A program made the translations under genes and the position numbers. Source: Bdellovibrionales bacterium (GTDB lineage Bacteria; Bdellovibrionota; Bdellovibrionia; Bdellovibrionales; UBA1609). Taken from it: 64,000 bases of DNA. The stretch covers positions 256,001 to 320,000 of the forward strand of contig CBDHDF010000007.1 of assembly GCA_965261545.1 (NCBI GenBank). The letters are read 5' to 3'. Numbering within the stretch: position 1 is the stretch's first letter; the number at the start of each line of letters is the position of its first letter. Shown piece by piece: positions 1 to 64,000 of this stretch. A model generated the notes under the pieces. That model was not told where the DNA came from. It did not search any database and was given only the letters and a program-made list of their open reading frames with translations.

Positions 1-793
1 GCAAAGGAAACTCTTCTGAACTCACCTTTGATTCATGCTGACGAAACTGGAGTGAATGTTAATGGGAAGAGGCTGTGGTTTCACCTCTTGTCCAATGATA
101 CTGTGGTTCTCTATCAGGTGGACGAAAAAAGAGGCGCAGAGGCTATGGATCGCATGGGAATTCTTCCAAAATACACAGGGATTGTTTGTCATGACCATTG
201 GAAACCTTATTATACATATACTTCCTGCATTCATGCCCTTTGCAATGCGCACCATTTAAGGGAGCTTCAAAGAGCTTGGGAGCAAGATGATCAAAAATGG
301 GCAAAAGAAATGAAGTCTCTTTTAGAGACAATAAACAAAGAGGTGCACGATACGCAGAACCAATGCCTTTCACAAGACCGAATTGAATATTACAAAGAGA
401 AATATCGAAATATTCTCTTCGAAGGGGAAAAGGAATCTCCATTAATGGAGAGGACAGAGAAAAAAAAGAAGGGAAAGGTTAAACAATCCAAATCTAGAAA
501 TTTACTAGATCGACTGAGAAACTTTGAAGATGATACCTTGCTCTTTATGAAGGACCCCATAGTTCCATTTACGAATAATATAGCAGAAAATGATCTGAGA
601 ATGACCAAAGTTCAGCAGAAAATATCTGGGTGCTTTCGTTCGTTGATGGGAGCCAAGACATTTTGTAGAAACCGAAGCTTTCTCCTGACTTGCCAGAAAA
701 ATGGCATAGAACCTAAAGATGCTCTAAATATGCTATTTCAAGGAAAACTTCCCTCATTTATGACTCGAATTCGCCCACCCCCTGAATAGTTAC
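1..793 (+). mobile_element. IS66-family element (single-ORF ISBst12-like), 3' part with right TIR; runs off the window start
   Basis: ORF to 789 has IS66 motifs HADETG, HDHWKPY, LCNAHHLREL, FTNNIAENDLR and KISGCFRS; ends ccccctgaatagttac (GTAA-type TIR). Confidence 0.93.
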
Positions 794-1471
794 TTTTACT
801 CTTTAAATAATCCCAATTTGACTTGGTTCCATCTGCAATACCAATATAGGTAGACTTAGGGTGTCTCTCTTTTACCTGAGTCAACTCCTTCTCAAATCTT
901 GAATAAAATTTACCCTTACCATACTCTGGTGTTGCTCCTACTTGAATCGTATGCATGCGACTTCCCTTATTGTCATATAAACTAATTGTTCCCACCATGG
1001 CTTCTCGCCAACCATCTTCAACCATTAACATACAAGTGCCGTCTACTCCTACAGCAACACTATTCACCTTCTTGGGCATAGAGGGAAGATCATAGCTCCA
1101 TGATTCATCCTTTGCTAAAGCAACAGCTCCAACCGCATCACAAAGGTGCTTTAAGTAAGGTCTAGATATATTTCGACCATGACTCTCCTTCAAATCAAAA
1201 AGAACACGACTAGAACCCATATCTGAATATTTACTTGTAACCCATTTAGAAAAACCGGGTGTTGAAGTTAGAATAATTCGTGCATCCCTTTCCAATGGGC
1301 AAAACTGACGACCACCCTTAGAGCTTTGATAAACATGACGCTCTACATCGACTTCTCCCCACATTGTTTGGTAGGTCTTATTAACTCTACCTCTAGAAGT
1401 TAACTTACTGTCTCCTATAACAATTGGTGATCCATCTGCATCAAATCGACGTAAAGCTGATTGGGTAGCTA

Positions 1472-3370
1472 CCTGAAATCCCTAAAAGTTGTAACTAGGT
1501 GTAGGACTTAAGTCCTGATTATTGTCTGAGAAGGCCTTCACTTTGATTAAGAGATTGTCATCTCTTCAAAAGCATAGTTACAATATTAACGATGTCATAC
1601 ACTTTTGAGCAAAAAAATAAGGGAAAAACCTATGTCTATAAAGTTGAAAGCTTTTGGGACAAGGAAAAAAAGCAGGCCAGGCAAAAACGCATCTACCTTG
1701 GAAGAAAGGATGAGTTTACAGGTCAAATTAAGACCAAAAGAAAAAAGATTCCCATAGGCTCCTATAATGTGGGAGCCTTATTTTTCTTAGAGAAAATATG
1801 CGAACAACTAAATCTTCTAAAAACATTGTCTAAAATTTATCCAGATAATTACGAACATTATTTGCATTTAGCTTTTTTTAAAATAATCAAAAGAGAGCCC
1901 TTTTATCTTTACGATATGTGGTGTCAAGAAGCTTATGTTTCAAAGAAAAATTTTATGTCGTCACAAAAAATAAGCAATCTCTTATGTGATCTTGGGAGAG
2001 ATCAAAAAAAGATAGAATCTTTCTTTAGCGAATGGATAAATCAAGTGAAGGGTTCTGGTACGGTAATGTTTGACATCACATCCTTTTCTTCCTACTCTAT
2101 GAATAATGAATTTTTAGAGAAAGGTTACAACAGAGATGGAGAGAATCTCGAACAAATAAACTTAGGTCTGATAAGTAGGAAATCTGAAGACAATAAAACT
2201 CATACGCCTATAGCGTACAGAATCTATCCTGGAAGTATACCGGATGTCAAAACTTTATCGAATATTATTGAGATCATAACAAGTTATAAATTAGATTTAG
2301 ATTGTTTAGTTATGGATAAGGGTTTTTCTAGTGTAGAAAATATTAAGGGACTGCATCGTAAGGAATTGAAGTATTTGATACCCATGAGTTTTAGAACAAA
2401 ACTCTCAAGAGAGCTTGCTGTGGCTTTAAATGAGAAAATAAAATCTCCATCATGCTCTTTTACTTTTAATGAGGAAATTTATTCGCATTGCAAAGAATCA
2501 ATAAAAATCGGAGGATTTGATTGTACGGCTCATATTTTCTTAGACAAAGAAAGAAGGGTTTATGAGGAATCTGTGTTAATGAAAGAGTTGCTTGATTTTA
2601 TGAAACTCTTTCTTGAGAAAGATTTGAAATCAGAAGAACAAGCTAGTTCCTATATGAAAGAAACTTTAGGAAATAAAAAAAGGTTTCTCAATATCTCTGA
2701 TTGCACTCCATTTAAGATTTCTTTAAATGAAGAAAATATTAATGAAGAATCTTCTACGCTGGGTATTATGATATTAATTACAAATAGTCATGATTTAAAG
2801 AAAACAAATATATTGAGTTTATATCGAAACAAAGATATCATTGAGAAAGTATTTTTCTCATTCAAGCATGATATTAATGGAAGGAGAAGTCGAGTTCATT
2901 CTCTCATGAATATGAGGGGAAGCATCTTTATTAATTTTCTCTCTTTAATTTTAATTTCACATATTGATACTGTTATGAAAGATAAGAAGTTATATAAAAA
3001 AATGTCTAAAATAGAAATTTACAAAATGATGGACCGATTAAAATTTTATGAATTAGCTACAGGTGATCTGATGCTTGGAGAGCTGTCTAAAAAACAAAAG
3101 GATATTTTTTCAGCCTTCCAAATAGATGGGCTTCCCAAGACAAAATGATGTTTTTTATCTGTTTCAAATGTGACGGTGGCTGTGGCTACCACTATGCCTC
3201 ATCTATCCAATGGGGACGAAGAGGACCTTTCGCAGCAAATTCTTATGAATCATATTAAATATATTAATACTATTAAACCTCTCAAACCGTTGACAGCAGC
3301 CAATTCCATAGGAAGAGAGGAAAGTTAACGCAATACATTAAACCTAGTTACAACTTTTAGGGATTTCAGG
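1472..3370 (+). mobile_element. IS1634-family element type 1, intact
   Basis: 29-bp perfect TIR cctgaaatccctaaaagttgtaactaggt; 6-bp TSD tagcta (1466-1471 and 3371-3376). Confidence 0.92.
1592..3148 (+). CDS. IS1634-family transposase (518 aa)
   Basis: N-terminal YVY..ES.WD.EKKQARQKRIYLG, FDITSFSSYS, GYNRDGE, MDKGF, YRNKDIIEKVF. Confidence 0.9.
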   Translation: MSYTFEQKNKGKTYVYKVESFWDKEKKQARQKRIYLGRKDEFTGQIKTKRKKIPIGSYNVGALFFLEKICEQLNLLKTLSKIYPDNYEHYLHLAFFKIIKREPFYLYDMWCQEAYVSKKNFMSSQKISNLLCDLGRDQKKIESFFSEWINQVKGSGTVMFDITSFSSYSMNNEFLEKGYNRDGENLEQINLGLISRKSEDNKTHTPIAYRIYPGSIPDVKTLSNIIEIITSYKLDLDCLVMDKGFSSVENIKGLHRKELKYLIPMSFRTKLSRELAVALNEKIKSPSCSFTFNEEIYSHCKESIKIGGFDCTAHIFLDKERRVYEESVLMKELLDFMKLFLEKDLKSEEQASSYMKETLGNKKRFLNISDCTPFKISLNEENINEESSTLGIMILITNSHDLKKTNILSLYRNKDIIEKVFFSFKHDINGRRSRVHSLMNMRGSIFINFLSLILISHIDTVMKDKKLYKKMSKIEIYKMMDRLKFYELATGDLMLGELSKKQKDIFSAFQIDGLPKTK

Positions 3371-3604
3371 TAGCTATACAACCTGCTTCATTAAGGCCAT
3401 CTCTTATCATCTCTTCTGTCTTTAACATTGAACTGGATAATGGAATTATCAACTCAATAGTGACTGAGTTTGAACTACTTGATTTTAACTTTGCCTTTGG
3501 TTTTGACATAATACCCTCCTTGGTCGTAAGTCCAGCTAAAATAAAGTATCCCAAGGAATAAGGTATTTGTCTACAAATAATTACAGTATATCATTAGCAC
3601 ACCC

Positions 3605-3680
3605 TAAAATTCACTCGACAATCAGGATTTGAATCATTGAGTGAAACATCATTTATGAATCGAAATTCATGTGTCACTCC
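3605..3680 (-). pseudogene. Continuation of the DDE transposase broken at 55161
   Basis: Minus strand reads GVTHEFRFINDVSLNDSNPDCRVNF, continuing ...VVENGVT of ORF 54471-55166; shares the 10-bp TSD. Confidence 0.75.
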
Positions 3681-3856
3681 CATAGGTGTTCGTGGTTTTT
3701 TTCTAATTTTAATTCCGAATTAATGGAAATACTTTTCAAGCCTCCTTTTTTACATAGAGGGAAGTGGGCGATTTATAAATATTTATAGATGGTATTTTGA
3801 GAAATGGACGCAGATTGACATTTGATATCCACGACAAGCCATGTGTTTTAAGAGAC

Positions 3857-4321
3857 TTAATTGTGTAACGAAAGAACTGTGGACTTTTGGGAACAACAGA
3901 ATTTAAATTTCTTTCCACTTCCGCATGGACAGGATTGATTTCTTCCAATTTTTTCGCTTTGGTCATTTTTCTGCTGTGATGCAGACATATCTTCAGTTAC
4001 AATTTTTTTTTGCTTTTCATCTTCCAAATCCTCATCCAAATTATCAAAAAGAATATCTCCTAGATTCTGGTGAAAGTAACGATTTTTAAATTGAGATATG
4101 AGCATCATAAAAATACATGTAAGAACCAAAAGTGTGAGTGAAGCAAAAAACAAAGAAGATGCTTGCATCTGAGTTAATGGGAGGATGAGTGCCAGTAAAT
4201 AACCAAATCCAAATACCAATAAGGAAATAAGAAGAGATATAAAGGATCCCAAAGAAAGTAATATTAAAAGTCCAAAAATCATTGCTATTTTTTGCTCCTG
4301 TCGAATACAATGAATCCGCAT
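3857..4321 (-). CDS. Membrane protein with C-terminal SEC-C Zn-binding motif (IS passenger)
   Basis: Two hydrophobic stretches, then GRNQSCPCGSGKKFKFCC; start codon uncertain. Confidence 0.75.
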   Translation of the reverse strand: MRIHCIRQEQKIAMIFGLLILLSLGSFISLLISLLVFGFGYLLALILPLTQMQASSLFFASLTLLVLTCIFMMLISQFKNRYFHQNLGDILFDNLDEDLEDEKQKKIVTEDMSASQQKNDQSEKIGRNQSCPCGSGKKFKFCCSQKSTVLSLHN

Positions 4322-5517
4322 AGATACAAGTGAGTTATCTACAGACTTAATGATTCTCGCGTTAGTATCTTAATAGGTCAAGATTAATTGGAGGAAATTT
4401 TTATTTTTTAAACGCAGGGGGCAAATATGAGCACGGAAGCTCAAACACTTAAAACGATCAAAAAATGTTTCAAGAAAGTTATTCCTGAAAAGGACTCTCG
4501 GGCAACCATTCCACCTCTTGAGTTTATTGTGGCTCTTGTCTTGTCATTCCAGGGAGACTCTAAGACATATTCAATAGAGGGAATTAGGAGGTTTATGATA
4601 AGTCATTTAGGATTAAGAATTGAAAGACACAGCTTCTGGGAAAGACTCTCTAGAAAAAGATTAAAAGAGCTTCTGAGTAAACTGGTTGAAATGCTCATGA
4701 TAAAGCTATCTCATGGAGCTTTTCATGGGAGCAAAGCCATATTATTACAACTGGGAGTCTCAGACGTTCTTCTTGTTGACTCAAGCACAATAAGCCTTTG
4801 GGATGGAGCATCTGAGAATTTTCCAGGGACAAGAACAAACGCAGGAATTAAATGGCACGCTTGTTTCAGTTTATTCAGTGGTATAATGACTTGGTTCGAA
4901 TTAACTCCGTCTTCCACTAACGATAGGAAGTGCTTTCCTGATATAAAGGAACTCGTTGGAAAATTAGTCATCTTTGATTTGGGATATTGGGACTATGGCT
5001 TATTGTCATCTATTCATGAAGCTAAAGGATTTTTCTTGTCTAGAGTGAAGTCAAATGCCTCTATTCTTATTGATGCTGTTGTTGAAGGTTTGCCAGATTA
5101 CTATGTTGGAAAAGAGTTCTCTGATATTAAACTCAAGAAAAAAACGATGTTGTTGAATTTATAGGCAGTGTCTTGTCCAATGGTAAATGGGTAAGTTTGA
5201 GAATTGTAGGCTTCTGGAATTCCTCCGAAAAACGCTATCATTGGTATTGCACGAATTTAGATGTGGCAGCGGAGTCCATATATCCAATTTATCGTTTACG
5301 TTGGCAATGTGAACTTATTTTCAAATCTTGTAAGAATTCTTTGAATGCAAATCAGATCACCTCAAACGATCAAAATATGGCTATATCCGAGTTTCTCGGA
5401 GCCTAAAGTCCAAATTCCCTAGGGAAATAGCTAAAAACTGGATGTACAGGTTATTCCTAAGATTTGTACATAAAAACACGGAGGACAGGGCTACCAAATC
5501 ACTTGTGTGGAGAGCCG

Positions 5518-5614
5518 CCGTTATCCACAAGACTCACCCACAGCAGCGCTGCTTTATTGTGGCTCCCGAGGGCCATAGCCGCAGCGTCGCCATGGATGAG
5601 TCTGTGGATAACTG
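5518..5614. repeat. Conserved ~97-bp hairpin with DnaA-box arms (copy in ISL3)
   Basis: gttatccacaagactcacccac...atggatgagtctgtggataac; homologous to 16665 and 22814. Confidence 0.8.
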
Positions 5615-5680
5615 ACTCATCTTGGCGGAGTTAGTATGGGGAGGTGAATTGGAAAAAGAAATGTTGATCGACAATAAAAA

Positions 5681-6946
5681 CTATAATGTACAAAAACGCT
5701 TGGGGAAACTTCCAACAATATCCAAATCCCCAGCACACAAGTAAATCATATTCTCAAAACCCTGTAGGTTCTTAAATCCTGAAGCCCGATTTTTTATGAT
5801 CTTTAGAAGGCGATTGATTCCCTCAGCCTTGGCATTTGTGACAGGATCTTTAATGAAGGAAAGAATATTTTCTTGGTGCTTCCTGAGCATCAAGGCAAAC
5901 TTTTTCATAGAATCAATGCGTGATCTTAAGGCACGAGTGATCCAGGCATTCAGAAAATTCGCAGCATGACCTGGACTCACATAATCCCAGAAATGCTCAA
6001 AATTATCTTTAAGCAGCCATGCTCTGAATATTTTATTGTTAGATTTCTCCATGAGGTTAATTTTACGAGTTTGGGCTTTACTACGAGAGGATGAACTGTA
6101 GGCTATCAACCAGCGAGTTCCCTTAATAGCCTTTCTGTCCTTCTTGCAGGCATCTCTCCAAATTTCTTTTCTCACCTCATCCACAGCCCTGTTGAGGGAT
6201 TGAATAATGTGAAATTTGTCCAAAACGAGAGTAGCATTCTTACAATGCTCCTTGATAGAGGAGATGTAGCCTTGAGCCATATCACAACAAGCCACTCTAA
6301 TTTTGTCTCGCTGATATTGGCTGAGTTCCTTTGTAAAAAAGGAGTCTATTGTCTCCTTACCCTTACCTTTTCCAATCCAAACGACACAGCCTTTCTTCAT
6401 GTCGTAAATCAAGGTAATAAACTTCCTTCCCTTAGCATAAGAAATTTCATCGACTCCAATGACCTCCAAACCACGAATTTTGTGACCATCTCGTTCCCTG
6501 TGGATGATTCGATGAATAAGATCAGATAAGGTGGATGTGGGTATCTTGACAAGCTCTGAAACGGCTTTTTGGGTCATCTGCTTGGTCAGGGTCAGAATTG
6601 TTAGTTCCAGACGATAGGTGACTCGACTGAAGTGGTCGGCCCAAGGAATTCTCTCCATAATACGACCATGAGTGGGACACAGAACTTCCTTCGGAGAATA
6701 ATGGAAATAAATGGGGGTACCGCACACGACGATATCTCGCCACACTCTTTCTTCTAAGCATCTAAGTATCTTACAGCGGCGTCCACAATGAGGACAACGG
6801 CAGCCATTCTTATGGGGTTTAACCCCTAAGTGAAGTTCTTGATTTCGATTTTTAAATTTAACCCAAGTCACTTTTAAGAATGATAATTTCAACATCTTTA
6901 TAATAAACTTATTCAAGACCATGGCATCTCCTGTATTATTTTCCAA
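5681..6946 (-). CDS. ISL3-family transposase (421 aa)
   Basis: CPHCG zinc finger, IGVDE, CCDM, LDKFHI, TNAKAEGINRLLKIIK..ASGF. Confidence 0.93.
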   Translation of the reverse strand: MENNTGDAMVLNKFIIKMLKLSFLKVTWVKFKNRNQELHLGVKPHKNGCRCPHCGRRCKILRCLEERVWRDIVVCGTPIYFHYSPKEVLCPTHGRIMERIPWADHFSRVTYRLELTILTLTKQMTQKAVSELVKIPTSTLSDLIHRIIHRERDGHKIRGLEVIGVDEISYAKGRKFITLIYDMKKGCVVWIGKGKGKETIDSFFTKELSQYQRDKIRVACCDMAQGYISSIKEHCKNATLVLDKFHIIQSLNRAVDEVRKEIWRDACKKDRKAIKGTRWLIAYSSSSRSKAQTRKINLMEKSNNKIFRAWLLKDNFEHFWDYVSPGHAANFLNAWITRALRSRIDSMKKFALMLRKHQENILSFIKDPVTNAKAEGINRLLKIIKNRASGFKNLQGFENMIYLCAGDLDIVGSFPKRFCTL

Positions 6947-7189
6947 TAAGTAAATTAAGAGATTAAACCATGGTTTTTTTATGGGTAAAGTAATGAGGGG
7001 GATAAATCATGGAAATTGAATTATTTTCTTGGTTTTTAATGCGGTAATTCTGCGACGTCGAAATTAGGCCCATTTTCTGTTGAGAAACTCGGATATACCC
7101 CAAAATATCATAGAGAGTCTTCTTCTTGCTTCATTAGCGGCTCACCTCACATCAAGTGTTGTTTTGAGGATAGGAAGAACTAAAGTAAC

Positions 7190-10100
7190 ATTCATGGGGG
7201 CGCCTTGCTTCCCCACCCACGCCCATGAATCTTATCTAGGCCCCCACTTCTTTGCACGAAGCAACTCGGTGGACAGCTTCGCTGGTCTATATAATTGGCC
7301 TCTTTTAGTTACTCTGGACTTTTGATGGTATTTTTGTCATGTATGATTCCGATACAATAAAGGATAAAGCAATAACATTATTGGAAGGTGATAAGATGAG
7401 TGGCCGTTGAATAGATTGGTAATTTTAATTCCGTGAAGTAACATGGTCTTGAGCTTTGGATCGAACCCACGCATGTACCTGCACTCTGAGTGTATGGACG
7501 TATAGTAAGTTGACCTATTTTCGCTTTAGAATTTATGGCAAAATCCCAAGGCTCTAGTTTTATCACCTTCTTTTTTTCTAACAGAAAGGAGGAGTCATGT
7601 GGATATTATTTATAGTTCTGTTTGTGGAATAGATGTTCATCAACATATGTTGATGTGTACGATTGTCAAAGTGGAAGACGGTAAGAAGAAGTTTTTCACA
7701 AAAGAGTTCAAGAATTTTCCAAAAAATTTTCCTAGAATGCGCTCTTGGATGAAGCCACATAAGGTTGAGAGAGTTCTTTTTGAGAGCACAGGGATTTATT
7801 GGAATTCTTTATACGATGATTTGACAGAAAAAGGTTATGAAGTAGATGTTATCAATGCCTTTCATGTCAAAAATATTACTGGTAAAAAAACTGACGTGTT
7901 GGATAGCCAGTGGATTGCAGAGCTTGGTGCTTGTGGTCTTCTAAGAGCTAGCTTCATTCCTCCACGTGAGATTCGTTCTATTAGACTTTTGGCTCGTTAT
8001 CGTACAAAAACGATCCGCCAAATATCTTCGGAACAAAATCGTATGTATAAGGTTCTTGAATATTCGCATTCGTTTAACATTCATGGGGGCGCCTTGCTTC
8101 CCCACCCACGCCCATGAATCTTATCTAGGCCCCCACTTCTTTGCACGAAGCAACTCGGTGGACAGCTTCGCTGGTCTATATAATTGGCCTCTTTTAGTTA
8201 CTCTGGACTTTTGATGGTATTTTTGTCATGTATGATTCCGATACAATAAAGGATAAAGCAATAACATTATTGGAAGGTGATAAGATGAGTGGCCGTTGAA
8301 TAGATTGGTAATTTTAATTCCGTGAAGTAACATGGTCTTGAGCTTTGGATCGAACCCACGCATGTACCTGCACTCTGAGTGTATGGACGTATAGTAAGTT
8401 GACCTATTTTCGCTTTAGAATTTATGGCAAAATCCCAAGGCTCTAGTTTTATCACCTTCTTTTTTTCTAACAGAAAGGAGGAGTCATGTGGATATTATTT
8501 ATAGTTCTGTTTGTGGAATAGATGTTCATCAACATATGTTGATGTGTACGATTGTCAAAGTGGAAGACGGTAAGAAGAAGTTTTTCACAAAAGAGTTCAA
8601 GAATTTTCCAAAAAATTTTCCTAGAATGCGCTCTTGGATAAAGCCACATAAGGTTGAGAGAGTTCTTTTTGAGAGCACAGGGATTTATTGGAATTCTTTA
8701 TACGATGATTTGACAGAAAAAGGTTATGAAGTAGATGTTATCAATGCCTTTCATGTCAAAAATATTACTGGTAAAAAAACTGACGTGTTGGATAGCCAGT
8801 GGATTGCAGAGCTTGGTGCTTGTGGTCTTCTAAGAGCTAGCTTCATTCCTCCACGTGAGATTCGTTCTATTAGACTTTTGGCTCGTTATCGTACAAAAAC
8901 GATCCGCCAAATATCTTCGGAACAAAATCGTATGTATAAGGTTCTTGAATATTCAGGCATTCGTTTAACCTATGCAATGTCTAAAGCTGACTGCGTATCT
9001 GGTATGGCCATGATTCGTGCCATAGCTAATGGAGAGAGATCAGTTTCTAAATTGATGTCTCTTGCCAGAGGGTCTTTACGTCAAAAGACCGAAGAATTTT
9101 CTTACGCCCTGTCGGGAAAGATGACGGAAGAAAATCGTTTTGTTCTTCAACGCATTCTTGATCGAATAGATTTTTTGAAAAAAGAATGCTCTCAAATTGA
9201 AGAAGAACTTTTCATTCGTATGAAACCCTATGAAAGGCAGTGGCATCTACTCCAGACTATACCTGGAATTGACGAATTAAGTGCAGCGCTTTTGATTGCA
9301 GAAATAGGAGGCAATGTGAAGTCTTTTAAAAATAAAGGAAATTTTTGCTCCTGGATGGGGATTTGCCCATCCAATAATGAGAGCGCAGGAAAAAAAGTCT
9401 TCACGAACGAGGAAAGCGAACACATATGTGAAATCGTTGGTATGTGAGATGGCCAATAGTGCTATTAAGACGAATTCACAATTCAAAGGCAAATACCAAT
9501 CACTTGTTATAAGGCGTGGGCACAAGAGATCAGTGATTGCCGTTGGTCACAAAATGATGGGAGTTGTTTATTCAGTCATAAGTAATGACACCCCCTACAA
9601 AGACCCTGGAATTGACTATGAAAAGCTCATGGTGAAAAAAAATGCACCAAGGTGGATTAGAGCGTTAAAAAAGTATGATTTCATGTAATGTAGGATGATT
9701 TAAAAACTCGGACATTTGAAAAAATTCGAAGAACGGATAGTGGATTCGTGCGTCCAAACTACCCCGGAGATTCATAGTAACCTATGCAATGTCTAAAGCT
9801 GACTGCGTATCTGGTATGGCCATGATTCGTGCCATAGCTAATGGAGAGAGATCAGTTTCTAAATTGATGTCTCTTGCCAGAGGGTCTTTACGTCAAAAGA
9901 CCGAAGAATTTTCTTACGCCCTGTCGGGAAAGATGACGGAAGAAAATCGTTTTGTTCTTCAACGCATTCTTGATCGAATAGATTTTTTGAAAAAAGAATG
10001 CTCTCAAATTGAAGAAGAACTTTTCATTCGTATGAAACCCTATGAAAGGCAGTGGCATCTACTCCAGACTATACCTGGAATTGACGAATTAAGTGCAGCG

Positions 10101-10593
10101 CTTTTGATTGCAGAAATAGGAGGCAATGTGAAGTCTTTTAAAAATAAAGGAAATTTTTGCTCCTGGATGGGGATTTGCCCATCCAATAATGAGAGCGCAG
10201 GAAAAAAAGTCTTCACGAACGAGGAAAGCGAACACATATGTGAAATCGTTGGTATGTGAGATGGCCAATAGTGCTATTAAGACGAATTCACAATTCAAAG
10301 GCAAATACCAATCACTTGTTATAAGGCGTGGGCACAAGAGATCAGTGATTGCCGTTGGTCACAAAATGATGGGAGTTGTTTATTCAGTCATAAGTAATGA
10401 CACCCCCTACAAAGACCCTGGAATTGACTATGAAAAGCTCATGGTGAAAAAAAATGCACCAAGGTGGATTAGAGCGTTAAAAAAGTATGATTTCATGTAA
10501 TGTAGGATGATTTAAAAACTCGGACATTTGAAAAAATTCGAAGAACGGATAGTGGATTCGTGCGTCCAAACTACCCCGGAGATTCATAGTAAA
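7190..10593 (+). mobile_element. IS110 copy A, interrupted at 8078/9782 by copy B
   Basis: Left end attcatgggggcgcc after gtaac; coding sequence resumes ctatgcaatg at 9782; right end ggagattcatagtaa. Confidence 0.9.
8079..9781 (+). mobile_element. IS110 copy B, self-inserted into copy A recombinase; A7 frameshift allele
   Basis: Junctions cgtttaac|attcatgg and catagtaac|ctatgc; ORFs 8488-9447 and 9377-9688. Confidence 0.9.
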
Positions 10594-10810
10594 CTACCCC
10601 GGAGATTCATAGTAACATTCATGGGGGCGCCTTGCTTCCCCACCCACGCCCATGAATCTTATCTAGGCCCCCACTTCTTTGCACGAAGCAACTCGGTGGA
10701 CAGCTTCGCTGGTCTATATAATTGGCCTCTTTTAGTTACTCTGGACTTTTGATGGTATTTTTGTCATGTATGATTCCGATACAATAAAGGATAAAGCAAT
10801 AACATTATTG

Positions 10811-10997
10811 GAAGGTGATAAGATGAGTGGCCGTTGAATAGATTGGTAATTTTAATTCCGTGAAGTAACATGGTCTTGAGCTTTGGATCGAACCCACGCA
10901 TGTACCTGCACTCTGAGTGTATGGACGTATAGTAAGTTGACCTATTTTCGCTTTAGAATTTATGGCAAAATCCCAAGGCTCTAGTTTTATCACCTTC
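10811..10997 (+). ncRNA. Putative IS110 bridge RNA (present in all six copies)
   Basis: Closing stem gaaggtgataaga/ttttatcaccttc; two stem-internal-loop-hairpin modules whose loops match the target (tgaatag, agtaac) and donor (atagtaa). Folded by eye; ends approximate. Confidence 0.7.
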
Positions 10998-11025
10998 TTT
11001 TTTTCTAACAGAAAGGAGGAGTCAT

Positions 11026-12228
11026 GTGGATATTATTTATAGTTCTGTTTGTGGAATAGATGTTCATCAACATATGTTGATGTGTACGATTGTCAAAGTG
11101 GAAGACGGTAAGAAGAAGTTTTTCACAAAAGAGTTCAAGAATTTTCCAAAAAATTTTCCTAGAATGCGCTCTTGGATGAAGCCACATAAGGTTGAGAGAG
11201 TTCTTTTTGAGAGCACAGGGATTTATTGGAATTCTTTATACGATGATTTGACAGAAAAAGGTTATGAAGTAGATGTTATCAATGCCTTTCATGTCAAAAA
11301 TATTACTGGTAAAAAAACTGACGTGTTGGATAGCCAGTGGATTGCAGAGCTTGGTGCTTGTGGTCTTCTAAGAGCTAGCTTCATTCCTCCACGTGAGATT
11401 CGTTCTATTAGACTTTTGGCTCGTTATCGTACAAAAACGATCCGCCAAATATCTTCGGAACAAAATCGTATGTATAAGGTTCTTGAATATTCAGGCATTC
11501 GTTTAACCTATGCAATGTCTAAAGCTGACTGCGTATCTGGTATGGCCATGATTCGTGCCATAGCTAATGGAGAGAGATCAGTTTCTAAATTGATGTCTCT
11601 TGCCAGAGGGTCTTTACGTCAAAAGACCGAAGAATTTTCTTACGCCCTGTCGGGAAAGATGACGGAAGAAAATCGTTTTGTTCTTCAACGCATTCTTGAT
11701 CGAATAGATTTTTTGAAAAAAGAATGCTCTCAAATTGAAGAAGAACTTTTCATTCGTATGAAACCCTATGAAAGGCAGTGGCATCTACTCCAGACTATAC
11801 CTGGAATTGACGAATTAAGTGCAGCGCTTTTGATTGCAGAAATAGGAGGCAATGTGAAGTCTTTTAAAAATAAAGGAAATTTTTGCTCCTGGATGGGGAT
11901 TTGCCCATCCAATAATGAGAGCGCAGGAAAAAAAAAGTCTTCACGAACGAGGAAAGCGAACACATATGTGAAATCGTTGGTATGTGAGATGGCCAATAGT
12001 GCTATTAAGACGAATTCACAATTCAAAGGCAAATACCAATCACTTGTTATAAGGCGTGGGCACAAGAGATCAGTGATTGCCGTTGGTCACAAAATGATGG
12101 GAGTTGTTTATTCAGTCATAAGTAATGACACCCCCTACAAAGACCCTGGAATTGACTATGAAAAGCTCATGGTGAAAAAAAATGCACCAAGGTGGATTAG
12201 AGCGTTAAAAAAGTATGATTTCATGTAA
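11026..12228 (+). CDS. IS110-family DEDD recombinase (400 aa)
   Basis: GIDVH, FESTGIYW, KKTDVLDSQWIA (DEDD); TIPGIDELSAALLIAEIG; NESAGK serine motif; RBS aaaggagg. Confidence 0.95.
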   Translation: MDIIYSSVCGIDVHQHMLMCTIVKVEDGKKKFFTKEFKNFPKNFPRMRSWMKPHKVERVLFESTGIYWNSLYDDLTEKGYEVDVINAFHVKNITGKKTDVLDSQWIAELGACGLLRASFIPPREIRSIRLLARYRTKTIRQISSEQNRMYKVLEYSGIRLTYAMSKADCVSGMAMIRAIANGERSVSKLMSLARGSLRQKTEEFSYALSGKMTEENRFVLQRILDRIDFLKKECSQIEEELFIRMKPYERQWHLLQTIPGIDELSAALLIAEIGGNVKSFKNKGNFCSWMGICPSNNESAGKKKSSRTRKANTYVKSLVCEMANSAIKTNSQFKGKYQSLVIRRGHKRSVIAVGHKMMGVVYSVISNDTPYKDPGIDYEKLMVKKNAPRWIRALKKYDFM

Positions 12229-12321
12229 TGTAGGATGATTTAAAAACTCGGACATTTGAAAAAATTCGAAGAACGGATAGTGGATTCGTGCGTCCAAACT
12301 ACCCCGGAGATTCATAGTAAC

Positions 12322-14026
12322 ATTCATGGGGGCGCCTTGCTTCCCCACCCACGCCCATGAATCTTATCTAGGCCCCCACTTCTTTGCACGAAGCAACTCG
12401 GTGGACAGCTTCGCTGGTCTATATAATTGGCCTCTTTTAGTTACTCTGGACTTTTGATGGTATTTTTGTCATGTATGATTCCGATACAATAAAGGATAAA
12501 GCAATAACATTATTGGAAGGTGATAAGATGAGTGGCCGTTGAATAGATTGGTAATTTTAATTCCGTGAAGTAACATGGTCTTGAGCTTTGGATCGAACCC
12601 ACGCATGTACCTGCACTCTGAGTGTATGGACGTATAGTAAGTTGACCTATTTTCGCTTTAGAATTTATGGCAAAATCCCAAGGCTCTAGTTTTATCACCT
12701 TCTTTTTTTCTAACAGAAAGGAGGAGTCATGTGGATATTATTTATAGTTCTGTTTGTGGAATAGATGTTCATCAACATATGTTGATGTGTACGATTGTCA
12801 AAGTGGAAGACGGTAAGAAGAAGTTTTTCACAAAAGAGTTCAAGAATTTTCCAAAAAATTTTCCTAGAATGCGCTCTTGGATGAAGCCACATAAGGTTGA
12901 GAGAGTTCTTTTTGAGAGCACAGGGATTTATTGGAATTCTTTATACGATGATTTGACAGAAAAAGGTTATGAAGTAGATGTTATCAATGCCTTTCATGTC
13001 AAAAATATTACTGGTAAAAAAACTGACGTGTTGGATAGCCAGTGGATTGCAGAGCTTGGTGCTTGTGGTCTTCTAAGAGCTAGCTTCATTCCTCCACGTG
13101 AGATTCGTTCTATTAGACTTTTGGCTCGTTATCGTACAAAAACGATCCGCCAAATATCTTCGGAACAAAATCGTATGTATAAGGTTCTTGAATATTCAGG
13201 CATTCGTTTAACCTATGCAATGTCTAAAGCTGACTGCGTATCTGGTATGGCCATGATTCGTGCCATAGCTAATGGAGAGAGATCAGTTTCTAAATTGATG
13301 TCTCTTGCCAGAGGGTCTTTACGTCAAAAGACCGAAGAATTTTCTTACGCCCTGTCGGGAAAGATGACGGAAGAAAATCGTTTTGTTCTTCAACGCATTC
13401 TTGATCGAATAGATTTTTTGAAAAAAGAATGCTCTCAAATTGAAGAAGAACTTTTCATTCGTATGAAACCCTATGAAAGGCAGTGGCATCTACTCCAGAC
13501 TATACCTGGAATTGACGAATTAAGTGCAGCGCTTTTGATTGCAGAAATAGGAGGCAATGTGAAGTCTTTTAAAAATAAAGGAAATTTTTGCTCCTGGATG
13601 GGGATTTGCCCATCCAATAATGAGAGCGCAGGAAAAAAAAAGTCTTCACGAACGAGGAAAGCGAACACATATGTGAAATCGTTGGTATGTGAGATGGCCA
13701 ATAGTGCTATTAAGACGAATTCACAATTCAAAGGCAAATACCAATCACTTGTTATAAGGCGTGGGCACAAGAGATCAGTGATTGCCGTTGGTCACAAAAT
13801 GATGGGAGTTGTTTATTCAGTCATAAGTAATGACACCCCCTACAAAGACCCTGGAATTGACTATGAAAAGCTCATGGTGAAAAAAAATGCACCAAGGTGG
13901 ATTAGAGCGTTAAAAAAGTATGATTTCATGTAATGTAGGATGATTTAAAAACTCGGACATTTGAAAAAATTCGAAGAACGGATAGTGGATTCGTGCGTCC
14001 AAACTACCCCGGAGATTCATAGTAAC
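12322..14026 (+). mobile_element. IS110 copy D, intact, head-to-tail with copy C
   Basis: Junction ttcatagtaac|attcatggggg at 12311-12332; right end joins tattcagggggtg of the IS66 TIR. Confidence 0.93.
12731..13933 (+). CDS. IS110-family DEDD recombinase (400 aa)
   Basis: Same protein as 11026-12228. Confidence 0.95.
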   Translation: MDIIYSSVCGIDVHQHMLMCTIVKVEDGKKKFFTKEFKNFPKNFPRMRSWMKPHKVERVLFESTGIYWNSLYDDLTEKGYEVDVINAFHVKNITGKKTDVLDSQWIAELGACGLLRASFIPPREIRSIRLLARYRTKTIRQISSEQNRMYKVLEYSGIRLTYAMSKADCVSGMAMIRAIANGERSVSKLMSLARGSLRQKTEEFSYALSGKMTEENRFVLQRILDRIDFLKKECSQIEEELFIRMKPYERQWHLLQTIPGIDELSAALLIAEIGGNVKSFKNKGNFCSWMGICPSNNESAGKKKSSRTRKANTYVKSLVCEMANSAIKTNSQFKGKYQSLVIRRGHKRSVIAVGHKMMGVVYSVISNDTPYKDPGIDYEKLMVKKNAPRWIRALKKYDFM

Positions 14027-14254
14027 TATTCAGGGGGTGGGCGAATTCGAGTCATAAATGAGGGAAGTTTTCCTTGAAATAGCATATTTAGAGCATCTTT
14101 AGGTTCTATGCAAAATTTCACCTAGTTTGACCCACCCAATTTCACCTGGTTTGACCCACCCAATTTCACGAAGTTTGACCCACTGAATTTCACCAAACAT
14201 TGACCCACTTAGATCTTCATAGATATTCTTTCTGCGCTACGCATTAACGAGGAG

Positions 14255-15778
14255 GTGTCTATGGGCAAACAAGGTAAGAAAAAAGGAGCAAGAATGATCA
14301 ACAATATTAAGAAATACATAGAGCTTGGACTCAGTTCGAGACAAATAGCTCGAGCTATGGGTGTTAGTCGGAACACTGTGAAGAAGTATGTGAAGGATAG
14401 TCCCGGAGGCCCTAACAGCCGCTCAAAGGGGTCGCATGGGCCCTACCAAGCCCCATGGTCATCCAAGGTGAATTGGACAGATGTTCGCCTCAAGCAAAGC
14501 CTAGGGACTCAATTGGCTCATTACTGGGAGCGACATATTCAGTCCGAGATTGACGGTGTGAGTTATCTTTCTTTTTGGAGAGAGTTTCGTCGGAGGCACC
14601 CAAGTATAAAGCTTGATATGCACCAGACATTCACCCCTGGTGAACGGAGTGAGTTTGACTATAAGGGAAAAGACTCTTGTTTTGGCTATACAGATGCCAA
14701 GACTGGGGAGTTCATCCCATGTCGATTATTTGGAATGATACTTCCATCGAGTCAGTTTTTCTTTCCATGCGCCACATTAACAGAGCAGCGGGAAGATGTT
14801 TTTTCCTCCATAGCTTCTGGTTTTGAGTTTTTTGGTGGTGTGACCGGAACCATTGCTTTTGATAACGCAAAGGTTCAAGTGACAAGAGCTGATACTTATG
14901 ACCCCGATATTAACTCTGAGTTTCACCTCTTGTGTGATCACTACAATGTGGCTCCTTTGGCGATGAGGCCATCTCGCCCCAAAGACAAGAGTCTTATCGA
15001 AAATACCCTTGGAGTCTTTTGGCGCTGGTCTTGGCCCCAGATAAGAGAGCGGCAAATGTATTCTCTAGCAGACATCAACGCTGAGTTGAAGCATTTGGCA
15101 GCTATTTTCAATGATCGTATTCAAAAAAAGTATGGGTTGAGTCGTCGACAGAAGTTTGAATCTTTTGAGAAGTCAAAATTGAATCCTCTTCCTGAAAGAC
15201 GCTATGAGAGTGGATTCTGGAAGCATTCCAAGGTTCATCCGGATTGTCACATTCAATATAACTACAATTTTTACTCTGTTCCTTATAAGCATCGCGGCAA
15301 GAAGTTAGATATTCGTATTAGCCAACAATGCTTGGAGGTTTATTCAGAATTAGAGCGGGTGGCGATACATCACATCCCCCAGGGCAGTCGAGGGCGCTAC
15401 TTTACGACAAAATCTCATCTCCCTGAGTCCCACCGGGCCATTTTAGAGCAAACGCCACAAAATGTACTTAAAGAGGCATCAAGCCTTGGAGAAAGCATTC
15501 ACAAAGTTGCCGAGCGGCTTATCAAAGAGCCTCGCCATCCGCTTATGTATCTTCGTCGTGTTCAGGGGATACTCAATCTAAGAAAACGGTATTCAACAGC
15601 TTCTTTGGAGCAGGCTTGCTCATTTTTTGTAGATGCAGCTTTAAGTGACATTAGGGTTCGTGGAGTTGAGAAAGTTATTTCAGCAAAAAGTCATCGAAAA
15701 GAGGAGCCAAGAGTCTGCCGTCAACCTAATGAAAATTTAAGAGGTTCAGAGCACTGGGAGAATGCTTGCCGCCACTAA
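14255..15778 (+). CDS. istA: IS21 transposase IstA
   Basis: N-terminal HTH, PGERSEFDY, FDNAK, PKDKSLIE, YSVPY. Confidence 0.92.
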   Translation: MSMGKQGKKKGARMINNIKKYIELGLSSRQIARAMGVSRNTVKKYVKDSPGGPNSRSKGSHGPYQAPWSSKVNWTDVRLKQSLGTQLAHYWERHIQSEIDGVSYLSFWREFRRRHPSIKLDMHQTFTPGERSEFDYKGKDSCFGYTDAKTGEFIPCRLFGMILPSSQFFFPCATLTEQREDVFSSIASGFEFFGGVTGTIAFDNAKVQVTRADTYDPDINSEFHLLCDHYNVAPLAMRPSRPKDKSLIENTLGVFWRWSWPQIRERQMYSLADINAELKHLAAIFNDRIQKKYGLSRRQKFESFEKSKLNPLPERRYESGFWKHSKVHPDCHIQYNYNFYSVPYKHRGKKLDIRISQQCLEVYSELERVAIHHIPQGSRGRYFTTKSHLPESHRAILEQTPQNVLKEASSLGESIHKVAERLIKEPRHPLMYLRRVQGILNLRKRYSTASLEQACSFFVDAALSDIRVRGVEKVISAKSHRKEEPRVCRQPNENLRGSEHWENACRH

Positions 15779-15859
15779 TCACATAGCCCCGGTGGGTGGT
15801 TCTCAACCACCTAACGGGTCATTTTGACCTCCATAAGAGAGGTCGTATAGGAGAAGAAA

Positions 15860-16588
15860 ATGATTAAACAAACAGAAAATTTATTAGAGATATTAAAAAT
15901 GAGGGGAGTTTTAGCAACCTTGAGCCAGAGGCTCAAAGAAGCTGAGGAGCAGGATCTTGGTTACGAGGACTTTCTAAATGTCATCTTTGAGGACGAAAAA
16001 ATCCATCGTGAAAATCAGAAGGTCTCAAGACTTATCAAAAGAGCAGCTTTGCAGCAAAAAGCAAGCCTTGAGGCCTTTGAAACCAAATCCAACCGAGGAG
16101 TCGATCGAAGAGTTTTGAGTGATCTAGCCCTTATGAGATTTGCTCAAAGAGGTCAAAATATAATTATCTCTGGCCCAACGGGTGTTGGAAAGTCATATTT
16201 GGCTTGTGCCATAGGTAATCACGCCTGTCGCCAAGGTTTTTCCACTCAGTTCTTCAGAATGAATACTCTTGTTGAAAAATTCAACTTAGAAAGAGCCCAG
16301 GGGACATATCTAAACTTCCTTAAAAGGCTAAAATCAGTCTCGATACTTGTGTTGGATGATTTTGGTATCAAGCCCCTTACCTCTAACCAATATCAAGACC
16401 TTTACGATGTGATTGATGAACGAGGCCCTGACCTGAGCCTCATTCTTACAACCCAACTTCCAATAAAAAATTGGAGTGAAGTCATTGAGGATCCCATCGT
16501 TTGTGAAGCTATTATGGATCGCATAACCTCTCAAGCTATCAAAATAGCCATGTCTGGAAGCTCATTTAGGCAGAGAAAGACGATTTAA
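15860..16588 (+). CDS. istB: IS21 ATPase IstB
   Basis: Walker A GPTGVGKS, Walker B LVLDDFG, AIMDRI. Confidence 0.93.
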   Translation: MIKQTENLLEILKMRGVLATLSQRLKEAEEQDLGYEDFLNVIFEDEKIHRENQKVSRLIKRAALQQKASLEAFETKSNRGVDRRVLSDLALMRFAQRGQNIIISGPTGVGKSYLACAIGNHACRQGFSTQFFRMNTLVEKFNLERAQGTYLNFLKRLKSVSILVLDDFGIKPLTSNQYQDLYDVIDERGPDLSLILTTQLPIKNWSEVIEDPIVCEAIMDRITSQAIKIAMSGSSFRQRKTI

Positions 16589-16664
16589 GGAGAATCCATG
16601 CAAAGGCAGACCTTGGAAGACACCATCGGGAGACACTCCATCGGAACTATTGAATCATGTACCC

Positions 16665-16762
16665 GCCAGTTATCCACAAAATTTACCCACGGCAGCGCTG
16701 CGTTGATAGACATCGGGGTCACAGACGCAGCGTCACCATGGATAAATTTGTGGATAACTGGC
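16665..16762. repeat. Conserved 98-bp hairpin with DnaA-box arms (copy in IS21 type 1)
   Basis: gccagttatccacaaaatttacccac...atggataaatttgtggataactggc. Confidence 0.8.
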
Positions 16763-18697
16763 TCGCTATTCTCTGCCATTTTGAGCAATGGATTCAACAT
16801 CCCCATTGAAAAACCCTCCATTGAAACCTCAGAAATGGGGAGGGTCGAGATTCTCAATGACAAAGTGGCCAATTTTAGTTGGCATCTAACATTCTGGCAA
16901 ATAAGCCTTAACCCACCGTTGGGACATCGTGACATTGAGGGTGTAAAAGTTACTGAGTCAGCAGAAAAAAGAAGGTTTAAATTGACAAAGTTTGAGCCAC
17001 CGTGAAATTCAAAATTGGACCTCAAATTGACTGACTGAGGGGTGGGTCAAACTTCGTGAAATTCAGTGGGTCAAACTCGTGAAATTCAGCATCTATGCCA
17101 TTTTTCTGGCAAGTCAGGAGAAAGCTTCGGTTTCTACAAAATGTCTTGGCTCCCATCAACGAACGAAAGCACCCAGATATTTTCTGCTGAACTTTGGTCA
17201 TTCTCAGATCATTTTCTGCTATATTATTCGTAAATGGAACTATGGGGTCCTTCATAAATAGCAAGGTATCATCTTCAAAGTTTCTCAGTCGATCTAGTAA
17301 ATTTCTAGATTTGGATTGTTTAACCTTTCCCTTCTTTTTTTTCTCTGTCCTCTCCATTAATGGAGATTCCTTTTCCCCTTCGAAGAGAATATTTCGATAT
17401 TTCTCTTTGTAATATTCAATTCGGTCTTGTGAAAGGCATTGGTTCTGCGTATCGTGCACCTCTTTGTTTATTGTCTCTAAAAGAGACTTCATTTCTTTTG
17501 CCCATTTTTGATCATCTTGCTCCCAAGCTCTTTGAAGCTCCCTTAAATGGTGCGCATTGCAAAGGGCATGAATGCAGGAAGTATATGTATAATAAGGTTT
17601 CCAATGGTCATGACAAACAATCCCTGTGTATTTTGGAAGAATTCCCATGCGATCCATAGCCTCTGCGCCTCTTTTTTCGTCCACCTGATAGAGAACCACA
17701 GTATCATTGGACAAGAGGTGAAACCACAGCCTCTTCCCATTAACATTCACTCCAGTTTCGTCAGCATGAATCAAAGGTGAGTTCAGAAGAGTTTCCTTTG
17801 CCCACTCCTCAAAAGCTTCCAGAGCCTCAAATGTTAGCTGACAATTAAAATGCCCCACCGTCGCCAATGAAAAGTGGCCACTTTTCAGAGGAGGACCTAT
17901 GGTGATTTTTGGCATTGTCAACCGAGACGCATATAATCAATTGATATTACTCATAAAAAGGCTCCGAGCTGATAAGAACTCCTTTTGGGTTCTTGTCGAC
18001 CTGGAAAGGGGCTCCGTGTTGGAGAGTCCTTCCATGACAGCCTATTCAGGTTCCATATTTGTCATTTGTAGACTGTTTCTGGATTTCAATGAGGTTAAAT
18101 ATATAGTCAAGAAAAGCCTGTTTAGGCTGTGCCCATTTTCTAAAGTATTTAAATTCCACAAGATTCCAACATTTGCCTCAATTTTCATGGAATTTCTTTT
18201 TGAAGACAGGCTTCCCTTAAAGCCGTCGCCAATTAAAATGTCCCACTTTCAATATGGAGGTTGTCGCCAATGAAAAGTGACCAATCTTCAGGGAGTGTTC
18301 AAATACTAGACAATGAAGTCTCTTCTTCTGATATAGATACTAAGCTCACAGAGTCCCTCCCTTTTGCAACTCAAAAGGTTAGCAATGAGGAGGATCTTAT
18401 GATTAGTCAATACACTTTCGGCCGCATTCGTGACCTGAGTCACAGTGGTAAAAATAAGACAGAAATATCTCGTGAATTAGGGATCAATCGTAAGACGGTG
18501 CGCAAGTACTGTAAGTCCAACACCCCACCGAAGTACAAGGCGAGGTCCAAAAGAACTCGCCCAGATCCCCTTAATGGATATATGGATCGGGTGCATAGGT
18601 GTTCGTGGTTTTTTTCTAATTTTAATTCCGAATTAATGGAAATACTTTTCAAGCCTCCTTTTTTACATAGAGGGAAGTGGGCGATTTATAAATATTT

Positions 18698-18800
18698 GTA
18701 ACTGTTCAGGGGGTAGCAGAGTTCAAGAGGTAAATTGCTCCTTCTTACCAGAGAAAATATAAATCTCTCTCTGTAAACTCATGCCCCCCTGAATAGATAC
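18698..18800. mobile_element. 103-bp IS66-derived MITE
   Basis: Ends gtaactgttcaggggg / ccccctgaatagatac; 8-bp TSD aaatattt; absent from the paralogous site near 3780. Confidence 0.9.
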
Positions 18801-18880
18801 AAATATTTATAGATGGTATTTTGAGAAATGGACGCAGATTGACATTTGATATCCACGACAAGCCATGTGTTTTAAGAGAC

Positions 18881-19345
18881 TTAATTGTGTAACGAAAGAA
18901 CTGTGGACTTTTGGGAACAACAGAATTTAAATTTCTTTCCACTTCCGCATGGACAGGATTGATTTCTTCCAATTTTTTCGCTTTGGTCATTTTTCTGCTG
19001 TGATGCAGACATATCTTCAGTTACAATTTTTTTTTGCTTTTCATCTTCCAAATCCTCATCCAAATTATCAAAAAGAATATCTCCTAGATTCTGGTGAAAG
19101 TAACGATTTTTAAATTGAGATATGAGCATCATAAAAATACATGTAAGAACCAAAAGTGTGAGTGAAGCAAAAAACAAAGAAGATGCTTGCATCTGAGTTA
19201 ATGGGAGGATGAGTGCCAGTAAATAACCAAATCCAAATACCAATAAGGAAATAAGAAGAGATATAAAGGATCCCAAAGAAAGTAATATTAAAAGTCCAAA
19301 AATCATTGCTATTTTTTGCTCCTGTCGAATACAATGAATCCGCAT
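18881..19345 (-). CDS. Membrane protein with SEC-C motif (IS passenger, copy 2)
   Basis: Same protein as 3857-4321. Confidence 0.75.
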   Translation of the reverse strand: MRIHCIRQEQKIAMIFGLLILLSLGSFISLLISLLVFGFGYLLALILPLTQMQASSLFFASLTLLVLTCIFMMLISQFKNRYFHQNLGDILFDNLDEDLEDEKQKKIVTEDMSASQQKNDQSEKIGRNQSCPCGSGKKFKFCCSQKSTVLSLHN

Positions 19346-19450
19346 AGATACAAGTGAGTTATCTACAGACTTAATGATTCTCGCGTTAGTATCTTAATAG
19401 GTCAAGATTAATTGGAGGAAATTTTTATTTTTTAAACGCAGGGGGCAAAT

Positions 19451-20695
19451 ATGAGCACGGAAGCTCAAACACTTAAAACGATCAAAAAATGTTTCAAGAA
19501 AGTTATTCCTGAAAAGGACTCTCGGGCAACCATTCCACCTCTTGAGTTTATTGTGGCTCTTGTCTTGTCATTCCAGGGAGACTCTAAGACATATTCAATA
19601 GAGGGAATTAGGAGGTTTATGATAAGTCATTTAGGATTAAGAATTGAAAGACACAGCTTCTGGGAAAGACTCTCTAGAAAAAGATTAAAAGAGCTTCTGA
19701 GTAAACTGGTTGAAATGCTCATGATAAAGCTATCTCATGGAGCTTTTCATGGGAGCAAAGCCATATTATTACAACTGGGAGTCTCAGACGTTCTTCTTGT
19801 TGACTCAAGCACAATAAGCCTTTGGGATGGAGCATCTGAGAATTTTCCAGGGACAAGAACAAACGCAGGAATTAAATGGCACGCTTGTTTCAGTTTATTC
19901 AGTGGTATAATGACTTGGTTCGAATTAACTCCGTCTTCCACTAACGATAGGAAGTGCTTTCCTGATATAAAGGAACTCGTTGGAAAATTAGTCATCTTTG
20001 ATTTGGGATATTGGGACTATGGCTTATTGTCATCTATTCATGAAGCTAAAGGATTTTTCTTGTCTAGAGTGAAGTCAAATGCCTCTATTCTTATTGATGC
20101 TGTTGTTGAAGGTTTGCCAGATTACTATGTTGGAAAAGAGTTCTCTGATATTAAACTCAAGAAAAAAAACGATGTTGTTGAATTTATAGGCAGTGTCTTG
20201 TCCAATGGTAAATGGGTAAGTTTGAGAATTGTAGGCTTCTGGAATTCCTCCGAAAAACGCTATCATTGGTATTGCACGAATTTAGATGTGGCAGCGGAGT
20301 CCATATATCCAATTTATCGTTTACGTTGGCAATGTGAACTTATTTTCAAATCTTGTAAGAATTCTTTGAATGCAAATCAGATCACCTCAAACGATCAAAA
20401 TATCATAGAGAGTCTTCTTCTTGCTTCATTAGCGGCTCACCTCACATCAAGTGTTGTTTTGAGGATAGGAAGAACTAAACTCAATAAGGAACAAAATGAC
20501 TCCACATCGTTTCAAAGAGTTGCTAAGGTTACCGTCTTATTAGCCTCTGATTTTATCAAATATCTCCTAAGCTCATCTCAAAAGTATTTAAATATTTTGA
20601 TAGAGAAGATCAAGATATTCTCCCATGAAATTTATGACACAAACTACCGACGGCGAAAAACATCAATGAATATGGCTAAAAAGGTCTTGCTATGA
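19451..20695 (+). CDS. IS4-family transposase (414 aa)
   Basis: VDSSTI, IFDLGYW, YRLRWQCELIFK (YREK motif). Confidence 0.93.
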   Translation: MSTEAQTLKTIKKCFKKVIPEKDSRATIPPLEFIVALVLSFQGDSKTYSIEGIRRFMISHLGLRIERHSFWERLSRKRLKELLSKLVEMLMIKLSHGAFHGSKAILLQLGVSDVLLVDSSTISLWDGASENFPGTRTNAGIKWHACFSLFSGIMTWFELTPSSTNDRKCFPDIKELVGKLVIFDLGYWDYGLLSSIHEAKGFFLSRVKSNASILIDAVVEGLPDYYVGKEFSDIKLKKKNDVVEFIGSVLSNGKWVSLRIVGFWNSSEKRYHWYCTNLDVAAESIYPIYRLRWQCELIFKSCKNSLNANQITSNDQNIIESLLLASLAAHLTSSVVLRIGRTKLNKEQNDSTSFQRVAKVTVLLASDFIKYLLSSSQKYLNILIEKIKIFSHEIYDTNYRRRKTSMNMAKKVLL

Positions 20696-22003
20696 AAGAA
20701 TAAAAAACCACGAACACCTATGGGATCGGGTGAAGTACTTTTTGAAGTTGAACCCAAGTAACACCGCCCGTGAAATATATGAGCTATTAGTTGAGGAGGG
20801 TTATCGTGGGAGTGAGAGAACGGTTCAGAGAAGAGTTTGTGAGATTCTTGGTTCTCGCCCCAAGGAGCGTTTTTTCAGCCAAAGATATGATCCTGGAGAA
20901 CAGGCTCAGTTTGATTTTAAGGAGAAGGTTGCTTTACCATTTGCCGATGGTGTTCAGATCGTTCATCTCCATTTTGGAACATTGCCTTGTAGTGGCACCT
21001 GTTGGGTTCGTGCCTACCCCTTTCTTGTCTATGAGTGTTTCATCGATGGGGTGCATGCTTTTTTTGAAAAGATAGGTGGGATGAGTGCGAACATCCGTAT
21101 TGATAATTTATCTCCCTGTGTGAAGAAAGTTCTTAAAGGAAATCAGCGAATTTACACCCAATCTTTTGATCGAGCCATCCAATACTATGGATTTAAGGTT
21201 CTTCCCTGCCGCGCAGGGAAGGGCTCTGACAAGGGAGATGTGGAGCGTGATATTCGAACCTTCAGTTCTCGGATAAAAAATATTGTTAGAAACAAAGGAA
21301 TTGTTTTTAAAGACTGGGATCATTTGAATCAGTTTTTAGAGTCTTATATGGATCAGCATCAGAGTGACTCCACCAAATCTCGCTTTGAGGAGGAGGCCAA
21401 AGTTCTTAAGCCTTTGCCTCCACGAGATGAAGATATTCTCTGTAAGGTGAATATTTGTCAAAGTAATGGTTATGGGACTTTGAGAATAGGTAAAACCACA
21501 TATTCCATACCTGATGAGGTGATCCAATCTCCCTGTAAAACCGTACAGGGTCCCTATCATGTCACGATCTATCGTGCAGGAGGGAAGCAAGAAATTGTCG
21601 CTCGCCATCAAAGAAAACCTGATGGGGAGCATAGTCTTCTTCTTGAACATATCCTTCCCTCTTTAGTTCGTAAGCCGCAAGCCATGGTAAGATGGGCTCA
21701 CCGATCCATTCTTTTTCCAACAAATGTGTTTGAAAATTTTTATCAATACCTCAAGCAACAAGATTCAAGCCGTGCCGAGCATGAATATTTAAGAGTTATC
21801 AACTTGATTCAGCATGTGAGTTGGCAGGACTTATCTACAGCCATGGAGCTTCAATTAGAAAGTCGTGAGATTTTCGACTTTAAATCCATAAAAGATTTGC
21901 TCTTAGGAAATCCCACCAAAATTAATTTGAATGACCAACAAAAACCACTTCAACCTAGATTGTCTCAATATGACAGTCTTGTTCCAAACATAGGAGGTTC
22001 TTA

Positions 22004-22786
22004 ATGAATCACGAAGAACTTATAGGTTCTCTTAAAAAACTCCGACTTCCAGCGATGGCGGATGAATATGTTGCAACGGCTAGAGTTGCCGAAAAAACAA
22101 AAAAGACGTATGAACAGTATTTAGGTATACTCGTTCAAAATGAGCTTGCTGACAAGCATTCCCAGAGAGTGAAAAGATTGCTTAAGGGGGCCAAGCTTCC
22201 TCAACTTAAATCACTCCAAACTTATAACTTCCAGAAAAGAACGGGAGTGACAGCTCAGCAAATTAATTGGATGGCAGAGGGAGAGTGGGTCAGAAAAGCC
22301 TGTAATGTTGTGTTTTACGGAAGCTTTGGAATGGGGAAAAGTCATTTGGCCATGTCCCTAGTTCGTTCACTCTGTGAACAAGGCTATCGATGTTTATGGG
22401 TCACCACTCATGAACTTATTGAAACAATGCGTGAAAGCAAGAAAGAACTCTCATTGAATGCTCTTTTTAAGAAATTAGACCGTTTTGATCTTATTGCTTG
22501 TGATGAACTTGGCTATACAGCTTCCTGCACAGAGGGGGCAGATCTTTTCTTTCAATTCATATCTCAGCGATATGAAAGGAAAAGTCTCATGATCACTACA
22601 AACTTAACATACTCTGAATGGGATAAGGTGTTTCTTAACCCTATTACCACCGCTGCTGCTGTTGATCGAATCATTCACAACTGTGAAACCCTCAACATTG
22701 AAGGAAAAGAAAGTTGGAGAACCGAATCGGCAAAAGCCAAGTCTAAACAGAGCAAAGAGGAAAGTTCAACCAAAGAAGTTCATTAG
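22004..22786 (+). CDS. istB: IS21 ATPase IstB
   Basis: GSFGMGKS, CDELGY, ITTNL, AAVDRIIH. Confidence 0.92.
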   Translation: MNHEELIGSLKKLRLPAMADEYVATARVAEKTKKTYEQYLGILVQNELADKHSQRVKRLLKGAKLPQLKSLQTYNFQKRTGVTAQQINWMAEGEWVRKACNVVFYGSFGMGKSHLAMSLVRSLCEQGYRCLWVTTHELIETMRESKKELSLNALFKKLDRFDLIACDELGYTASCTEGADLFFQFISQRYERKSLMITTNLTYSEWDKVFLNPITTAAAVDRIIHNCETLNIEGKESWRTESAKAKSKQSKEESSTKEVH

Positions 22787-22813
22787 AGATCCCCACTTTT
22801 GGGGAAGGAACTC

Positions 22814-22911
22814 GCCAGTTATCCACAAAATTTATCCACAGCAGCACTGCGTTGCTAGACATCGGGGTCACAGCCGCAGTGTCGCCATGGATAAATTTAT
22901 GGATAACTGGC
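22814..22911. repeat. Conserved 98-bp hairpin with DnaA-box arms (copy in IS21 type 2)
   Basis: gccagttatccacaaaatttatccacag...atggataaatttatggataactggc. Confidence 0.8.
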
Positions 22912-23216
22912 TTTTACCGTACTATTTGCTCGTCACTCTCGCGGAGCTTTAGACATTAGCTGCGCCAAGGAATCCTGAAAAATACTCCATTTACCTCTGC
23001 CATAGGGCTGAAGGATGCATTTGGGGTCATGCCAAAAGTGGTGGGCAGAAAATCATTCCTCAGAATCTTGTGGCATAGTCCGAGTTAAATGATGAGCAAA
23101 ATAAAGACACTTGACTAAACTCTGAACGAAGAATAACTAAATCAGTACATCATCAACTGGCCGTTTTTCATTGGCGACGGCTTCTAAAAATGGCCAATTT
23201 TAATTGGCGCCTAACA

Positions 23217-23842
23217 TCAATAATGCGATTGGAGGTAATAAGAGTGCTTTTTCTCGCTGAGTATCGATCCAGAATGATTTCCTGGAAGTCATCGCAAGCC
23301 TCTGGCGGAATGCGCTTTCTAAGAAAAAGATCATCAATGATCAACAGGTCCACATGGATGAGTTGGGTGTAGAACCTCTTTCTGCGCCCCAGCTGCCTGG
23401 CCTCAAAGAGATTTTCAAAGAGCTTGTGAGCTTCTTGATACAAAACCTTGTAATTTGATATGGAACAGACCTTGGTGGCTATAGCTTTTGCAATGTGGCT
23501 TTTTCCAGTTCCAGGGGAGCCAATAAGCAAGGCTCCCTCCCCCTGCTTGATGAACTTCAAGTTCATTAATTCCAAGATCATTGGCTTGGGTATTTTTGGG
23601 TTAAAATTCCAATCAAAGCCGGTGAGGGTGGACTCTTCCGTGAGCTTGGATGCTTTGAGGAGTCTCTCACATTTTTTGCTTTTCTTGAAATCCTTTTCAT
23701 CCTGTAAGAGCAATGAGAAGGTCTCTTGGAAGTTTTGTTGGTTCTGTGTGTGTTGGTAACTTCGAGCCTCAAATGTTTCAAACATGCCTATAAGCTTAAG
23801 GCTTTTGAGAGTCTCTTGTATTTCTGTAGGTGACATTGGCAT
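23217..23842 (-). pseudogene. istB: IstB, truncated at inversion breakpoint
   Basis: GSPGTGKS, LLIIDDL, ITSNR, then runs into the IS21 type 2 end. Confidence 0.88.
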
Positions 23843-23914
23843 TGTGATTGCTCCTTTCCTCTAGAAGAGGGGTTGGGGGGGTGGATTAAGTAAGGTTGGT
23901 GCTAGGCTGAGGGT

Positions 23915-25331
23915 CAATGCCGTTTCCTTAAGAAAAATCTCTTGAAATCATTAGATAAATCGACAAGAATAAGACTTGTTTTATTTTACACCCAACCCTC
24001 AACCAAGGAGTAAGTCACATGCAATCCAATATTGATCTCGAAAGCCCCCAAATGACGAGTTCGCGTCACAGATGACCATTTTATTCTACCAAAACTTGAT
24101 TCTTCCTTCAAGCCAGAGCACCTTGTCGATCCAGAAAAACAAAAAAGGAATCGAAAATTTAATCCTCAAATTTTCTTTTTTACCATTATCTATCTTATTT
24201 CCGGAACAAATTACGAAGGCTACCAAATCGCTCTTAAGACGGTATGGACTCATTTTGGTGACCTGCTTCTCATGCCAGTCAAAAGCAGTCTCAGCAAGAT
24301 ACGTCAAAGTATTTCTTACCTATTTTTCAAAGATATCTTTGAATCTCTGATTACAGACTACGAACCATTGAGAAAAACGTTTCATGGTTTTTATATCTAT
24401 GCCATAGATGGCGACCAATTAGCACTTCCTCGCTCTAAAGATCTTTTAAAGGAGGGTTATTGTGGGTACCCTTGCCCAAATGAGATGGAAACTCATTTCT
24501 TACGTATGTATCTATCTCATGCTTATGACGTTTTATCGGGTGTGACAAAGAATCTTTGCTATTCTCCCGCTCTCAACGAAATCGCCAATGCTATTCAAAT
24601 GATAGGTAGTTTTGAGAGTAATAGCATAACTCTCTACGATAGGCTTTATTTATCTACAGAGATTATTAAGGCCCATGCTCAAGCCAGTAACTTCTTTATT
24701 GCGCGTTGTAAGCGAGGCTCTACTTTTATCCCCATCGTAAATTTATTTAATGGCCCAGGTTGGTATTCACAAATGGTTATTGAGGGGGTGGTCATTCATC
24801 TCTATAAGTATAAAAACCCAAAGACTGGGGAGTTCTCTGTTTTGGCCACTAATCTTCCGCATGGCTCCTTGGACAAGAAGGATATGGTTGCTCTTTACTC
24901 TCGTCGTTGGGAAATAGAAACGACATTTCGTGATTTTACATCGACAATGAAAATGGAGCAGTGGCACTCAACAAGCCTTAATGGAATATTGCAAGAGCTG
25001 TATTCTTATTTTTGGCTCTTCAATTATACAAAGATTCAAATGAGCATAAATGAGGATGAAGACAGTGTGAATCAGTTGGTAAAAAATGACTACAAAAAAC
25101 CTAACTTTAAACTGATTCTTGATTTCATAATGGATAGCATCCCCCTTTTTGTTGCGGGGCTCTATCAGAAATTTAGGAAGCAGATAAAGTTGCTGATGAA
25201 GATTTCAATGGAGAAGAGGAGGCACTTCAAAAGAAGCTATGAAAGGTCTATCAAAAGGGCTGGGAGTTCTTTTAAAAGAAATAGCTTAACGCAGAGGCAG
25301 AGGGGTGTGGTGGCTTAAGGAAACGGCATTG
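23915..25331 (+). mobile_element. IS4-family element type 2, copy 1 (1417 bp)
   Basis: TIR caatgccgtttccttaag; 10-bp TSD ggctgagggt. Confidence 0.92.
24272..25318 (+). CDS. IS4-family transposase; open frame extends upstream to about 24056, start unresolved
   Basis: AIDGD, LYDRLY, YSRRWEIETTFR. Confidence 0.85.
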   Translation: MPVKSSLSKIRQSISYLFFKDIFESLITDYEPLRKTFHGFYIYAIDGDQLALPRSKDLLKEGYCGYPCPNEMETHFLRMYLSHAYDVLSGVTKNLCYSPALNEIANAIQMIGSFESNSITLYDRLYLSTEIIKAHAQASNFFIARCKRGSTFIPIVNLFNGPGWYSQMVIEGVVIHLYKYKNPKTGEFSVLATNLPHGSLDKKDMVALYSRRWEIETTFRDFTSTMKMEQWHSTSLNGILQELYSYFWLFNYTKIQMSINEDEDSVNQLVKNDYKKPNFKLILDFIMDSIPLFVAGLYQKFRKQIKLLMKISMEKRRHFKRSYERSIKRAGSSFKRNSLTQRQRGVVA

Positions 25332-27096
25332 GGCTGAGGGTGTAAGGGTGAGTGGTAGATTTCGTTGTTGGCATGTAAATCCCAGTAGATGGCATACTCG
25401 GATGGTGCTCGAATGATGTCGTGGTCTTGGGTGAGGTGGGATTCCATCTTTTTCTCATCCACAGGGGGCTGTAGTTCCTCAACAAGCCTTTTAAAGACCC
25501 TAAGAGATAAGACCCCTCTGCTCACAGCCTGAATGGCTGCTTTTTCAATAAGATCAGAGTGATATTTTTTAGCCAAGGACACCACCCCACGCATCTGCCT
25601 GTTTCCAACTCTCTCATCCACCCTGAGTAATGACTGACAAAAAGCTTTTGTTTGAGGGCCAATCTGACCCGCATCAGCTAAAATATTTTCTACATGGCGA
25701 GATGGATTATAAACACGATCTTTGTCTAGCAAAGAGAGACTCCCCGGGAGAGTGGCTTTTTGGTGGCGGCGGATAACACTCATCGTAGCAGGGTCCATAA
25801 TCTCTATGTCTTTATCATAAATACGCACAATGACTTGGCTCTTTAGATCAGAAGGGTAGGCGCAATAGTAACTGTTTCCCACTTGAATGAGCCCATCGTC
25901 TGCAACTGTTCGTATCTCTTGTTTAAAAAAATCAAATTTCTTTTGGGGGAGCTTTTTGAGAAAGGGGCTCTCTTCTTCAAACATCTCAGAAACGACTCGC
26001 TTGGTGCGACCATGGACCCGAGGGCGAGCCCAAGTGTGCTCCCAGTGCATGAGCCACTCATTTTGCTCCTCAATGGTTTTAAATGAACGACCCTTCAGTG
26101 CTGTGTCTTGGGTGTGGTGAATGGCGTGCTCAACGGTTCCTTTCCTATCAGGATCACGAACTCTTGCCGGGTCAGCAACGACCCCGTAGTGAGTCAGTAC
26201 AGCGCCATAAACGGCGTTCAGCGTTGGCTCATAGATATCTGGCTTAATAACACCTTCCTTGAGATTGTCTAAGACGACATATTGAGGGCAGCCCAAAAAA
26301 TAATGAAAAGCCTCCTCATGGAGTCTGCTCCACGTCTCTTGGCTGGACTTCCAAACAACCTTGCGAAAAGAGGCACGAGAGTACTTGAGGGTCATCACAA
26401 AAAGGCGAGGCCGCCTATATTTGCCTGTCCGGGGGTGAACAGTCAGAGCCCCTTGGCCATAATCCACTTGGGCTTCCTCTCCGGGGGGAAAATCCAAGCG
26501 ATCATAGCGTTTGGGAGTACTCTTCTTCAGCTTCCTTACAAATTTTTTCACGCTGTCGTAGGAGTGAGAAAAACCAAATTTCTCCACTAAATCTTGGTAG
26601 ATGGCCATTCGATTGCGCTCTAAGTTCAAAGCCTGATTTTCAATCCAAGCCCTGTGGGGCTCACAAGCCGACTGATGACATAAGGGGCGTTGAGAGGTTT
26701 TATCTTTAAGAGATTTTTTCAATCCAGGTGGTTCTATACAGTCCGTGGATCCAGTTTCTGTGGGAGCAGCCATCGGTTCCACCATGGTTGTGGATGGGCG
26801 CGTGAGGCAGGCGGAGGAGTGCATGGAAGCCCCATCAGACACGACAAGACATGCTGAGCCTGATCCTATAGGGGAAGATGGAGGCGTTTCTAAGGGGGGT
26901 GTGGCTTCCCCTAGAAGAACCTGCTGATTGAATTCTGTGGAGGAGACCGAAACTTCCTTGGGCTTTTCGAACTGGGCCACAGGAAGGCTTGGAGGCTCCG
27001 CAGAGCAAATTTCAGGAGAACATGAAGATGAACATGACTCTGCTTCTGAGCACACCGAAAAGGCTGGAGATTTTGGCTCTATACCTCCTGTACGCC

Positions 27097-29650
27097 CAAT
27101 GGCATTCGTTTAGTGAGAGATCCCATTCGGTTAAGGATTTGAACCTCTAACTCCTCGGGGGTGGGCTAACCCCAAGTTTTTTTCTTTGATCCATGTGATT
27201 ATCCGTTGGCCATAGCCCCCCTAACCTCTTTACTGGGTCTCCATACTCCGATGGGTTTTCTAGAAACTCGGTCGTAATGCCTATTCGGACGTAGCCTTTG
27301 TCGGCAGGTCTTCATATTTGTAATGATGCAATTGAGGGTTTTACTAAGCACTACCTTTTGTTGAAGAAAAAGACCTTCAATATTTCTTGCAATTGTCAGT
27401 AAATTGTTTTTAAAGTTTGTCTGCATGGTTTGTTTTTTACTATGGGATTGAGATGTATTAAGACGGTCTTCCGTGTAGTTGGAAAATAATCTTGTCAGAG
27501 TGATAAGTGTGAAGTGTGCAAACAATTCTTGTTTGACTCCCCTTTCACTTTGAGAATGAAACTCTTCAATGGTCATCAGTTCTTTGGATATTTTGTACAG
27601 TTCCTCTATACTCCAGCGTCCATGATAGAGATTGGCCAGATCATCAATGGAATATTTTTTTTGATCCATTAAGGTTGTTCCTAGAACAAAAGTAGTTTGT
27701 CCAATTTTATATTTGACCAAACGCAAAGCGTAGGCTTTGAAGTCGTCTTGTGGCTTTTTTTTATGTAGTTCTTTCAGAATTTGCTTGCTAGGAATGACTT
27801 GGATCACTGAGTCTTTTTGATCATTATTAATAAATTCATCAAAAACAGTGTTGGCATTTCTCCTTATCCTAAACACCGCATGCAGACTTCGCACCTTATG
27901 CTCATGAAGCATTTCGTAGGAATAATAGCCACGATCATAAACCACAACATCGTTTTCAAACAATTTTTTGAAATGAGTTTGTGCAGCCTTTCTCTCATTG
28001 TTATGGGCAAAGAGATCAAAATCCACAGGAATCTTCGACTGTAGTTGGTACAGGCAACTGACAAGACCTTGAGGGTACCATGCTTTTTCCCATGGTTGCT
28101 GATACCCATTATCTACGAGTTGACGTGGTAAATTTATTTTCGATCCATCCACTGCGAAAACCTTATGGCCCTTCCATAAGGTACTAGAATTGGATATACC
28201 GTCTTGTTTAAGAATTTCATCATGCAAAACTTTAAATATATTTTCATCTACTTTAGCCCGTGCACTACACATAGTGGATGCCCGAACTGGTTTAGGTTGA
28301 GGGAGTTCAATGTCTAATATGCGACACTGCTCCCAAAGTTCAATCAAAGTTGTATCATAACCTTGTTTTCCTTTAGAGAAAACAAGTCGGAAGATGAAAA
28401 GTATAATCAACAATGTATTCAAGACACGTTGACGCTTTTGCCAGGTTCGGTCGTACTCATCTGCAATGATAACCACTGTCTTGATGATGTTTTGCCAAAG
28501 ATGCACAAAAGAGTCCTCTAGCATAGGCTCAGCCAAGTTCTTATGTGGCTTGATGGTGGGTTTCCCGACGGGTTTCTTGATAGCGCATTGGGGGCCATTC
28601 AATAAGATAGACTGATAATTCTTTGTCAGAGGTTGAACATAAACACCTTTTTGAGTTTTTCCCTTTACATTTTTGTAGGCACGACTCCCATTTGTTTTGC
28701 CCAAATAAAGCCAGTTGGCAGCACGATAGCTCGTGGCATTAAATTTGGTAAGGTCGACAAAAGTCTCCATGAGTACAGGTTTGAAAGCATGTTTTAACTC
28801 CCAGTCTGTGGGAAGTTGGCGAGTTGCCATAGATAAAGCCATCGAAGCAAGATGGCGAACCTTTACCCAGGGAAAGATCAAAAATCGACTATTGTTCACC
28901 ACTAAATTCAAGTGCTTTTTGTAAGCTCGATTTTGCCAACCGATCCATTCATCACGGCAAGGCAAAGTGGATGTGCCAGCTTCAAATAAAAGACAACCCA
29001 ATCTTCGCCCACAATTATCTAAGATGAAATAGCGTAAGTGGGGACCAAAGGGACGTCTGTAATTGAGATAATGATGCCGATCGACAACTTCATTCCATTC
29101 CTTAATGGCCTCTTGATCAGTTACGATTTGCAAAGAAAGTGGGGTCAATGAGTCTAGTTTATCGTTGATGAGAGGCTTTTCATCTGTTCGGTGTGTCCAA
29201 GTGATTTTTTTGGAGGGGACACTCCGCTTTGACATGTCTTTTTCTGGCAGGGATAGAATGTCAAGTTCCTCTAGCGTCTCAAGCATACGAAGGCACGATT
29301 GGATGCGATGATCACCTTTGGGAGTTAGCCAACCAAGATGTTCACAAACTGTATAACCCAGTTCACGGCGACTTAAAGAAGGAAATAGCGCCACCGTCTT
29401 TTGAATGTCGGCAATTTGCTTGCGCGTCAAGCGTCTTCCAAAAAAAGTTGTTGAAGGCAATGTCTCTATGCGTGGGTCCATTTGAGTCTCTCCCCTTTGG
29501 GAATGGTTCAAATATAATGTGACACAACGATGGGGTGGACTCAAGTATTTTTTTTCGGAAAAAGAAAAAAGATAAAAGCCCCCTTAACTCAGTATGTTAG
29601 AGGGAGTCAGAAAAATGTGGAAAAACCTTCTGCAAAAACGAATGCCATTG
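27097..29650 (-). mobile_element. IS4-family element type 3 (2554 bp)
   Basis: TIRs caatggcattcgttt; 10-bp TSD cctgtacgcc (27087-27096 and 29651-29660). Confidence 0.92.
27199..29481 (-). CDS. DUF4338-like domain fused to IS4 transposase (~760 aa)
   Basis: N-half HHYL, RDEWIGW, VVNNSRFLIFPW, ETFVD, YRAANW..LG.T.G; C-half AVDGS, VYDRGY, YHGRWSIEELYK. Confidence 0.85.
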   Translation of the reverse strand: MDPRIETLPSTTFFGRRLTRKQIADIQKTVALFPSLSRRELGYTVCEHLGWLTPKGDHRIQSCLRMLETLEELDILSLPEKDMSKRSVPSKKITWTHRTDEKPLINDKLDSLTPLSLQIVTDQEAIKEWNEVVDRHHYLNYRRPFGPHLRYFILDNCGRRLGCLLFEAGTSTLPCRDEWIGWQNRAYKKHLNLVVNNSRFLIFPWVKVRHLASMALSMATRQLPTDWELKHAFKPVLMETFVDLTKFNATSYRAANWLYLGKTNGSRAYKNVKGKTQKGVYVQPLTKNYQSILLNGPQCAIKKPVGKPTIKPHKNLAEPMLEDSFVHLWQNIIKTVVIIADEYDRTWQKRQRVLNTLLIILFIFRLVFSKGKQGYDTTLIELWEQCRILDIELPQPKPVRASTMCSARAKVDENIFKVLHDEILKQDGISNSSTLWKGHKVFAVDGSKINLPRQLVDNGYQQPWEKAWYPQGLVSCLYQLQSKIPVDFDLFAHNNERKAAQTHFKKLFENDVVVYDRGYYSYEMLHEHKVRSLHAVFRIRRNANTVFDEFINNDQKDSVIQVIPSKQILKELHKKKPQDDFKAYALRLVKYKIGQTTFVLGTTLMDQKKYSIDDLANLYHGRWSIEELYKISKELMTIEEFHSQSERGVKQELFAHFTLITLTRLFSNYTEDRLNTSQSHSKKQTMQTNFKNNLLTIARNIEGLFLQQKVVLSKTLNCIITNMKTCRQRLRPNRHYDRVSRKPIGVWRPSKEVRGAMANG

Positions 29651-29902
29651 CCTGTACGCCCCTTTTTGGCAATGACCCTATGGGCTTTCGCATACTCTGA
29701 AACCGTAGATCGACCTACATGTAGCCTTTTCGCTATTTTACGAAATGAGTGACCTGCTATAATTAATGTTAATATCTCTTCTTGTTTTTGTTTATTCAAG
29801 ACGTTCATCCTTCCCTCCCAGGTTGTTTTCTAGAAGGTATTTTACAATACGCCTTGTCAGATATTAAATTTTAAATGGCCTGGTTTGCCCGCCCCTCCGG
29901 GG

Positions 29903-30327
29903 TTAAAAGGGACTTTGAAAACACGTCCTGTTTTCCATTGGACAGACCAGAGGATTATTGGACATTTAACTCTATGCTTTTTAACTTATCTTTGTGAGGC
30001 CCACCTTACAAAATGTTTAAGAGATAAGAAGATGAACCTAAAAAGCCCAGCCATAGGCATTGGTCATGTTAAAGAGCGACCTTTAACTGTTGTAGAGGCC
30101 ATGAGGGAACTCAAGGAAGTTAGGGCTATCCCTGTTAAAATTCGTGATCAAGTCATTTGGACCCGCACAGATATCACTGACAATGCCAACTCCTTATTTA
30201 AAGCCGCAGGCGTCCCCATCCCTCCCAGAATCCTTAATGCCCACAAGTGTGGATAAACAAAATACAACTATATGCGTTAATCCTTTAATATCATTCGTTT
30301 GACGCAGATGCTGCTGTCAAACTCGGG
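29903..30327 (+). pseudogene. IS1634 type 2, 3' fragment with right TIR
   Basis: Matches 62413-62837; ends gcagatgctgctgtcaaactcggg. Confidence 0.9.
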
Positions 30328-30504
30328 AGTTTTAGGCCGAAACTAACGCATATCGTTATGAGTCACGCTACTCCTTTGGTCACCTAACTGCCAAAGTCAT
30401 GCCTCACACTCTTCAACAAACCAGGCAACAAATCTATGCACAAAATAAGCTTGCCCTTCGTCTAGCCTTTTGAAACCATGGATATGTGGATATGGCCAGT
30501 ACAT
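30328..30504. repeat. 177-bp IS1634 target duplication (partner inverted at 63595-63771)
   Basis: Reverse complement of 63595-63771; both copies abut IS1634 termini. Confidence 0.88.
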
Positions 30505-31274
30505 GTGAAAATTATCATTTAATCTACTTTAGGCAACGCTTTGGTCCTGAATTTTTCAGAAGAGTTCCCTCTTGTCAGGGTGTCTTTTGGATGACAGATA
30601 TAAAGAGGCACTGGCTATTTGTGGGAAAATCTAAGAACATCAAAAAACGTCTCCAGACTTTTCGCTACGAAAAAAATAAGGAGTTTGCCCACCAAGTTCA
30701 CAATATACAATGGCGCAAATGTCAAAGTGCGGAAATTTGTCACAACTGGTATGAAGAACTGTTACAATGTCACCGCCCTCAATTCAACAAACTTCATCAA
30801 CCTGATTTTTGCAATTCAATCAGTTATCGCATGGAACCTGGTTTCATAATCTTAAAAAGCGGTCAAGGAACTCCTACGGAGGGATTTACCCACTTTCACT
30901 TACCATTAGTCCAACACATAACCTTGCCATTGATGAGGTCTTTGTGGCAAATGATCCACCCCGCAGGCCCCATGGATATGCCATATATTCTCACAAAAAC
31001 AAAACCTCCCAAGAAGATTGTCGTTCCTTTAGGACACTGGCATGATCTAGGAGGCTTAGAGAGAAACCTTTACAACCTCCTCAGCTTTACCAATATCCGC
31101 CTTTTAAAAAACTTTGCCAGTCATATTGGTTTCTTAAAGAACCAACATGTGGATTCTTTCCTCATCGCCTGGCTAGAAAAGGATTACAAACTTCTAAATG
31201 ATTATTTCTTAGTAACCTCTCACGGGGGCACAAACTTTTCCACCCACCCCCATAAAAAGTTACAAACGAATTAA
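30486..31274 (+). CDS. GIY-YIG (UvrC N-terminal-like) nuclease-domain protein
   Basis: P...GVFWM...LFVGKSKNIKKRL...E.L...RPQFN. Confidence 0.7.
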   Translation: MDMASTCENYHLIYFRQRFGPEFFRRVPSCQGVFWMTDIKRHWLFVGKSKNIKKRLQTFRYEKNKEFAHQVHNIQWRKCQSAEICHNWYEELLQCHRPQFNKLHQPDFCNSISYRMEPGFIILKSGQGTPTEGFTHFHLPLVQHITLPLMRSLWQMIHPAGPMDMPYILTKTKPPKKIVVPLGHWHDLGGLERNLYNLLSFTNIRLLKNFASHIGFLKNQHVDSFLIAWLEKDYKLLNDYFLVTSHGGTNFSTHPHKKLQTN

Positions 31275-32317
31275 AAAAGAGTCTTCCACTTCTTTTTCAA
31301 CTGGGGAAGTCTCGCCAACAAAGCATAAGCCCTAAGAGCCTGCCTCCATGGCATGAGAAAGTGCCCCATATACCGCCCAGGTATGGTTATGTTGCAATGG
31401 ACAAAAGATCCCTTTTCGCATACCACCCCATCCACCATACGAATATGATCGCGCACCCCTGTTCTTTCCCCTAAGAGACATCGACTTCCAATGTGAGTGG
31501 AGCCCGCCACCATCACCCCCGCTAAAAGGAGGCTGTAGGAGCCAATGCTAACATTGTGAGCCAGGTGACAGTGAGCCCCCACCTGAGTTCCCTCACCGAT
31601 CACAGTGTCATCAAAGGTCCCGCGATCGACCTGAACACCCATACCCAACTCAACAAAATCTCCTAAAATCACACGACCGTAGTGGGGCTTAAAGTGATAA
31701 TGCCCCAAGGAATCCTGACCATAACCACAGCCATCCGAACCCAAGGTGGATTGAGACCGAATACGACAAAAGTTCCCCACCACCACATCATGGCGCAGGG
31801 TCACATGGGGCTCAATAAAAACATCATGCCCCATACAAACACGATCGCCCACATAGGTATGGGCTCCAATATGGCATCTCTCCCCTGTGACGACCCCATG
31901 GGAAATAACAGCATAAGGGCCTACCACTGTGCCCCTCCCCAACTGAACTCCCCGGGCCACCACAGCTGAGAGATCCACCTGAGGAGTCACATCATCCTTG
32001 TGAGCTTGGGAAGCCAATAAATTTGGAGAACTAAAAAACTCCTTGATGATAAGTGATATCATCATCGACAATCTAGAAGTGGATAAAACACAACCGGGAG
32101 GGGAGGGAGGCACCTTGACCTTGGAGTCCACAATAACAACGGCAACGCCGGCTTTCCAGCAAGGAGTCAACCACCGACTTTGGGGAATAAAACAAAGACC
32201 TTTCCGCCGAGGCTCTTCCACGGACCATGGCCTCTCCGCCTCAAGGTCTAAGGCCCCCCCCACATGGGAAACAAACATTGGAAACTTATCAAGAATCTGT
32301 TGTCCAGTAACTGCCAT
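31271..32317 (-). CDS. lpxD: UDP-3-O-acylglucosamine N-acyltransferase
   Basis: Hexapeptide repeats, LGSDGCGY, GRVILGDFVELG, DRGTFDDTVIG, HLAHNV. Confidence 0.88.
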   Translation of the reverse strand: MAVTGQQILDKFPMFVSHVGGALDLEAERPWSVEEPRRKGLCFIPQSRWLTPCWKAGVAVVIVDSKVKVPPSPPGCVLSTSRLSMMISLIIKEFFSSPNLLASQAHKDDVTPQVDLSAVVARGVQLGRGTVVGPYAVISHGVVTGERCHIGAHTYVGDRVCMGHDVFIEPHVTLRHDVVVGNFCRIRSQSTLGSDGCGYGQDSLGHYHFKPHYGRVILGDFVELGMGVQVDRGTFDDTVIGEGTQVGAHCHLAHNVSIGSYSLLLAGVMVAGSTHIGSRCLLGERTGVRDHIRMVDGVVCEKGSFVHCNITIPGRYMGHFLMPWRQALRAYALLARLPQLKKKWKTLF

Positions 32318-32489
32318 GGCATATCTACTGACATATTCTTAGAAATTTACAAGAAATGATACGACGCATCTTCGAAGCTGACAAACTTATTCAAACTCAA
32401 ATACTCAAACCAAGACTCACATGCGCAAGTCAAAGTTCACAAAAATCTAAGCATCAACGTCTCAAAAAAGTGTCTTGGAGCATAGAAAA

Positions 32490-33137
32490 CTATGGAGTGT
32501 CGGGCTGCTTGCTAGGGGAGGCTTTTTGAAAAGCTTCCAACTCCATGCAATTTTCATAAACCCTTAAAAGGTGGGAGCGCTCCACAACACTCACCCCAAA
32601 CCTTTGGGCTGCAAATACCTGGGGGATGACGAAGGCATCTGCCACCGTCACTTGTCCCCCGAGACAAAACGAACCAGCCGTGGTAGCAAGCTTTTCTTCA
32701 AGAGCTCGAAGTCCTCGAGATATCCAAAATTGATGCCACTGGGCCACATCTTTTTCCTCCGCTTGAAATTGAGCCTTTAATTGTTTGGCAACTCCTAGGT
32801 TTTGTAAGGGTTGAATACCACTATTGACAATTTCACATATTTCAATGGCCTGTGCACGATTCCATGGGTCCATAGGAAACAGGGGGGGCTGAGGCCACTT
32901 TTGCTCCAAGTGGTCGATAATGGCCATGGATTGCCCTAGGGAACCTTGATCGTGAACCCAGCAGGGCACTTGAGCCATGGGGTTAAGACCTAAAAATTCT
33001 TGTTTGTGCTGCTGCCCCCCCTCCTTAAGGAGGTGAACCGAGCGATATTCAAAGTCAATATTTTTGAGGAATAAAACGATACGCACACGATAGGAGGCCG
33101 AACTGCGAAAGTAATTGTAAAAAATAGGCTCAGACAT
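32490..33137 (-). CDS. maiA: Maleylacetoacetate isomerase (GST zeta)
   Basis: YFRSSASYRVRI, NPMAQVP, QSMAII, SGIQPLQNL. Confidence 0.92.
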   Translation of the reverse strand: MSEPIFYNYFRSSASYRVRIVLFLKNIDFEYRSVHLLKEGGQQHKQEFLGLNPMAQVPCWVHDQGSLGQSMAIIDHLEQKWPQPPLFPMDPWNRAQAIEICEIVNSGIQPLQNLGVAKQLKAQFQAEEKDVAQWHQFWISRGLRALEEKLATTAGSFCLGGQVTVADAFVIPQVFAAQRFGVSVVERSHLLRVYENCMELEAFQKASPSKQPDTP

Positions 33138-33816
33138 TGTTTCCTTTATTTAGCTTTTTAAGGCGAGCACGAGCCTTCTGCGCTTCAGGATCCTTAGGGT
33201 GATTGTCTATGACTTCTTTATAAAAGAGTCGAGCATTGACCTTATTCCCCATCTCTTCAAAACATAGACCAATTTTGTAAGTAGCCAAAACATAGTGTTT
33301 ACCCTGGGGGTTCTTGGTTCTATATTTTCCAAATTCAAGGGCAGCCTCTTTCCAACGCTTGTTTTTAAAATGCTCCTTAGCAAGCTCTAAAGAACCTTTG
33401 GAAGGAACATTTTTTTTAGTCATTTCAGTAGCCAAGTTTTCCACAGCCTGTTCGAGAAACTTAATTCTAGCCCAAATCTCTTGATTATTATTAGAGTGCT
33501 GGTTTTGACTTTGAACTTGAGTATCTGCCCTTTGCTTGGTGGCCACCTCCACCGACTCAAGCCGACCTTGCATATGACGAGCCTGAGTTTCTAGGTCTTG
33601 AAATCGCAGGTTCAAACGAGATTCGCGCTGCTCCCAAATTTGGCGATCCCTATCTTCTTGAACCGTCTTTTCTAGCTTTTTTTGCTGCTCTCTTTCCTGC
33701 TTATGATGGGTCTCCTTCATTTTTTCCTCGGCACTAAGTTGGGAGCGAGTTCTTAAGCAACCCGCCAATGAAGTTGCCAACCAAAGCGATACCAAAAGAC
33801 ATAAAAACTTTTTCAT
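33130..33816 (-). CDS. Tol-Pal-associated TPR lipoprotein (CpoB/YbgF-like)
   Basis: Lipobox LAGC after MKKFLCLL, coiled coil, C-terminal TPRs; downstream of pal. Confidence 0.75.
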   Translation of the reverse strand: MKKFLCLLVSLWLATSLAGCLRTRSQLSAEEKMKETHHKQEREQQKKLEKTVQEDRDRQIWEQRESRLNLRFQDLETQARHMQGRLESVEVATKQRADTQVQSQNQHSNNNQEIWARIKFLEQAVENLATEMTKKNVPSKGSLELAKEHFKNKRWKEAALEFGKYRTKNPQGKHYVLATYKIGLCFEEMGNKVNARLFYKEVIDNHPKDPEAQKARARLKKLNKGNNV

Positions 33817-33820
33817 CTTG

Positions 33821-34240
33821 TCATGGCTCCTCGGGTAAAAAATCCCCCGATTTAAATTTCTTAACATGGGATTGATTCTCTGCTTTCTCAGCATATTCTC
33901 TCGCCTTGGTAAAGTGAATCCGAGATTTTTCACGCTCATTTTGATCAAAGTATCCTAGGCCCTTTTGATAGTGCCTCTCCGCTTTATCTAAAAAAGAGGG
34001 GGCCAGTTGGGATGCTCCCCCAGCCCGAGCGGACTCTATGGCTTTATGAGCCAATGTAAATTCTCTGAGAGGGCGAGGCCCTAAGACACAGCCAAGCCCT
34101 GCAATCCCTATCACCGCAATTCCAAAGACCAAACCAAGACCCATGGATGGTAAGACCTTTATCCCCCCTCTTCCAAAGAAGCTATTCGTACCTCTTCCTA
34201 GATACTTTCTTCCTAAGAGACTATTCGGAAATAGGAACAA
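33821..34240 (-). CDS. DUF4398-like lipoprotein; true start probably downstream
   Basis: Hydrophobic leader ending in GC, then AIESARAGGA..AP....AE..Y...AREYAEKAE. Confidence 0.6.
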   Translation of the reverse strand: MFLFPNSLLGRKYLGRGTNSFFGRGGIKVLPSMGLGLVFGIAVIGIAGLGCVLGPRPLREFTLAHKAIESARAGGASQLAPSFLDKAERHYQKGLGYFDQNEREKSRIHFTKAREYAEKAENQSHVKKFKSGDFLPEEP

Positions 34241-34766
34241 AATTAGCGCGACGATTGGCCCGATGAGCTTCCTCCGAGTTTTCCGTTCTCAAAGGCTTTT
34301 CCTTTCCATAACTAAGCGTGGATAACTTAAGGGGGTCCACACCGAGGCTCACCAAGTAGTCCTTGACAGCCTCAGCCCTTCGATCTCCTAAAGCCAAGTT
34401 GTATTCACTGGACCCTCGATTGTCACAGTGGCCTTCCACTTGAACAAGAACAACGTTTTGAGATTGAATCCAACTCGCATTGTCCGCAAGAATTTGCCTC
34501 GCTGTGCTAGATAGCCTCGCTTGATCGTAGTCAAAGGTAATGCTCCTCAATCCTATAATGTCGCCACTATCACTTCCAAGCTCGGGAAAAGAGGGAAGTA
34601 TTGGAGCGGCCTCCGGAACACTTTCAAACATTTGTTCAGCGGAGGGATCTTCCTCAGCCTTTTTTTTGGTCGCACAAGACGAGGATATCATCATCGAAAG
34701 TGCTATCATAAAAATTGTCATACCTCGAAGCATAAGTTCTCCTTCCTTATTGTCGAATACACTCAA
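34221..34766 (-). CDS. pal: Peptidoglycan-associated lipoprotein
   Basis: Lipobox Cys, FDYD, VEGHCDNRGSSEYNLALGDRRA, SYGKEKP, NRRA. Confidence 0.92.
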   Translation of the reverse strand: MSVFDNKEGELMLRGMTIFMIALSMMISSSCATKKKAEEDPSAEQMFESVPEAAPILPSFPELGSDSGDIIGLRSITFDYDQARLSSTARQILADNASWIQSQNVVLVQVEGHCDNRGSSEYNLALGDRRAEAVKDYLVSLGVDPLKLSTLSYGKEKPLRTENSEEAHRANRRANFVPISE

Positions 34767-34923
34767 TTCTTAACTAAAGAATAAAAAAATACAATAAAAA
34801 AATGTAAACCCCAATATTGGAATTGGGAAAATATCTTTATTGAGGAATATCTTTAGTTTTTTGTCAGCGACTGGCCTTTTTTGCACGTCAACACATAGTA
34901 TCATGTGACGAAACCCTGCTATG

Positions 34924-36133
34924 CTATTTTTTAATCTCAAAATCTCGAAGGGCACTTAAAACTTCGCGGCAATGCTCCACCCCCTTTGTCTCCAAAAGAA
35001 ACTGAATCACTGTCTCTCGCAAGTTTAAATGGCGTCCAATGCGATCATGCTCCACTTGAAGAATGTTCGCTCGATGGCGAGCAATGATATCTGTCAACTT
35101 GCTGAGAACCCCAGGAGAATCTGAAACCACCACAGAAAACCGTACAATTCTTCCAGCCTTTGCCAAACCGCGCTCAATGACCGAAGAAAGAAGATTCATA
35201 TCCAAGTTGCCTCCACTCAAAACAAGACAAGTTTTCTTCCCCAGCGACAACCCACCCTTCATCACGGCCGCCAATGAAAGAGCCCCCGACCCCTCCACCA
35301 CCGTTTTGGCCCTCTCAAGAAGATAGACCATGGCTGAAGCAATGGTTTCTTCATCCACCGAACAAACATCATCCACATACCTTTTTATAAATTGATTGTA
35401 CATCACGGAACTCGGCTCTTTGAGAGACGTTCCATCCGCAATGCTTGGCTTATAGGAGATCGACTCCAGGGATTTATTTTCCGATAGGGCCTTCATAGCA
35501 GAACAGTTCTCTGGGACCACGCCAATCACCTTGCAAGAGGGCATGGACTCTTTGATGGCGATAGCCACTCCTGAAATTAAGCCTCCGCCTCCAATGGGAA
35601 CCACAATAGAGTCCAGGGGCTCTCCTTTCATTTGATTCATGACTTCTAGCCCCAAGCTCCCTTGACCCGCAATAATATGGGGGTCCTCAAAGGGGTGGAT
35701 AAAAACATGCCCCCCCTCCTTGGACACCTCCAAGGCCCTTTTATAGCTTTCGTCGTAAATATCTCCGTGCAAAAGTACTTCGGCCCCATAACCTCTGGTC
35801 GCGGTTATTTTTACCAAAGGTGTCTGAAGAGGCATAACAATCTTTGAGTGAGCCCCCACATAGGTCATGCTATAAGCCACACCCTGGGCGTGATTCCCCG
35901 CTGAAGCCGCCACAATTCCCTGGGCTTTTTCCTTTTCTGTCAATGACAAAGCCTTATTCATGGCTCCACGAATCTTAAAAGCTACCTGTGATCTGGTGAT
36001 TTTCTTGCTTCAAAAAAACATCCACTCCCGCAAGCTTTGATCCATGGCGAGAATAGGTCAATGGCGTTTCACTAATGGCCGAAGCAATTCGCTCCCTAGC
36101 CTCCAAGATATCTTTAATAGTCACGTCTTTCAT
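34924..36133 (-). CDS. ilvA: Threonine ammonia-lyase with ACT domain; one extra T near 35977-35980 (probable sequencing error)
   Basis: MKDVTIKDILEARERI...KQENHQITGSF then a +1 shift to KIRGAMNK; ASAGNHAQG, PIGGGGL, LSGGN. Confidence 0.85.
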
Positions 36134-36150
36134 GGTATTGCAGGGCTCAC

Positions 36151-36426
36151 TTAAACCTCATTCCAATAAGCTGTCAAACCTTGAATGGGTCCATACCCTC
36201 CATGAGATTCCACATGAGATTCCACATTTTTCACACCTCCACTAATATCGGCGTGGTTTGTTGAGCGAGCCCTGGACTCATCCAGTGTAGGAACAAAACG
36301 CTCATCAAAATAGAAAAAGGGAATTAAAACTCGTCCACAGCAATGGCATGAACAAACAGCTTCATCAGATGATTGATTGGTAAACCCACATATGTGACAA
36401 CGACGAAAATATAAAGAGTGACTCAT
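36151..36426 (-). CDS. Small Zn-ribbon protein
   Basis: CHIC...CHCC; RBS ggaggaaat before ATG. Confidence 0.65.
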   Translation of the reverse strand: MSHSLYFRRCHICGFTNQSSDEAVCSCHCCGRVLIPFFYFDERFVPTLDESRARSTNHADISGGVKNVESHVESHGGYGPIQGLTAYWNEV

Positions 36427-36921
36427 ATTTCCTCCCTTAAGGGGAATGCAGATGATCTCGCCTAACATGAATAGTGACCTTGTCATTTAACTACCTTGTC
36501 ATTAATCTACATGAACTCAAGCTCCGGGACAATAGTCCATATTTGGTCAAGGGAGATATCAAGACCCCCGCAGCCTCTTTCCTGAAAATAAAGACGGATC
36601 TCTAAAAAAGAATGCTAAATAATAACAAGGACTTGGCGCGTCATATTAAATTCTATTCCCATGAACTTCCATAAAAATGTGTCTCGCAAAAACACATAAC
36701 TTTATTTGATATTTTCTCTTTTTTTTACACCACACCTCTTTCCATCTCTCCATGAAACACTCGACTTTAATAACTGCCACAACAAAACTCTGACACGATC
36801 ACTCCTTCGTCCCGTCAATGAAATGTCAAAATATCACTGGTCAAGGTCTCTTTTGCTGTTAAATTTTGGCACCCATCTTGCTAATTACACTCATGAGTGA
36901 TTCTCAATCAAGGAGTGAGTT

Positions 36922-37785
36922 GTGAACACTGACTTTTATCAAGGTTATGATCTGAACAAAGGGTCTCAAAAAAGCCATGGACCATGGATGGCCCATGCCC
37001 AGCTTCTCATAGAAGCCGGCGGTTATACGTGGGCCACCATTCTCCTAGAGGCTATTCTCAAAGAAAACCCCCACCACCAGCAAGCCCTAGAAAAAATCGC
37101 CCAATGTTCCATTCATTTAGCCAACAATTTGTATGAAAATGGAAAGAGAGACCTTGCCCTAAAGATTTACCTTGCCATCAAGGACTCCCTTCGCCGGGAG
37201 GAAATTTATCCTGTTTTAAAAAATATCGGAAATATTTACACTCAAATGAAAAATTTTGACCAAGCAAGAAAGCACTATGAAATGGCTCTCCATATTTGCC
37301 CCGCCTCAGACACCCTCATGATAAGCTTGGGCACCCTGTCCCTACAAACAGACCACTGGGAAGAAGCTATAGAATGGTTCCGAAAAGCTGTCCAATCCAA
37401 TAGTTATAACGATGACGCTTGGCTAGGTTTAGCTATCATCCACAACCATTGTGGAGACCTCGACCTCGCTTGGGCCAATTTAGAAAAAACTCTGGATATC
37501 AACCCTCTCCACGAACTGGCCCTTCATTTATATTTTGAATGGGGCATTGAAAATCAAAGGGAAAGAATTATTGAAGAAAAACTCCAGCGCCTCACCCAAA
37601 AAAATCCCCATCGAGATGATTTAAGAATTCTTCTTGCCAAAATCCAATTCTGCCTAGGGCATTTTGAAGAAGCACAAAACCATACAGATGTCTTCTTATC
37701 CCACAATCATGAACACCCCGCAGCCATGCAGTTGAAAGCATGGATTGAAAAACATGGAGACCACCAAAATGAAGACTATAAATGA
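36922..37785 (+). CDS. TPR-repeat protein
   Basis: Multiple TPR-like helices (NIGNIY..., AWLGLA...); RBS aaggag. Confidence 0.8.
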   Translation: MNTDFYQGYDLNKGSQKSHGPWMAHAQLLIEAGGYTWATILLEAILKENPHHQQALEKIAQCSIHLANNLYENGKRDLALKIYLAIKDSLRREEIYPVLKNIGNIYTQMKNFDQARKHYEMALHICPASDTLMISLGTLSLQTDHWEEAIEWFRKAVQSNSYNDDAWLGLAIIHNHCGDLDLAWANLEKTLDINPLHELALHLYFEWGIENQRERIIEEKLQRLTQKNPHRDDLRILLAKIQFCLGHFEEAQNHTDVFLSHNHEHPAAMQLKAWIEKHGDHQNEDYK

Positions 37786-38041
37786 CCCCCACAGCGACCA
37801 AAGTTTTTTTTCCAATAAGGTGGTGGCCTTAAAACTAAGGCAGATCAATGACCGATTTATAATCGTCCCTACAAAAGATCACTCAAAGAACCACACCCAT
37901 TTATTGACCCATAGTTTATTGGCCCATAGAAAGTCTCAAATATCTCAACTTTGCCTTCTGCACTTCACTCGTGATAAAACCTTAGATATCAGTATCACCT
38001 ACGATCCTTGGAGCCATTGGCTCAATATTCAAGTGCTATAA
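37745..38041 (+). CDS. Hypothetical protein
   Basis: Fills the gap between co-oriented genes. Confidence 0.4.
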   Translation: MKNMETTKMKTINDPHSDQSFFSNKVVALKLRQINDRFIIVPTKDHSKNHTHLLTHSLLAHRKSQISQLCLLHFTRDKTLDISITYDPWSHWLNIQVL

Positions 38042-38044
38042 ACC

Positions 38045-39331
38045 ATGAATGGTTCAACTCCTCCCCACCACCTTCTTCGGCCCTTTCTTCGCCAAAACCT
38101 CCCAGATAAGATCTTCTATGTTTGCCCCCAGAAATGGAACAACAACGACCCCAGTCATGGCGACAGTGATCCCGGTGGCAGCGCATCAAATCATGGTGGT
38201 GGCCACCCAAGCCATACAGAAGAAGACCTCGGTTGTTTACAAGAACTTAAAGGCTCTATCCACATGGTTTTTGGTCTCATGAACCTCCCCCCCCTTCTGC
38301 CTCCCTCAAACCCCACTCCTGTTGTTATTGAAGAGGGCTCTCTAACCACTCTAACCACGGCCCCACCACAACATGCCATCCATGCCCTCCATACCATCCT
38401 TCCCATTCCTTTGATCTCCATTCACCCCACCTTTATCAAACTAAGAAACCTGGAAAGACTCAAAGACATAGCCCCCATGGCTCCATGGGCGGGAGTCCTT
38501 CATAGCGGGATGTCCCCCAAGGAGGCTTTGCAGATCGTTACAGAAAAATCCCCCCACCTCTGGAATCCCTTGGAAATTTTTGGCCTTCCTGAAGAACAAA
38601 AAAATATTATTCAAAATGAAAAGATGGTCTCTATTGGACGCCTTACAAAGAATATGGCTCACCACCTACAACAACCCCTTGAGCAAATAGACTCCCTTTG
38701 CCAACAGTGGCTTAAAAGATGCCAAGATGGTTCCACGACCTTCCCCACCCTGGAGTCTGATCTCAAGGAGGTCCAAAAAGCCAATCAGCGTATTCAGAAA
38801 ATAATTGAAAACCTACTCAAATTTATCAAAAGCCCAAACCACCACCTCGAAATTCATTCCTTAAGTCAACTCGTTCAAGATACTTTACCCATCCTAGATC
38901 CCTTGCTCAAACCTTTCCACTGTCACTTGGAAATAGACAAGACAAAAAAAGACACCCTATGGGTTCAACCAGACTTATTCAAACAAGTTATTTTTAACCT
39001 TGTTCACAATGCCTGCCAGGCCTCCCAGGTGGGAAGTTCATTGCACATAAGAACAAGTCAACCCTGCCCCCAGTGGCTTTACTTAGAAATTCAAGATTTT
39101 GGATCAGGCATTCCCCATGACCAACAGCTTAAAATCTTTCACCCCTTCTTTACCACAAAGAACCAAGGTCAAGGCACGGGACTGGGACTGAGTATTAGCA
39201 AAAAGATTGTTGAAAGCTTTCACGGAAAAATTCATGTGCAAAGCACTGTCGGTCAAGGCACCACTTTTCAAGTTCAACTCCCCTCTCAAGAACACTCCCC
39301 CCTATCTCCAAAGAAAGGACGCCAACCATGA
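38045..39331 (+). CDS. Sensor histidine kinase
   Basis: EKMVSIGRL..MAHHLQQPL H-box, QVIFNLVHNA, DFGSGIP, PFFTTK, GTGLGL. Confidence 0.88.
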   Translation: MNGSTPPHHLLRPFLRQNLPDKIFYVCPQKWNNNDPSHGDSDPGGSASNHGGGHPSHTEEDLGCLQELKGSIHMVFGLMNLPPLLPPSNPTPVVIEEGSLTTLTTAPPQHAIHALHTILPIPLISIHPTFIKLRNLERLKDIAPMAPWAGVLHSGMSPKEALQIVTEKSPHLWNPLEIFGLPEEQKNIIQNEKMVSIGRLTKNMAHHLQQPLEQIDSLCQQWLKRCQDGSTTFPTLESDLKEVQKANQRIQKIIENLLKFIKSPNHHLEIHSLSQLVQDTLPILDPLLKPFHCHLEIDKTKKDTLWVQPDLFKQVIFNLVHNACQASQVGSSLHIRTSQPCPQWLYLEIQDFGSGIPHDQQLKIFHPFFTTKNQGQGTGLGLSISKKIVESFHGKIHVQSTVGQGTTFQVQLPSQEHSPLSPKKGRQP

Positions 39332-39876
39332 GAGTCATCTCTGGTCATTTTAAAGGACGTCGTCTGGCCTCCTTTAAATACAAACATATAAGGCCCACCA
39401 CAGATATGGTCAAAGAAGGAATTTTTAATCGTTTGTCCTCCACCATCCAGGGAGCAAGAGTGTTGGATCTCTTCTCTGGCACGGGAAGCCTCAGTATTGA
39501 AGCTCTTTCCCGGGGAGCTAAGGAAGTTGTCGCCATTGAAAAACATCCCCAATCCCTCAAGGTCATTCACGAAAACATCCAACAACTAGGCATTCAAAGT
39601 GAAGTGAAAGTGATTCGAGAGGATGTTATGAAATTCCTAAAAAAATATAGGGGAAATAAATTTGACCTTATTCTGATAGACCCTCCATTCACTCAAAAAA
39701 TAGCACACGATATTATGGTGGTCCTCTCTCTCTCCCAGATCTTCCATGAAAAGAGTTTTGTAGCCATTGAGTCAGGTCGCCACGAAAGGTTGGATGAAGC
39801 CTATGGGGTGTTTGAACTCTCGGCCCAAAAGAGTTATGGTGATAAAAAGGCTTCATTTTTTAGTCCGCCCCGCTGA
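39328..39876 (+). CDS. rsmD: 16S rRNA (guanine966-N2) methyltransferase
   Basis: MRVISG.FKGR, RPTTD, LDLFSGTGSL, DPPF. Confidence 0.93.
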   Translation: MRVISGHFKGRRLASFKYKHIRPTTDMVKEGIFNRLSSTIQGARVLDLFSGTGSLSIEALSRGAKEVVAIEKHPQSLKVIHENIQQLGIQSEVKVIREDVMKFLKKYRGNKFDLILIDPPFTQKIAHDIMVVLSLSQIFHEKSFVAIESGRHERLDEAYGVFELSAQKSYGDKKASFFSPPR

Positions 39877-39896
39877 ATATAAAGAGGAGATTTCGT

Positions 39897-40391
39897 TTGT
39901 CCACAGCCGTTTATCCAGGGAGTTTTGACCCCATCACCTTGGGACATCTTGATATCATCCAACGCCTTTGCTCACACTATGATAAAATTGTCATCCTCAT
40001 TGCAAACAACCCTCAAAAAACATATCTTTTTTCCCTCACAGAAAGAGTTCAATTAGCACGAGATAGCCTCAAAGAAAAAAAAATTGAAAATATAAAACCG
40101 GATACATTCCAAGGACTCACAGTGAATTATGCCAAAATCATAGGAGCCTCGGTCATCGTTCGAGGAATTCGATCTGTCACTGACTTTGAGTATGAAATGG
40201 CCATGTCCCACATGAACAAAAAACTTTGTCCCGAAGTAGAAACCATGATGATCTTTGCAAGTCCTGATCTCAACTGCCTTTCTTCAAAAATGGTGAAAGA
40301 GGTTGCCATCTTCGGGGGACGGCTGCAAGACTTAGTTCCCACCAATGTGGCCGAAGCTCTATCCCAAAAAAAAAAGATGAGTAGAGCTTGA
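39897..40391 (+). CDS. coaD: Pantetheine-phosphate adenylyltransferase
   Basis: YPGSFDPITLGHLDII, RGIRSVTDFEYE, SSKMVKEVA. Confidence 0.96.
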   Translation: MSTAVYPGSFDPITLGHLDIIQRLCSHYDKIVILIANNPQKTYLFSLTERVQLARDSLKEKKIENIKPDTFQGLTVNYAKIIGASVIVRGIRSVTDFEYEMAMSHMNKKLCPEVETMMIFASPDLNCLSSKMVKEVAIFGGRLQDLVPTNVAEALSQKKKMSRA

Positions 40392-40400
40392 GAAGAATTT

Positions 40401-41636
40401 ATGAAAGAGGATAAAAATATAGCGAAAGAAAATGCAGCCATAGAAATCATGATTTCAAAAAGAGTGAGAGCGCTTCCAGAGTCGCCCACCTTGGCCTTAG
40501 CAGCCAAAGCCAAGGAACTCAAATCCGAGGGAAAAGACGTCATCTCCCTCGCCGTGGGAGAGCCCGATTGGGGCACCTTGGAATCCGCCAAAGTGGCAGG
40601 AAAAATGGCCATTGACCAAAATATGACGAAATACACACCCGCCAGTGGAATGAAAGAACTGCGAGAGGCCATCGCTCAACAGGCAAGTGCCCAGTACAAT
40701 ATGAACTTTAATTTCCAGCAAGTCACCATTTCCTCGGGCGCCAAATTTATGATCTACAGTGCCTTAAGCAGCATTCTCAACCCTGGCGATGAGGCCCTCA
40801 TTCCCACGCCCTTTTGGGCGAGTTACCCTTCCATCGTTCAACTTGCCGGTGGCCTTCCCAAATTCATTTCCACAACATCTAAAAATCGATTTAAAATAAC
40901 ACCTCAGGAATTAAACAAGGCCATCACACCACAAACAAAAGTCTTCATGTTTAACAGCCCCAGCAATCCCACAGGACAAATATATACAAAACGAGAACTC
41001 CAAGCCCTCGTCGATATTTTAGTTCAACACCCCCATATCATCATACTAAGTGATGATATCTACAGTCGACTTATCTTTACAGAGGATCACTGCGCTCCTC
41101 ACTTTTTGCAAATAGACCAAGGGCTTGCTCCTCGCCTCATTATTGTCAACGGAGCCTCCAAGTCTTTTGCCATGACAGGCTGGAGAATGGGTTGGGCCCT
41201 TGGCCCTCTGGAAATCATTCAAGCCATGGGGCGCTTTCAAAGCCAAGCCACCGGCTGCGCAAGCTCTATTTCCCAAGCCGCCACACTGGGTGCTTTAAAA
41301 AATTCAGATGAAGAATTTAAAAGGGTTTTAGTGGAATTAAAAGACAAAATGGCTTATGCAGTGCAAGCTTTTTCCCAGATTCATGGCCTCTCCCTGGAAG
41401 AACCTGAAGGAGCTTTTTACCTGTGGGTGGATATCCACTCCTACCTGAGTCCATCTTCTAAAAAATACACCTTTCAAGATTCCCGTGAATTTGCCTCCGA
41501 ACTTTTAAAGAGTCAATCTGTAGTGGTCGTGCCTGGAGCTGACTTTGGACAAGAGGGATTTATAAGGGTGAGCTTTGCCGTGGAAAAACAAAAAATCTCC
41601 CAAGCAGCCTCACGTATCCAAGCATTTCTCAAGTGA
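40401..41636 (+). CDS. aspC: Aspartate aminotransferase (class I/II PLP)
   Basis: GEPD, NSPSNPTG, SDDIY, SKSFAMTGWRMG, PEGAFY. Confidence 0.88.
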   Translation: MKEDKNIAKENAAIEIMISKRVRALPESPTLALAAKAKELKSEGKDVISLAVGEPDWGTLESAKVAGKMAIDQNMTKYTPASGMKELREAIAQQASAQYNMNFNFQQVTISSGAKFMIYSALSSILNPGDEALIPTPFWASYPSIVQLAGGLPKFISTTSKNRFKITPQELNKAITPQTKVFMFNSPSNPTGQIYTKRELQALVDILVQHPHIIILSDDIYSRLIFTEDHCAPHFLQIDQGLAPRLIIVNGASKSFAMTGWRMGWALGPLEIIQAMGRFQSQATGCASSISQAATLGALKNSDEEFKRVLVELKDKMAYAVQAFSQIHGLSLEEPEGAFYLWVDIHSYLSPSSKKYTFQDSREFASELLKSQSVVVVPGADFGQEGFIRVSFAVEKQKISQAASRIQAFLK

Positions 41637-41845
41637 AACATTTCTCAAGCGAAACAGAAAAATCGCAACCATCAACTGTCGCACTCTCATTGCGCAGCAC
41701 ATTATATCTCACGCACACCATTTTGACAGGCACCGCCTCTATTTGACATAATCTTTGACATAGTCAAAGGCAGGAGGCCACGGCTGGCCTTTTTTGATCA
41801 CATAACTTTAATGACATACTTTGATCACATACCAAGGAGGGATCT

Positions 41846-43108
41846 GTGGACACGCCCCGTCATTCTCATGATGCTGTTGTTAGTGGCAGTGTTCCTGTGC
41901 CCGACAAATTGCCTCAAAAATTTGATCGAAGTACGCTTTCTGATAAAGCTCTTCGATCTGGAGCCATTGAATCACTTATTAGTCATAATGAAGATCTTAT
42001 GTCTAGACTCCAAGTGGCACTTCGACGAATCTCGTCTCTAGAAGAGAGGCTTCAACAATCAGCAACATTTGAAAACAAATTCAAATTTCACTACAAAAAT
42101 TTAAAAGATCAAGTCCTCGTTTTAAAACAGAGAGAAAAATACCTAAGAGAACGCAAGAGTATCGCAGAAACCAAATTCGATGGTCTCCAGCAAAGGATTC
42201 GGATACTCGAAATAGAATACGCAAAACTTTACACTTCCTCTCAAGATGAACACAAACAGTTAACAGGTAGCATAAAGAAACTTTCTAAACGCATAAGACA
42301 CTTAAATAAGTTTAAGTCAAAACTTTCTTTTGTGGCCCATAAGTTGAGAAAATCATTTAAAAAGAGTCAGGAAGAATTATTAAAATCCAAGGAGGAACTT
42401 AAAGCTCTGAAAGGAAAACTAGGCCAAGCTGTCAATTATATTCAAAACCAAGCTGAGAAATTTAAAAAAGAAAAGTACGAATTAACGGAAGAATTAACAA
42501 TTTTACGCAAAAAAAATCAAAATTTCAATGAAGTTTATAATGAAAATATCGTACTCCAAAACAAATTGGTTTTTATCCAAAGAAAGCATGATGAGTCTCG
42601 TAACAACTTCAACTCAGAAGTCTCCAAACTCCAGGAGGGCCTTGCTCACTACCGTGAACAAGCCAAGAGCCAAATCCTAAGCCTACGTCAACAAAACGAA
42701 GAAGTAGAAGAAAAGAAGGTCGAAGTCGATGCACTCAAAGAAGAAATATTCACTTTAAAGGACCAATTGGAAAGCATCCAATGTTTATGGAGAGACAATC
42801 AAAATCAACTTGAAAAGCAACGACAAAAGGGTGACTCACTGGAAGCTCTCAATCAACAAATGAGCCGCCAATTAAGTCAGTACAGGCAAGAATTCAAAGA
42901 GTTGCATCAAAGTTTTCAAAATGAAAGGCATGAGACTGCAAAGAAAATGAATGAAGTAAAGGATCAACTTCAAACAGCACGAATCACGGATAAAAAGACC
43001 ATCTCCAATAATTTGTCACAGAAAGAAAAAACACTCCCCCTGTTGATTTCTCCCACCATAGAAAAGCTAGAAGAACTCATAACTGACCTTGAAACAAGGT
43101 CGCTTTAG
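41846..43108 (+). CDS. Long coiled-coil protein
   Basis: E/K/Q/L heptad-rich 420-aa ORF with RBS aaggagg. Confidence 0.75.
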   Translation: MDTPRHSHDAVVSGSVPVPDKLPQKFDRSTLSDKALRSGAIESLISHNEDLMSRLQVALRRISSLEERLQQSATFENKFKFHYKNLKDQVLVLKQREKYLRERKSIAETKFDGLQQRIRILEIEYAKLYTSSQDEHKQLTGSIKKLSKRIRHLNKFKSKLSFVAHKLRKSFKKSQEELLKSKEELKALKGKLGQAVNYIQNQAEKFKKEKYELTEELTILRKKNQNFNEVYNENIVLQNKLVFIQRKHDESRNNFNSEVSKLQEGLAHYREQAKSQILSLRQQNEEVEEKKVEVDALKEEIFTLKDQLESIQCLWRDNQNQLEKQRQKGDSLEALNQQMSRQLSQYRQEFKELHQSFQNERHETAKKMNEVKDQLQTARITDKKTISNNLSQKEKTLPLLISPTIEKLEELITDLETRSL

Positions 43109-43337
43109 AAATTTTTCTGATGAACATCTTGAAGTCTGATTAGGGTGTGTCCTCACTTTGACCAAGCGCATTTATCCTAGCGCAACCAAAATTAAAGTCT
43201 AGATATGTCGTCATCCGTATTCTGCGGAGCATTGATTTAGAGGATTTTTTTAACACTCATGGCCTTCAAAGACAAGTTCCACTGTTTGAGTGAGCTTAGG
43301 AGACTTTAGAAGGTGAATGTCATTTTTGTTGAAATTT

Positions 43338-44291
43338 TTACTTTTTTTGGAGAGCCTTGATTTCGTCTTCAGAAAGCCCTGTTGCTTCGGCTATCTCCAA
43401 AGCCTCCTGTCCTTTTAAAATCATCTTTAAAGCAATGGCCTCTCTCTCTTCCCTTCGCCCTCTTTCAAGCCCTTTTTCAAGCCCTTTTTCAAGCCCTTTT
43501 TCAAGCCCTTTTTCAAGCCCCTCTTCATGGGCTGTGTCGATCTGTGACAAAATATCTCGACGCTGCTTATCTTCAGATTCAAGTCGCTCTCGCATAAGTT
43601 CGTCTTGAGACAAATTCCACAAATTTTTGACGGCTCTTCCCATGTCCCTTCCTTTTTTGGCTAGCTCTTGGCTGGTTTGTTGATCCAACTCATCCGATCT
43701 CTTTAAGAAATAGCACCACGCTTCACGCTGGTCAACAAGACTGTCTAATCTGCCGATGAACTTGTTCAATTCTACAATGACAAATTGCATACCATCGGTG
43801 ATCCTTAAATAAGGGTGTCTATCCTGCCTCATGCTGCATGTGTGGTAATAATCGTTGTCCTTGCGTAGCTCAGGAAGGTCCACAGTACTGAAAACAAGGG
43901 AGTAAACAGTTCTTAATTTCTCGTATTTTTCTCCTTCTTTCACTTGATTGGAGTAGACCCGTCCCGCATAGGCAAGAAGGCGATTTGTGAAGTCTCTTTG
44001 GGATACGGTTTGCATCTCCACATTCACAGTTTCATCTTCGACCCACTCTCCACTGGACAATTGTCGAGAGATGCGAAGTTTCATGTCCAAGATGAAGGTC
44101 TTTCCCGAAGGCTTGCTTGCCTCTGAAGAGTTTTCTTCGGCATCTAACAACTGAACATGCTCCACCCGGCAACCGGGTGGCAAAGGAAGAAAATCCTGCA
44201 ACAAAGGTTTGAGCAAGTCCTGGTCGTGCTTAAAAAATGCTTTAAAAGTGTTATCAAGGGTTAAGCAAAGGGGAGGAAGGGGTTTTTTCAT
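43338..44291 (-). CDS. Rpn-family PD-(D/E)XK nuclease / putative transposase
   Basis: D.TFKAFF, LD.K, NVEMQ, RLLAY, IVELNKF, W.YFLK, C-terminal GLEK repeats and IAEATGLS. Confidence 0.9.
   Translation of the reverse strand: MKKPLPPLCLTLDNTFKAFFKHDQDLLKPLLQDFLPLPPGCRVEHVQLLDAEENSSEASKPSGKTFILDMKLRISRQLSSGEWVEDETVNVEMQTVSQRDFTNRLLAYAGRVYSNQVKEGEKYEKLRTVYSLVFSTVDLPELRKDNDYYHTCSMRQDRHPYLRITDGMQFVIVELNKFIGRLDSLVDQREAWCYFLKRSDELDQQTSQELAKKGRDMGRAVKNLWNLSQDELMRERLESEDKQRRDILSQIDTAHEEGLEKGLEKGLEKGLEKGLERGRREEREAIALKMILKGQEALEIAEATGLSEDEIKALQKK
43463..43520. repeat. 12-bp tandem repeat (about 5 units) encoding GLEK
   Basis: (ttcaagcccttt)n. Confidence 0.9.
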
Positions 44292-44417
44292 AAGTAAAAA
44301 TTATGCATCTTGCTTTGGAGTAAAGTCAATGTATGTTTTCATTTACAGTTGTAGCCTACAACTCTCCCCCCGTACTTTCTTAAACGACTTTTCTGATCTC
44401 CGGGCACGATATAGGCC

Positions 44418-44921
44418 ATGATTTCATTGGTGGTGAACTACCAGGAGCGGTCGAGTGTAGGTAACACGTGTGTGGTGGCCCGAACAGCGACTGTGCCCTG
44501 TGCTTCATGCCTCACTTGCGGCCCCTCAGAGATAGATGCCGTAGCTGCCATGGCAACCACTTGCAGTCCTACCAGTCGATGCCAAAGTGGGACGGCGAAC
44601 TACCAAGTAAGAGCGAGTGGCGGCAGCACCTGTGTGGTAAAGACAGCCAAAGTGAGTTGCGCGTCTTGTTCAGCTGTCAAACGGACCCAAAGTTCAATGA
44701 TATGTCCTTCTACAAGAACGAATGAGTGTAGTATGGCTCAAAGAGGTCTTGTGAAGTGGGCTTGGTATGGGATAGGATGTGAGCAAGATCGGAGTACTTT
44801 TTTTCTTCCTATACAGGAGGAAGTGTTACGTGAACTGAAAGTTGGTTTCTCAAACAGCTTCAGGGGTTTACGCAGGATGGAAGTCAGTTGGAGTCCCGTG
44901 CCCATGAAAAATTACGCCTGA
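44418..44921 (+). CDS. Cys-rich repeat protein, probably a fragment
   Basis: Two repeats: NYQERSSVGNTCVVARTATVPCASC and NYQVRASGGSTCVVKTAKVSCASC. Confidence 0.45.
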   Translation: MISLVVNYQERSSVGNTCVVARTATVPCASCLTCGPSEIDAVAAMATTCSPTSRCQSGTANYQVRASGGSTCVVKTAKVSCASCSAVKRTQSSMICPSTRTNECSMAQRGLVKWAWYGIGCEQDRSTFFLPIQEEVLRELKVGFSNSFRGLRRMEVSWSPVPMKNYA

Positions 44922-44966
44922 GTCAATGCCGTTTCCTTAAGAAAAATCTCTTGAAATTATTAGATA

Positions 44967-47111
44967 GTTTCTGTCCAGAAAGGCCCATTTTTTGTTCTCT
45001 GACACTCCCCATTGAGCCTCCCAATGCCTCAATGGGGGAGTGAGAGTTGGAGATTTGCCACACAAACTCTACAGATTAAGGGGAAAAAGGTCTTTAAGCG
45101 ACTTGCGCCCTAGTTTTTTCGATTTGAAGACGCACCCCTACCTTTGGAAGATTTTAGCACCTTCGACCTGGTCCATTGCTGTTATTCCTAATGGATAAAT
45201 TTAGGTGACAGTTGATAATTCATGTCTTGCCAAGACAACAAAATTATAGGCACAAACGGCATTCTTTACATACCTCTTAAAACCATCATGCCCTTTCCAG
45301 TAAGCAACTCTCATACCAAAACATCTCTTAAGGAATGAAATAACAGCCTCTATTCCGGCTCTCCAATTGAGAAGATTTTTAAAGACCCAAGCACTTTTAA
45401 CCATCTTTAATATTTTCATTCCTTTTTTTTCTGGGAAGCAAACATCTTTAGCCCCCATCTCTTTGGCCTCTTCAAGATTTTCTTTTGAAGCAAACCCACC
45501 ATCTGCACTTACTTTTACAGGGCAAGCCCCATAGGTTTGTGTCACTGAATTCATAACTTTTAAAAACATATCAGAGTCTGCGGGGTTGCCATCAGGGATC
45601 TGACAATCTAAAATCATGTTGCTTTGCCCTGAGGTCAGAAAGATTTTATGCCCAAACTCGACTTCTCTTTGCCCCTTTACAATAATGTCTGTATGCGGTT
45701 CAAAGATGGATAGGACCTTTTTTTCAGAAGATACTTTTTTCCCCTCAATAACTCTTTTTTGAGTTTGAAAGATGATTTTTTCCAGGTAGAAGGCAACATT
45801 TTCTAACTGTTTTAGACTCTTTTTCAAAGCATTCATCTTCACACATTTTTGTTCTTTTTTTATCTTTCTGATGGTATCAGGTAATCCTTTGTTCAATTTG
45901 GTAGCGATTTTTAAAAGCTCCTTATAGCAAGGTAGTCTTTCCGCATCATTTTTGGAATTATTAATTTTGTAAAGCAAGGTTTTTGCTCTCTTAAGATCTT
46001 CTCTTGAAATAAGTCGCCAAAAATCTTTCATGACATTTTTACGAACTTTTTTAAATTCTCTTTCTGTAACTCTTATGCAGTCATATAAAAGCGATGCATC
46101 CGTTGGATGATGAATATTTGATTTCGTCACTGTACTGTCCAATCTCATTTTCTTACACGGCTCAATCTTTTGATCTCTTGCATCTGAAACTAAAGAGGCG
46201 CTAATAATTCCCCAAGTTTCTTCACTTATTTGAACAATCAAGTCCTGTAAGGTGGAGTGAGCGTAATTTTCTTCCAATTCAAGGCCCAGAAAAGCTCTGG
46301 TGGATACTGAATCGACAAGATTAAAGGCTAACGCACGATAGGAAAGACCTCTTATGGATTTAAGAATAGCCACCTTGAGAACTTGCTCCGATGTCATACC
46401 AATATCACCAGAATCTTTCTTTTCTTTAACAAGGTCTTCATGAACCATATGGGCAAACTCTGGATGGCGATCAATGATGTTATTAATTTGCTGCAATTCT
46501 GTACTGAGTTGGTGGTTAGGATATTGGGAAAAGAGTCCCAACTGTGTCTTCTTCAAATGGCGCATAGTCCCCCCTTTGGTGAAAGTTTCTCTTTAATTTT
46601 TATATTAACATACGTTTTTTTGAGGGAAAAAAGTGAGCAAGGATGTCTTTTAAGAAGAAAAAAATCAGAGAGGTTCTCGGAGAACATGGATAAGAATTCT
46701 ACCTCATAGAGAGGTTCCCACGCCTCCTAAAACCTACATAAAAAATAAATGAAGAATAAAATATCAAAAATTATTTCTCTGAAAAAACACGTCAAGTATT
46801 TTTTGAAGTTGATGCGCAACGTAATGTTATTTCCCTGAAGGAGGTTTGAAATCACCACGGTGGAAACACAGGTTGATCCAACTCTTCCTCTCATATCAAG
46901 TAACCAGTTGATAGCCACATAAGTCACTGAAAGGGAGGGGCTGTGAAAGGTTCGTCAAGAGAGGGGGGGGAACTTATTTTATTTTTCCGTTTTATGTAAG
47001 TAACTGAATTTACACGGATTATGTTTGATGGACTCCATTTTAAAGCATAAAATCTAAAGGGAAGGCATGTAAATACTTAAAACTACTTAACTTTCTTCCC
47101 TGGACAGGAAC
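44967..47111 (-). mobile_element. ISNCY (ISDol1-like) element
   Basis: IRs gtttctgtccag / ctggacaggaac; 6-bp TSD tagata. Confidence 0.85.
45201..46565 (-). CDS. ISNCY-type DDE transposase (454 aa)
   Basis: RLDSTV..SNIHHPTDASLL, SIFEPHTDIIVKG, EFGHK, ADGGFAS, RAGIEAVISFLKR. Confidence 0.85.
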   Translation of the reverse strand: MRHLKKTQLGLFSQYPNHQLSTELQQINNIIDRHPEFAHMVHEDLVKEKKDSGDIGMTSEQVLKVAILKSIRGLSYRALAFNLVDSVSTRAFLGLELEENYAHSTLQDLIVQISEETWGIISASLVSDARDQKIEPCKKMRLDSTVTKSNIHHPTDASLLYDCIRVTEREFKKVRKNVMKDFWRLISREDLKRAKTLLYKINNSKNDAERLPCYKELLKIATKLNKGLPDTIRKIKKEQKCVKMNALKKSLKQLENVAFYLEKIIFQTQKRVIEGKKVSSEKKVLSIFEPHTDIIVKGQREVEFGHKIFLTSGQSNMILDCQIPDGNPADSDMFLKVMNSVTQTYGACPVKVSADGGFASKENLEEAKEMGAKDVCFPEKKGMKILKMVKSAWVFKNLLNWRAGIEAVISFLKRCFGMRVAYWKGHDGFKRYVKNAVCAYNFVVLARHELSTVT

Positions 47112-47403
47112 TAGATAAATCGACAAGAATAAGACTTGTTTTATTTTACACCCAACCCTCAACCAAGGAGTAAGTCACATGCAATCCAATATTGATCTCG
47201 AAAGCCCCCAAATGACGAGTTCGCGTCACAGATGACCATTTTATTCTACCAAAACTTGATTCTTCCTTCAAGCCAGAGCACCTTGTCGATCCAGAAAAAC
47301 AAAAAAGGAATCGAAAATTTAATCCTCAAATTTTCTTTTTTACCATTATCTATCTTATTTCAGGAACAAATTACGAAGGCTACCAAATCGCTCTTAAGAC
47401 GGT

Positions 47404-48477
47404 ATGGACTCATTTTGGGACCTGCTTCTCATGCCAGTCAAAAGCAGTCTCAGCAAGATACGTCAAAGTATTTCTTACCTATTTTTCAAAGATATCTTTG
47501 AATCTCTGATTACAGACTACGAACCATTGAGAAAAACGTTTCATGGTTTTTATATCTATGCCATAGATGGCGACCAATTAGCACTTCCTCGCTCTAAAGA
47601 TCTTTTAAAGGAGGGTTATTGTGGGTACCCTTGCCCAAATGAGATGGAAACTCATTTCTTACGTATGTATCTATCTCATGCTTATGACGTTTTATCGGGT
47701 GTGACAAAGAATCTTTGCTTTTCTCCCGCTCTCAACGAAATCGCCAATGCTATTCAAATGATAGGTAGTTTTGAGAGTAATAGCATAACTCTCTACGATA
47801 GGCTTTATTTATCTACAGAGATTATTAAGGCCCATGCTCAAGCCAGTAACTTCTTTATTGCGCGTTGTAAGCGAGGCTCTACTTTTATCCCCATCGTAAA
47901 TTTATTTAATGGCCCAGGTTGGTATTCACAAATGGTTATTGAGGGGGTGGTCATTCATCTCTATAAGTATAAAAACCCAAAGACTGGGGAGTTCTCTGTT
48001 TTGGCCACTAATCTTCCGCATGGCTCCTTGGACAAGAAGGATATGGTTGCTCTTTACTCTCGTCGTTGGGAAATAGAAACGACATTTCGTGATTTTACAT
48101 CGACAATGAAAATGGAGCAGTGGCACTCAACAAGCCTTAATGGAATATTGCAAGAGCTGTATTCTTATTTTTGGCTCTTCAATTATACAAAGATTCAAAT
48201 GAGCATAAATGAGGATGAAGACAGTGTGAATCAGTTGGTAAAAAATGACTACAAAAAACCTAACTTTAAACTGATTCTTGATTTCATAATGGATAGCATC
48301 CCCCTTTTTGTTGCGGGGCTCTATCAGAAATTTAGGAAGCAGATAAAGTTGCTGATGAAGATTTCAATGGAGAAGAGGAGGCACTTCAAAAGAAGCTATG
48401 AAAGGTCTATCAAAAGGGCTGGGAGTTCTTTTAAAAGAAATAGCTTAACGCAGAGGCAGAGGGGTGTGGTGGCTTAA
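47404..48477 (+). CDS. IS4-family transposase (copy 2; extra 1-bp deletion near 47419)
   Basis: Near-identical to 24272-25318. Confidence 0.8.
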   Translation: MDSFWDLLLMPVKSSLSKIRQSISYLFFKDIFESLITDYEPLRKTFHGFYIYAIDGDQLALPRSKDLLKEGYCGYPCPNEMETHFLRMYLSHAYDVLSGVTKNLCFSPALNEIANAIQMIGSFESNSITLYDRLYLSTEIIKAHAQASNFFIARCKRGSTFIPIVNLFNGPGWYSQMVIEGVVIHLYKYKNPKTGEFSVLATNLPHGSLDKKDMVALYSRRWEIETTFRDFTSTMKMEQWHSTSLNGILQELYSYFWLFNYTKIQMSINEDEDSVNQLVKNDYKKPNFKLILDFIMDSIPLFVAGLYQKFRKQIKLLMKISMEKRRHFKRSYERSIKRAGSSFKRNSLTQRQRGVVA

Positions 48478-48919
48478 GGAAACGGCATTGACGCCTGAGT
48501 AGTAGGGTTATTTAGGTAAGTTAAGAGCAAAGGGCGGCGGCCCCCAAGGGGTTAGGCCCCTTCCCACGAGGCTTTCGATCGATCTTATTCATGATAACCT
48601 CTAAAGAAAAGCTATCAAAATTTATCTCCAAACACAAGGAGAAACAAAATTTTAGACTTTCGTTGGGGTCCCAAAGACCCCAAGAAATAGTAGAAACGCT
48701 GAACGGCCAAATCAAAAATCAAACTTATTATTTTTCTGAAAGAAAAACCATATTCGCTGGAGGTAAACAATTAACTTTCTACAAAAAATGGGAAGATCGA
48801 TTTGTAGAGTTTTGCCTGTCTACCTATTTACGCTATTTACGAGAAATGGCCAATGCAACAAGACTTAGGTGCTGGATGCGCTTGGCTAAAATGAGGACAC
48901 ACCCTAATATTAACGGCGA

Positions 48920-50824
48920 TTAACTACTTTTTTTTGTCAATAAAGAAGAGATAATAGTTGTGAAGCGTCCTCCTTGGTTACTTTTTTTTACCATAGCTGT
49001 GGCTCTGCGTATTTCCTTTTGGAGTCCTGGAATCGAAGGGTCAATCCCTAGGGCATGCTCAAAGCATTGCTTGGCCTGAACATACTCCTTACGCATCTTG
49101 TGGCAAAGTCCACGCACGACATGATAGTGGGCATGGCGTTTTGGATCATAGGGAATGGGCATTTTTAAGACTTCCGAATACACTTTATCAATAAATTTAT
49201 TATCAATCTGTTGACAACACTTAATTTCAGCCCAAAGAGCGTAAATCTTCCATCTGTCACGACTTTCTTGAGTGTTTGGCATTTTTTTAAATATATTGTA
49301 AGCCTTAGAGTAGTCTCCTGCCATAAGGGCCATATAACCTAAATCTAAAGTGCTTTGAGTGGAGGTTGTGGATTCTTCTTCGCCACCACCACTTAATTTT
49401 GAGGTGTAAGTCGCTCTCAGATCTGCATTACTAAGAATTTTATGAGACTCTTCTAAAAGATTCAATAAATTGCGGCTAAGATTGCATATCTCTACAGGTA
49501 ATTCATCGGACGTATATTTATAATCAAGCAATTGAGTCCGAATTAAATAAGCATCATTGACATCTCGAACGGTGGCAAATCGATCTATATTGAGCCTTTC
49601 ATAGTGATCTTGACTTTCAAAAATGTCTTTAAGTTCTTTGAGACGACTTATTTTTATATCATAGGGTTTTTCAATCAACTGAGAGCTAACAAAGTTCATT
49701 TTTCTCAATAGAATCATGAAGTAGACTTCATTAAACTGTAGTGGGTCTTCAACACCCTTAAGCAAATCCAAAAAAGGAGCACCTTCAGGCATCTTTTTTA
49801 GCTCTGTGGATATAAGACTATGTGAAAATTCTTTTTGAATAAGGCACAAACTCTCATGGCTTAAAGAATATCCTTCAAGAGATAAAAATTGGTTCTTTAG
49901 TGATTCACTATCGAGCCTTTTTCTTATCCACTCATCCATAAAGAGATTAAAATTACTAGGGCCAATATGCAAATCACTGGGGAGGTTACCTTCGACAACA
50001 AGGGTTGCTGTATATATTATATCTTGAATAAATTGACTGATTCGTATTTTCATCTGTTCAATGAGAATCACCTTAATCACCGAAGCACTGATGGAATTTA
50101 CCTCAACCAAACGCTCTCCAATACGCTTATCATCATTGGCATTTAAGCTTTGGCTCAATTCTTCCTCACTAATCAATCCCTTACTCACCAAAAGAGATCC
50201 AAATGGATTCTTGGTATCATTACTATCAACGTTAAAAATAAGACCCTTATGAAAATAAATCCTACCGTGTATATTATTTTTTCTTGATTGAAGTTGCAAA
50301 AATCCTGTGAACTTTTCTTCGTGGGCACTCGCTAAAAAAAGAGGAAGTTGCTCTCCTCGAATTTTATTGTTCTCTATGAGAAGTGAGTAAACTTCTTGGT
50401 TCCGATCAATAAAAGATTGCAAGGGGCTCTCATTTTGATTTTCTTGCAGCTCAAGACATTTATGGACAGATTGAATTAAAGTTTCAATACTAAAGGGCTT
50501 TGTTAAATAGTATTTAGATTGAGCCAATTGAAGGGCTCGGTCCATAAATTCTTGCTTTTTGAAAATACCACTCATCATAATGATATGTGGCTCGCTTCCA
50601 CAAAGAAGGCGTATGGCTTGCGCAAGTTCGACACCATTTTGCCCCGGCAACATACAATCAATAATATAACATTGAAAATAACCTGATTTTATATGATTCA
50701 TAGCCTGGTGGCTATGCAAAGCAAGGGTCACTTTGTAGCCATTTCTACTCAAAGCTTCCACCATCGCCGAACTAAGAGACGTGTCATCTTCACAAATAAG
50801 TATAGAGATATCTGATTTTTTCAT
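48920..50824 (-). CDS. Response regulator with DUF4388-like, DnaJ-like and TPR regions
   Basis: ILICEDD, IIDCMLPG.NG, KPF receiver; GRIYF..G, FGSLLV, IGERLV; DHYERL..R..Y; C-terminal TPR. Confidence 0.8.
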   Translation of the reverse strand: MKKSDISILICEDDTSLSSAMVEALSRNGYKVTLALHSHQAMNHIKSGYFQCYIIDCMLPGQNGVELAQAIRLLCGSEPHIIMMSGIFKKQEFMDRALQLAQSKYYLTKPFSIETLIQSVHKCLELQENQNESPLQSFIDRNQEVYSLLIENNKIRGEQLPLFLASAHEEKFTGFLQLQSRKNNIHGRIYFHKGLIFNVDSNDTKNPFGSLLVSKGLISEEELSQSLNANDDKRIGERLVEVNSISASVIKVILIEQMKIRISQFIQDIIYTATLVVEGNLPSDLHIGPSNFNLFMDEWIRKRLDSESLKNQFLSLEGYSLSHESLCLIQKEFSHSLISTELKKMPEGAPFLDLLKGVEDPLQFNEVYFMILLRKMNFVSSQLIEKPYDIKISRLKELKDIFESQDHYERLNIDRFATVRDVNDAYLIRTQLLDYKYTSDELPVEICNLSRNLLNLLEESHKILSNADLRATYTSKLSGGGEEESTTSTQSTLDLGYMALMAGDYSKAYNIFKKMPNTQESRDRWKIYALWAEIKCCQQIDNKFIDKVYSEVLKMPIPYDPKRHAHYHVVRGLCHKMRKEYVQAKQCFEHALGIDPSIPGLQKEIRRATAMVKKSNQGGRFTTIISSLLTKKSS

Positions 50825-51073
50825 CGCCTTTTAGAACATCGGCCTATGAAGCGATTTACTTAAGCTGCGGGTGTGAACTGCCTCAGAGAGAGACCGCTTA
50901 TAAGTTGAACACTTTGAAGAAGACTTATTGAAATTCTAAAAGTCACCGAATCTAGATATGAGAGAATCATTTGAGAGTCCATGAAGTTGGCGCCGAGCTC
51001 TCCCTGGCAATGAGAACAGAGAGAACAAAAGAAATAGAGAGAGTAGAGACGCCAGCAAGACCACTGAGTTCAA

Positions 51074-51793
51074 GTGAAGGAAAGTTCCATGGCTAAGATA
51101 TTATTGGTTGATGACGATGCAGATATGTTAGAAATTGCGGCCAAGACTTTATCCAATGCCAACCACCAGGCCCATACGGCTTTGGATGCCCTTTCTGCTC
51201 TAGATATCCTCAATGGAGAGACCTTTGATGCTCTCATTACAGATGCAAATATGCCCCACCACTCCGGCTATGAACTCGTTCAAACCCTGCGCAATGATTC
51301 ACATTTTGATAAAATGGCGGTGGCACTACTTACGGGGAGACGCAACAGGCAAGATATTGAAAAAGCCTTAAAATTAGGAGTTGACGATTATATTATCAAG
51401 CCCTTTGATCCTCTTTTATTTCTTACAAAAGTTGAGCTTCTGCTCCAACAAAAAAGAGGGCAAGACCCCTCTCAAGGTTCACCAGAAGTTCACCTTAAAG
51501 ATACATCTATTTGCACTGAGGCAAAGGTAGAGCTTGAGGCGCGCTTAGAGACCCTCTCTGAAGTGAATATCACTCTGACAACAGACTATAAAATGGAATC
51601 TGGACAAATATTGAATCTCAAGACAAGCCTTTTTGATGAGCTAGGCATTGCCCCGCCCGCCTTTAAGGTTTTATCTTCAATAAAGAAGGAGCAACACTGG
51701 TTGACCACTCTTCTTTTTGTCGGTACCAATGATTTTATTCTTCAAAAAATCCGTGCCCATATTTATAAGAGTTCGGGTTCTAGAGTTGCTTAG
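51074..51793 (+). CDS. Response regulator (receiver plus C-terminal domain)
   Basis: ILLVDDD, TDANMP, GVDDYIIKPF. Confidence 0.88.
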   Translation: MKESSMAKILLVDDDADMLEIAAKTLSNANHQAHTALDALSALDILNGETFDALITDANMPHHSGYELVQTLRNDSHFDKMAVALLTGRRNRQDIEKALKLGVDDYIIKPFDPLLFLTKVELLLQQKRGQDPSQGSPEVHLKDTSICTEAKVELEARLETLSEVNITLTTDYKMESGQILNLKTSLFDELGIAPPAFKVLSSIKKEQHWLTTLLFVGTNDFILQKIRAHIYKSSGSRVA

Positions 51794-51802
51794 GAGAAAT
51801 TT

Positions 51803-52207
51803 GTGAGAATACTGCTTGCCGAAGACGACGATAATATCTCAACCATTGCCAGACTAGCTCTGGAGCAATTCGGTCAGCATAAAGTGGACCTCGCCAAAGA
51901 CGGTCAAACGGCCCTTGAAATGGCCATTGAACATGGTTACGATCTCATTCTTCTCGACCGCATGATGCCTAAAATGAATGGACTGGATATGTGTCTTAAA
52001 TATAAAAGTCACCCCCAAAGCCATACCCCCATCATCTTTCTAAGCGCAAGATGTCATGACAAGGATGTAAAAACCTTCTGCGAACTGGGGCAGGGATTTA
52101 TTCCAAAACCCTTTGACCCCACTCATCTTTGTCAACAAATTGATGAGATTATGAAAATCCAAGAACAAAATCAAGAACAGATGATGACGTCTTTGGAGAA
52201 AACTTGA
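51803..52207 (+). CDS. Single-domain response regulator
   Basis: LLAEDD, LLDRMMPKMNG, IIFLSA, KPF. Confidence 0.9.
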   Translation: MRILLAEDDDNISTIARLALEQFGQHKVDLAKDGQTALEMAIEHGYDLILLDRMMPKMNGLDMCLKYKSHPQSHTPIIFLSARCHDKDVKTFCELGQGFIPKPFDPTHLCQQIDEIMKIQEQNQEQMMTSLEKT

Positions 52208-52208
52208 C

Positions 52209-53765
52209 ATGGAATCTATTCGCCTACGCATCTTATTGGTGATGTTCGGGGCTCTTCTTTCTGTAGGAGGTTTTGGATACCTTACAGCCAAAGCCCATTT
52301 TCAGTATATAAGCTTGAACAAAGAACTTCTCAGTAGTCATGAATTGGTATATTTCGCCAAAATGATTTCTCATCACCCATCCTTTGAACAATCCACCTTT
52401 GAGAATATGAAGAAGTATCGCTCTCAACTTTCTCTTAAAAAGAGAGCTAAGACCTTCAGTGACCTCATTCAGTCTTATGCCGACAAAAATCATCCGCTGG
52501 TTCAGAAAAGAGTCAAGATTGTGATTCAAAATGAAGCTCAATATGTAAATAAAATTCAGGTAAAAACGAATCGTTTGGAGAAGAAGATTCAACTCTATGG
52601 ACTTGCCAGCCTTAGTGCCGTAGCTTTATTTATGGTGATTCTCTTTGCTTATATTCAAGCTTCAATATTTGCTCCTTTGAGAAATCTTTTTTGTAAAATG
52701 ATTGAATTTTTAAACAATCGCTACACTTATCAATTTACAAACCCTAGGCCCGATGAAGTTGGAAAGCTTCATGCCACATTCAATGCTCTCGCTCAAAGGG
52801 TGATAAGCAATATAGAGGAACTAAGGTCTCTTGACCGAGCTAAATCTGATTTTCTCAGTATTGCTAGCCATGAACTACGAACTCCTCTTACGTCTATTAA
52901 GGGTTCTTTGAGTTTACTAAAAAGTGGCGTGGTTGGAGAAGTCAACCCTCAAGTGACTCACCTGATGACCATTGCAGAGACAGAAACAGATCGCCTGATA
53001 AGATTAGTGAATGAAATTCTAGACCTTGCCAAAATTGGGGCAAAAAAGTTTCCATTAAATCGAAATTGGCACTCCTTAAATGATATTGTTGACCAAACTT
53101 TTGAAGCCATTGCGGGGTTGGCTCAAACGGCTGGCGTCCGACTGTCCTATGATAAGTTCCAAAATGTTGATATTTATGTGGATAACAATCGCATGCAACA
53201 AGTGTTTACGAATTTACTTTCCAATGCGATTAAGTATAGTCCCAAGGATGTTCCCGTAACAGTCTCTTCTTACATCAAACAAGAGCGACTTGTCATCGAA
53301 GTCCGTGACCAAGGCCGAGGTATTGCCCCTAAAGATCAGGAGCTTATTTTTGAACAATTCCGCCAAACCACAGGCCCCGACAATCCTCTCGTCAAAGGGA
53401 CGGGCCTGGGCCTCTCTATTGCCAAGGCCATTGTCGAGGAACATGGTGGCTATATTGGAGTTCATTCAGATTTAGGGCATGGTTGCGCCTTTTATTTTAT
53501 TCTTCCCCAGTGGAAGTTTGCTGAATTCACCCAAGAGGCCCTAACTGATGAAAAGGTCCCCGCTGATGAAAAGGTCCTCGCCGATGAAAAGGTCCCCGCT
53601 GATAAAAAGACCCTCGCTGATAAAAAGACCCTCGCTGATAAAAAGACCCTCGCTGATAAAAAGACCCTCGCCGATCAGAAAATCCCCACAAACCAGAAAA
53701 TTTCACCCCTCATAGGCCAAGAAGAAGCTCCCACAGGTCAAAAAGAAGTGCGAGAGATTTTATGA
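52209..53765 (+). CDS. Membrane HAMP histidine kinase with C-terminal repeat tail
   Basis: Two TM helices, DEVGKL, SHELRTPL, NLLSNAIKY, GTGLGL. Confidence 0.92.
   Translation: MESIRLRILLVMFGALLSVGGFGYLTAKAHFQYISLNKELLSSHELVYFAKMISHHPSFEQSTFENMKKYRSQLSLKKRAKTFSDLIQSYADKNHPLVQKRVKIVIQNEAQYVNKIQVKTNRLEKKIQLYGLASLSAVALFMVILFAYIQASIFAPLRNLFCKMIEFLNNRYTYQFTNPRPDEVGKLHATFNALAQRVISNIEELRSLDRAKSDFLSIASHELRTPLTSIKGSLSLLKSGVVGEVNPQVTHLMTIAETETDRLIRLVNEILDLAKIGAKKFPLNRNWHSLNDIVDQTFEAIAGLAQTAGVRLSYDKFQNVDIYVDNNRMQQVFTNLLSNAIKYSPKDVPVTVSSYIKQERLVIEVRDQGRGIAPKDQELIFEQFRQTTGPDNPLVKGTGLGLSIAKAIVEEHGGYIGVHSDLGHGCAFYFILPQWKFAEFTQEALTDEKVPADEKVLADEKVPADKKTLADKKTLADKKTLADKKTLADQKIPTNQKISPLIGQEEAPTGQKEVREIL
53544..53705 (+). 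repeat. 18-bp tandem repeat, about 9 units (ADEKVP/ADKKTL)
   Basis: gctgataaaaagaccctc x4 plus variant units. Confidence 0.9.
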
Positions 53766-54142
53766 GCATTGAAAACACACTGAAAGAACTCTATCTTAGC
53801 TATATTCAAAGCCTGCCTGAAAAAATTCAAGCCTTGGAAACCCATCTTCACAACAACGATCAGGTCGCCCTTCGAGACAACTTTCACCGCATGAAAGGCT
53901 CTGGTGCCACATACGGTGTCCCCGAGATATCTGAGCTTAGTGCTGTCATGGAGCAGCTTTGCAAAAGGGAGCATCTCGACCTCCAAAAGGTGATTCCTCC
54001 AGCCTTAAATATTCTCAACGACATCTATGGGAAAAGAAAACACTCCCCCCAAGAAAACTCAACTTTTAAGGACGCATCTAAGGTATCCCCTCCCTACATC
54101 CTTGAGGATGATCCAAGGTTCTTAGACTTAAAGACCTTTTAA
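53762..54142 (+). CDS. Hpt-domain protein
   Basis: FHRMKGSGATYG. Confidence 0.88.
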   Translation: MSIENTLKELYLSYIQSLPEKIQALETHLHNNDQVALRDNFHRMKGSGATYGVPEISELSAVMEQLCKREHLDLQKVIPPALNILNDIYGKRKHSPQENSTFKDASKVSPPYILEDDPRFLDLKTF

Positions 54143-54199
54143 GACCAAACCTTTTAAAGCCTTTTAGTGAATTGTCTTAGCGAATCGTTCTTTGATCAG

Positions 54200-55161
54200 C
54201 AATTCCCGTCGAAAAATAGTTTAGGCCACAGTAGTGGCTTCCAAAAGATTCGCCTCAAAAAGAGTTCGTAGACTTTTGCCTAAGTATCTGTTTGAATATT
54301 TGTTGTTGCACATCAGACCAAGGAGGGTTCGTCATGTCGCATCAACATTTTAGAAAAGGTCTATCCGCTTCAGGAATGTATTCCCTGTTACACAGTAAAT
54401 CTCTTGCAGTTCCAGATATAAGATCGCAGCGTCCCCATAGGATTCCTCTGAGCGATGCCATTATGTCATCGTGGCAATGTTTGCCTTGAAAGATCCATCC
54501 ATGCTTCAGTTTTGTGATCGTGTCCATGACCCAGTGGCAAAAAACAACCTACACCATTTGTTTCAAATAGGCCAAATTCCTAGTGATACGGCTATGCGAG
54601 AGATTTTAGATCCTGTTCCAACCCGTGAGTTTCAAAATTTTTTTAAATCTTTGTTTACCGTAGCTCAAAGAGGGAAGGTTTTGGAGGGTTACCCATATTT
54701 GGGTGGAAAATATCTTCTCAGCATTGATGGAACAGGTGCCTTTAGCTCCTCGACTATTCATTGTGAGAATTGTTGTATAAAGAATCATCGTGATGAGACG
54801 AAGACCTACTATCATCAAATGTTAGCAGGAGTGATTGTTCACCCCGATAAGAAACAGGTTATACCTATTGCTCCAGAGCCCATTTCAAACACAGATGGAT
54901 CGAGCAAAAATGATTGTGAGCGTAATGCAGCCAAACGACTCCTTGAAGATTTTCGCAGGGAACACCCTCACCTTCCAGTGATTGTTATTGAGGATGGATT
55001 GGCTTCCAATGCTCCTCACATCACTCTTCTTAACGAATTAAAATTAAGTTATATTTTAGGCTGTAAGATGGGGGACCACAAAGTTTTATTTGAGTTTGTA
55101 AATGGAGCAGATAGCTTAGGAACAGTTTCTCACTTCACCGTGGTAGAGAATGGAGTGACAC
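54200..55161 (+). pseudogene. DDE transposase (ISNCY/IS4-superfamily-like), frameshifted and interrupted; left boundary approximate
   Basis: LSDAIMS / AMFALKDPSMLQF, PSDTAMREILD, SIDGTG.FSS..IHC..C, KNDCERNAAKR, EDGL. Confidence 0.75.
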
Positions 55162-55412
55162 CATAGGTGTTCGTGGTTTTTTATTCTTTCATAGCAAGAC
55201 CTTTTTAGCCATATTCATTGATGTTTTTCGCCGTCGGTAGTTTGTGTCATAAATTTCATGGGAGAATATCTTGATCTTCTCTATCAAAATATTTAAATAC
55301 TTTTGAGATGAGCTTAGGAGATATTTGATAAAATCAGAGGCTAATAAGACGGTAACCTTAGCAACTCTTTGAAACGATGTGGAGTCATTTTGTTCCTTAT
55401 TGAGTTTAGTTC
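55162..55412 (-). mobile_element. 3' part and right TIR of IS4 passenger element copy 1
   Basis: Reverse complement of about 20472-20722. Confidence 0.9.
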
Positions 55413-55417
55413 GTAAC

Positions 55418-57125
55418 ATTCATGGGGGCGCCTTGCTTCCCCACCCACGCCCATGAATCTTATCTAGGCCCCCACTTCTTTGCACGAAGCAACTCGGTGG
55501 ACAGCTTCGCTGGTCTATATAATTGGCCTCTTTTAGTTACTCTGGACTTTTGATGGTATTTTTGTCATGTATGATTCCGATACAATAAAGGATAAAGCAA
55601 TAACATTATTGGAAGGTGATAAGATGAGTGGCCGTTGAATAGATTGGTAATTTTAATTCCGTGAAGTAACATGGTCTTGAGCTTTGGATCGAACCCACGC
55701 ATGTACCTGCACTCTGAGTGTATGGACGTATAGTAAGTTGACCTATTTTCGCATTATTTTAGAATTTATGGCAAAATCCCAAGGCTCTAGTTTTATCACC
55801 TTCTTTTTTTCTAACAGAAAGGAGGAGTCATGTGGATATTATTTATAGTTCTGTTTGTGGAATAGATGTTCATCAACATATGTTGATGTGTACGATTGTC
55901 AAAGTGGAAGACGGTAAGAAGAAGTTTTTCACAAAAGAGTTCAAGAATTTTCCAAAAAATTTTCCTAGAATGCGCTCTTGGATGAAGCCACATAAGGTTG
56001 AGAGAGTTCTTTTTGAGAGCACAGGGATTTATTGGAATTCTTTATACGATGATTTGACAGAAAAAGGTTATGAAGTAGATGTTATCAATGCCTTTCATGT
56101 CAAAAATATTACTGGTAAAAAAACTGACGTGTTGGATAGCCAGTGGATTGCAGAGCTTGGTGCTTGTGGTCTTCTAAGAGCTAGCTTCATTCCTCCACGT
56201 GAGATTCGTTCTATTAGACTTTTGGCTCGTTATCGTACAAAAACGATCCGCCAAATATCTTCGGAACAAAATCGTATGTATAAGGTTCTTGAATATTCAG
56301 GCATTCGTTTAACCTATGCAATGTCTAAAGCTGACTGCGTATCTGGTATGGCCATGATTCGTGCCATAGCTAATGGAGAGAGATCAGTTTCTAAATTGAT
56401 GTCTCTTGCCAGAGGGTCTTTACGTCAAAAGACCGAAGAATTTTCTTACGCCCTGTCGGGAAAGATGACGGAAGAAAATCGTTTTGTTCTTCAACGCATT
56501 CTTGATCGAATAGATTTTTTGAAAAAAGAATGCTCTCAAATTGAAGAAGAACTTTTCATTCGTATGAAACCCTATGAAAGGCAGTGGCATCTACTCCAGA
56601 CTATACCTGGAATTGACGAATTAAGTGCAGCGCTTTTGATTGCAGAAATAGGAGGCAATGTGAAGTCTTTTAAAAATAAAGGAAATTTTTGCTCCTGGAT
56701 GGGGATTTGCCCATCCAATAATGAGAGCGCAGGAAAAAAAGTCTTCACGAACGAGGAAAGCGAACACATATGTGAAATCGTTGGTATGTGAGATGGCCAA
56801 TAGTGCTATTAAGACGAATTCACAATTCAAAGGCAAATACCAATCACTTGTTATAAGGCGTGGGCACAAGAGATCAGTGATTGCCGTTGGTCACAAAATG
56901 ATGGGAGTTGTTTATTCAGTCATAAGTAATGACACCCCCTACAAAGACCCTGGAATTGACTATGAAAAGCTCATGGTGAAAAAAAATGCACCAAGGTGGA
57001 TTAGAGCGTTAAAAAAGTATGATTTCATGTAATGTAGGATGATTTAAAAACTCGGACATTTGAAAAAATTCGAAGAACGGATAGTGGATTCGTGCGTCCA
57101 AACTACCCCGGAGATTCATAGTAAC
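55418..57125 (+). mobile_element. IS110 copy E (A7 frameshift; 5-bp insertion near 55753)
   Basis: Same ends as copy C; ORFs 55832-56791 and 56721-57032. Confidence 0.92.
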
Positions 57126-57177
57126 TCTTTGAAACGATGTGGAGTCATTTTGTTCCTTATTGAGTTTAGTTCGTAAC

Positions 57178-58881
57178 ATTCATGGGGGCGCCTTGCTTCC
57201 CCACCCACGCCCATGAATCTTATCTAGGCCCCCACTTCTTTGCACGAAGCAACTCGGTGGACAGCTTCGCTGGTCTATATAATTGGCCTCTTTTAGTTAC
57301 TCTGGACTTTTGATGGTATTTTTGTCATGTATGATTCCGATACAATAAAGGATAAAGCAATAACATTATTGGAAGGTGATAAGATGAGTGGCCGTTGAAT
57401 AGATTGGTAATTTTAATTCCGTGAAGTAACATGGTCTTGAGCTTTGGATCGAACCCACGCATGTACCTGCACTCTGAGTGTATGGACGTATAGTAAGTTG
57501 ACCTATTTTCGCTTTAGAATTTATGGCAAAATCCCAAGGCTCTAGTTTTATCACCTTCTTTTTTTCTAACAGAAAGGAGGAGTCATGTGGATATTATTTA
57601 TAGTTCTGTTTGTGGAATAGATGTTCATCAACATATGTTGATGTGTACGATTGTCAAAGTGGAAGACGGTAAGAAGAAGTTTTTCACAAAAGAGTTCAAG
57701 AATTTTCCAAAAAATTTTCCTAGAATGCGCTCTTGGATGAAGCCACATAAGGTTGAGAGAGTTCTTTTTGAGAGCACAGGGATTTATTGGAATTCTTTAT
57801 ACGATGATTTGACAGAAAAAGGTTATGAAGTAGATGTTATCAATGCCTTTCATGTCAAAAATATTACTGGTAAAAAAACTGACGTGTTGGATAGCCAGTG
57901 GATTGCAGAGCTTGGTGCTTGTGGTCTTCTAAGAGCTAGCTTCATTCCTCCACGTGAGATTCGTTCTATTAGACTTTTGGCTCGTTATCGTACAAAAACG
58001 ATCCGCCAAATATCTTCGGAACAAAATCGTATGTATAAGGTTCTTGAATATTCAGGCATTCGTTTAACCTATGCAATGTCTAAAGCTGACTGCGTATCTG
58101 GTATGGCCATGATTCGTGCCATAGCTAATGGAGAGAGATCAGTTTCTAAATTGATGTCTCTTGCCAGAGGGTCTTTACGTCAAAAGACCGAAGAATTTTC
58201 TTACGCCCTGTCGGGAAAGATGACGGAAGAAAATCGTTTTGTTCTTCAACGCATTCTTGATCGAATAGATTTTTTGAAAAAAGAATGCTCTCAAATTGAA
58301 GAAGAACTTTTCATTCGTATGAAACCCTATGAAAGGCAGTGGCATCTACTCCAGACTATACCTGGAATTGACGAATTAAGTGCAGCGCTTTTGATTGCAG
58401 AAATAGGAGGCAATGTGAAGTCTTTTAAAAATAAAGGAAATTTTTGCTCCTGGATGGGGATTTGCCCATCCAATAATGAGAGCGCAGGAAAAAAAGTCTT
58501 CACGAACGAGGAAAGCGAAACACATATGTGAAATCGTTGGTATGTGAGATGGCCAATAGTGCTATTAAGACGAATTCACAATTCAAAGGCAAATACCAAT
58601 CACTTGTTATAAGGCGTGGGCACAAGAGATCAGTGATTGCCGTTGGTCACAAAATGATGGGAGTTGTTTATTCAGTCATAAGTAATGACACCCCCTACAA
58701 AGACCCTGGAATTGACTATGAAAAGCTCATGGTGAAAAAAAATGCACCAAGGTGGATTAGAGCGTTAAAAAAGTATGATTTCATGTAATGTAGGATGATT
58801 TAAAAACTCGGACATTTGAAAAAATTCGAAGAACGGATAGTGGATTCGTGCGTCCAAACTACCCCGGAGATTCATAGTAAC
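57178..58881 (+). mobile_element. IS110 copy F (frameshifted)
   Basis: Same ends; right end joins tattcagggggtg of the IS66 left TIR. Confidence 0.92.
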
Positions 58882-59772
58882 TATTCAGGGGGTGCCGCAT
58901 TAATTCGAACAATTTTTTTAAAAAAAGTATAAAAATTCTTGACAAGTTTTTGAAGCAAACGACCTCTTTCATTTGTTCTTTATCGAATATGTTCCTGCAT
59001 ATGCCTTAAACTCTCTGAGAGCCATAGTATTGAAAGATTGTGAAACATAGGTCGCGGGGGGCACTTCTCATTCCTTTTGCTTCTTAGAACGAATCCTAGT
59101 GCATTTTTTTTAATGAAAAAAAGGCATGTTAATATTTTCATAAGGTAAGTATGAAAATAGAAATATTGACGTGTCTTCAGCCATAAATAAAATCAGGAAG
59201 CTTCTTAAGAAAGAGAAGTCCCTTTCTCCCGCTTTTATTGTGGCCATTGAGTTGTTGATCAAAATCATCACTATTCTAGTAAATCAAAAAAAATTAAATA
59301 GTCAAAACAGTAGTATTGCCCCTTCTCAAGATCCGAATGGCCCTAAAAAGAAACCTAAGGAAGAAACTGGTAAGAAGCCAGGAGGACAACCCGGACACGA
59401 AGGAGCTACTTTAAAACCCGTGGATACTCCAGACAAGGTGGAGTTCATTTCTATTAATAAAGAGGAACTTCCTCCAGGTGATTACATTTCTTCTGGAGTT
59501 GAAAAGCGTCAAGTATTTGAGGTAGACCTTTCTGTGCATGTCACGGAGTATCAAGGAGAAATCCTCGAAGACCAAGATGGGAATCAGTGGGTTGCAGGTT
59601 TTCCAGAAGGAATCAATAACCCAACTCAATATGGCCCTTCTGTGAAAGCTCACTCAGTTTATATGTCCCAGTTTCAGTTAATCCCTCATCTTCGAGTCGC
59701 AAGTTACTTTAATCAATGGGGTCTATCGCTTGCTGGATCTACGGTACACAATTTTAACAAATCTGCCTTTGA
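58877..59772 (+). pseudogene. IS66 copy 2, left TIR and 5' half of transposase
   Basis: gtaactattcagggggtg; LNSQNSSIAPSQD, KPGGQPGHEG.TL, RQVFE, QYGPSVKA. Confidence 0.88.
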
Positions 59773-59941
59773 TGTTAGGCGCCAATTAAAATTTGAGGGA
59801 AAAAGCTACCGATTGAAGGAAGCTTCAAACCGACTTGTCAAGATAAAAAATTAAAGGTAGGGTGAGCCCATCTTGTCAGATCGCCCTAAATGGCCTGGTT
59901 TGCCCGCCCACAAATGGCCTGGTTTAACCCGCCCATCGGGG
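59773..59941 (+). mobile_element. ~20-bp IS21 type 2 end fused to the istB C-terminus and right end of IS21 type 3
   Basis: tgttaggcgccaattaaaat, then FEGKSYRLKE...stop at 59854, then aaatggcctggttt repeats. Confidence 0.8.
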
Positions 59942-60924
59942 TTAACTCACCAAAAGCATCTTCAATTTTCCACAATTCTTTGTAGTTGATAATAATCTCA
60001 TCTGCCGTCAAGTCTTTGACATTTGTAAGGACGGCAAAAAAACCATCAATTTTTTCATCTAATTCTATTTGTTCTGCATTTAATTCAGGTTTTTTATTTT
60101 TGTCGTCAGCCATCTTTACATATTTCTTATAACCTTTATTGGAAACAAAAGTACTAGACTGAACACCTTTAGAAGATAGTTTTCCTTCGATCTTTTCAAG
60201 AAGGGATTCTCTAGATTTTTTATCTCTCTCTGCTCTTTTCCTAGACCAAGTCACAATACATCTATGCCCCCCATGGTCTGTTTCGTAAACAGCAAGCTCA
60301 TTCTCATATACCCAGCTAAAACGATTTAAATCATAGACCTCTTGTTTCTTTTCTTTTTTTAAAGATCCAAGCTTCATACCAACAATAAACTCGCTTTGAT
60401 CCTCACTGAGTTTGTCAGTATTAGCCTTTGATAAAAGCCCCCTATCAGCCACAAAAATGAAACGGCGTACATTAAACTTTTTTCTCATTTTATCAACAAT
60501 ATCTGAAAGCGTCTTGCCTTCAAAAGTATTACCAGGGAAAACCTCAAAACCTAAAGGGATGCCATCCCGATTCACCAACAAACCAAAGACAACTTGGGTG
60601 CAGTCTGATCGTCTCTCTTTACTATAGCCAAATTGACGAAGTTTCCCTAAGTCTGTTCTTGTACTCTCGAAGCGTAAGGTTGTTAAATCATACAACACAA
60701 TGTCTACTTGGAAATTAAATAAATCTCGCCCCACCCAATAAAGCGAGTTCTCTATTTCATCCTTATGGGAGGCAAGTAAGTCCATAGACCGATAAATATG
60801 CTGGAGACTCAAATCACCCTTAATCATGTCTGGGTAAAAAGATTTTTGCCAATACTCAAAAACCTTTAACTTGGAACTAGGAGCAATAAATCGGCTGGCA
60901 ACTAAGGTAAAAATCACCTTACAT

Positions 60925-62837
60925 CCCGAGTTTGACAGCAGCATCTGCGTTAAAATGCGAAATTTCCAGAAATTGGGGTTGTACTGAAATATAATGGTAG
61001 CTGCTGGAAAAATTAAAATTGACGTAAAAAAAGTGTAGAAAACAAAATAGGATTTTATCGTTTTAAATATTGATATATCATAGAAATATGTAGAAAATAT
61101 CCTCATGTACATCCAAACGACTAAAAACTCAAAAGGTCAGTGCTACTACCACCTTGTGGAGTCCTACAGAGAAAAAGGCAAATCCAAAAAACGCATGCTC
61201 ATGTCCTTAGGTAAGGCTGGAGAAGGAGGAGAGGATAAGATTAATAGTTTGGCGCAGGCCGTATCCCGCCACCGAGAGCTTCTCACTGTGAGTCAATTGG
61301 CTAAGGAGCTTTACATCGAAGAGACTTTCATTTTGGGTCCCTTGCTGATTTTACAAAAGTTGTTTGATCAACTGGGTATCAATAAGACCCTCAAAGACAT
61401 AAAAGATTCTCATGAGAAAGTTCAATTTGATTTATGTAAGGTGATTTTTACCTTAGTTGCCATCCGATTTATTGCTCCTAGTTCCAAGTTAAAGGTTTTT
61501 GAGTATTGGCAAAAATCTTTTTACCCAGACATGATTAAGGGTGATTTGAGTCTCCAGCATATTTATCGGTCTATGGACTTACTTGCCTCCCATAAGGATG
61601 AAATAGAGAACTCGCTTTATTGGGTGGGGCGAGATTTATTTAATTTCCAAGTAGACATTGTGTTGTATGATTTAACAACCTTACGCTTCGAGAGTACAAG
61701 AACAGACTTAGGGAAACTTCGTCAATTTGGCTATAGTAAAGAGAGACGATCAGACTGCACCCAAGTTGTCTTTGGTTTGTTGGTGAATCGGGATGGCATC
61801 CCTTTAGGTTTTGAGGTTTTCCCTGGTAATACTTTTGAAGGCAAGACGCTTTCAGATATTGTTGATAAAATGAGAAAAAAGTTTAATGTACGCCGTTTCA
61901 TTTTTGTGGCTGATAGGGGGCTTTTATCAAAGGCTAATACTGACAAACTCAGTGAGGATCAAAGCGAGTTTATTGTTGGTATGAAGCTTGGATCTTTAAA
62001 AAAAGAAAAGAAACAAGAGGTCTATGATTTAAATCGTTTTAGCTGGGTATATGAGAATGAGCTTGCTGTTTACGAAACAGACCATGGGGGGCATAGATGT
62101 ATTGTGACTTGGTCTAGGAAAAGAGCAGAGAGGGATAAAAAATCTAGAGAATCCCTTCTTGAAAAGATCGAAGGAAAACTATCTTCTAAAGGTGTTCAGT
62201 CTAGTACTTTTGTTTCCAATAAAGGTTATAAGAAATATGTAAAGATGGCTGACGACAAAAATAAAAAACCTGAATTAAATGCAGAACAAATAGAATTAGA
62301 TGAAAAAATTGATGGTTTTTTTGCCGTCCTTACAAATGTCAAAGACTTGACGGCAGATGAGATTATTATCAACTACAAAGAATTGTGGAAAATTGAAGAT
62401 GCTTTTGGTGAGTTAAAAGGGACTTTGAAAACACGTCCTGTTTTCCATTGGACAGACCAGAGGATTATTGGACATTTAACTCTATGCTTTTTAACTTATC
62501 TTTGTGAGGCCCACCTTACAAAATGTTTAAGAGATAAGAAGATGAACCTAAAAAGCCCAGCCATAGGCATTGGTCATGTTAAAGAGCGACCTTTAACTGT
62601 TGTAGAGGCCATGAGGGAACTCAAGGAAGTTAGGGCTATCCCTGTTAAAATTCGTGATCAAGTCATTTGGACCCGCACAGATATCACTGGCAATGCCAAC
62701 TCCTTATTTAAAGCCGCAGGCGTCCCCATCCCTCCCAGAATCCTTAATGCCCACAAGTGTGGATAAACAAAATACAACTATATGCGTTAATCCTTTAATA
62801 TCATTCGTTTGACGCAGATGCTGCTGTCAAACTCGGG
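60925..62837 (+). mobile_element. IS1634 type 2, inner copy, intact
   Basis: TIR cccgagtttgacagcagcatctgcgt; 248-bp direct repeat 60677-60924 / 62838-63085. Confidence 0.93.
61105..62766 (+). CDS. IS1634-family transposase (553 aa)
   Basis: LVESYR, YDLTTLRFE, GYSKE.RSD..QV, VADRG, YKELWKIEDAF, RPVFHW. Confidence 0.93.
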   Translation: MYIQTTKNSKGQCYYHLVESYREKGKSKKRMLMSLGKAGEGGEDKINSLAQAVSRHRELLTVSQLAKELYIEETFILGPLLILQKLFDQLGINKTLKDIKDSHEKVQFDLCKVIFTLVAIRFIAPSSKLKVFEYWQKSFYPDMIKGDLSLQHIYRSMDLLASHKDEIENSLYWVGRDLFNFQVDIVLYDLTTLRFESTRTDLGKLRQFGYSKERRSDCTQVVFGLLVNRDGIPLGFEVFPGNTFEGKTLSDIVDKMRKKFNVRRFIFVADRGLLSKANTDKLSEDQSEFIVGMKLGSLKKEKKQEVYDLNRFSWVYENELAVYETDHGGHRCIVTWSRKRAERDKKSRESLLEKIEGKLSSKGVQSSTFVSNKGYKKYVKMADDKNKKPELNAEQIELDEKIDGFFAVLTNVKDLTADEIIINYKELWKIEDAFGELKGTLKTRPVFHWTDQRIIGHLTLCFLTYLCEAHLTKCLRDKKMNLKSPAIGIGHVKERPLTVVEAMRELKEVRAIPVKIRDQVIWTRTDITGNANSLFKAAGVPIPPRILNAHKCG

Positions 62838-63594
62838 AGGTTGTTAAATCATACAACACAATGTCTACTTGGAAATTAAATAAATCTCGCCCCACCCAAT
62901 AAAGCGAGTTCTCTATTTCATCCTTATGGGAGGCAAGTAAGTCCATAGACCGATAAATATGCTGGAGACTCAAATCACCCTTAATCATGTCTGGGTAAAA
63001 AGATTTTTGCCAATACTCAAAAACCTTTAACTTGGAACTAGGAGCAATAAATCGGCTGGCAACTAAGGTAAAAATCACCTTACATAAATCAAATTGAACT
63101 TTCTCATGAGAATCTTTTATGTCTTTGAGGGTCTTATTGATACCCAGTTGATCAAACAACTTTTGTAAAATCAGCAAGGGACCCAAAATGAAAGTCTCTT
63201 CGATGTAAAGCTCCTTAGCCAATTGACTCACAGTGAGAAGCTCTCGGTGGCGGGATACGGCCTGCGCCAAACTATTAATCTTATCCTCTCCTCCTTCTCC
63301 AGCCTTACCTAAGGACATGAGCATGCGTTTTTTGGATTTGCCTTTTTCTCTGTAGGACTCCACAAGGTGGTAGTAGCACTGACCTTTTGAGTTTTTAGTC
63401 GTTTGGATGTACATGAGGATATTTTCTACATATTTCTATGATATATCAATATTTAAAACGATAAAATCCTATTTTGTTTTCTACACTTTTTTTACGTCAA
63501 TTTTAATTTTTCCAGCAGCTACCATTATATTTCAGTACAACCCCAATTTCTGGAAATTTCGCATTTTAACGCAGATGCTGCTGTCAAACTCGGG

Positions 63595-63771
63595 ATGTAC
63601 TGGCCATATCCACATATCCATGGTTTCAAAAGGCTAGACGAAGGGCAAGCTTATTTTGTGCATAGATTTGTTGCCTGGTTTGTTGAAGAGTGTGAGGCAT
63701 GACTTTGGCAGTTAGGTGACCAAAGGAGTAGCGTGACTCATAACGATATGCGTTAGTTTCGGCCTAAAACT
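63595..63771. repeat. Second copy of the 177-bp IS1634 target duplication
   Basis: Reverse complement of 30328-30504. Confidence 0.88.
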
Positions 63772-64000
63772 TCTTGCGATAAAGTTGCAATGTGTCTTAC
63801 CATAAAATGGTGGGGGGGCGATGTTGGCAGGATGACTTACAAAGCAAGGATGTTTTGGCATCGTCCTTTTTTTTATCCCACAGATTTTCTTTTCTTTATT
63901 TCATTTTCATCTCTATTTCTTATAGTGGTCTCTTTAGTTATGATGGAGCGACTACCACATACACCTTAACTACAACTGCGAATGCACTCAAGTTACTTCT

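Follow-up and report, generated by a model that had tools for sequence, protein, structure and literature searches.

An IS110-group element with a predicted bridge RNA matching the terminal inverted repeats of a resident IS66

Copies of an IS110 element adjoin both terminal inverted repeats of an IS66 in a Bdellovibrionales genome, and we consider it very probable that this is an IS110-group bridge recombinase element whose RNA is tuned to the opening 11 bp of the resident single-ORF IS66 (IS66-A) terminal repeat. In the window, by which we mean the whole 64,000-nucleotide stretch analyzed, the initial annotation had placed IS110 arrays at both termini of one IS66, each starting after GTAAC and ending before TATTCAGGGGGTG, with the IS66 8-bp duplication outside and an empty terminal repeat elsewhere. 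All of this was borne out: GTAAC lies at 7185-7189 and 55413-55417, TATTCAGGGGGTG begins at 14027 and 58882, GAACTAAA occurs at 7177-7184 and inverted at 55405-55412, and the empty repeat is on the minus strand at 776-793, while the IS66 itself appears to have been split by an inversion. Absent from that annotation was a further GTAAC at the inner side of both arrays (14022-14026 and 58877-58881), so that the entire IS66 repeat is intact after insertion. The features discussed below are as follows.

776..793 (-): unoccupied right terminal repeat belonging to a second IS66-A copy that is intact (G000:C7:255079-256793)
7177..7184 (+): IS66 8-bp target duplication GAACTAAA, copy outside array 1
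7185..14026 (+): IS110 array 1, four copies' worth, at the IS66 right end (IRR)
7185..8078 (+): copy A nt 1-896, broken by copy B at an internal TAA site
8075..9781 (+): copy B, nested in copy A; variant with the A7 frameshift
9778..10592 (+): remainder of copy A (nt 893-1709), then a 19-bp right-end duplication (10593-10611)
10612..12321 (+): copy C, intact, with its ORF at 11026-12228
12317..14026 (+): copy D, the intact IS110 used as reference; 1705-bp unit with GTAAC at both ends
12317..12364 (+): copy D left end, with likeness to an IS66-type terminal repeat; the sequence of the 51-bp mini-element
12357..12364 (+): 8-bp subterminal repeat ATGAATCT in the copy D left end
12400..12464 (+): 65-bp patch sharing 93-97% identity with sequence upstream of a multi-copy DDE element
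12534..12580 (+): predicted target-binding loop, with an inner hairpin and an outer stem that pairs 12534-38 with 12576-80
12540..12546 (+): predicted 5' guide TGAATAG; its reverse complement, CTATTCA, is nt 5-11 of the IS66 repeat
12570..12575 (+): predicted 3' guide GTAA (repeat nt 1-4, AA core included) plus handshake dinucleotide CA
12634..12640 (+): predicted donor guide ATAGTAA, identical to the right end at 14019-14025
12731..13933 (+): IS110 recombinase, 400 aa; D12, E62, D99, D102 and S299 present
14013..14020 (+): right subterminal repeat AGATTCAT of copy D
14022..14039 (+): IS66 right terminal repeat, complete again through rebuilding at the inner joint
14022..17831 (-): IS66 nt 893-1715, with IS21 inserted at about 14109-17091
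20472..20479 (+): IS66 landing site in its empty form, within another host-repeat copy
55405..55412 (-): inverted copy of the IS66 8-bp target duplication; occurs again at 57165-57172
55413..58881 (+): IS110 array 2 at the IS66 left end (IRL), with two copies (duplication of flank plus element)
58877..59772 (+): IS66 nt 1-897, left terminal repeat complete (58877-58894)

A GTAA start and an 8-bp duplication are hallmarks of IS66. The host element, which we take to belong to the ISBst12 group, matches PF03050 and NF033517 and is 1715 bp long with one ORF; its repeats start GTAA, and we found 13 perfect 8-bp duplication pairs. That GAACTAAA is a true 8-bp duplication is seen from the empty allele of the host repeat at 20472-20479; 27 further copies read on into CTCAAT. 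The two IS66 halves in the window are complementary (nt 1-897 at 58877-59772, plus strand; nt 893-1715 at 17831-14022, minus strand), and each is broken at nt 893-897, where the two ends of a single IS21-like element lie, from which we infer that arrays 1 and 2 sit at the ends of one IS66 split by inversion.

In array 1 one IS110 copy is nested within another, and array 2 represents a duplication of 54 bp of flank together with the element. GTAAC is common to both joints, giving a short core at both boundaries without a target duplication of the element's own, and odd joints narrow the crossover to TAA/AA. The donor joint is visible in the assembly as head-to-tail joints only. The recombinase carries PF01548 and PF02371 and scores 245.5 bits against NF033542 (cut-off 140); its D12, E62, D99, D102 and S299 align with IS621, in agreement with a DEDD RuvC-like domain and a catalytic-serine Tnp domain. 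The IS110 left end contains neither a sigma-70 consensus promoter nor an Rfam match.

The likening of this element to IS1111-type insertion sequences in the initial annotation holds for the targeting of transposon ends but not for membership, as the element falls in the IS110 group. It has 409 nt of noncoding sequence upstream of the gene, about 90 nt downstream and an enzyme of 400 aa. A long noncoding end upstream of the gene marks the IS110 group, and enzymes of 395-455 aa mark the subgroup of IS110 itself, according to PMC11208160 and PMC11187229. The long noncoding end downstream of the gene and the 330-350-aa enzyme of the IS1111 group are both lacking. An 8-bp subterminal repeat pair is present with its left copy about 40 bp inside the element, the IS1111 arrangement being 7-17 bp and close to both ends. 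One feature departs from the IS110 group, in which the bottom-strand guide lies 5' of the top-strand guide: across the clade the top-strand guide is 5', and crossed controls are null. The predicted guides are thus arranged in IS1111-type order despite belonging to an IS110-group element.

The predicted bridge-RNA loop reads GT, AA and CTATTCA, the first 11 bp of the IS66 repeat, and the predicted RNA thereby contains an internal loop that computationally matches both target strands. We parsed this loop in 68/136 upstream regions; the relatives are not independent of one another. Its stems are paired in 91.8% of cells, with both sides changed in 5/10 pairs. Among relatives, the 5' strand covaries with the right arm (2.61 against 1.67; n=40, 0/10000) and the 3' strand with the left arm (2.81 against 1.85; n=21, 0/10000), and the crossed controls stay at null. 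In 17/17 relatives, the two bases that follow AA in the guide are those with which the element left end begins, and AA does not vary among the guides of 28 aligned elements. In the rest of the clade the match of the 5' guide is weak, at about 2.6 of 6 bases. At one core position the guide is mispaired, and flanks do not match the distal 3' guide (TGAA) at either occupied (0.93) or empty (1.0) ends. In the donor loop, one guide matches the element right end at 7/7 positions; the test of the second guide was null (2.94 vs 2.88, n=16), and the donor-loop dinucleotide matched in 4/29. Single-sequence folding (z -2.4) recovered the outer frame and missed the guide loop. TGAGCTT, once considered as a guide, was dropped after relatives fixed the loop.

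Across the genome, IS110 occupies 15/32 ends of IS66-A and 0/31 ends of IS66-B, a second IS66 with a different repeat in the same genome (Fisher p 7e-6, the ends not being fully independent). GTAAC is present at IS66-B ends as at those of IS66-A, but 2-3 of the 7 guided bases are different there. We tabulated 37 IS110 right ends, which comprise 10 head-to-tail joints, 6 insertions into the element itself, 3 flank duplications and 18 others. Among these 18, 16 run into an IS66-A terminal repeat, of which 13 are whole, 2 were later split by other IS and 1 is a remnant, and 2 run into a non-IS66 site with 0 or 1 mismatch, so the outcome named in advance as fatal to the pairing, most copies lying at sites unrelated to gtaactattca, did not arise. 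Exact 11-bp target words fall within IS66-A-type ends in 33/36 cases, and targets therefore multiply with IS66, as had been proposed. One of the three words outside IS66 is occupied, which fits recognition by sequence only. A 100-bp mini-element also has near-perfect sites, at 10 and 8 ends with 5 and 3 distinct flanks, and none of these is occupied. In nine insertions with an occupied end, the 8-bp duplication beyond the IS110 left end is still perfect.

In the mechanism we favor, an expressed bridge RNA would pair through the 5' strand of its target loop with seven bases within the IS66 repeat (CTATTCA) and through the 3' strand with GT and the AA core only, so that no sequence outside IS66 would be required. 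This layout would be the 7+2+2 target of IS621, on the strand opposite the recombinase gene. The donor joint would recombine at the AA core and land the element between the IS66 8-bp duplication and the IS66 end. Because the element right end finishes in GTAA, the inner joint is both a complete IS66 repeat and a perfect target again, which would explain head-to-tail arrays, whether by repeated insertion or by duplication out of the right-end half site. IS66 would presumably stay mobile, each new copy offering two fresh sites. The terms "occupies" and "hyperparasite" in the initial annotation overstate the damage, since the repeat is rebuilt at the inner side. A precedent for one lax and one strict arm comes from ISPpu10 (10.64898/2026.03.19.712850).

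A process that could act in addition is hitchhiking, in which the IS110 left end acts as an IS66 repeat, IS66 transposase has moved IS110-IS66 composites, and part of the occupancy is inherited; we regard this as possible, though it is not what we would expect. The left end resembles an IS66 end and is present in three mini-elements of 44-51 bp that lie between perfect 8-bp duplications (3/3 examined), and IS110 recombination does not produce such duplications. In hybrid ends, the first 16-20 bp of the left end are fused to IS66 or mini-element interiors (C2:856129, C6:298118, C2:284802), and the flanks of occupied ends are unbiased toward the distal guide. IS66 may therefore carry IS110 by way of this end. 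Against this, no two loci have a composite haplotype in common, and the three adjacent IRR-only composites are unlike one another in their IS66 or IS110 variants, although the argument is weak because the copies are mosaic. A duplication outside IS110 is expected under hitchhiking and insertion alike, and the left-end frame TCATG..CACCC..ATGAA is clade-wide, so the likeness to IS66 may be incidental. Composite copying itself was unsupported by haplotypes or by the partners of one-sided joints, and a nested insertion shared at nt 1176-1185, considered as a sign of it, was found in both orientations and is therefore read as a hot spot. We offer only tentatively, and with more doubt than conviction, a non-damaging arrangement in which IS110 docks at the IS66 tip, rebuilds the inner repeat and offers its own left end as a second working IS66 repeat outside. 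IS66 transposase would then carry the cargo while the site stays open, a two-enzyme unit without target loss formed by a member of a widespread 400-aa clade with bridge RNA polarity opposite to that of IS621.

Two further explanations bear on the guide and on the arrays. Were IS66 transposase or a DNA feature at the ends to recruit the recombinase, the 7-nt match would be incidental; a 7-mer does turn up somewhere in 657/20000 shuffles of the 409-nt region, and the near-perfect mini-element ends are unoccupied. The match nevertheless falls in the very slot that covaries with flanks in 40 relatives (chance at the slot about 2e-4), two insertions lie at matching words outside any IS66, and IS66-B ends are unused, making such recruitment highly improbable. 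That the arrays and odd joints are long-read assembly artefacts, with single insertions alone real, is unlikely. The head-to-tail joint did not turn up in 4 sets of public contigs, which can show presence but not absence, and some joints recur within neighboring segments (C7:228836 and 230887). Yet the odd joints lie at, or 1-2 bases from, the element's AA core and are joined to AA-containing sites, and tandem IS110 duplication with right-end-only boundaries has already been described (10.64898/2026.08.14.744561). Homopolymer controls were invariant (35/35 and 37/37), and we also dropped the reading of the A7 variant as a read error. A contig from public run X2 spanning IS110 and IS66, considered as a single-copy state, was set aside because its depth is 4-9 times that of unique pieces.

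IS4321 and IS5075 are IS1111-group elements that, in what Partridge and Hall reportedly described in 2003, are directed at another transposon's terminal inverted repeats; IS4321 is said to interrupt the 38-bp repeat and block movement. The present element is likewise an IS110-family element aimed at another transposon's terminal repeats, but it differs in its 400-aa enzyme, its upstream noncoding region and its IS66 target, and its insertion site is at repeat nt 3-4, so that the whole repeat is rebuilt inside. With IS621, as described in PMC11208160 and PMC13626964, it shares the RuvC-like DEDD and serine domains, an upstream RNA with target loop then donor guide, an 11-bp 7+2+2 target, a 2-nt core at both boundaries and a handshake dinucleotide beside the core-pairing guide. 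It differs in length (400 aa; IS621 328 aa), in core (AA, or TT on the other strand; IS621 CT), in sites read on the strand opposite the gene, in target (an IS end; IS621 REP) and in that the target is rebuilt by insertion. ISEc21, described in PMC11187229, also has an upstream guide RNA directed at another IS family, namely the IS3 transposase coding region; it interrupts the host gene, and its top-strand guide is 3' of the bottom-strand guide, whereas in our element it is the top-strand guide that lies 5', as that paper gives for IS1111 elements. Unequally tolerant arms, half-match events and tandem duplication from the right-end half-site recall ISPpu10 and expanding IS110 loci (10.64898/2026.03.19.712850; 10.64898/2026.08.14.744561; 10.64898/2026.08.31.748434).

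The concept is thus known, and only the IS66 pairing and its details appear undescribed; our literature search found no IS110-family case targeting IS66, in keeping with the initial annotation. The system is a clean natural example in which a predicted bridge RNA has been retuned to the end of another transposon, and the untouched second IS66 serves as an internal negative control. It is at odds with the stated rule by which a target is not regenerated upon IS110 insertion, and target rebuilding is a simple route to arrays. Covariation, chiefly the 17/17 handshake match, sets the loop geometry for a large, little-studied 400-aa clade (AA/TT core, opposite polarity), so that the clade can be tested directly for use as programmable recombinases. 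Should the left end function as an IS66 end, two unrelated transposition systems would be cooperating, which is not plain parasitism.

IS66-end targeting is indicated by sequence for this one element. A single-protein scan of genome contigs yielded no close relatives with readable flanks. Matches were found in 2/40 of the relatives set (32-33% identity), 0/108 of the family, 0/383 of the order by DNA and 0/400 of a phylum sample; plasmid matches were all under 60% identity, and viral contigs gave 13 loci at 32-40%. The joint pattern occurred at 49 viral loci, none with an IS110 or IS66 protein, and these are therefore chance matches. IS66 matches lie in the flanks of 6/162 relative loci. Two Methylomarinum loci (L074, L077), considered as IS66-end insertions, have the element within the IS66 coding region, and an IS110 beside a truncated IS66 (L003 in G029) has the opposite orientation and no terminal-repeat joint by eye. 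Related proteins at 65-80% identity are known as protein sequence alone. Public run X5, from a separate study, holds a 340-bp piece covering the 3' part of the element through the 18-bp repeat, and a relative in public run X6 keeps TGAATAG with the adjacent bases changed.

Insertion sequences are densely packed in the window (C7:256001-320000 of G000) by domain annotation, and the two IS110 arrays, together with the IS66 ends that they adjoin, lie on the sequence where the initial annotation had placed them. The IS110 unit has a non-coding region of 409 nt upstream of its 400-aa ORF, which matches PF01548, PF02371 and NF033542 in domain searches and in which residues D12, E62, D99, D102 and S299 are present. 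Its host, IS66-A, is 1715 bp long with a single ORF and an 18-bp terminal repeat (hereafter the repeat).

Features of the IS110 element and its IS66 host in the window
12317-14026: IS110 unit, 1705 bp, GTAAC at both ends
12540-46: TGAATAG, within the 5' strand of the predicted loop, complement of repeat nt 5-11
58877-59772: IS66-A nt 1-897
17831-14022: IS66-A nt 893-1715, on the strand opposite to the nt 1-897 piece

The initial annotation had also assigned both arrays to the ends of one IS66, and this stands: the two pieces are complementary halves, each interrupted at an identical 5-bp position by one end of a single IS21-like element, a shared 8-bp duplication joins the outer IS110 ends as a pair, and another copy of the genomic repeat that houses this IS66 shows the empty landing site. 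We infer a single IS66 split by an inversion. IS66-A nt 893-897 is a hot spot for the IS21-like element, which interrupts two IS66-A copies there in opposite orientations (window 17831 and 59772; C7:390788-394090 of the genome under study, G000). Elsewhere in the window, in a 781-aa ORF (27199-29544, minus strand), a Druantia DruA domain precedes a DDE transposase domain.

GTAAC flanks every IS110 array on both sides, so that the inner joint holds a complete 18-bp repeat; IS110 is effectively lodged between the 8-bp duplication and the IS66 end, leaving the repeat unbroken. Outer left ends start with GTAAC in 25 of 26 cases examined, and joints at TTAA, AAG or AT sites confine the crossover to AA, repeat nt 3-4. 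With GTAA terminating IS110's own right end, the inner joint reconstitutes a perfect target. In array 1, one copy lies inside another at TAA/CCTATG, accompanied by a 19-bp duplication of the right end. In array 2 the duplicated unit, from a CAA/CTCTTTG site, comprises the element and 54 bp of its flank. IS110 duplications bounded by a right-end half site are described in 10.64898/2026.08.14.744561. The head-to-tail joint is not listed in the public run contigs examined, so the arrays rest on the G000 assembly; that they are artefactual is unlikely. Directly after the S299 codon (window 13632-13640), a run of A residues varies between copies (A9 in 14, A7 in 18, A8 in 3). The A9 version is in frame, control runs are invariant, and 3/7 close relatives are likewise cut at this point. 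This variation, which is not visible in the public run contigs examined, may reflect a switch that works by slippage, or a defective lineage complemented in trans.

Across G000 we counted 37 IS110 right ends, comprising 10 head-to-tail joints, 6 joined into IS110 itself, 3 flank duplications, 13 directly on the IS66-A repeat, 2 on IS66-A repeats that other IS have since split (C7:121233, C7:226781), 1 on a repeat remnant (C2:85454) and 2 on non-IS66 words. The proposal that IS110 targets IS66 ends is supported by these flanks, with 16 right ends on IS66-A repeats and the two others on words with 0 and 1 mismatch. IS110 occupies 15/32 IS66-A ends (left 7/17, right 8/15) and 0/31 ends of IS66-B, a second IS66 with a different terminal repeat (Fisher p 7e-6, the ends being not fully independent). 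IS66-B also starts with GTAAC, but departs from IS66-A at 2-3 of the seven guided bases that follow. When 52 ends were compared, perfect 8-bp pairs delimited 4 insertions occupied at both ends, 5 occupied at a single end and 4 unoccupied. Of the 36 occurrences of the exact 11-bp target word GTAACTATTCA, 33 fall in IS66-A-type ends; of the other 3, one is occupied. A 100-bp mini-element counts against a simple targeting rule: 10 and 8 of its near-perfect ends, which deviate by a single mismatch or by an AT core, were empty, although these represent only 5 and 3 distinct flanks. A paralogous pair (C2:559493 versus 591667) suggests that IS110 may once have hit such an end. A ~103-bp mini-element family has IS66-A-like ends and 8-bp duplications (e.g. 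C7:274698-274800, window 18698-18800), several copies being carried within a larger repeat with identical flanks. One-sided IS110 left joints at C2:466049 and C11:702539, at native GTAA/C and TTA/T sites of other repeats, resemble half-match events; a search for a partner joint found none.

Relatives with 34-48% identity were collected from 160 loci plus 2 more; of these 162, 135 had enough upstream DNA, and with the window copy a profile matched 91/136, the loop being parsed in 68. Upstream-region alignment revealed a common frame around an internal loop, whose two stems are paired in 91.8% of cells, with both-side changes in 5/10 pairs, exceeding shuffled and slid controls, the structure having been set by eye on the alignment used for scoring. 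Among relatives only, with the window's element set aside, the reverse-complemented 5' loop strand matches the right flank at 2.61 of 6 positions against 1.67 (n=40; 0/10000 permutations), and the 3' strand agrees, in the same sense, with the left flank at 2.81 against 1.85 (n=21; 0/10000). Both crossed strand-flank tests in relatives were at null, and a smaller set agreed. The dinucleotide right after the invariant AA of the 3' strand is identical to the element's first two left-end bases in 17/17 elements, covering six different dinucleotides; this fits a handshake guide beside a core-pairing guide, the adjacency expected from PMC13626964. Since the relatives are non-independent, the covariation and dinucleotide figures overstate significance. 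In the window's IS110, the 3' strand has terminal GTAA-CA and one donor guide matches 7/7 bases of the right end. Tests for a second donor guide and a donor-loop dinucleotide gave no signal. Flanks do not match the distal 3' guide, as the model needs because DNA outside IS66 ends varies. A relative in public run X6 keeps TGAATAG with 10 listed positions nearby changed, and run X5, from another study, shares 340 identical bases from the IS110 3' part through the 18-bp repeat. Runs X1 and X2, from which the G000 assembly may derive, do not count as independent evidence.

RNA-guided docking at GTAACTATTCA, with exchange at the AA core and rebuilding of the IS66 end, is very probably the course of events. 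RNA would be made from the IS110 upstream region, a recombinase-RNA complex would bind the donor joint and any GTAACTATTCA, and strand exchange at AA would rebuild the IS66 end inside and place a look-alike end outside, allowing the cycle to recur. Protein-led targeting is very unlikely beside the loop-flank covariation. That IS66 carries IS110 along as a hitchhiker is possible, though less likely than not. Compared with the first 16 bases of the repeat, the IS110 left end, GTAACATTCATGGGGG, lacks one base and has one extra. Three mini-elements of 44-51 bp built of this left end lie between perfect 8-bp duplications, suggesting a DDE enzyme, most simply IS66. However, IS110 and IS66 haplotypes do not pair up, a duplication outside IS110 is predicted by hitchhiking and fresh insertion alike, and the left-end frame is clade-wide, so its likeness to an IS66 end may be incidental.

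Three degenerate ends fuse the IS110 left end to IS66 or mini-element interiors. Six ~105-bp non-autonomous derivatives with both IS110 ends (C11:725851, C6:3544, C3:20865, C2:233621, C2:289236, C10:576451) are located at a decayed IS66-A left end, related mini-element ends and near-target words, which suggests an earlier round of the same targeting. Their subterminal repeats co-vary (ATGAATGT/ACATTCAT), and several begin AA-CC, CC being the handshake bases of the X6 relative. A 65-bp left-end patch (window 12400-12464) shares 93-97% identity with the TATAAT-bearing region upstream of a multi-copy DDE element and is possibly a captured promoter.

The occurrence of IS110 at IS66 ends is well supported. 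IS4321 and IS5075 are reportedly IS110-family elements aimed at transposon ends; with such targeting already known, the pairing by itself is modest news, and the added value lies in the rebuilding of the repeat, a target that renews itself, the covariation-fixed loop of opposite polarity and a left end that may act as an IS66 end. The literature searched gave no description of an IS66-end target for IS110, though subscription papers, ISfinder notes and figures, or bioRxiv supplements, may contain a precedent; the word IS66 was not found in the available passages of PMC11208160, 10.64898/2026.08.14.744561, PMC11187229, 10.64898/2026.03.19.712850 and PMC13626964, or in the readable supplements of PMC11187229. 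Also considered were 10.64898/2026.08.31.748434, 10.1101/2025.10.25.684509 and 10.1101/2024.01.24.577089. According to PMC11208160, the IS621 target is 7+2+2; ours is 2+2+7, the same layout on the other strand. In PMC11187229, guides that begin with the top-strand match are ascribed to IS1111 elements and the opposite order to IS110 elements, yet this clade combines a predicted upstream RNA and a 400-aa enzyme with the IS1111 guide order; a literature search on guide order found nothing. PMC11187229 also reports that ISEc21 targets IS3 coding regions.

In Methylomarinum (L065, L074, L077), IS66 transposase coding regions harbour copies of a low-specificity relative. In Terriglobia (L084, L085, L087, L088), a larger IS1380-like element, whose ends start CCCGGATT, has a relative within its left part; the entire ~3.3-kb unit is found at several loci, the relative being carried as cargo.

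Follow-up and report, generated by a model that had tools for sequence, protein, structure and literature searches.

An IS110 element with a predicted bridge RNA appears to rebuild its target in the terminal repeats of IS66

Organization of the IS110 arrays

The window analysed here, a stretch of 64,000 nucleotides from a Bdellovibrionales bacterium (contig CBDHDF010000007.1), harbors two arrays of an IS110 element, inserted in the two ends of one IS66 element. The following features are found (positions in the window; a slash denotes the point of crossover):

7177-7184, + strand: 8-bp target-site duplication of the host IS66, GAACTAAA; inverted partner at 55405-55412
7185-7188, + strand: GTAA, the four outermost bases of the IS66 terminal repeat, which supplied the original target with its left arm and AA core
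7189-8077, + strand: IS110 copy A, left part
8078-9780, + strand: IS110 copy B, inserted into copy A at TTAA/CCTATG, an off-target site, with both junctions present; 7-A frameshift allele
9781-10592, + strand: IS110 copy A, right part; 7-A frameshift allele
10593-10615, + strand: 23-bp duplicate of the IS110 right end (one-sided joint whose AA site lies within that right end)
10606-10627, + strand: first circle-type junction of right end and left end
10616-12320, + strand: IS110 copy C, full 1,705 bp
11026-12228, + strand: IS110 recombinase ORF of copy C, 400 aa (PF01548, PF02371; conserved D12, E62, D99, D102, S299)
12311-12332, + strand: second circle-type junction, between C and D
12321-14025, + strand: IS110 copy D, identical to C
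12731-13933: IS110 recombinase ORF of copy D
14022-14037, + strand: rebuilt target, the exact IS66 terminal repeat GTAACTATTCAGGGGG; first four bases IS110-derived
14022-17831, - strand: 3′ part of the single-ORF host IS66, interrupted by IS21 (istA 14255-15778, istB 15860-16588)
55417-58880, + strand: second array, located at the opposite end of the same IS66, with copy E (55417-57124), a left-flank duplicate of 52 bp (57125-57176) and copy F (57177-58880)
58877-59772, + strand: rebuilt terminal repeat and 5′ part of the host IS66 (DUF6444 ORF 59171-59854)

The first array starts at position 7189 and not at 10617, where a sequence-only reading had placed its beginning. The tandem of copies A, C and D described there holds for C and D, which are identical full units, while copy A is split by the nested copy B, which interrupts its transposase gene, and is separated from C by the 23-bp duplicate. 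The 22-nt circle-type junction TTCATAGTAACATTCATGGGGG is present at both proposed places, 10606-10627 and 12311-12332, and the internal terminal inverted repeat of IS66 is indeed left intact, the last right junction at 14022-14037 being the exact repeat.

The intact 400-residue ORF of copies C and D is the IS110 recombinase, matched in a profile search by PF01548 (E 4.8e-23) and PF02371 (E 4e-21). In an alignment of 32 rows, Asp12, Glu62, Asp99 and Asp102 are kept in at least 90% of the rows, and Ser299, the catalytic serine of the C-terminal Tnp domain, is nearly invariant. All 37 right ends in the genome close in AA with varied sequence beyond, and the left junctions likewise end in AA. Judged from these junctions, the element has the ends typical of the IS110 family, with no terminal inverted repeats and a target duplication limited to the 2-nt core; the sole inverted match between the ends, identified by eye, spans 7 bp (GATTCAT near the right end, ATGAATC 36 bp into the left end). 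The traits of the IS1111 group (IS4321/IS5075 type), namely long sub-terminal inverted repeats and an RNA in the right end, are absent: both guide loops sit within the left end of about 410 bp, and the right end comprises 92 bp. A consensus scan of positions 12150-12760 for a circle-junction promoter gave no sigma-70-type match.

The host IS66 measures 1,714 bp, contains one long ORF and carries GTAACTATTCAGGGGG at both ends. Its product is a DDE transposase (PF03050, E 8.6e-42, profile search) with DUF6444 at the N-terminus; the three-ORF layout (TnpA, B, C) is not found, and we take the element to belong to the ISBst12-like subgroup, which a single ORF fits. IS66 terminal repeats start with GTAA. 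The 8-bp duplication generated by IS66 is observed in four of five empty and in all three occupied copies, and in the latter (3/3), as in the four named pairs (4/4), it lies directly outside the outer GTAA. The host copy in the window is itself broken by IS21 and split in two.

Target site, predicted guides and the rebuilt junction

The IS110 element inserts behind the GTAA of the IS66 terminal repeat (GTAA/CTATTCAGGGGG). Its own right end terminates in ATAGTAA and thus supplies the same four letters that the insertion displaces, leaving ATAGTAA/CTATTCAGGGGG, so that the right junction again reads as an intact target with an IS66 end. Compared with a fresh terminal repeat, nnnGTAA/CTATTCAGG, the junction reads ATAGTAA/CTATTCAGG, and both target and IS66 end are, at the level of their letters, regenerated. 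In 16 of the 37 right ends the element is followed by CTATTCA, which gives GTAACTATTCA; one of the two junctions therefore equals the target in use. The crossover lies after AA and not after AAC, as had been read, since 5 of the 37 right ends run on with G or A; the C behind the core is common to the target arm and the IS110 left end.

Across the genome, GTAACTATTCAGG sites are occupied by IS110 in 15 of 33 cases, versus 0 of 14 GTATCTATTCAGG and 0 of 11 GTAACTGTTCAGG sites, a preference that is more than chance. On the left side, GTAA is all that 25 of 27 distinct primary flanks have in common.

A bridge RNA with target and donor guides is predicted in the non-coding end of the element, for which the following segments are assigned in copy C:

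10835-10841, + strand: target-loop 5′ guide TGAATAG, inferred to be complementary to the right target arm CTATTCA
10862-10868, + strand: target-loop 3′ guide GAAGTAA; the same column matches the left flank in relatives, and only GTAA is used here
10929-10935, + strand: donor-loop 3′ guide ATAGTAA, equal to the last 7 nt of IS110

The loops were assigned by alignment because minimum-energy folds did not recover the full two-loop RNA (z -1.22). Among relatives the target-loop 3′ guide matches the left flank over at least 4 nt in 18 of 43 cases and over all 7 nt in 12, with a mean match of 2.98 versus 1.43 for swapped guides, and the left target guide of the present element is probably 7 nt long. 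The donor 7-mer takes 29 distinct values among the 62 of 160 loci that have it upstream, a match that the finder itself required.

The rebuilt junction had been held to match both guides fully. This is borne out for the right arm (CTATTCA to TGAATAG), whereas the left arm, ATAGTAA to GAAGTAA, agrees at 5 of 7 positions and is fully matched only over the 4 nt in use (GTAA). Target and IS66 end are recreated as had been proposed, but a "perfect" site overstates the guide match. Nor does site use support the view that the rebuilt site is better than the original, the extra A bringing no visible advantage: of 25 primary GTAA junctions, 4 have A at -5, as do 3 of 20 empty sites (mean match 4.52 versus 4.60 of 7), and the original site of the window array, AAAGTAA, already carried it with a 6/7 match to the guide.

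It is conceivable, though we regard it as quite unlikely, that the IS110 ends have converged on the IS66 repeat, insertion being costless to IS66 and the outer junction GTAACATTCATGGGGG a look-alike usable by the IS66 transposase. In that case an IS110 array could ride within IS66 as cargo, and excision of IS110 would be a plain donor-by-target reaction lacking the usual insertion bias. Two minis of 51 bp, with GTAACATTCATGGGGG in inverted repeat as their borders and exact 8-bp duplications around them, fit use of the outer junction by the IS66 transposase, but they might also be what deletions left of IS66 copies carrying IS110 at both ends. In 9 of 44 relatives at least 4 nt are common to donor end and target guide, so that chance could explain the convergence; by the same count, selection against donor/target similarity in the clade is not borne out.

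Origin of the head-to-tail arrays

Ten of the 37 right ends form perfect head-to-tail joints with a left end, and all ten listed belong to arrays that close in a rebuilt terminal repeat. One-sided joints connect 6 of 37 right ends to sites inside IS110 and 3 of 37 to duplicated flank. The donor 7-mer alone is rarely used, a left end following only 1 of 427 unrelated ATAGTAA sites. A random model of 26 insertions on 36 sites yields 7.3 joints versus the 10 observed (P 0.096). The term "self-amplifying", applied to the array at first, is too strong, as each locus retains a single target and the spread of copy numbers is only slightly above random (P about 0.09-0.10).

Copies were compared at two markers, a 1-bp indel in the left end and an A-run with 7 A in 18 copies, 9 in 14 and 8 in 3. 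Six of the ten perfect joints link unlike copies and four link like ones, versus 2.4 like pairs expected under random pairing (P 0.21); among nested and partial pairs four of six are alike (P 0.03). All four main marker combinations occur among the roughly 35 near-identical copies, which suggests recombination between copies. Both markers are indels, which may recur by mutation or reflect sequencing errors; of the two, only the left-end indel is supported as real by sequencing depth, at a ratio of 0.94 (expected 0.925 if real, 1.07 if an error). Furthermore, IS110 follows a diverged mini-element of 105 bp at C11:725855. Right ends of the mini-element type precede an IS110 left end twice, and none of the 37 IS110 right ends precedes a mini-element; the order is always mini-element to IS110, the mini-element being older than the IS110 next to it.

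For comparison, six genomes with about 134 copies of related elements were examined, in which the right junction breaks the left target arm. Two perfect joints are found among these copies, both in G061 (2/33), with none in G063 (0/64), G062 (about 7 ends), G066 (0/18), G067 (0/5) and G075 (0/7); Fisher values overstate this difference, as neither joints nor genomes are independent. The large controls would show few re-insertions anyway because their targets are short and abundant, and the scarce-target controls are tiny (5 and 7 copies). G061 contains a perfect triple that arose without target regeneration, and G063 four near-tandems, likewise without it (flank duplicates of 5, 11 and 56 bp and one 12-bp loss). 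G068-G074, mostly with 1-3 copies per element, were left out of the counts. G066, with a 6-nt shared suffix, was considered as a regenerating positive control and rejected, its targets needing CTTGGCAG and its donor differing at -7. A single-protein scan yielded no close relative with DNA, the nearest of 60 relatives reached 35% identity, no match at 1e-90 appeared across 400 genomes of the phylum, and plasmid matches stayed under 60%. Homologues at 65-80% identity exist without genomic context and consequently provide no close positive control for regeneration.

We propose that an active IS110 bridge recombinase targets GTAA/CTATTCA at the tip of the IS66 repeat with crossover at the AA core, its donor right end ATAGTAA giving a junction composed of the 11-mer in use and the exact IS66 end. 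Later copies would often land at the occupied site, to the right of the resident copy, because the target 11-mer occurs only 36 times in the genome and reuse is seemingly unblocked, and this would build head-to-tail arrays with circle-type joints. Nested and partial units would stem from separate reactions, one-sided or half-match, in which the right end acts locally on AA sites close by; target regeneration does not explain them, and relatives lacking it show them too. Re-insertion at the rebuilt site seems to us reasonably probable as the chief origin of the perfect tandems, on indirect grounds: the joint frequency is near that of the random-site model, neighbors are unlike at six of ten joints, the mini-element precedes IS110 and tandems are few in relatives. 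Against re-insertion stand the G061 triple, the four joints between like copies and the tandem products published by Sun et al. and Hu et al. for other IS110 elements; moreover, a circle recombining with a resident copy would also yield unlike neighbors.

Alternatively, the tandems might be local by-products of copy-out or donor-half-match reactions, in which a right end becomes linked to the left end of its own copy or of a sister and the product is resolved in place, regeneration being incidental. One-sided joints are common here, with six inside IS110 and three to duplicated flank, the near-tandems of G063 are of the same make, and comparable products are in print, judging from the available text: tandem cargo of CazIS110-1 in 3 of 96 excision colonies, a by-product that reverted (Sun et al., 10.1101/2025.10.25.684509), repeat units with left-donor-only matches (Hu et al., 10.64898/2026.08.14.744561) and half-match recombination (Xie et al., 10.64898/2026.08.31.748434). 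Such an origin, however, predicts identical neighbors, which is contradicted at six of ten joints, as well as perfect tandems in G063 and G066, where none are seen, and it does not yield the order of mini-element and IS110. We consider it possible but rather unlikely.

Arrays or copy numbers might also be long-read assembly artefacts, arising from circle-junction reads or mis-resolved repeats. The assembly is of the metagenome type with 11 contigs, and when short-read contig sets from four of eight listed runs were compared with one IS110 copy plus right flank, no joint was found among the listed pieces and none of them spans a junction with 31 bases on each side. Yet the array sits between matched 8-bp duplications, the nested insertion shows both junctions at one AA site, neighboring copies differ at the markers, the same odd joints occur in unrelated genomes, and contig depth ratios for IS110 relative to IS21 (1.6 and 2.5) lie on either side of the 2.1 that the assembly predicts, a rough figure as depth is no copy number; we consider an artefact very unlikely. 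Finally, entry of circles into resident copies by RecA-type homologous recombination, or unequal crossing-over of sister copies, would produce the same head-to-tail joint, draws on the near-identical copies with all four marker combinations and could finish flank-IS-flank-IS units, but is highly improbable, given that the 64 near-identical copies of G063 show no perfect joint and that crossing over in the short shared left end would place IS110 before the mini-element and not after it.

Implications and relation to known systems

Judged by its sequence, this IS110 is a natural exception to the rule of target destruction upon insertion, and about one in four of its right ends sits in a perfect tandem. 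One mobile element here parasitises the end of another and does not break that end. The system allows a direct test of reuse of the occupied junction and of the left-arm bases that matter (4 of the 7-nt guide). For the design of editors, a donor end equal to the left arm of the target should give multi-copy insertion.

IS4321/IS5075 target the terminal repeats of the Tn21 family and IS1383 those of IS1384, and their insertions interrupt the repeat. The present element resembles them as an IS110-family member directed to the terminal repeat of another transposable element; as we understand those cases, it differs in that the cut falls 4 bp in from the tip and the repeat is exactly reconstituted. 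Integration that restores a usable site, so that elements accrete, is familiar from CTX-phage-type arrays at dif and from tandem genomic islands at tRNA genes. Those depend on tyrosine recombinases and protein-read sites, whereas IS110 would be RNA-guided, and the likeness is one of working only.

Models of bridge recombinases hold that insertion destroys the target, as stated outright in a 2026 preprint (Hu et al., 10.64898/2026.08.14.744561), which would make target immunity unnecessary and the reaction one-way. A literature search, mostly of passages from open papers, gave no description of an IS110 with target regeneration or with IS66 ends as its target. IS110 elements in tandem arrays, and others directed to repeats, are already known.

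As far as the accessible parts of these papers describe them, IS621 and its bridge RNA (Durrant et al. 2024, PMC11208160; Hiraizumi et al. 2026, PMC13626964) share with the present element the DEDD plus serine recombinase, the 2-nt core, the long left end with target and donor guides and insertion into a repeated element. In contrast to IS621, the present element has AA as its core and an IS66 end rather than REP as its target; moreover, insertion of IS621 gives two hybrid junctions unlike its target, whereas the right junction of the present element is identical to the target in use. The expanded and tandem IS110 loci of Hu et al., with 437 tandem duplications of complete modules, likewise combine full with partial modules, show donor matches on one side where units meet and have no target immunity. 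CazIS110-1 (10.1101/2025.10.25.684509) forms head-to-tail repeats with the donor junction, and ISPpu9/MITEPpu9 (PMC12288879) places a non-autonomous mini-element in tandem with the IS, as observed here; in the available text of both reports, the tandems are not ascribed to a rebuilt target.

The IS110 element and its arrays

The repeat unit is an IS110-family element of 1,705 bp, of which the left end takes up about 410 bp and the right end 92 bp. Its 400-aa recombinase matches PF01548 and PF02371 (Pfam), with D12, E62, D99, D102 and S299 conserved in an alignment with homologues. The crossover core is AA; since five of the 37 right ends in the source genome continue with G or A, the C after AA is part of the right-hand partner. 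Both circle-type junctions named in the sequence-only reading (10606-10627, 12311-12332) are exact and copies C and D are identical, but the first array is larger and more irregular than that two-junction picture. It begins at 7189 rather than 10617. Copy B, complete and with a junction on either side, sits off-target in the transposase gene of copy A and splits it. Between copies A and C lie 23 bp that duplicate the right end.

10616-12320, IS110 copy C, identical to copy D
12321-14025, IS110 copy D, identical to copy C
55417-58880, second array, two copies spaced by 52 bp of duplicated left flank

At SAGKKKSS (window 11926-11937 and every copy) an A-run comprises nine A (in-frame, n=14), seven A (n=18) or eight A (n=3); some homologues stop at the same place, and slippage, programmed frameshift or read error are possible causes. 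In the left end, 65 bp (positions 78-142; window ~10694-10758) share ~95% identity with a segment of a high-copy repeat that neighbours a different transposase gene; they contain TATAAT and possibly represent a captured promoter. A scan of 12150-12760 for a sigma-70-type promoter consensus gave no match. An 18-bp tandem repeat is found within a 518-aa ORF (53515-53694).

The IS66 target and the guides

The last copy is followed by the end of a single-ORF IS66 of 1,714 bp (Pfam), both ends of which read GTAACTATTCAGGGGG. An 8-bp duplication flanks four of five empty IS66 copies; in occupied ones it sits just outside the outer GTAA (3/3, and 4/4 named pairs), so that IS110 cuts four bases inside the IS66 repeat. 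Both window arrays sit in a single split IS66, one at each end, with the duplication GAACTAAA at 7177 and inverted at 55405. The IS66 end is the target of IS110 and the specificity is sharp, GTAACTATTCAGG being occupied at 15 of 33 sites in the genome, GTATCTATTCAGG at 0/14 and GTAACTGTTCAGG at 0/11. Because IS110 ends in ATAGTAA, the right junction again reads GTAACTATTCA, as found at 16 of the 37 right ends. Judged from these junctions, insertion regenerates both the target and the IS66 end, in agreement with the earlier proposal that the target is rebuilt and the IS66 terminal repeat left intact.

Within the spans 14119-17085 and 17832-59772, IS21 interrupts the host IS66, which is also divided at position 893-897 into halves that today lie oppositely oriented about 41 kb apart; a second IS66 copy (contig C7:389891-394912) is broken at the same position. 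At 18698-18800 lies a mini-element of 103 bp whose terminal repeats are related; it never carries IS110.

Three guide segments are assigned as follows.

10929-10935, donor guide ATAGTAA, equal to the last 7 nt of the IS110 right end
10862-10868, target-loop guide GAAGTAA, the column matching the left flank in relatives
10835-10841, target-loop guide TGAATAG, complementary to CTATTCA

In a donor-guide survey of 160 related loci, 62 carry the terminal 7 nt of their right end a second time, within the left end, 57 of them aligned to the window IS110; the finder demanded this 7-mer match, and 29 different 7-mers were nonetheless obtained. Among 43 distinct relatives, the target-loop column and the left flank agree at 4 nt or more in 18, including 12 at 7/7, while the remaining 25 are without anchor or weakly matched; the mean match is 2.98 vs 1.43 with guides swapped. 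In each loop, the 3' guide is the one identical to the left arm, both here (window 10835-10935) and in the rest of the clade. The segments had been located correctly, but the full match claimed for the junction probably does not extend to the left target guide, which would be 7 nt long and matched at 5/7. As IS110 targets a repeat tip whose flank is variable, only GTAA of this guide is used. GTAA is present in 25 of the 27 distinct primary left flanks. At positions -5 to -7, agreement with the guide is no more frequent in used sites than in 20 empty ones, which removes the suggested advantage over the original site: the right junction would equal the natural site as a target, and nothing shows it is better.

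Related features occur elsewhere in the source genome. 51-bp minis at C2:618619(-), C6:99927(+) and in six copies at C2:345413-383673 have the outer IS110 junction at both ends, inverted relative to each other; two show exact 8-bp duplications and the repeated one 7/8. They may have been moved by IS66 or be deletion remnants of IS66 copies occupied at both ends. Diverged non-autonomous derivatives of ~105 bp with IS110 ends lie at C2:289188, C2:233571, C3:20915, C6:3593, C7:555316, C10:576501 and C11:725901, several in related terminal repeats. At C10:1020990(-) and 1009952(-) an IS110 copy with both junctions sits exactly in DNA coding its own donor guide, and C11:1028790-1028810 holds a 12-bp footprint, left junction joined to right end via shared ATTCAT. 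A distant relative in G067 (loci L218, L223, L228, L234, L236), with the same right flank in 5/5 and varied left flanks, apparently also targets the end of a repeated element.

Origin of the perfect tandems

Perfect joints, in which a right end abuts a left end head-to-tail, account for 10 of the 37 right ends, every one in an array closing with the rebuilt repeat. Their main source is probably reuse of the rebuilt site, whereby later IS110 copies would land at its GTAA beside a resident copy. A random model with 26 insertions on 36 sites expects 7.3 joints vs 10 seen (P 0.096). At C11:725855 a diverged 105-bp mini-element is directly followed by IS110; a mini-element-type end precedes IS110 twice, an IS110 right end precedes a mini-element in 0/37. 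The donor 7-mer alone is used at 1/427 unrelated and 1/37 guide-coding sites. Where the junction disrupts the left target arm, as in the following relatives, perfect joints number 0/64 (G063), 2/33 (G061), 0 (G062), 0/18 (G066), 0/5 (G067) and 0/7 (G075), in a control set that holds no fully regenerating relative and whose large members have short, abundant targets, which would dilute re-insertion anyway. Neither joints nor genomes are independent samples. Because the array does not multiply targets, it is better called accreting than, as formerly, self-amplifying.

An origin of the perfect tandems as local by-products is less likely. Against reuse of the rebuilt site, G061 contains a perfect triple without regeneration, and in four G063 near-tandems the AA site that the right end has joined is 5, 11 or 56 bp short of the left junction or 12 bp past it. 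The flank duplicates and partial units of this genome are built alike, nine of the 37 right ends joining internal or flank sites, so that a one-sided route is present across the clade. Local duplication, however, predicts like neighbours, whereas six of the ten joints connect copies unlike at the left-end indel or A-run, near random pairing, and four connect like copies (nested or partial pairs: 4/6 alike), both markers being indels of which a depth ratio backs only the left-end one as real.

That the array is an assembly artefact is improbable: short-read contigs, which stop at a branch point past the right end with no joint listed, speak neither for nor against it, but matched duplications surround the array, a two-sided nested insertion lies at an AA site, neighbours differ at markers, similar joints occur in unrelated genomes, and the rough IS110/IS21 depth ratio is 1.6 and 2.5 vs 2.1 expected. 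Homologous recombination as the source of the perfect tandems is likewise improbable.

Comparison with known systems

IS4321/IS5075 and IS1383 target the end repeats of other elements, and IS621 has the reverse guide order within its loops relative to this IS110 clade. A search of the accessible literature gave no account of an IS110 regenerating its target or targeting IS66 ends. The standard bridge-recombinase model is set out by Durrant et al. (PMC11208160) and Hiraizumi et al. (PMC13626964), and half-match recombination is demonstrated by Xie et al. (10.64898/2026.08.31.748434). Large amplifications are the subject of the ISPpu10 preprint (10.64898/2026.03.19.712850). Tandem arrangements are described for mini-elements of ISPpu9 (PMC12288879) and, as by-product tandem cargo in 3/96 colonies, by Sun et al. 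(10.1101/2025.10.25.684509).

Follow-up and report, generated by a model that had tools for sequence, protein, structure and literature searches.

Does the non-coding left end of the insertion element that recurs in this window (the whole 64,000-nt stretch of Bdellovibrionales DNA analysed here) encode a bridge RNA, and, if so, at which site is this RNA directed and how are its guides arranged? An earlier note, made from the letters alone, had proposed a bridge RNA of an IS110-family element that is programmed against an IS66 terminal repeat and has a guide order flipped relative to IS621. Our analysis points in the same direction. Nucleotides 10810-10998 most probably encode the bridge RNA of an active, multi-copy IS110-family element with reversed guide order and an IS66-repeat target, a reading to which we assign a probability of about 0.86.

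Copies of one 1705-bp IS110-family element are clustered in the window, where direct repeats recur with a period of 1705 bp (Table 1). By convention, the left end of the element begins after GTAAC, and GTAAC is counted in the right end. As read off with the sequence ruler, the junction between copies C and D is GTAAC/ATTCATG, with the slash marking the boundary. An intact copy consists of a 409-nt non-coding left end, the extent of which had been given correctly before, a 400-aa open reading frame and a 93-nt right end. Short direct repeats, ATTCAT, are present at both element ends. Additionally, AGATTCAT is located 6 nt from the right end of the element and its inverse at position 36 of the left end. 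Subterminal inverted repeats of 7-26 bp at left-end positions 32-38 were found in 7 of the 13 loci listed (20 loci were usable; the 13 are the first 12 and the present element). In the host genome (4.3 Mb, 11 contigs), 46 protein-level matches to the recombinase were obtained, and nine among the matches listed were full length and identical. The recombinase frame is broken by an A7 or A8 run in 21 of 35 copies, and homopolymer length varies among copies that are otherwise near-identical.

Table 1. Coordinates of the IS110-family copies, target sites, predicted RNA and candidate guides in the window
Feature	Position	Strand	Remarks
IS110-family element, copy C	10617-12321	+	1705 bp; direct-repeat period, junction strings, sequence ruler
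Non-coding left end of copy C	10617-11025	+	409 nt
Recombinase gene of copy C	11026-12228	+	400 aa; GTG start after AGGAGG
Right end of copy C	12229-12321	+	93 nt; terminates in ...AGATTCATAGTAAC
Copy D	12322-14026	+	head-to-tail with copy C; direct-repeat period, junction strings
Copy A	7190-8078 and 9782-10592	+	split by nested copy B
Copy B	8079-9781	+	nested inside copy A
24-nt duplicate of right-end tip	10593-10616	+	between copy A and copy C
Copy E	55418-57125	+	
Copy F	57178-58881	+	adjoins IS66 terminal repeat at 58877-58887
8-bp subterminal inverted repeat, left copy ATGAATCT	10652-10659	+	partner AGATTCAT at 12308-12315
Occupied target, IS66 terminal repeat GTAACTATTCAGGGGGTG	14022-14039	+	GTAAC common to the end of copy D
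Exact target site, occupied	14022-14032		
Exact target site, empty	783-793	-	right end of intact 1715-bp IS66-family element
Exact target site, occupied	58877-58887		copy F adjoins
One-mismatch target sites	18698, 18790		both empty
Predicted bridge RNA gene	10810-10998	+	bounded by P1; folds, covariance model, pair statistics
Closing stem P1	10810/11-10824 with 10984-10997	+	14 bp; MFE and constrained fold
Putative target-binding module	10829-10875	+	P2 10829-34/10870-75, inner hairpin P2b 10844-50/10855-60; compensatory pairs
Putative donor-binding module	10878-10981	+	P3 10878-86/10973-81 enclosing P4 and P5; three-way junction
Hairpin P4	10900-12/10916-28	+	
Hairpin P5	10937-49/10956-68	+	
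Loop-1 5' strand UGAAUAGAU	10835-10843	+	candidate guide complementary to top strand, core and right target
Loop-1 3' strand AAGUAAC+AU	10863-10871	+	equals top strand of left target and core, then first two bases of the left end
Junction 3' strand AUAGUAA	10929-10935	+	equals right-end tip; covaries with right ends
Junction 5' strand, conserved ACCCA motif and CGCAUGU	10887-10903	+	candidate donor guide, compared with left-end start

The target element has a length of 1715 bp, perfect 18-bp terminal inverted repeats, GTAACTATTCAGGGGGTG, and an 8-bp duplication, TTTTACTC. Its single open reading frame (478 aa) carries the DDE_Tnp_IS66 domain (PF03050, 1.6e-49) together with DUF6444. Terminal repeats of the IS66 family begin with GTAA, and members of the family produce an 8-bp target duplication. 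With repeats starting with GTAA, an 8-bp duplication and the DDE_Tnp_IS66 domain, the target element belongs to this family, in line with what had been read from the letters. A first reading of the target as the end of an IS21 element was rejected: positions 14022-14108 form the end of the 1715-bp IS66-family element, the IS21 unit (2984 bp) begins at 14109, inside the IS66 copy, and the IstA and IstB genes downstream belong to this IS21 element.

The insertion point is located 5 bp inside the IS66 terminal repeat, GTAAC/TATTCA, and is used in one orientation. Both ends of the IS66 element are used, and the right end of the IS110 element always faces the inside of the repeat. An exact-string search of the genome returned 43 left-end and 32 right-end junctions. 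All 43 left-end junctions follow TAAC (GTAAC in 41 cases, TTAAC in two), and their flanks are otherwise unrelated. The right-end junctions lead into TATTCAGGG in 15 cases, into another left end in 10 and elsewhere in 7, four of which continue with TAT or TAC. The earlier note had pointed out that target sites are visible in the window; beyond the three exact ones located there, the genome offers a larger sample. Among 48 TATTCAGGGGG sites genome-wide, 14 carry an insertion; of the empty ones, 18 read GTAAC and 14 read GTATC or CTATC, and two further sites are of other kinds. Hence 14 of 32 GTAAC sites are occupied compared with none of 14 (G/C)TATC sites (Fisher p = 0.0038); the empty GTATC and CTATC sites are mostly ends of a miniature element of approximately 105 bp. 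A single genome with dozens of insertions as well as empty and near-miss sites thereby provides a natural readout of the targeting rules.

Head-to-tail arrangements account for the 10 of 32 right-end junctions that enter another left end, and they are spread over three contigs. The tandem and nested copies could be artefacts of long-read assembly and not the outcome of repeated insertion into a regenerated target. The copies are near-identical and differ in their homopolymer lengths, and among the contigs of one sample, possibly the source of the assembly, no contig aligned over 10380-10820 spans a junction with 31 letters on each side. Nevertheless, we regard an artefact as unlikely: head-to-tail junctions occur in the number and on the contigs just given, and the nested and off-target junctions are distinct in sequence. 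Furthermore, tandems are known as laboratory by-products of an IS110 element. For CazIS110-1 of Caloranaerobacter azorensis, tandem repeats were seen in 3 of 96 colonies, according to the available part of the preprint (bioRxiv 10.1101/2025.10.25.684509). Tandem copies thus arise in both systems, as transient by-products of a plasmid assay in the case of CazIS110-1 and at 10 of 32 right-end junctions of a genome assembly in the present case. Repeated insertion is therefore the reading which we follow for these arrays.

The recombinase carries the domains PF01548 (4.8e-23) and PF02371 (4e-21) in a Pfam comparison. When compared with proteins of the PDB, it matched IS621 at E 2.7e-15 over two aligned stretches and ISCro4 at E 1.5e-13. 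The catalytic positions Asp, Glu, Asp, Asp and Ser correspond to those of IS621 in this comparison, and in an alignment of 40 relatives they are invariant or nearly so. Of 7269 candidates from a protein search, 4690 reached E <= 1e-20; a few relatives share 67-80% identity, and the bulk share 45-51%. Among 40 related genomes, only two contained a match at E <= 1e-30, both with 32-33% identity. A scan of contigs with the single recombinase protein as query gave no match, whereas alignment A1 as query gave matches. A long non-coding end and an adjoining gene for a DEDD (RuvC-like) plus Tnp recombinase place the element in the IS110 family. Recombinases of 395-455 aa are described for the subgroup containing IS110 itself in the accessible part of PMC11187229, and on the basis of size the present 400-aa clade may represent this subgroup.

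Secondary structure predictions were performed for the left end and its homologues. The MFE structure of 10800-11025 includes P1, although its z-score is only -1.47. In the unconstrained MFE fold, part of loop 1 is paired differently from the family consensus. Forcing P2, which in the present copy reads GGCCGU/AUGGUC, yields the family fold at -50.6 kcal/mol compared with -52.3 kcal/mol for the MFE, that is, at a cost of 1.7 kcal/mol. The fold suggested in the earlier note was thus borne out in part. Its closing stem (10811-10823 with 10985-10997) is found in both the MFE and the constrained fold, and its loop-1 stem, ggccgt/atggtc, and inner hairpin agree with the family consensus. The loop-2 stem ggatcgaac/gttgacc had to be abandoned: the consensus and both folds show a three-way junction closed by P3, with 'gttgacc' as the 5' half of P5 and 'cgaaccc' as an unpaired conserved motif.

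Homology to 10810-10998 is visible in the upstream regions that precede related recombinase genes in public genomes. Thirteen of these upstream regions were aligned (alignment A2) and used for RNAalifold and for a covariance model, R1. The RNAalifold consensus contains the four helices P1, P2, P2b and P3, with compensatory two-sided changes in 19 of 24 pairs among the 13 sequences. Model R1 found 40 matches in 81 sources and a further 34 in 80 additional metagenome loci; all 74 matches are on the plus strand and directly upstream of a recombinase open reading frame. In 36 distinct sequences, 87.3% of cells were paired compared with 63.9% after shuffling (0 of 500 shuffles as high) and with 32-46% when the partners were slid by 1-3 columns, and two-sided changes were present in 22 of 24 pairs, including compensatory changes in all seven modelled pairs of P1; these counts come from alignments fitted to the covariance model and are biased towards the structure. 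The maintenance of four helices through two-sided changes argues for selection on an RNA. An Rfam scan of 10400-12400 at E values up to 10 gave chance-level matches to unrelated families only. A promoter consensus scan of 10480-11100, which included the tandem junction, detected no site on the plus strand; the consensus used may not be that of the host. Taken together, the region is predicted to form two guide-bearing modules with conserved secondary structure, as in bridge RNA and seekRNA systems.

Which strands of these modules could act as guides? The strings TGAATAG (10835-10841), AGTAAC (10864-10869) and ATAGTAA (10929-10935), which had been singled out beforehand as exposed, are indeed all unpaired in the consensus fold and not buried in stable stems. 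The loop-1 5' strand UGAAUAGAU is complementary to AAC/TATTCA at 8 of 9 positions and to ATC/TATTCA at 9 of 9. On the 3' side of the loop, 10864-10871 is identical to the left junction AGTAAC/AT and thus includes a handshake-like extension into the left end. Matches of this length are not rare in 187 nt: a 7-mer match occurred anywhere in 1076 of 5000 shuffles and an 8-mer match in 618 of 5000. The argument therefore rests on the position of the matches in homologous loops and on family tests.

In these alignment-free family tests on 67 distinct loci, each RNA was set against the flanks of its own locus and, for comparison, against those of other loci. In 33 of 54 loci, a string of at least 8 nt is common to the loop-1 3' strand and the upstream region of the same locus. 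On average, the longest common string measured 7.76 nt for cognate compared with 4.92 nt for non-cognate upstream regions (0 of 3000 resamples), and in relatives the common string reaches the junction of flank and left end and extends 1-3 nt into the left end. For the loop-1 5' strand, the match to core plus right flank, taken as reverse complement, was 5.12 vs 4.48 of 9 (n = 49; 0 of 5000); the best loci were L184 with 9 of 9 and L096 with 8 of 9, and the present element reaches 8 of 9. This family signal is real but weaker than that of the 3' strand. Complementarity to the right flank is weak on average in relatives, many of which are single insertions in metagenome contigs. The signal of the top-strand target guide is visible only with loop-restricted, register-limited scoring; the longest common substring of the whole RNA with the reverse complement of either side showed no enrichment. 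In its sequence, the target loop presents two strands complementary to opposite target strands and overlapping at the core.

In the donor module, the 3' part of loop 2 was compared with the downstream region, which gave 8.46 vs 6.34 nt (n = 56; 0 of 3000). In relatives, the right end is marked by a conserved motif of TTTC type, and the match is located at the end of this motif. Eight elements were inspected for the variable dinucleotide that precedes TAA: in each of them it is the same in the right end and in the junction 3' strand, and five different dinucleotides (GT, GC, AT, AG, GG) are represented. By these comparisons a putative right-end guide is clearly present in the donor module. Reverse-complement controls on the same loci were flat for the 3'-strand tests of both loop 1 and loop 2. 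The covariance model proposed as a check in the earlier note led to homologues in which guides covary with flanks and right ends (54-56 loci).

The situation is different for the candidate donor 5' guide, for which family tests were flat both without gaps (5.66 vs 5.69) and in gapped local alignment (4.02 vs 4.00). Among 51 loci, the present element scores highest in the gapped alignment, with 11 matches, one gap and two mismatches; 4 of the 11 matches fall in the ACC(C/A)(C/A) motif, which is retained in relatives irrespective of the left end. For cccacgcatgt and the donor bottom strand, the 9/11 given in the earlier note is correct as a count. The interpretation of this string as a donor guide is uncertain, with CCCA lying in the conserved motif and the family tests being flat.

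Both in the present element and across its clade, the strands that resemble the left flank and the right end are located 3' of the hairpins, and the top-strand target guide is located 5'. As judged from these sequences, the guides are in the opposite order to those of IS621 and ISEc21 and follow the order reported for IS1111 seekRNAs, which supports the flip proposed previously. A bridge RNA with the ordinary IS621 order would require that loops, ends or strands were mis-assigned. The left halves of target and donor are nearly alike (AAGTAAC and TAGTAAC), and for this reason the present element alone cannot tell the loops apart. In relatives with differing flanks and right ends, however, loop 1 tracks the flank and loop 2 the right end. 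IS621-like assignments were flat on the same loci: the loop-1 5' strand gave 3.25 vs 3.15 and 5.06 vs 4.83 with the left flank, and the loop-1 3' strand gave 4.49 vs 4.54 with the reverse-complemented right flank. Moreover, the recombinase gene sets the orientation, as it does in the available sections of published work (PMC11208160, PMC11208158, PMC11187229). An IS621-like arrangement is therefore very improbable, and the reversed order is retained.

Least probable of all, to the point of being barely credible, is that the matches are DNA-level subterminal repeats serving as recombinase binding sites and that the region is merely the leader of the recombinase mRNA without a guide RNA: the 8-bp subterminal inverted repeat, the ATTCAT repeats at both ends and the ease with which a 7-mer match arises by chance in 187 nt would fit this explanation, but the four helices keep pairing through two-sided changes, the matching strings vary with the flank and right end of each element while the unpaired strands carrying them stay the same, and homologous systems were found experimentally to use such RNAs (PMC11208160, PMC11187229, in the parts available).

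A bridge RNA with reversed guides leads to the following model, drawn by analogy with IS621, ISEc21 and IS1111 elements. The predicted RNA would bind the 400-aa DEDD/serine recombinase and would pair with both strands of two DNAs, the target and the circular right-end/left-end junction. The strands 3' of each hairpin would pair with the bottom strand and the 5' strand with the top strand; in the target loop, UGAAUAG(AU) as the 5' strand would base-pair with the (AA)C/TATTCA top strand. Strand exchange would occur within TAA, in a short core that is probably AA. Insertion would regenerate the target at the right junction and thereby enable repeated head-to-tail insertion.

Two observations bear on the position of the core. 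In a relative with four copies, the left flanks finish in CTAA and the right end in GTTAA; the right flanks begin with A or T but the left end with C, which places the exchange within TAA. Empty GTATC sites differ from GTAAC at the third position of TAA, and the fact that they are empty suggests AA as the core. At the second core position, the 5' target guide of the present element places an A against an A, and it fits the never-used GTATC sites at 9 of 9 positions. A single A-to-T exchange next to the crossover thus goes along with a lack of insertion (0 of 14 sites) despite the better fit of one guide, and the core and the bottom-strand guide look decisive.

After insertion, the right junction AGTAAC/TATTCA retains all but one base of those read by the two target guides. 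Most probably, a right end finishing in AGTAAC rebuilds a usable target at each right junction, which would give rise to the head-to-tail copies. Off-target entries were also observed: copy B entered copy A at TTTAAC/CTATGCA, and another copy entered the DNA encoding the junction 3' guide (GTATAGTAA, contig C10). These events fit the same logic as tandem insertion. Such mimicry of the left target by the right end would represent a simple route to local amplification.

How does this system compare with those already known? A bridge RNA system is a known kind of system, and the reversed guide order has already been published for IS1111 seekRNAs, as stated in the accessible part of PMC11187229. 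The earlier note had claimed a new bridge recombinase pair; in view of this publication, the claim of novelty was overstated. In the running text of the literature searched, we found no statement of a reversed order in a bridge RNA encoded upstream of the recombinase gene; these texts, available in part, included PMC11208160, 10.64898/2026.10.21.760802, 10.64898/2026.03.19.712850, 10.64898/2026.08.14.744561 and 10.1101/2025.10.25.684509.

The portions of PMC11208160 and PMC11208158 at hand describe an IS621 RNA that, like the present one, is encoded in the left end, 5' of the DEDD/Tnp recombinase gene, and has the target module first and the donor module second. In both systems there are two unpaired strands per module for reading opposite DNA strands around a short common core, the donor 5' strand of the present RNA being a candidate for this role, and the 3' strands of the present RNA carry one or two extra bases matching the other DNA partner, comparable to the handshake guides of IS621. 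The differences are considerable. The present recombinase is distant (E 2.7e-15) and has 400 aa compared with a chain of 328 residues. In IS621 the bottom-left strand finds its partner on the 5' side and the top-right strand on the 3' side (PMC11208160, PMC11208158), and this order within the loops is reversed in the present element. Furthermore, the donor strands lie in a three-way junction instead of a simple internal loop, the closing stem encloses both modules, and the core is located in TAA instead of being CT. A junction promoter, as in IS621, was not found by a simple consensus scan, which may not fit this host. If, in the IS621 geometry, the DNA site is turned through 180 degrees with respect to the genes of RNA and recombinase, the present layout would result.

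According to the available text of PMC11187229, the ISEc21 seekRNA resembles the present one in originating from the upstream non-coding region and in having its target within another insertion sequence; its guides have the IS621 order, with the bottom-strand complement 5' of the top-strand complement, and hence the opposite of that found here. The same source reports the top-strand complement on the 5' side for four IS1111 members. The present element shares this order with the seekRNAs of ISEc11, ISPa11 and ISKpn4, and it shares subterminal inverted repeats with the IS1111 group, in which they measure 7-17 bp (8 bp in the present element). Such repeats and multi-loop donor strands in IS1111 members were also noted by Durrant et al. 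(PMC11208160, in the part available). Unlike the present RNA, which is encoded upstream in an element with a right end of 93 nt, the guide RNA of IS1111 elements is located in the right end, 3' of the recombinase gene, and their recombinases have 330-350 aa (PMC11187229).

We tentatively consider, at somewhat less than even odds, that the whole clade with recombinases of approximately 400 aa has an upstream bridge RNA with a site polarity inverted relative to IS621 and ISEc21, a top-strand guide on the 5' side, a bottom-strand guide with a handshake-like extension on the 3' side, donor strands in a multi-loop and subterminal inverted repeats. If this is true, the clade combines IS110-type gene order with IS1111-type RNA logic and would form an evolutionary link between both groups, and the strand cleaved first would be the opposite of that in IS621 relative to the gene. 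The mixture of IS110-like and IS1111-like traits bears on the relation of the two groups in any case. A reversed order across a clade of thousands would mean that the IS621 layout is not general for bridge RNAs encoded upstream, and such variety of layouts matters for the automatic prediction of guides and for the choice of new orthologues for engineering.

Finally, the choice of target has parallels as well. IS4321 and IS5075 reportedly target the terminal repeats of Tn21-family transposons, and IS1383 is said to target the inverted repeats of IS1384. These IS110/IS1111-family elements resemble the present one in that they insert into the terminal repeat of a different transposon at one position and in one orientation; they differ from it in the family of the host element, which is IS66 in the present case.

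On contig C10 of the same genome (minus strand, near 86399), one IS110 copy is inserted into the bridge-RNA gene of another copy. The insertion point lies exactly behind the DNA encoding the donor 3′ guide (…GTATGGACGTATAGTAAC|ATTCATGG), and the DNA coding for the guide thus serves as a decoy target. Within the window, the left flank of copy E (30 nt) recurs in the 52 nt separating the IS110 copies E and F (57126-57177), and flank and element seem to have been duplicated here as one unit. Copy A, which is split by copy B, lacks 2 bp at 8060-8070 (…gaatattc^gcattc…), 13 bp upstream of the entry point of copy B.

The first 41 nt of the IS110 left end (10617-10657) form a palindrome (ATTCATGGGGGCG...CGCCCATGAAT), the start of which is similar to the inner part of the IS66 repeat (TATTCAGGGGGTG). 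The hairpin also exists as seven 'solo' copies, for example on contig C6 near 99935. Some of them are flanked by GTAAC...GTTAC, and one carries identical 8 nt at either side. The solo copies may each be a footprint or a captured target, or may represent a miniature element.

A 65-nt segment further inside the left end (10695-10759) recurs at approximately 70 further places in the genome with approximately 95% identity. These further occurrences belong to a different repeat of approximately 1157 bp, which is also found as tandem runs (e.g. contig C2 at 876332, 877489 and 878646). The segment contains a TATAAT motif (10716-10721) and, in the approximately 1157-bp repeat, stands ahead of an ORF start. 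The segment may thus represent a promoter or leader module common to the two repeats.

Inside the recombinase gene, an A-run (11925-11935 in the window) that is present in all genome copies adjoins the aligned catalytic Ser. Its length varies between copies, being A9 in 14, A7 in 18 and A8 in three. The A9 copies retain the intact 400-aa frame and the A7 and A8 copies are frameshifted. Homopolymer sequencing error could account for these length differences, as could decay or a control of expression through slippage.

Two further types of mobile element lie in the window. Approximately 20 more copies or fragments of the IS21-family element and approximately 10 copies of the miniature element occur in the genome, and none of these approximately 10 miniature copies is occupied by an IS110 insertion.

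Further mobile elements in the window
Feature	Position	Remarks
IS21-family element, 2984 bp	14109-17092	Nested in the IS66-family copy that supplies the end repeat targeted by IS110
IstA-like gene of the IS21-family element	14255-15778	
IstB gene of the IS21-family element	15860-16588	
Miniature element, ~105 bp	18698-18800	IS66-like ends (GTATCTATTCAGGGGGG ... CCCCCTGAACAGTTAC)

Among the loci of related IS110 elements, both flanks at L069 (1200-1300 and downstream of the ORF) are inverted repeats of each other. The element there occupies the centre of a palindrome and has no right-end motif of the usual kind. At the metagenome locus L154, the left flank of the element resembles the right-end tip of a relative of the type at L146, another metagenome locus (…TATTTTCGAAGCAG). 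Related IS110 elements may target one another's ends.
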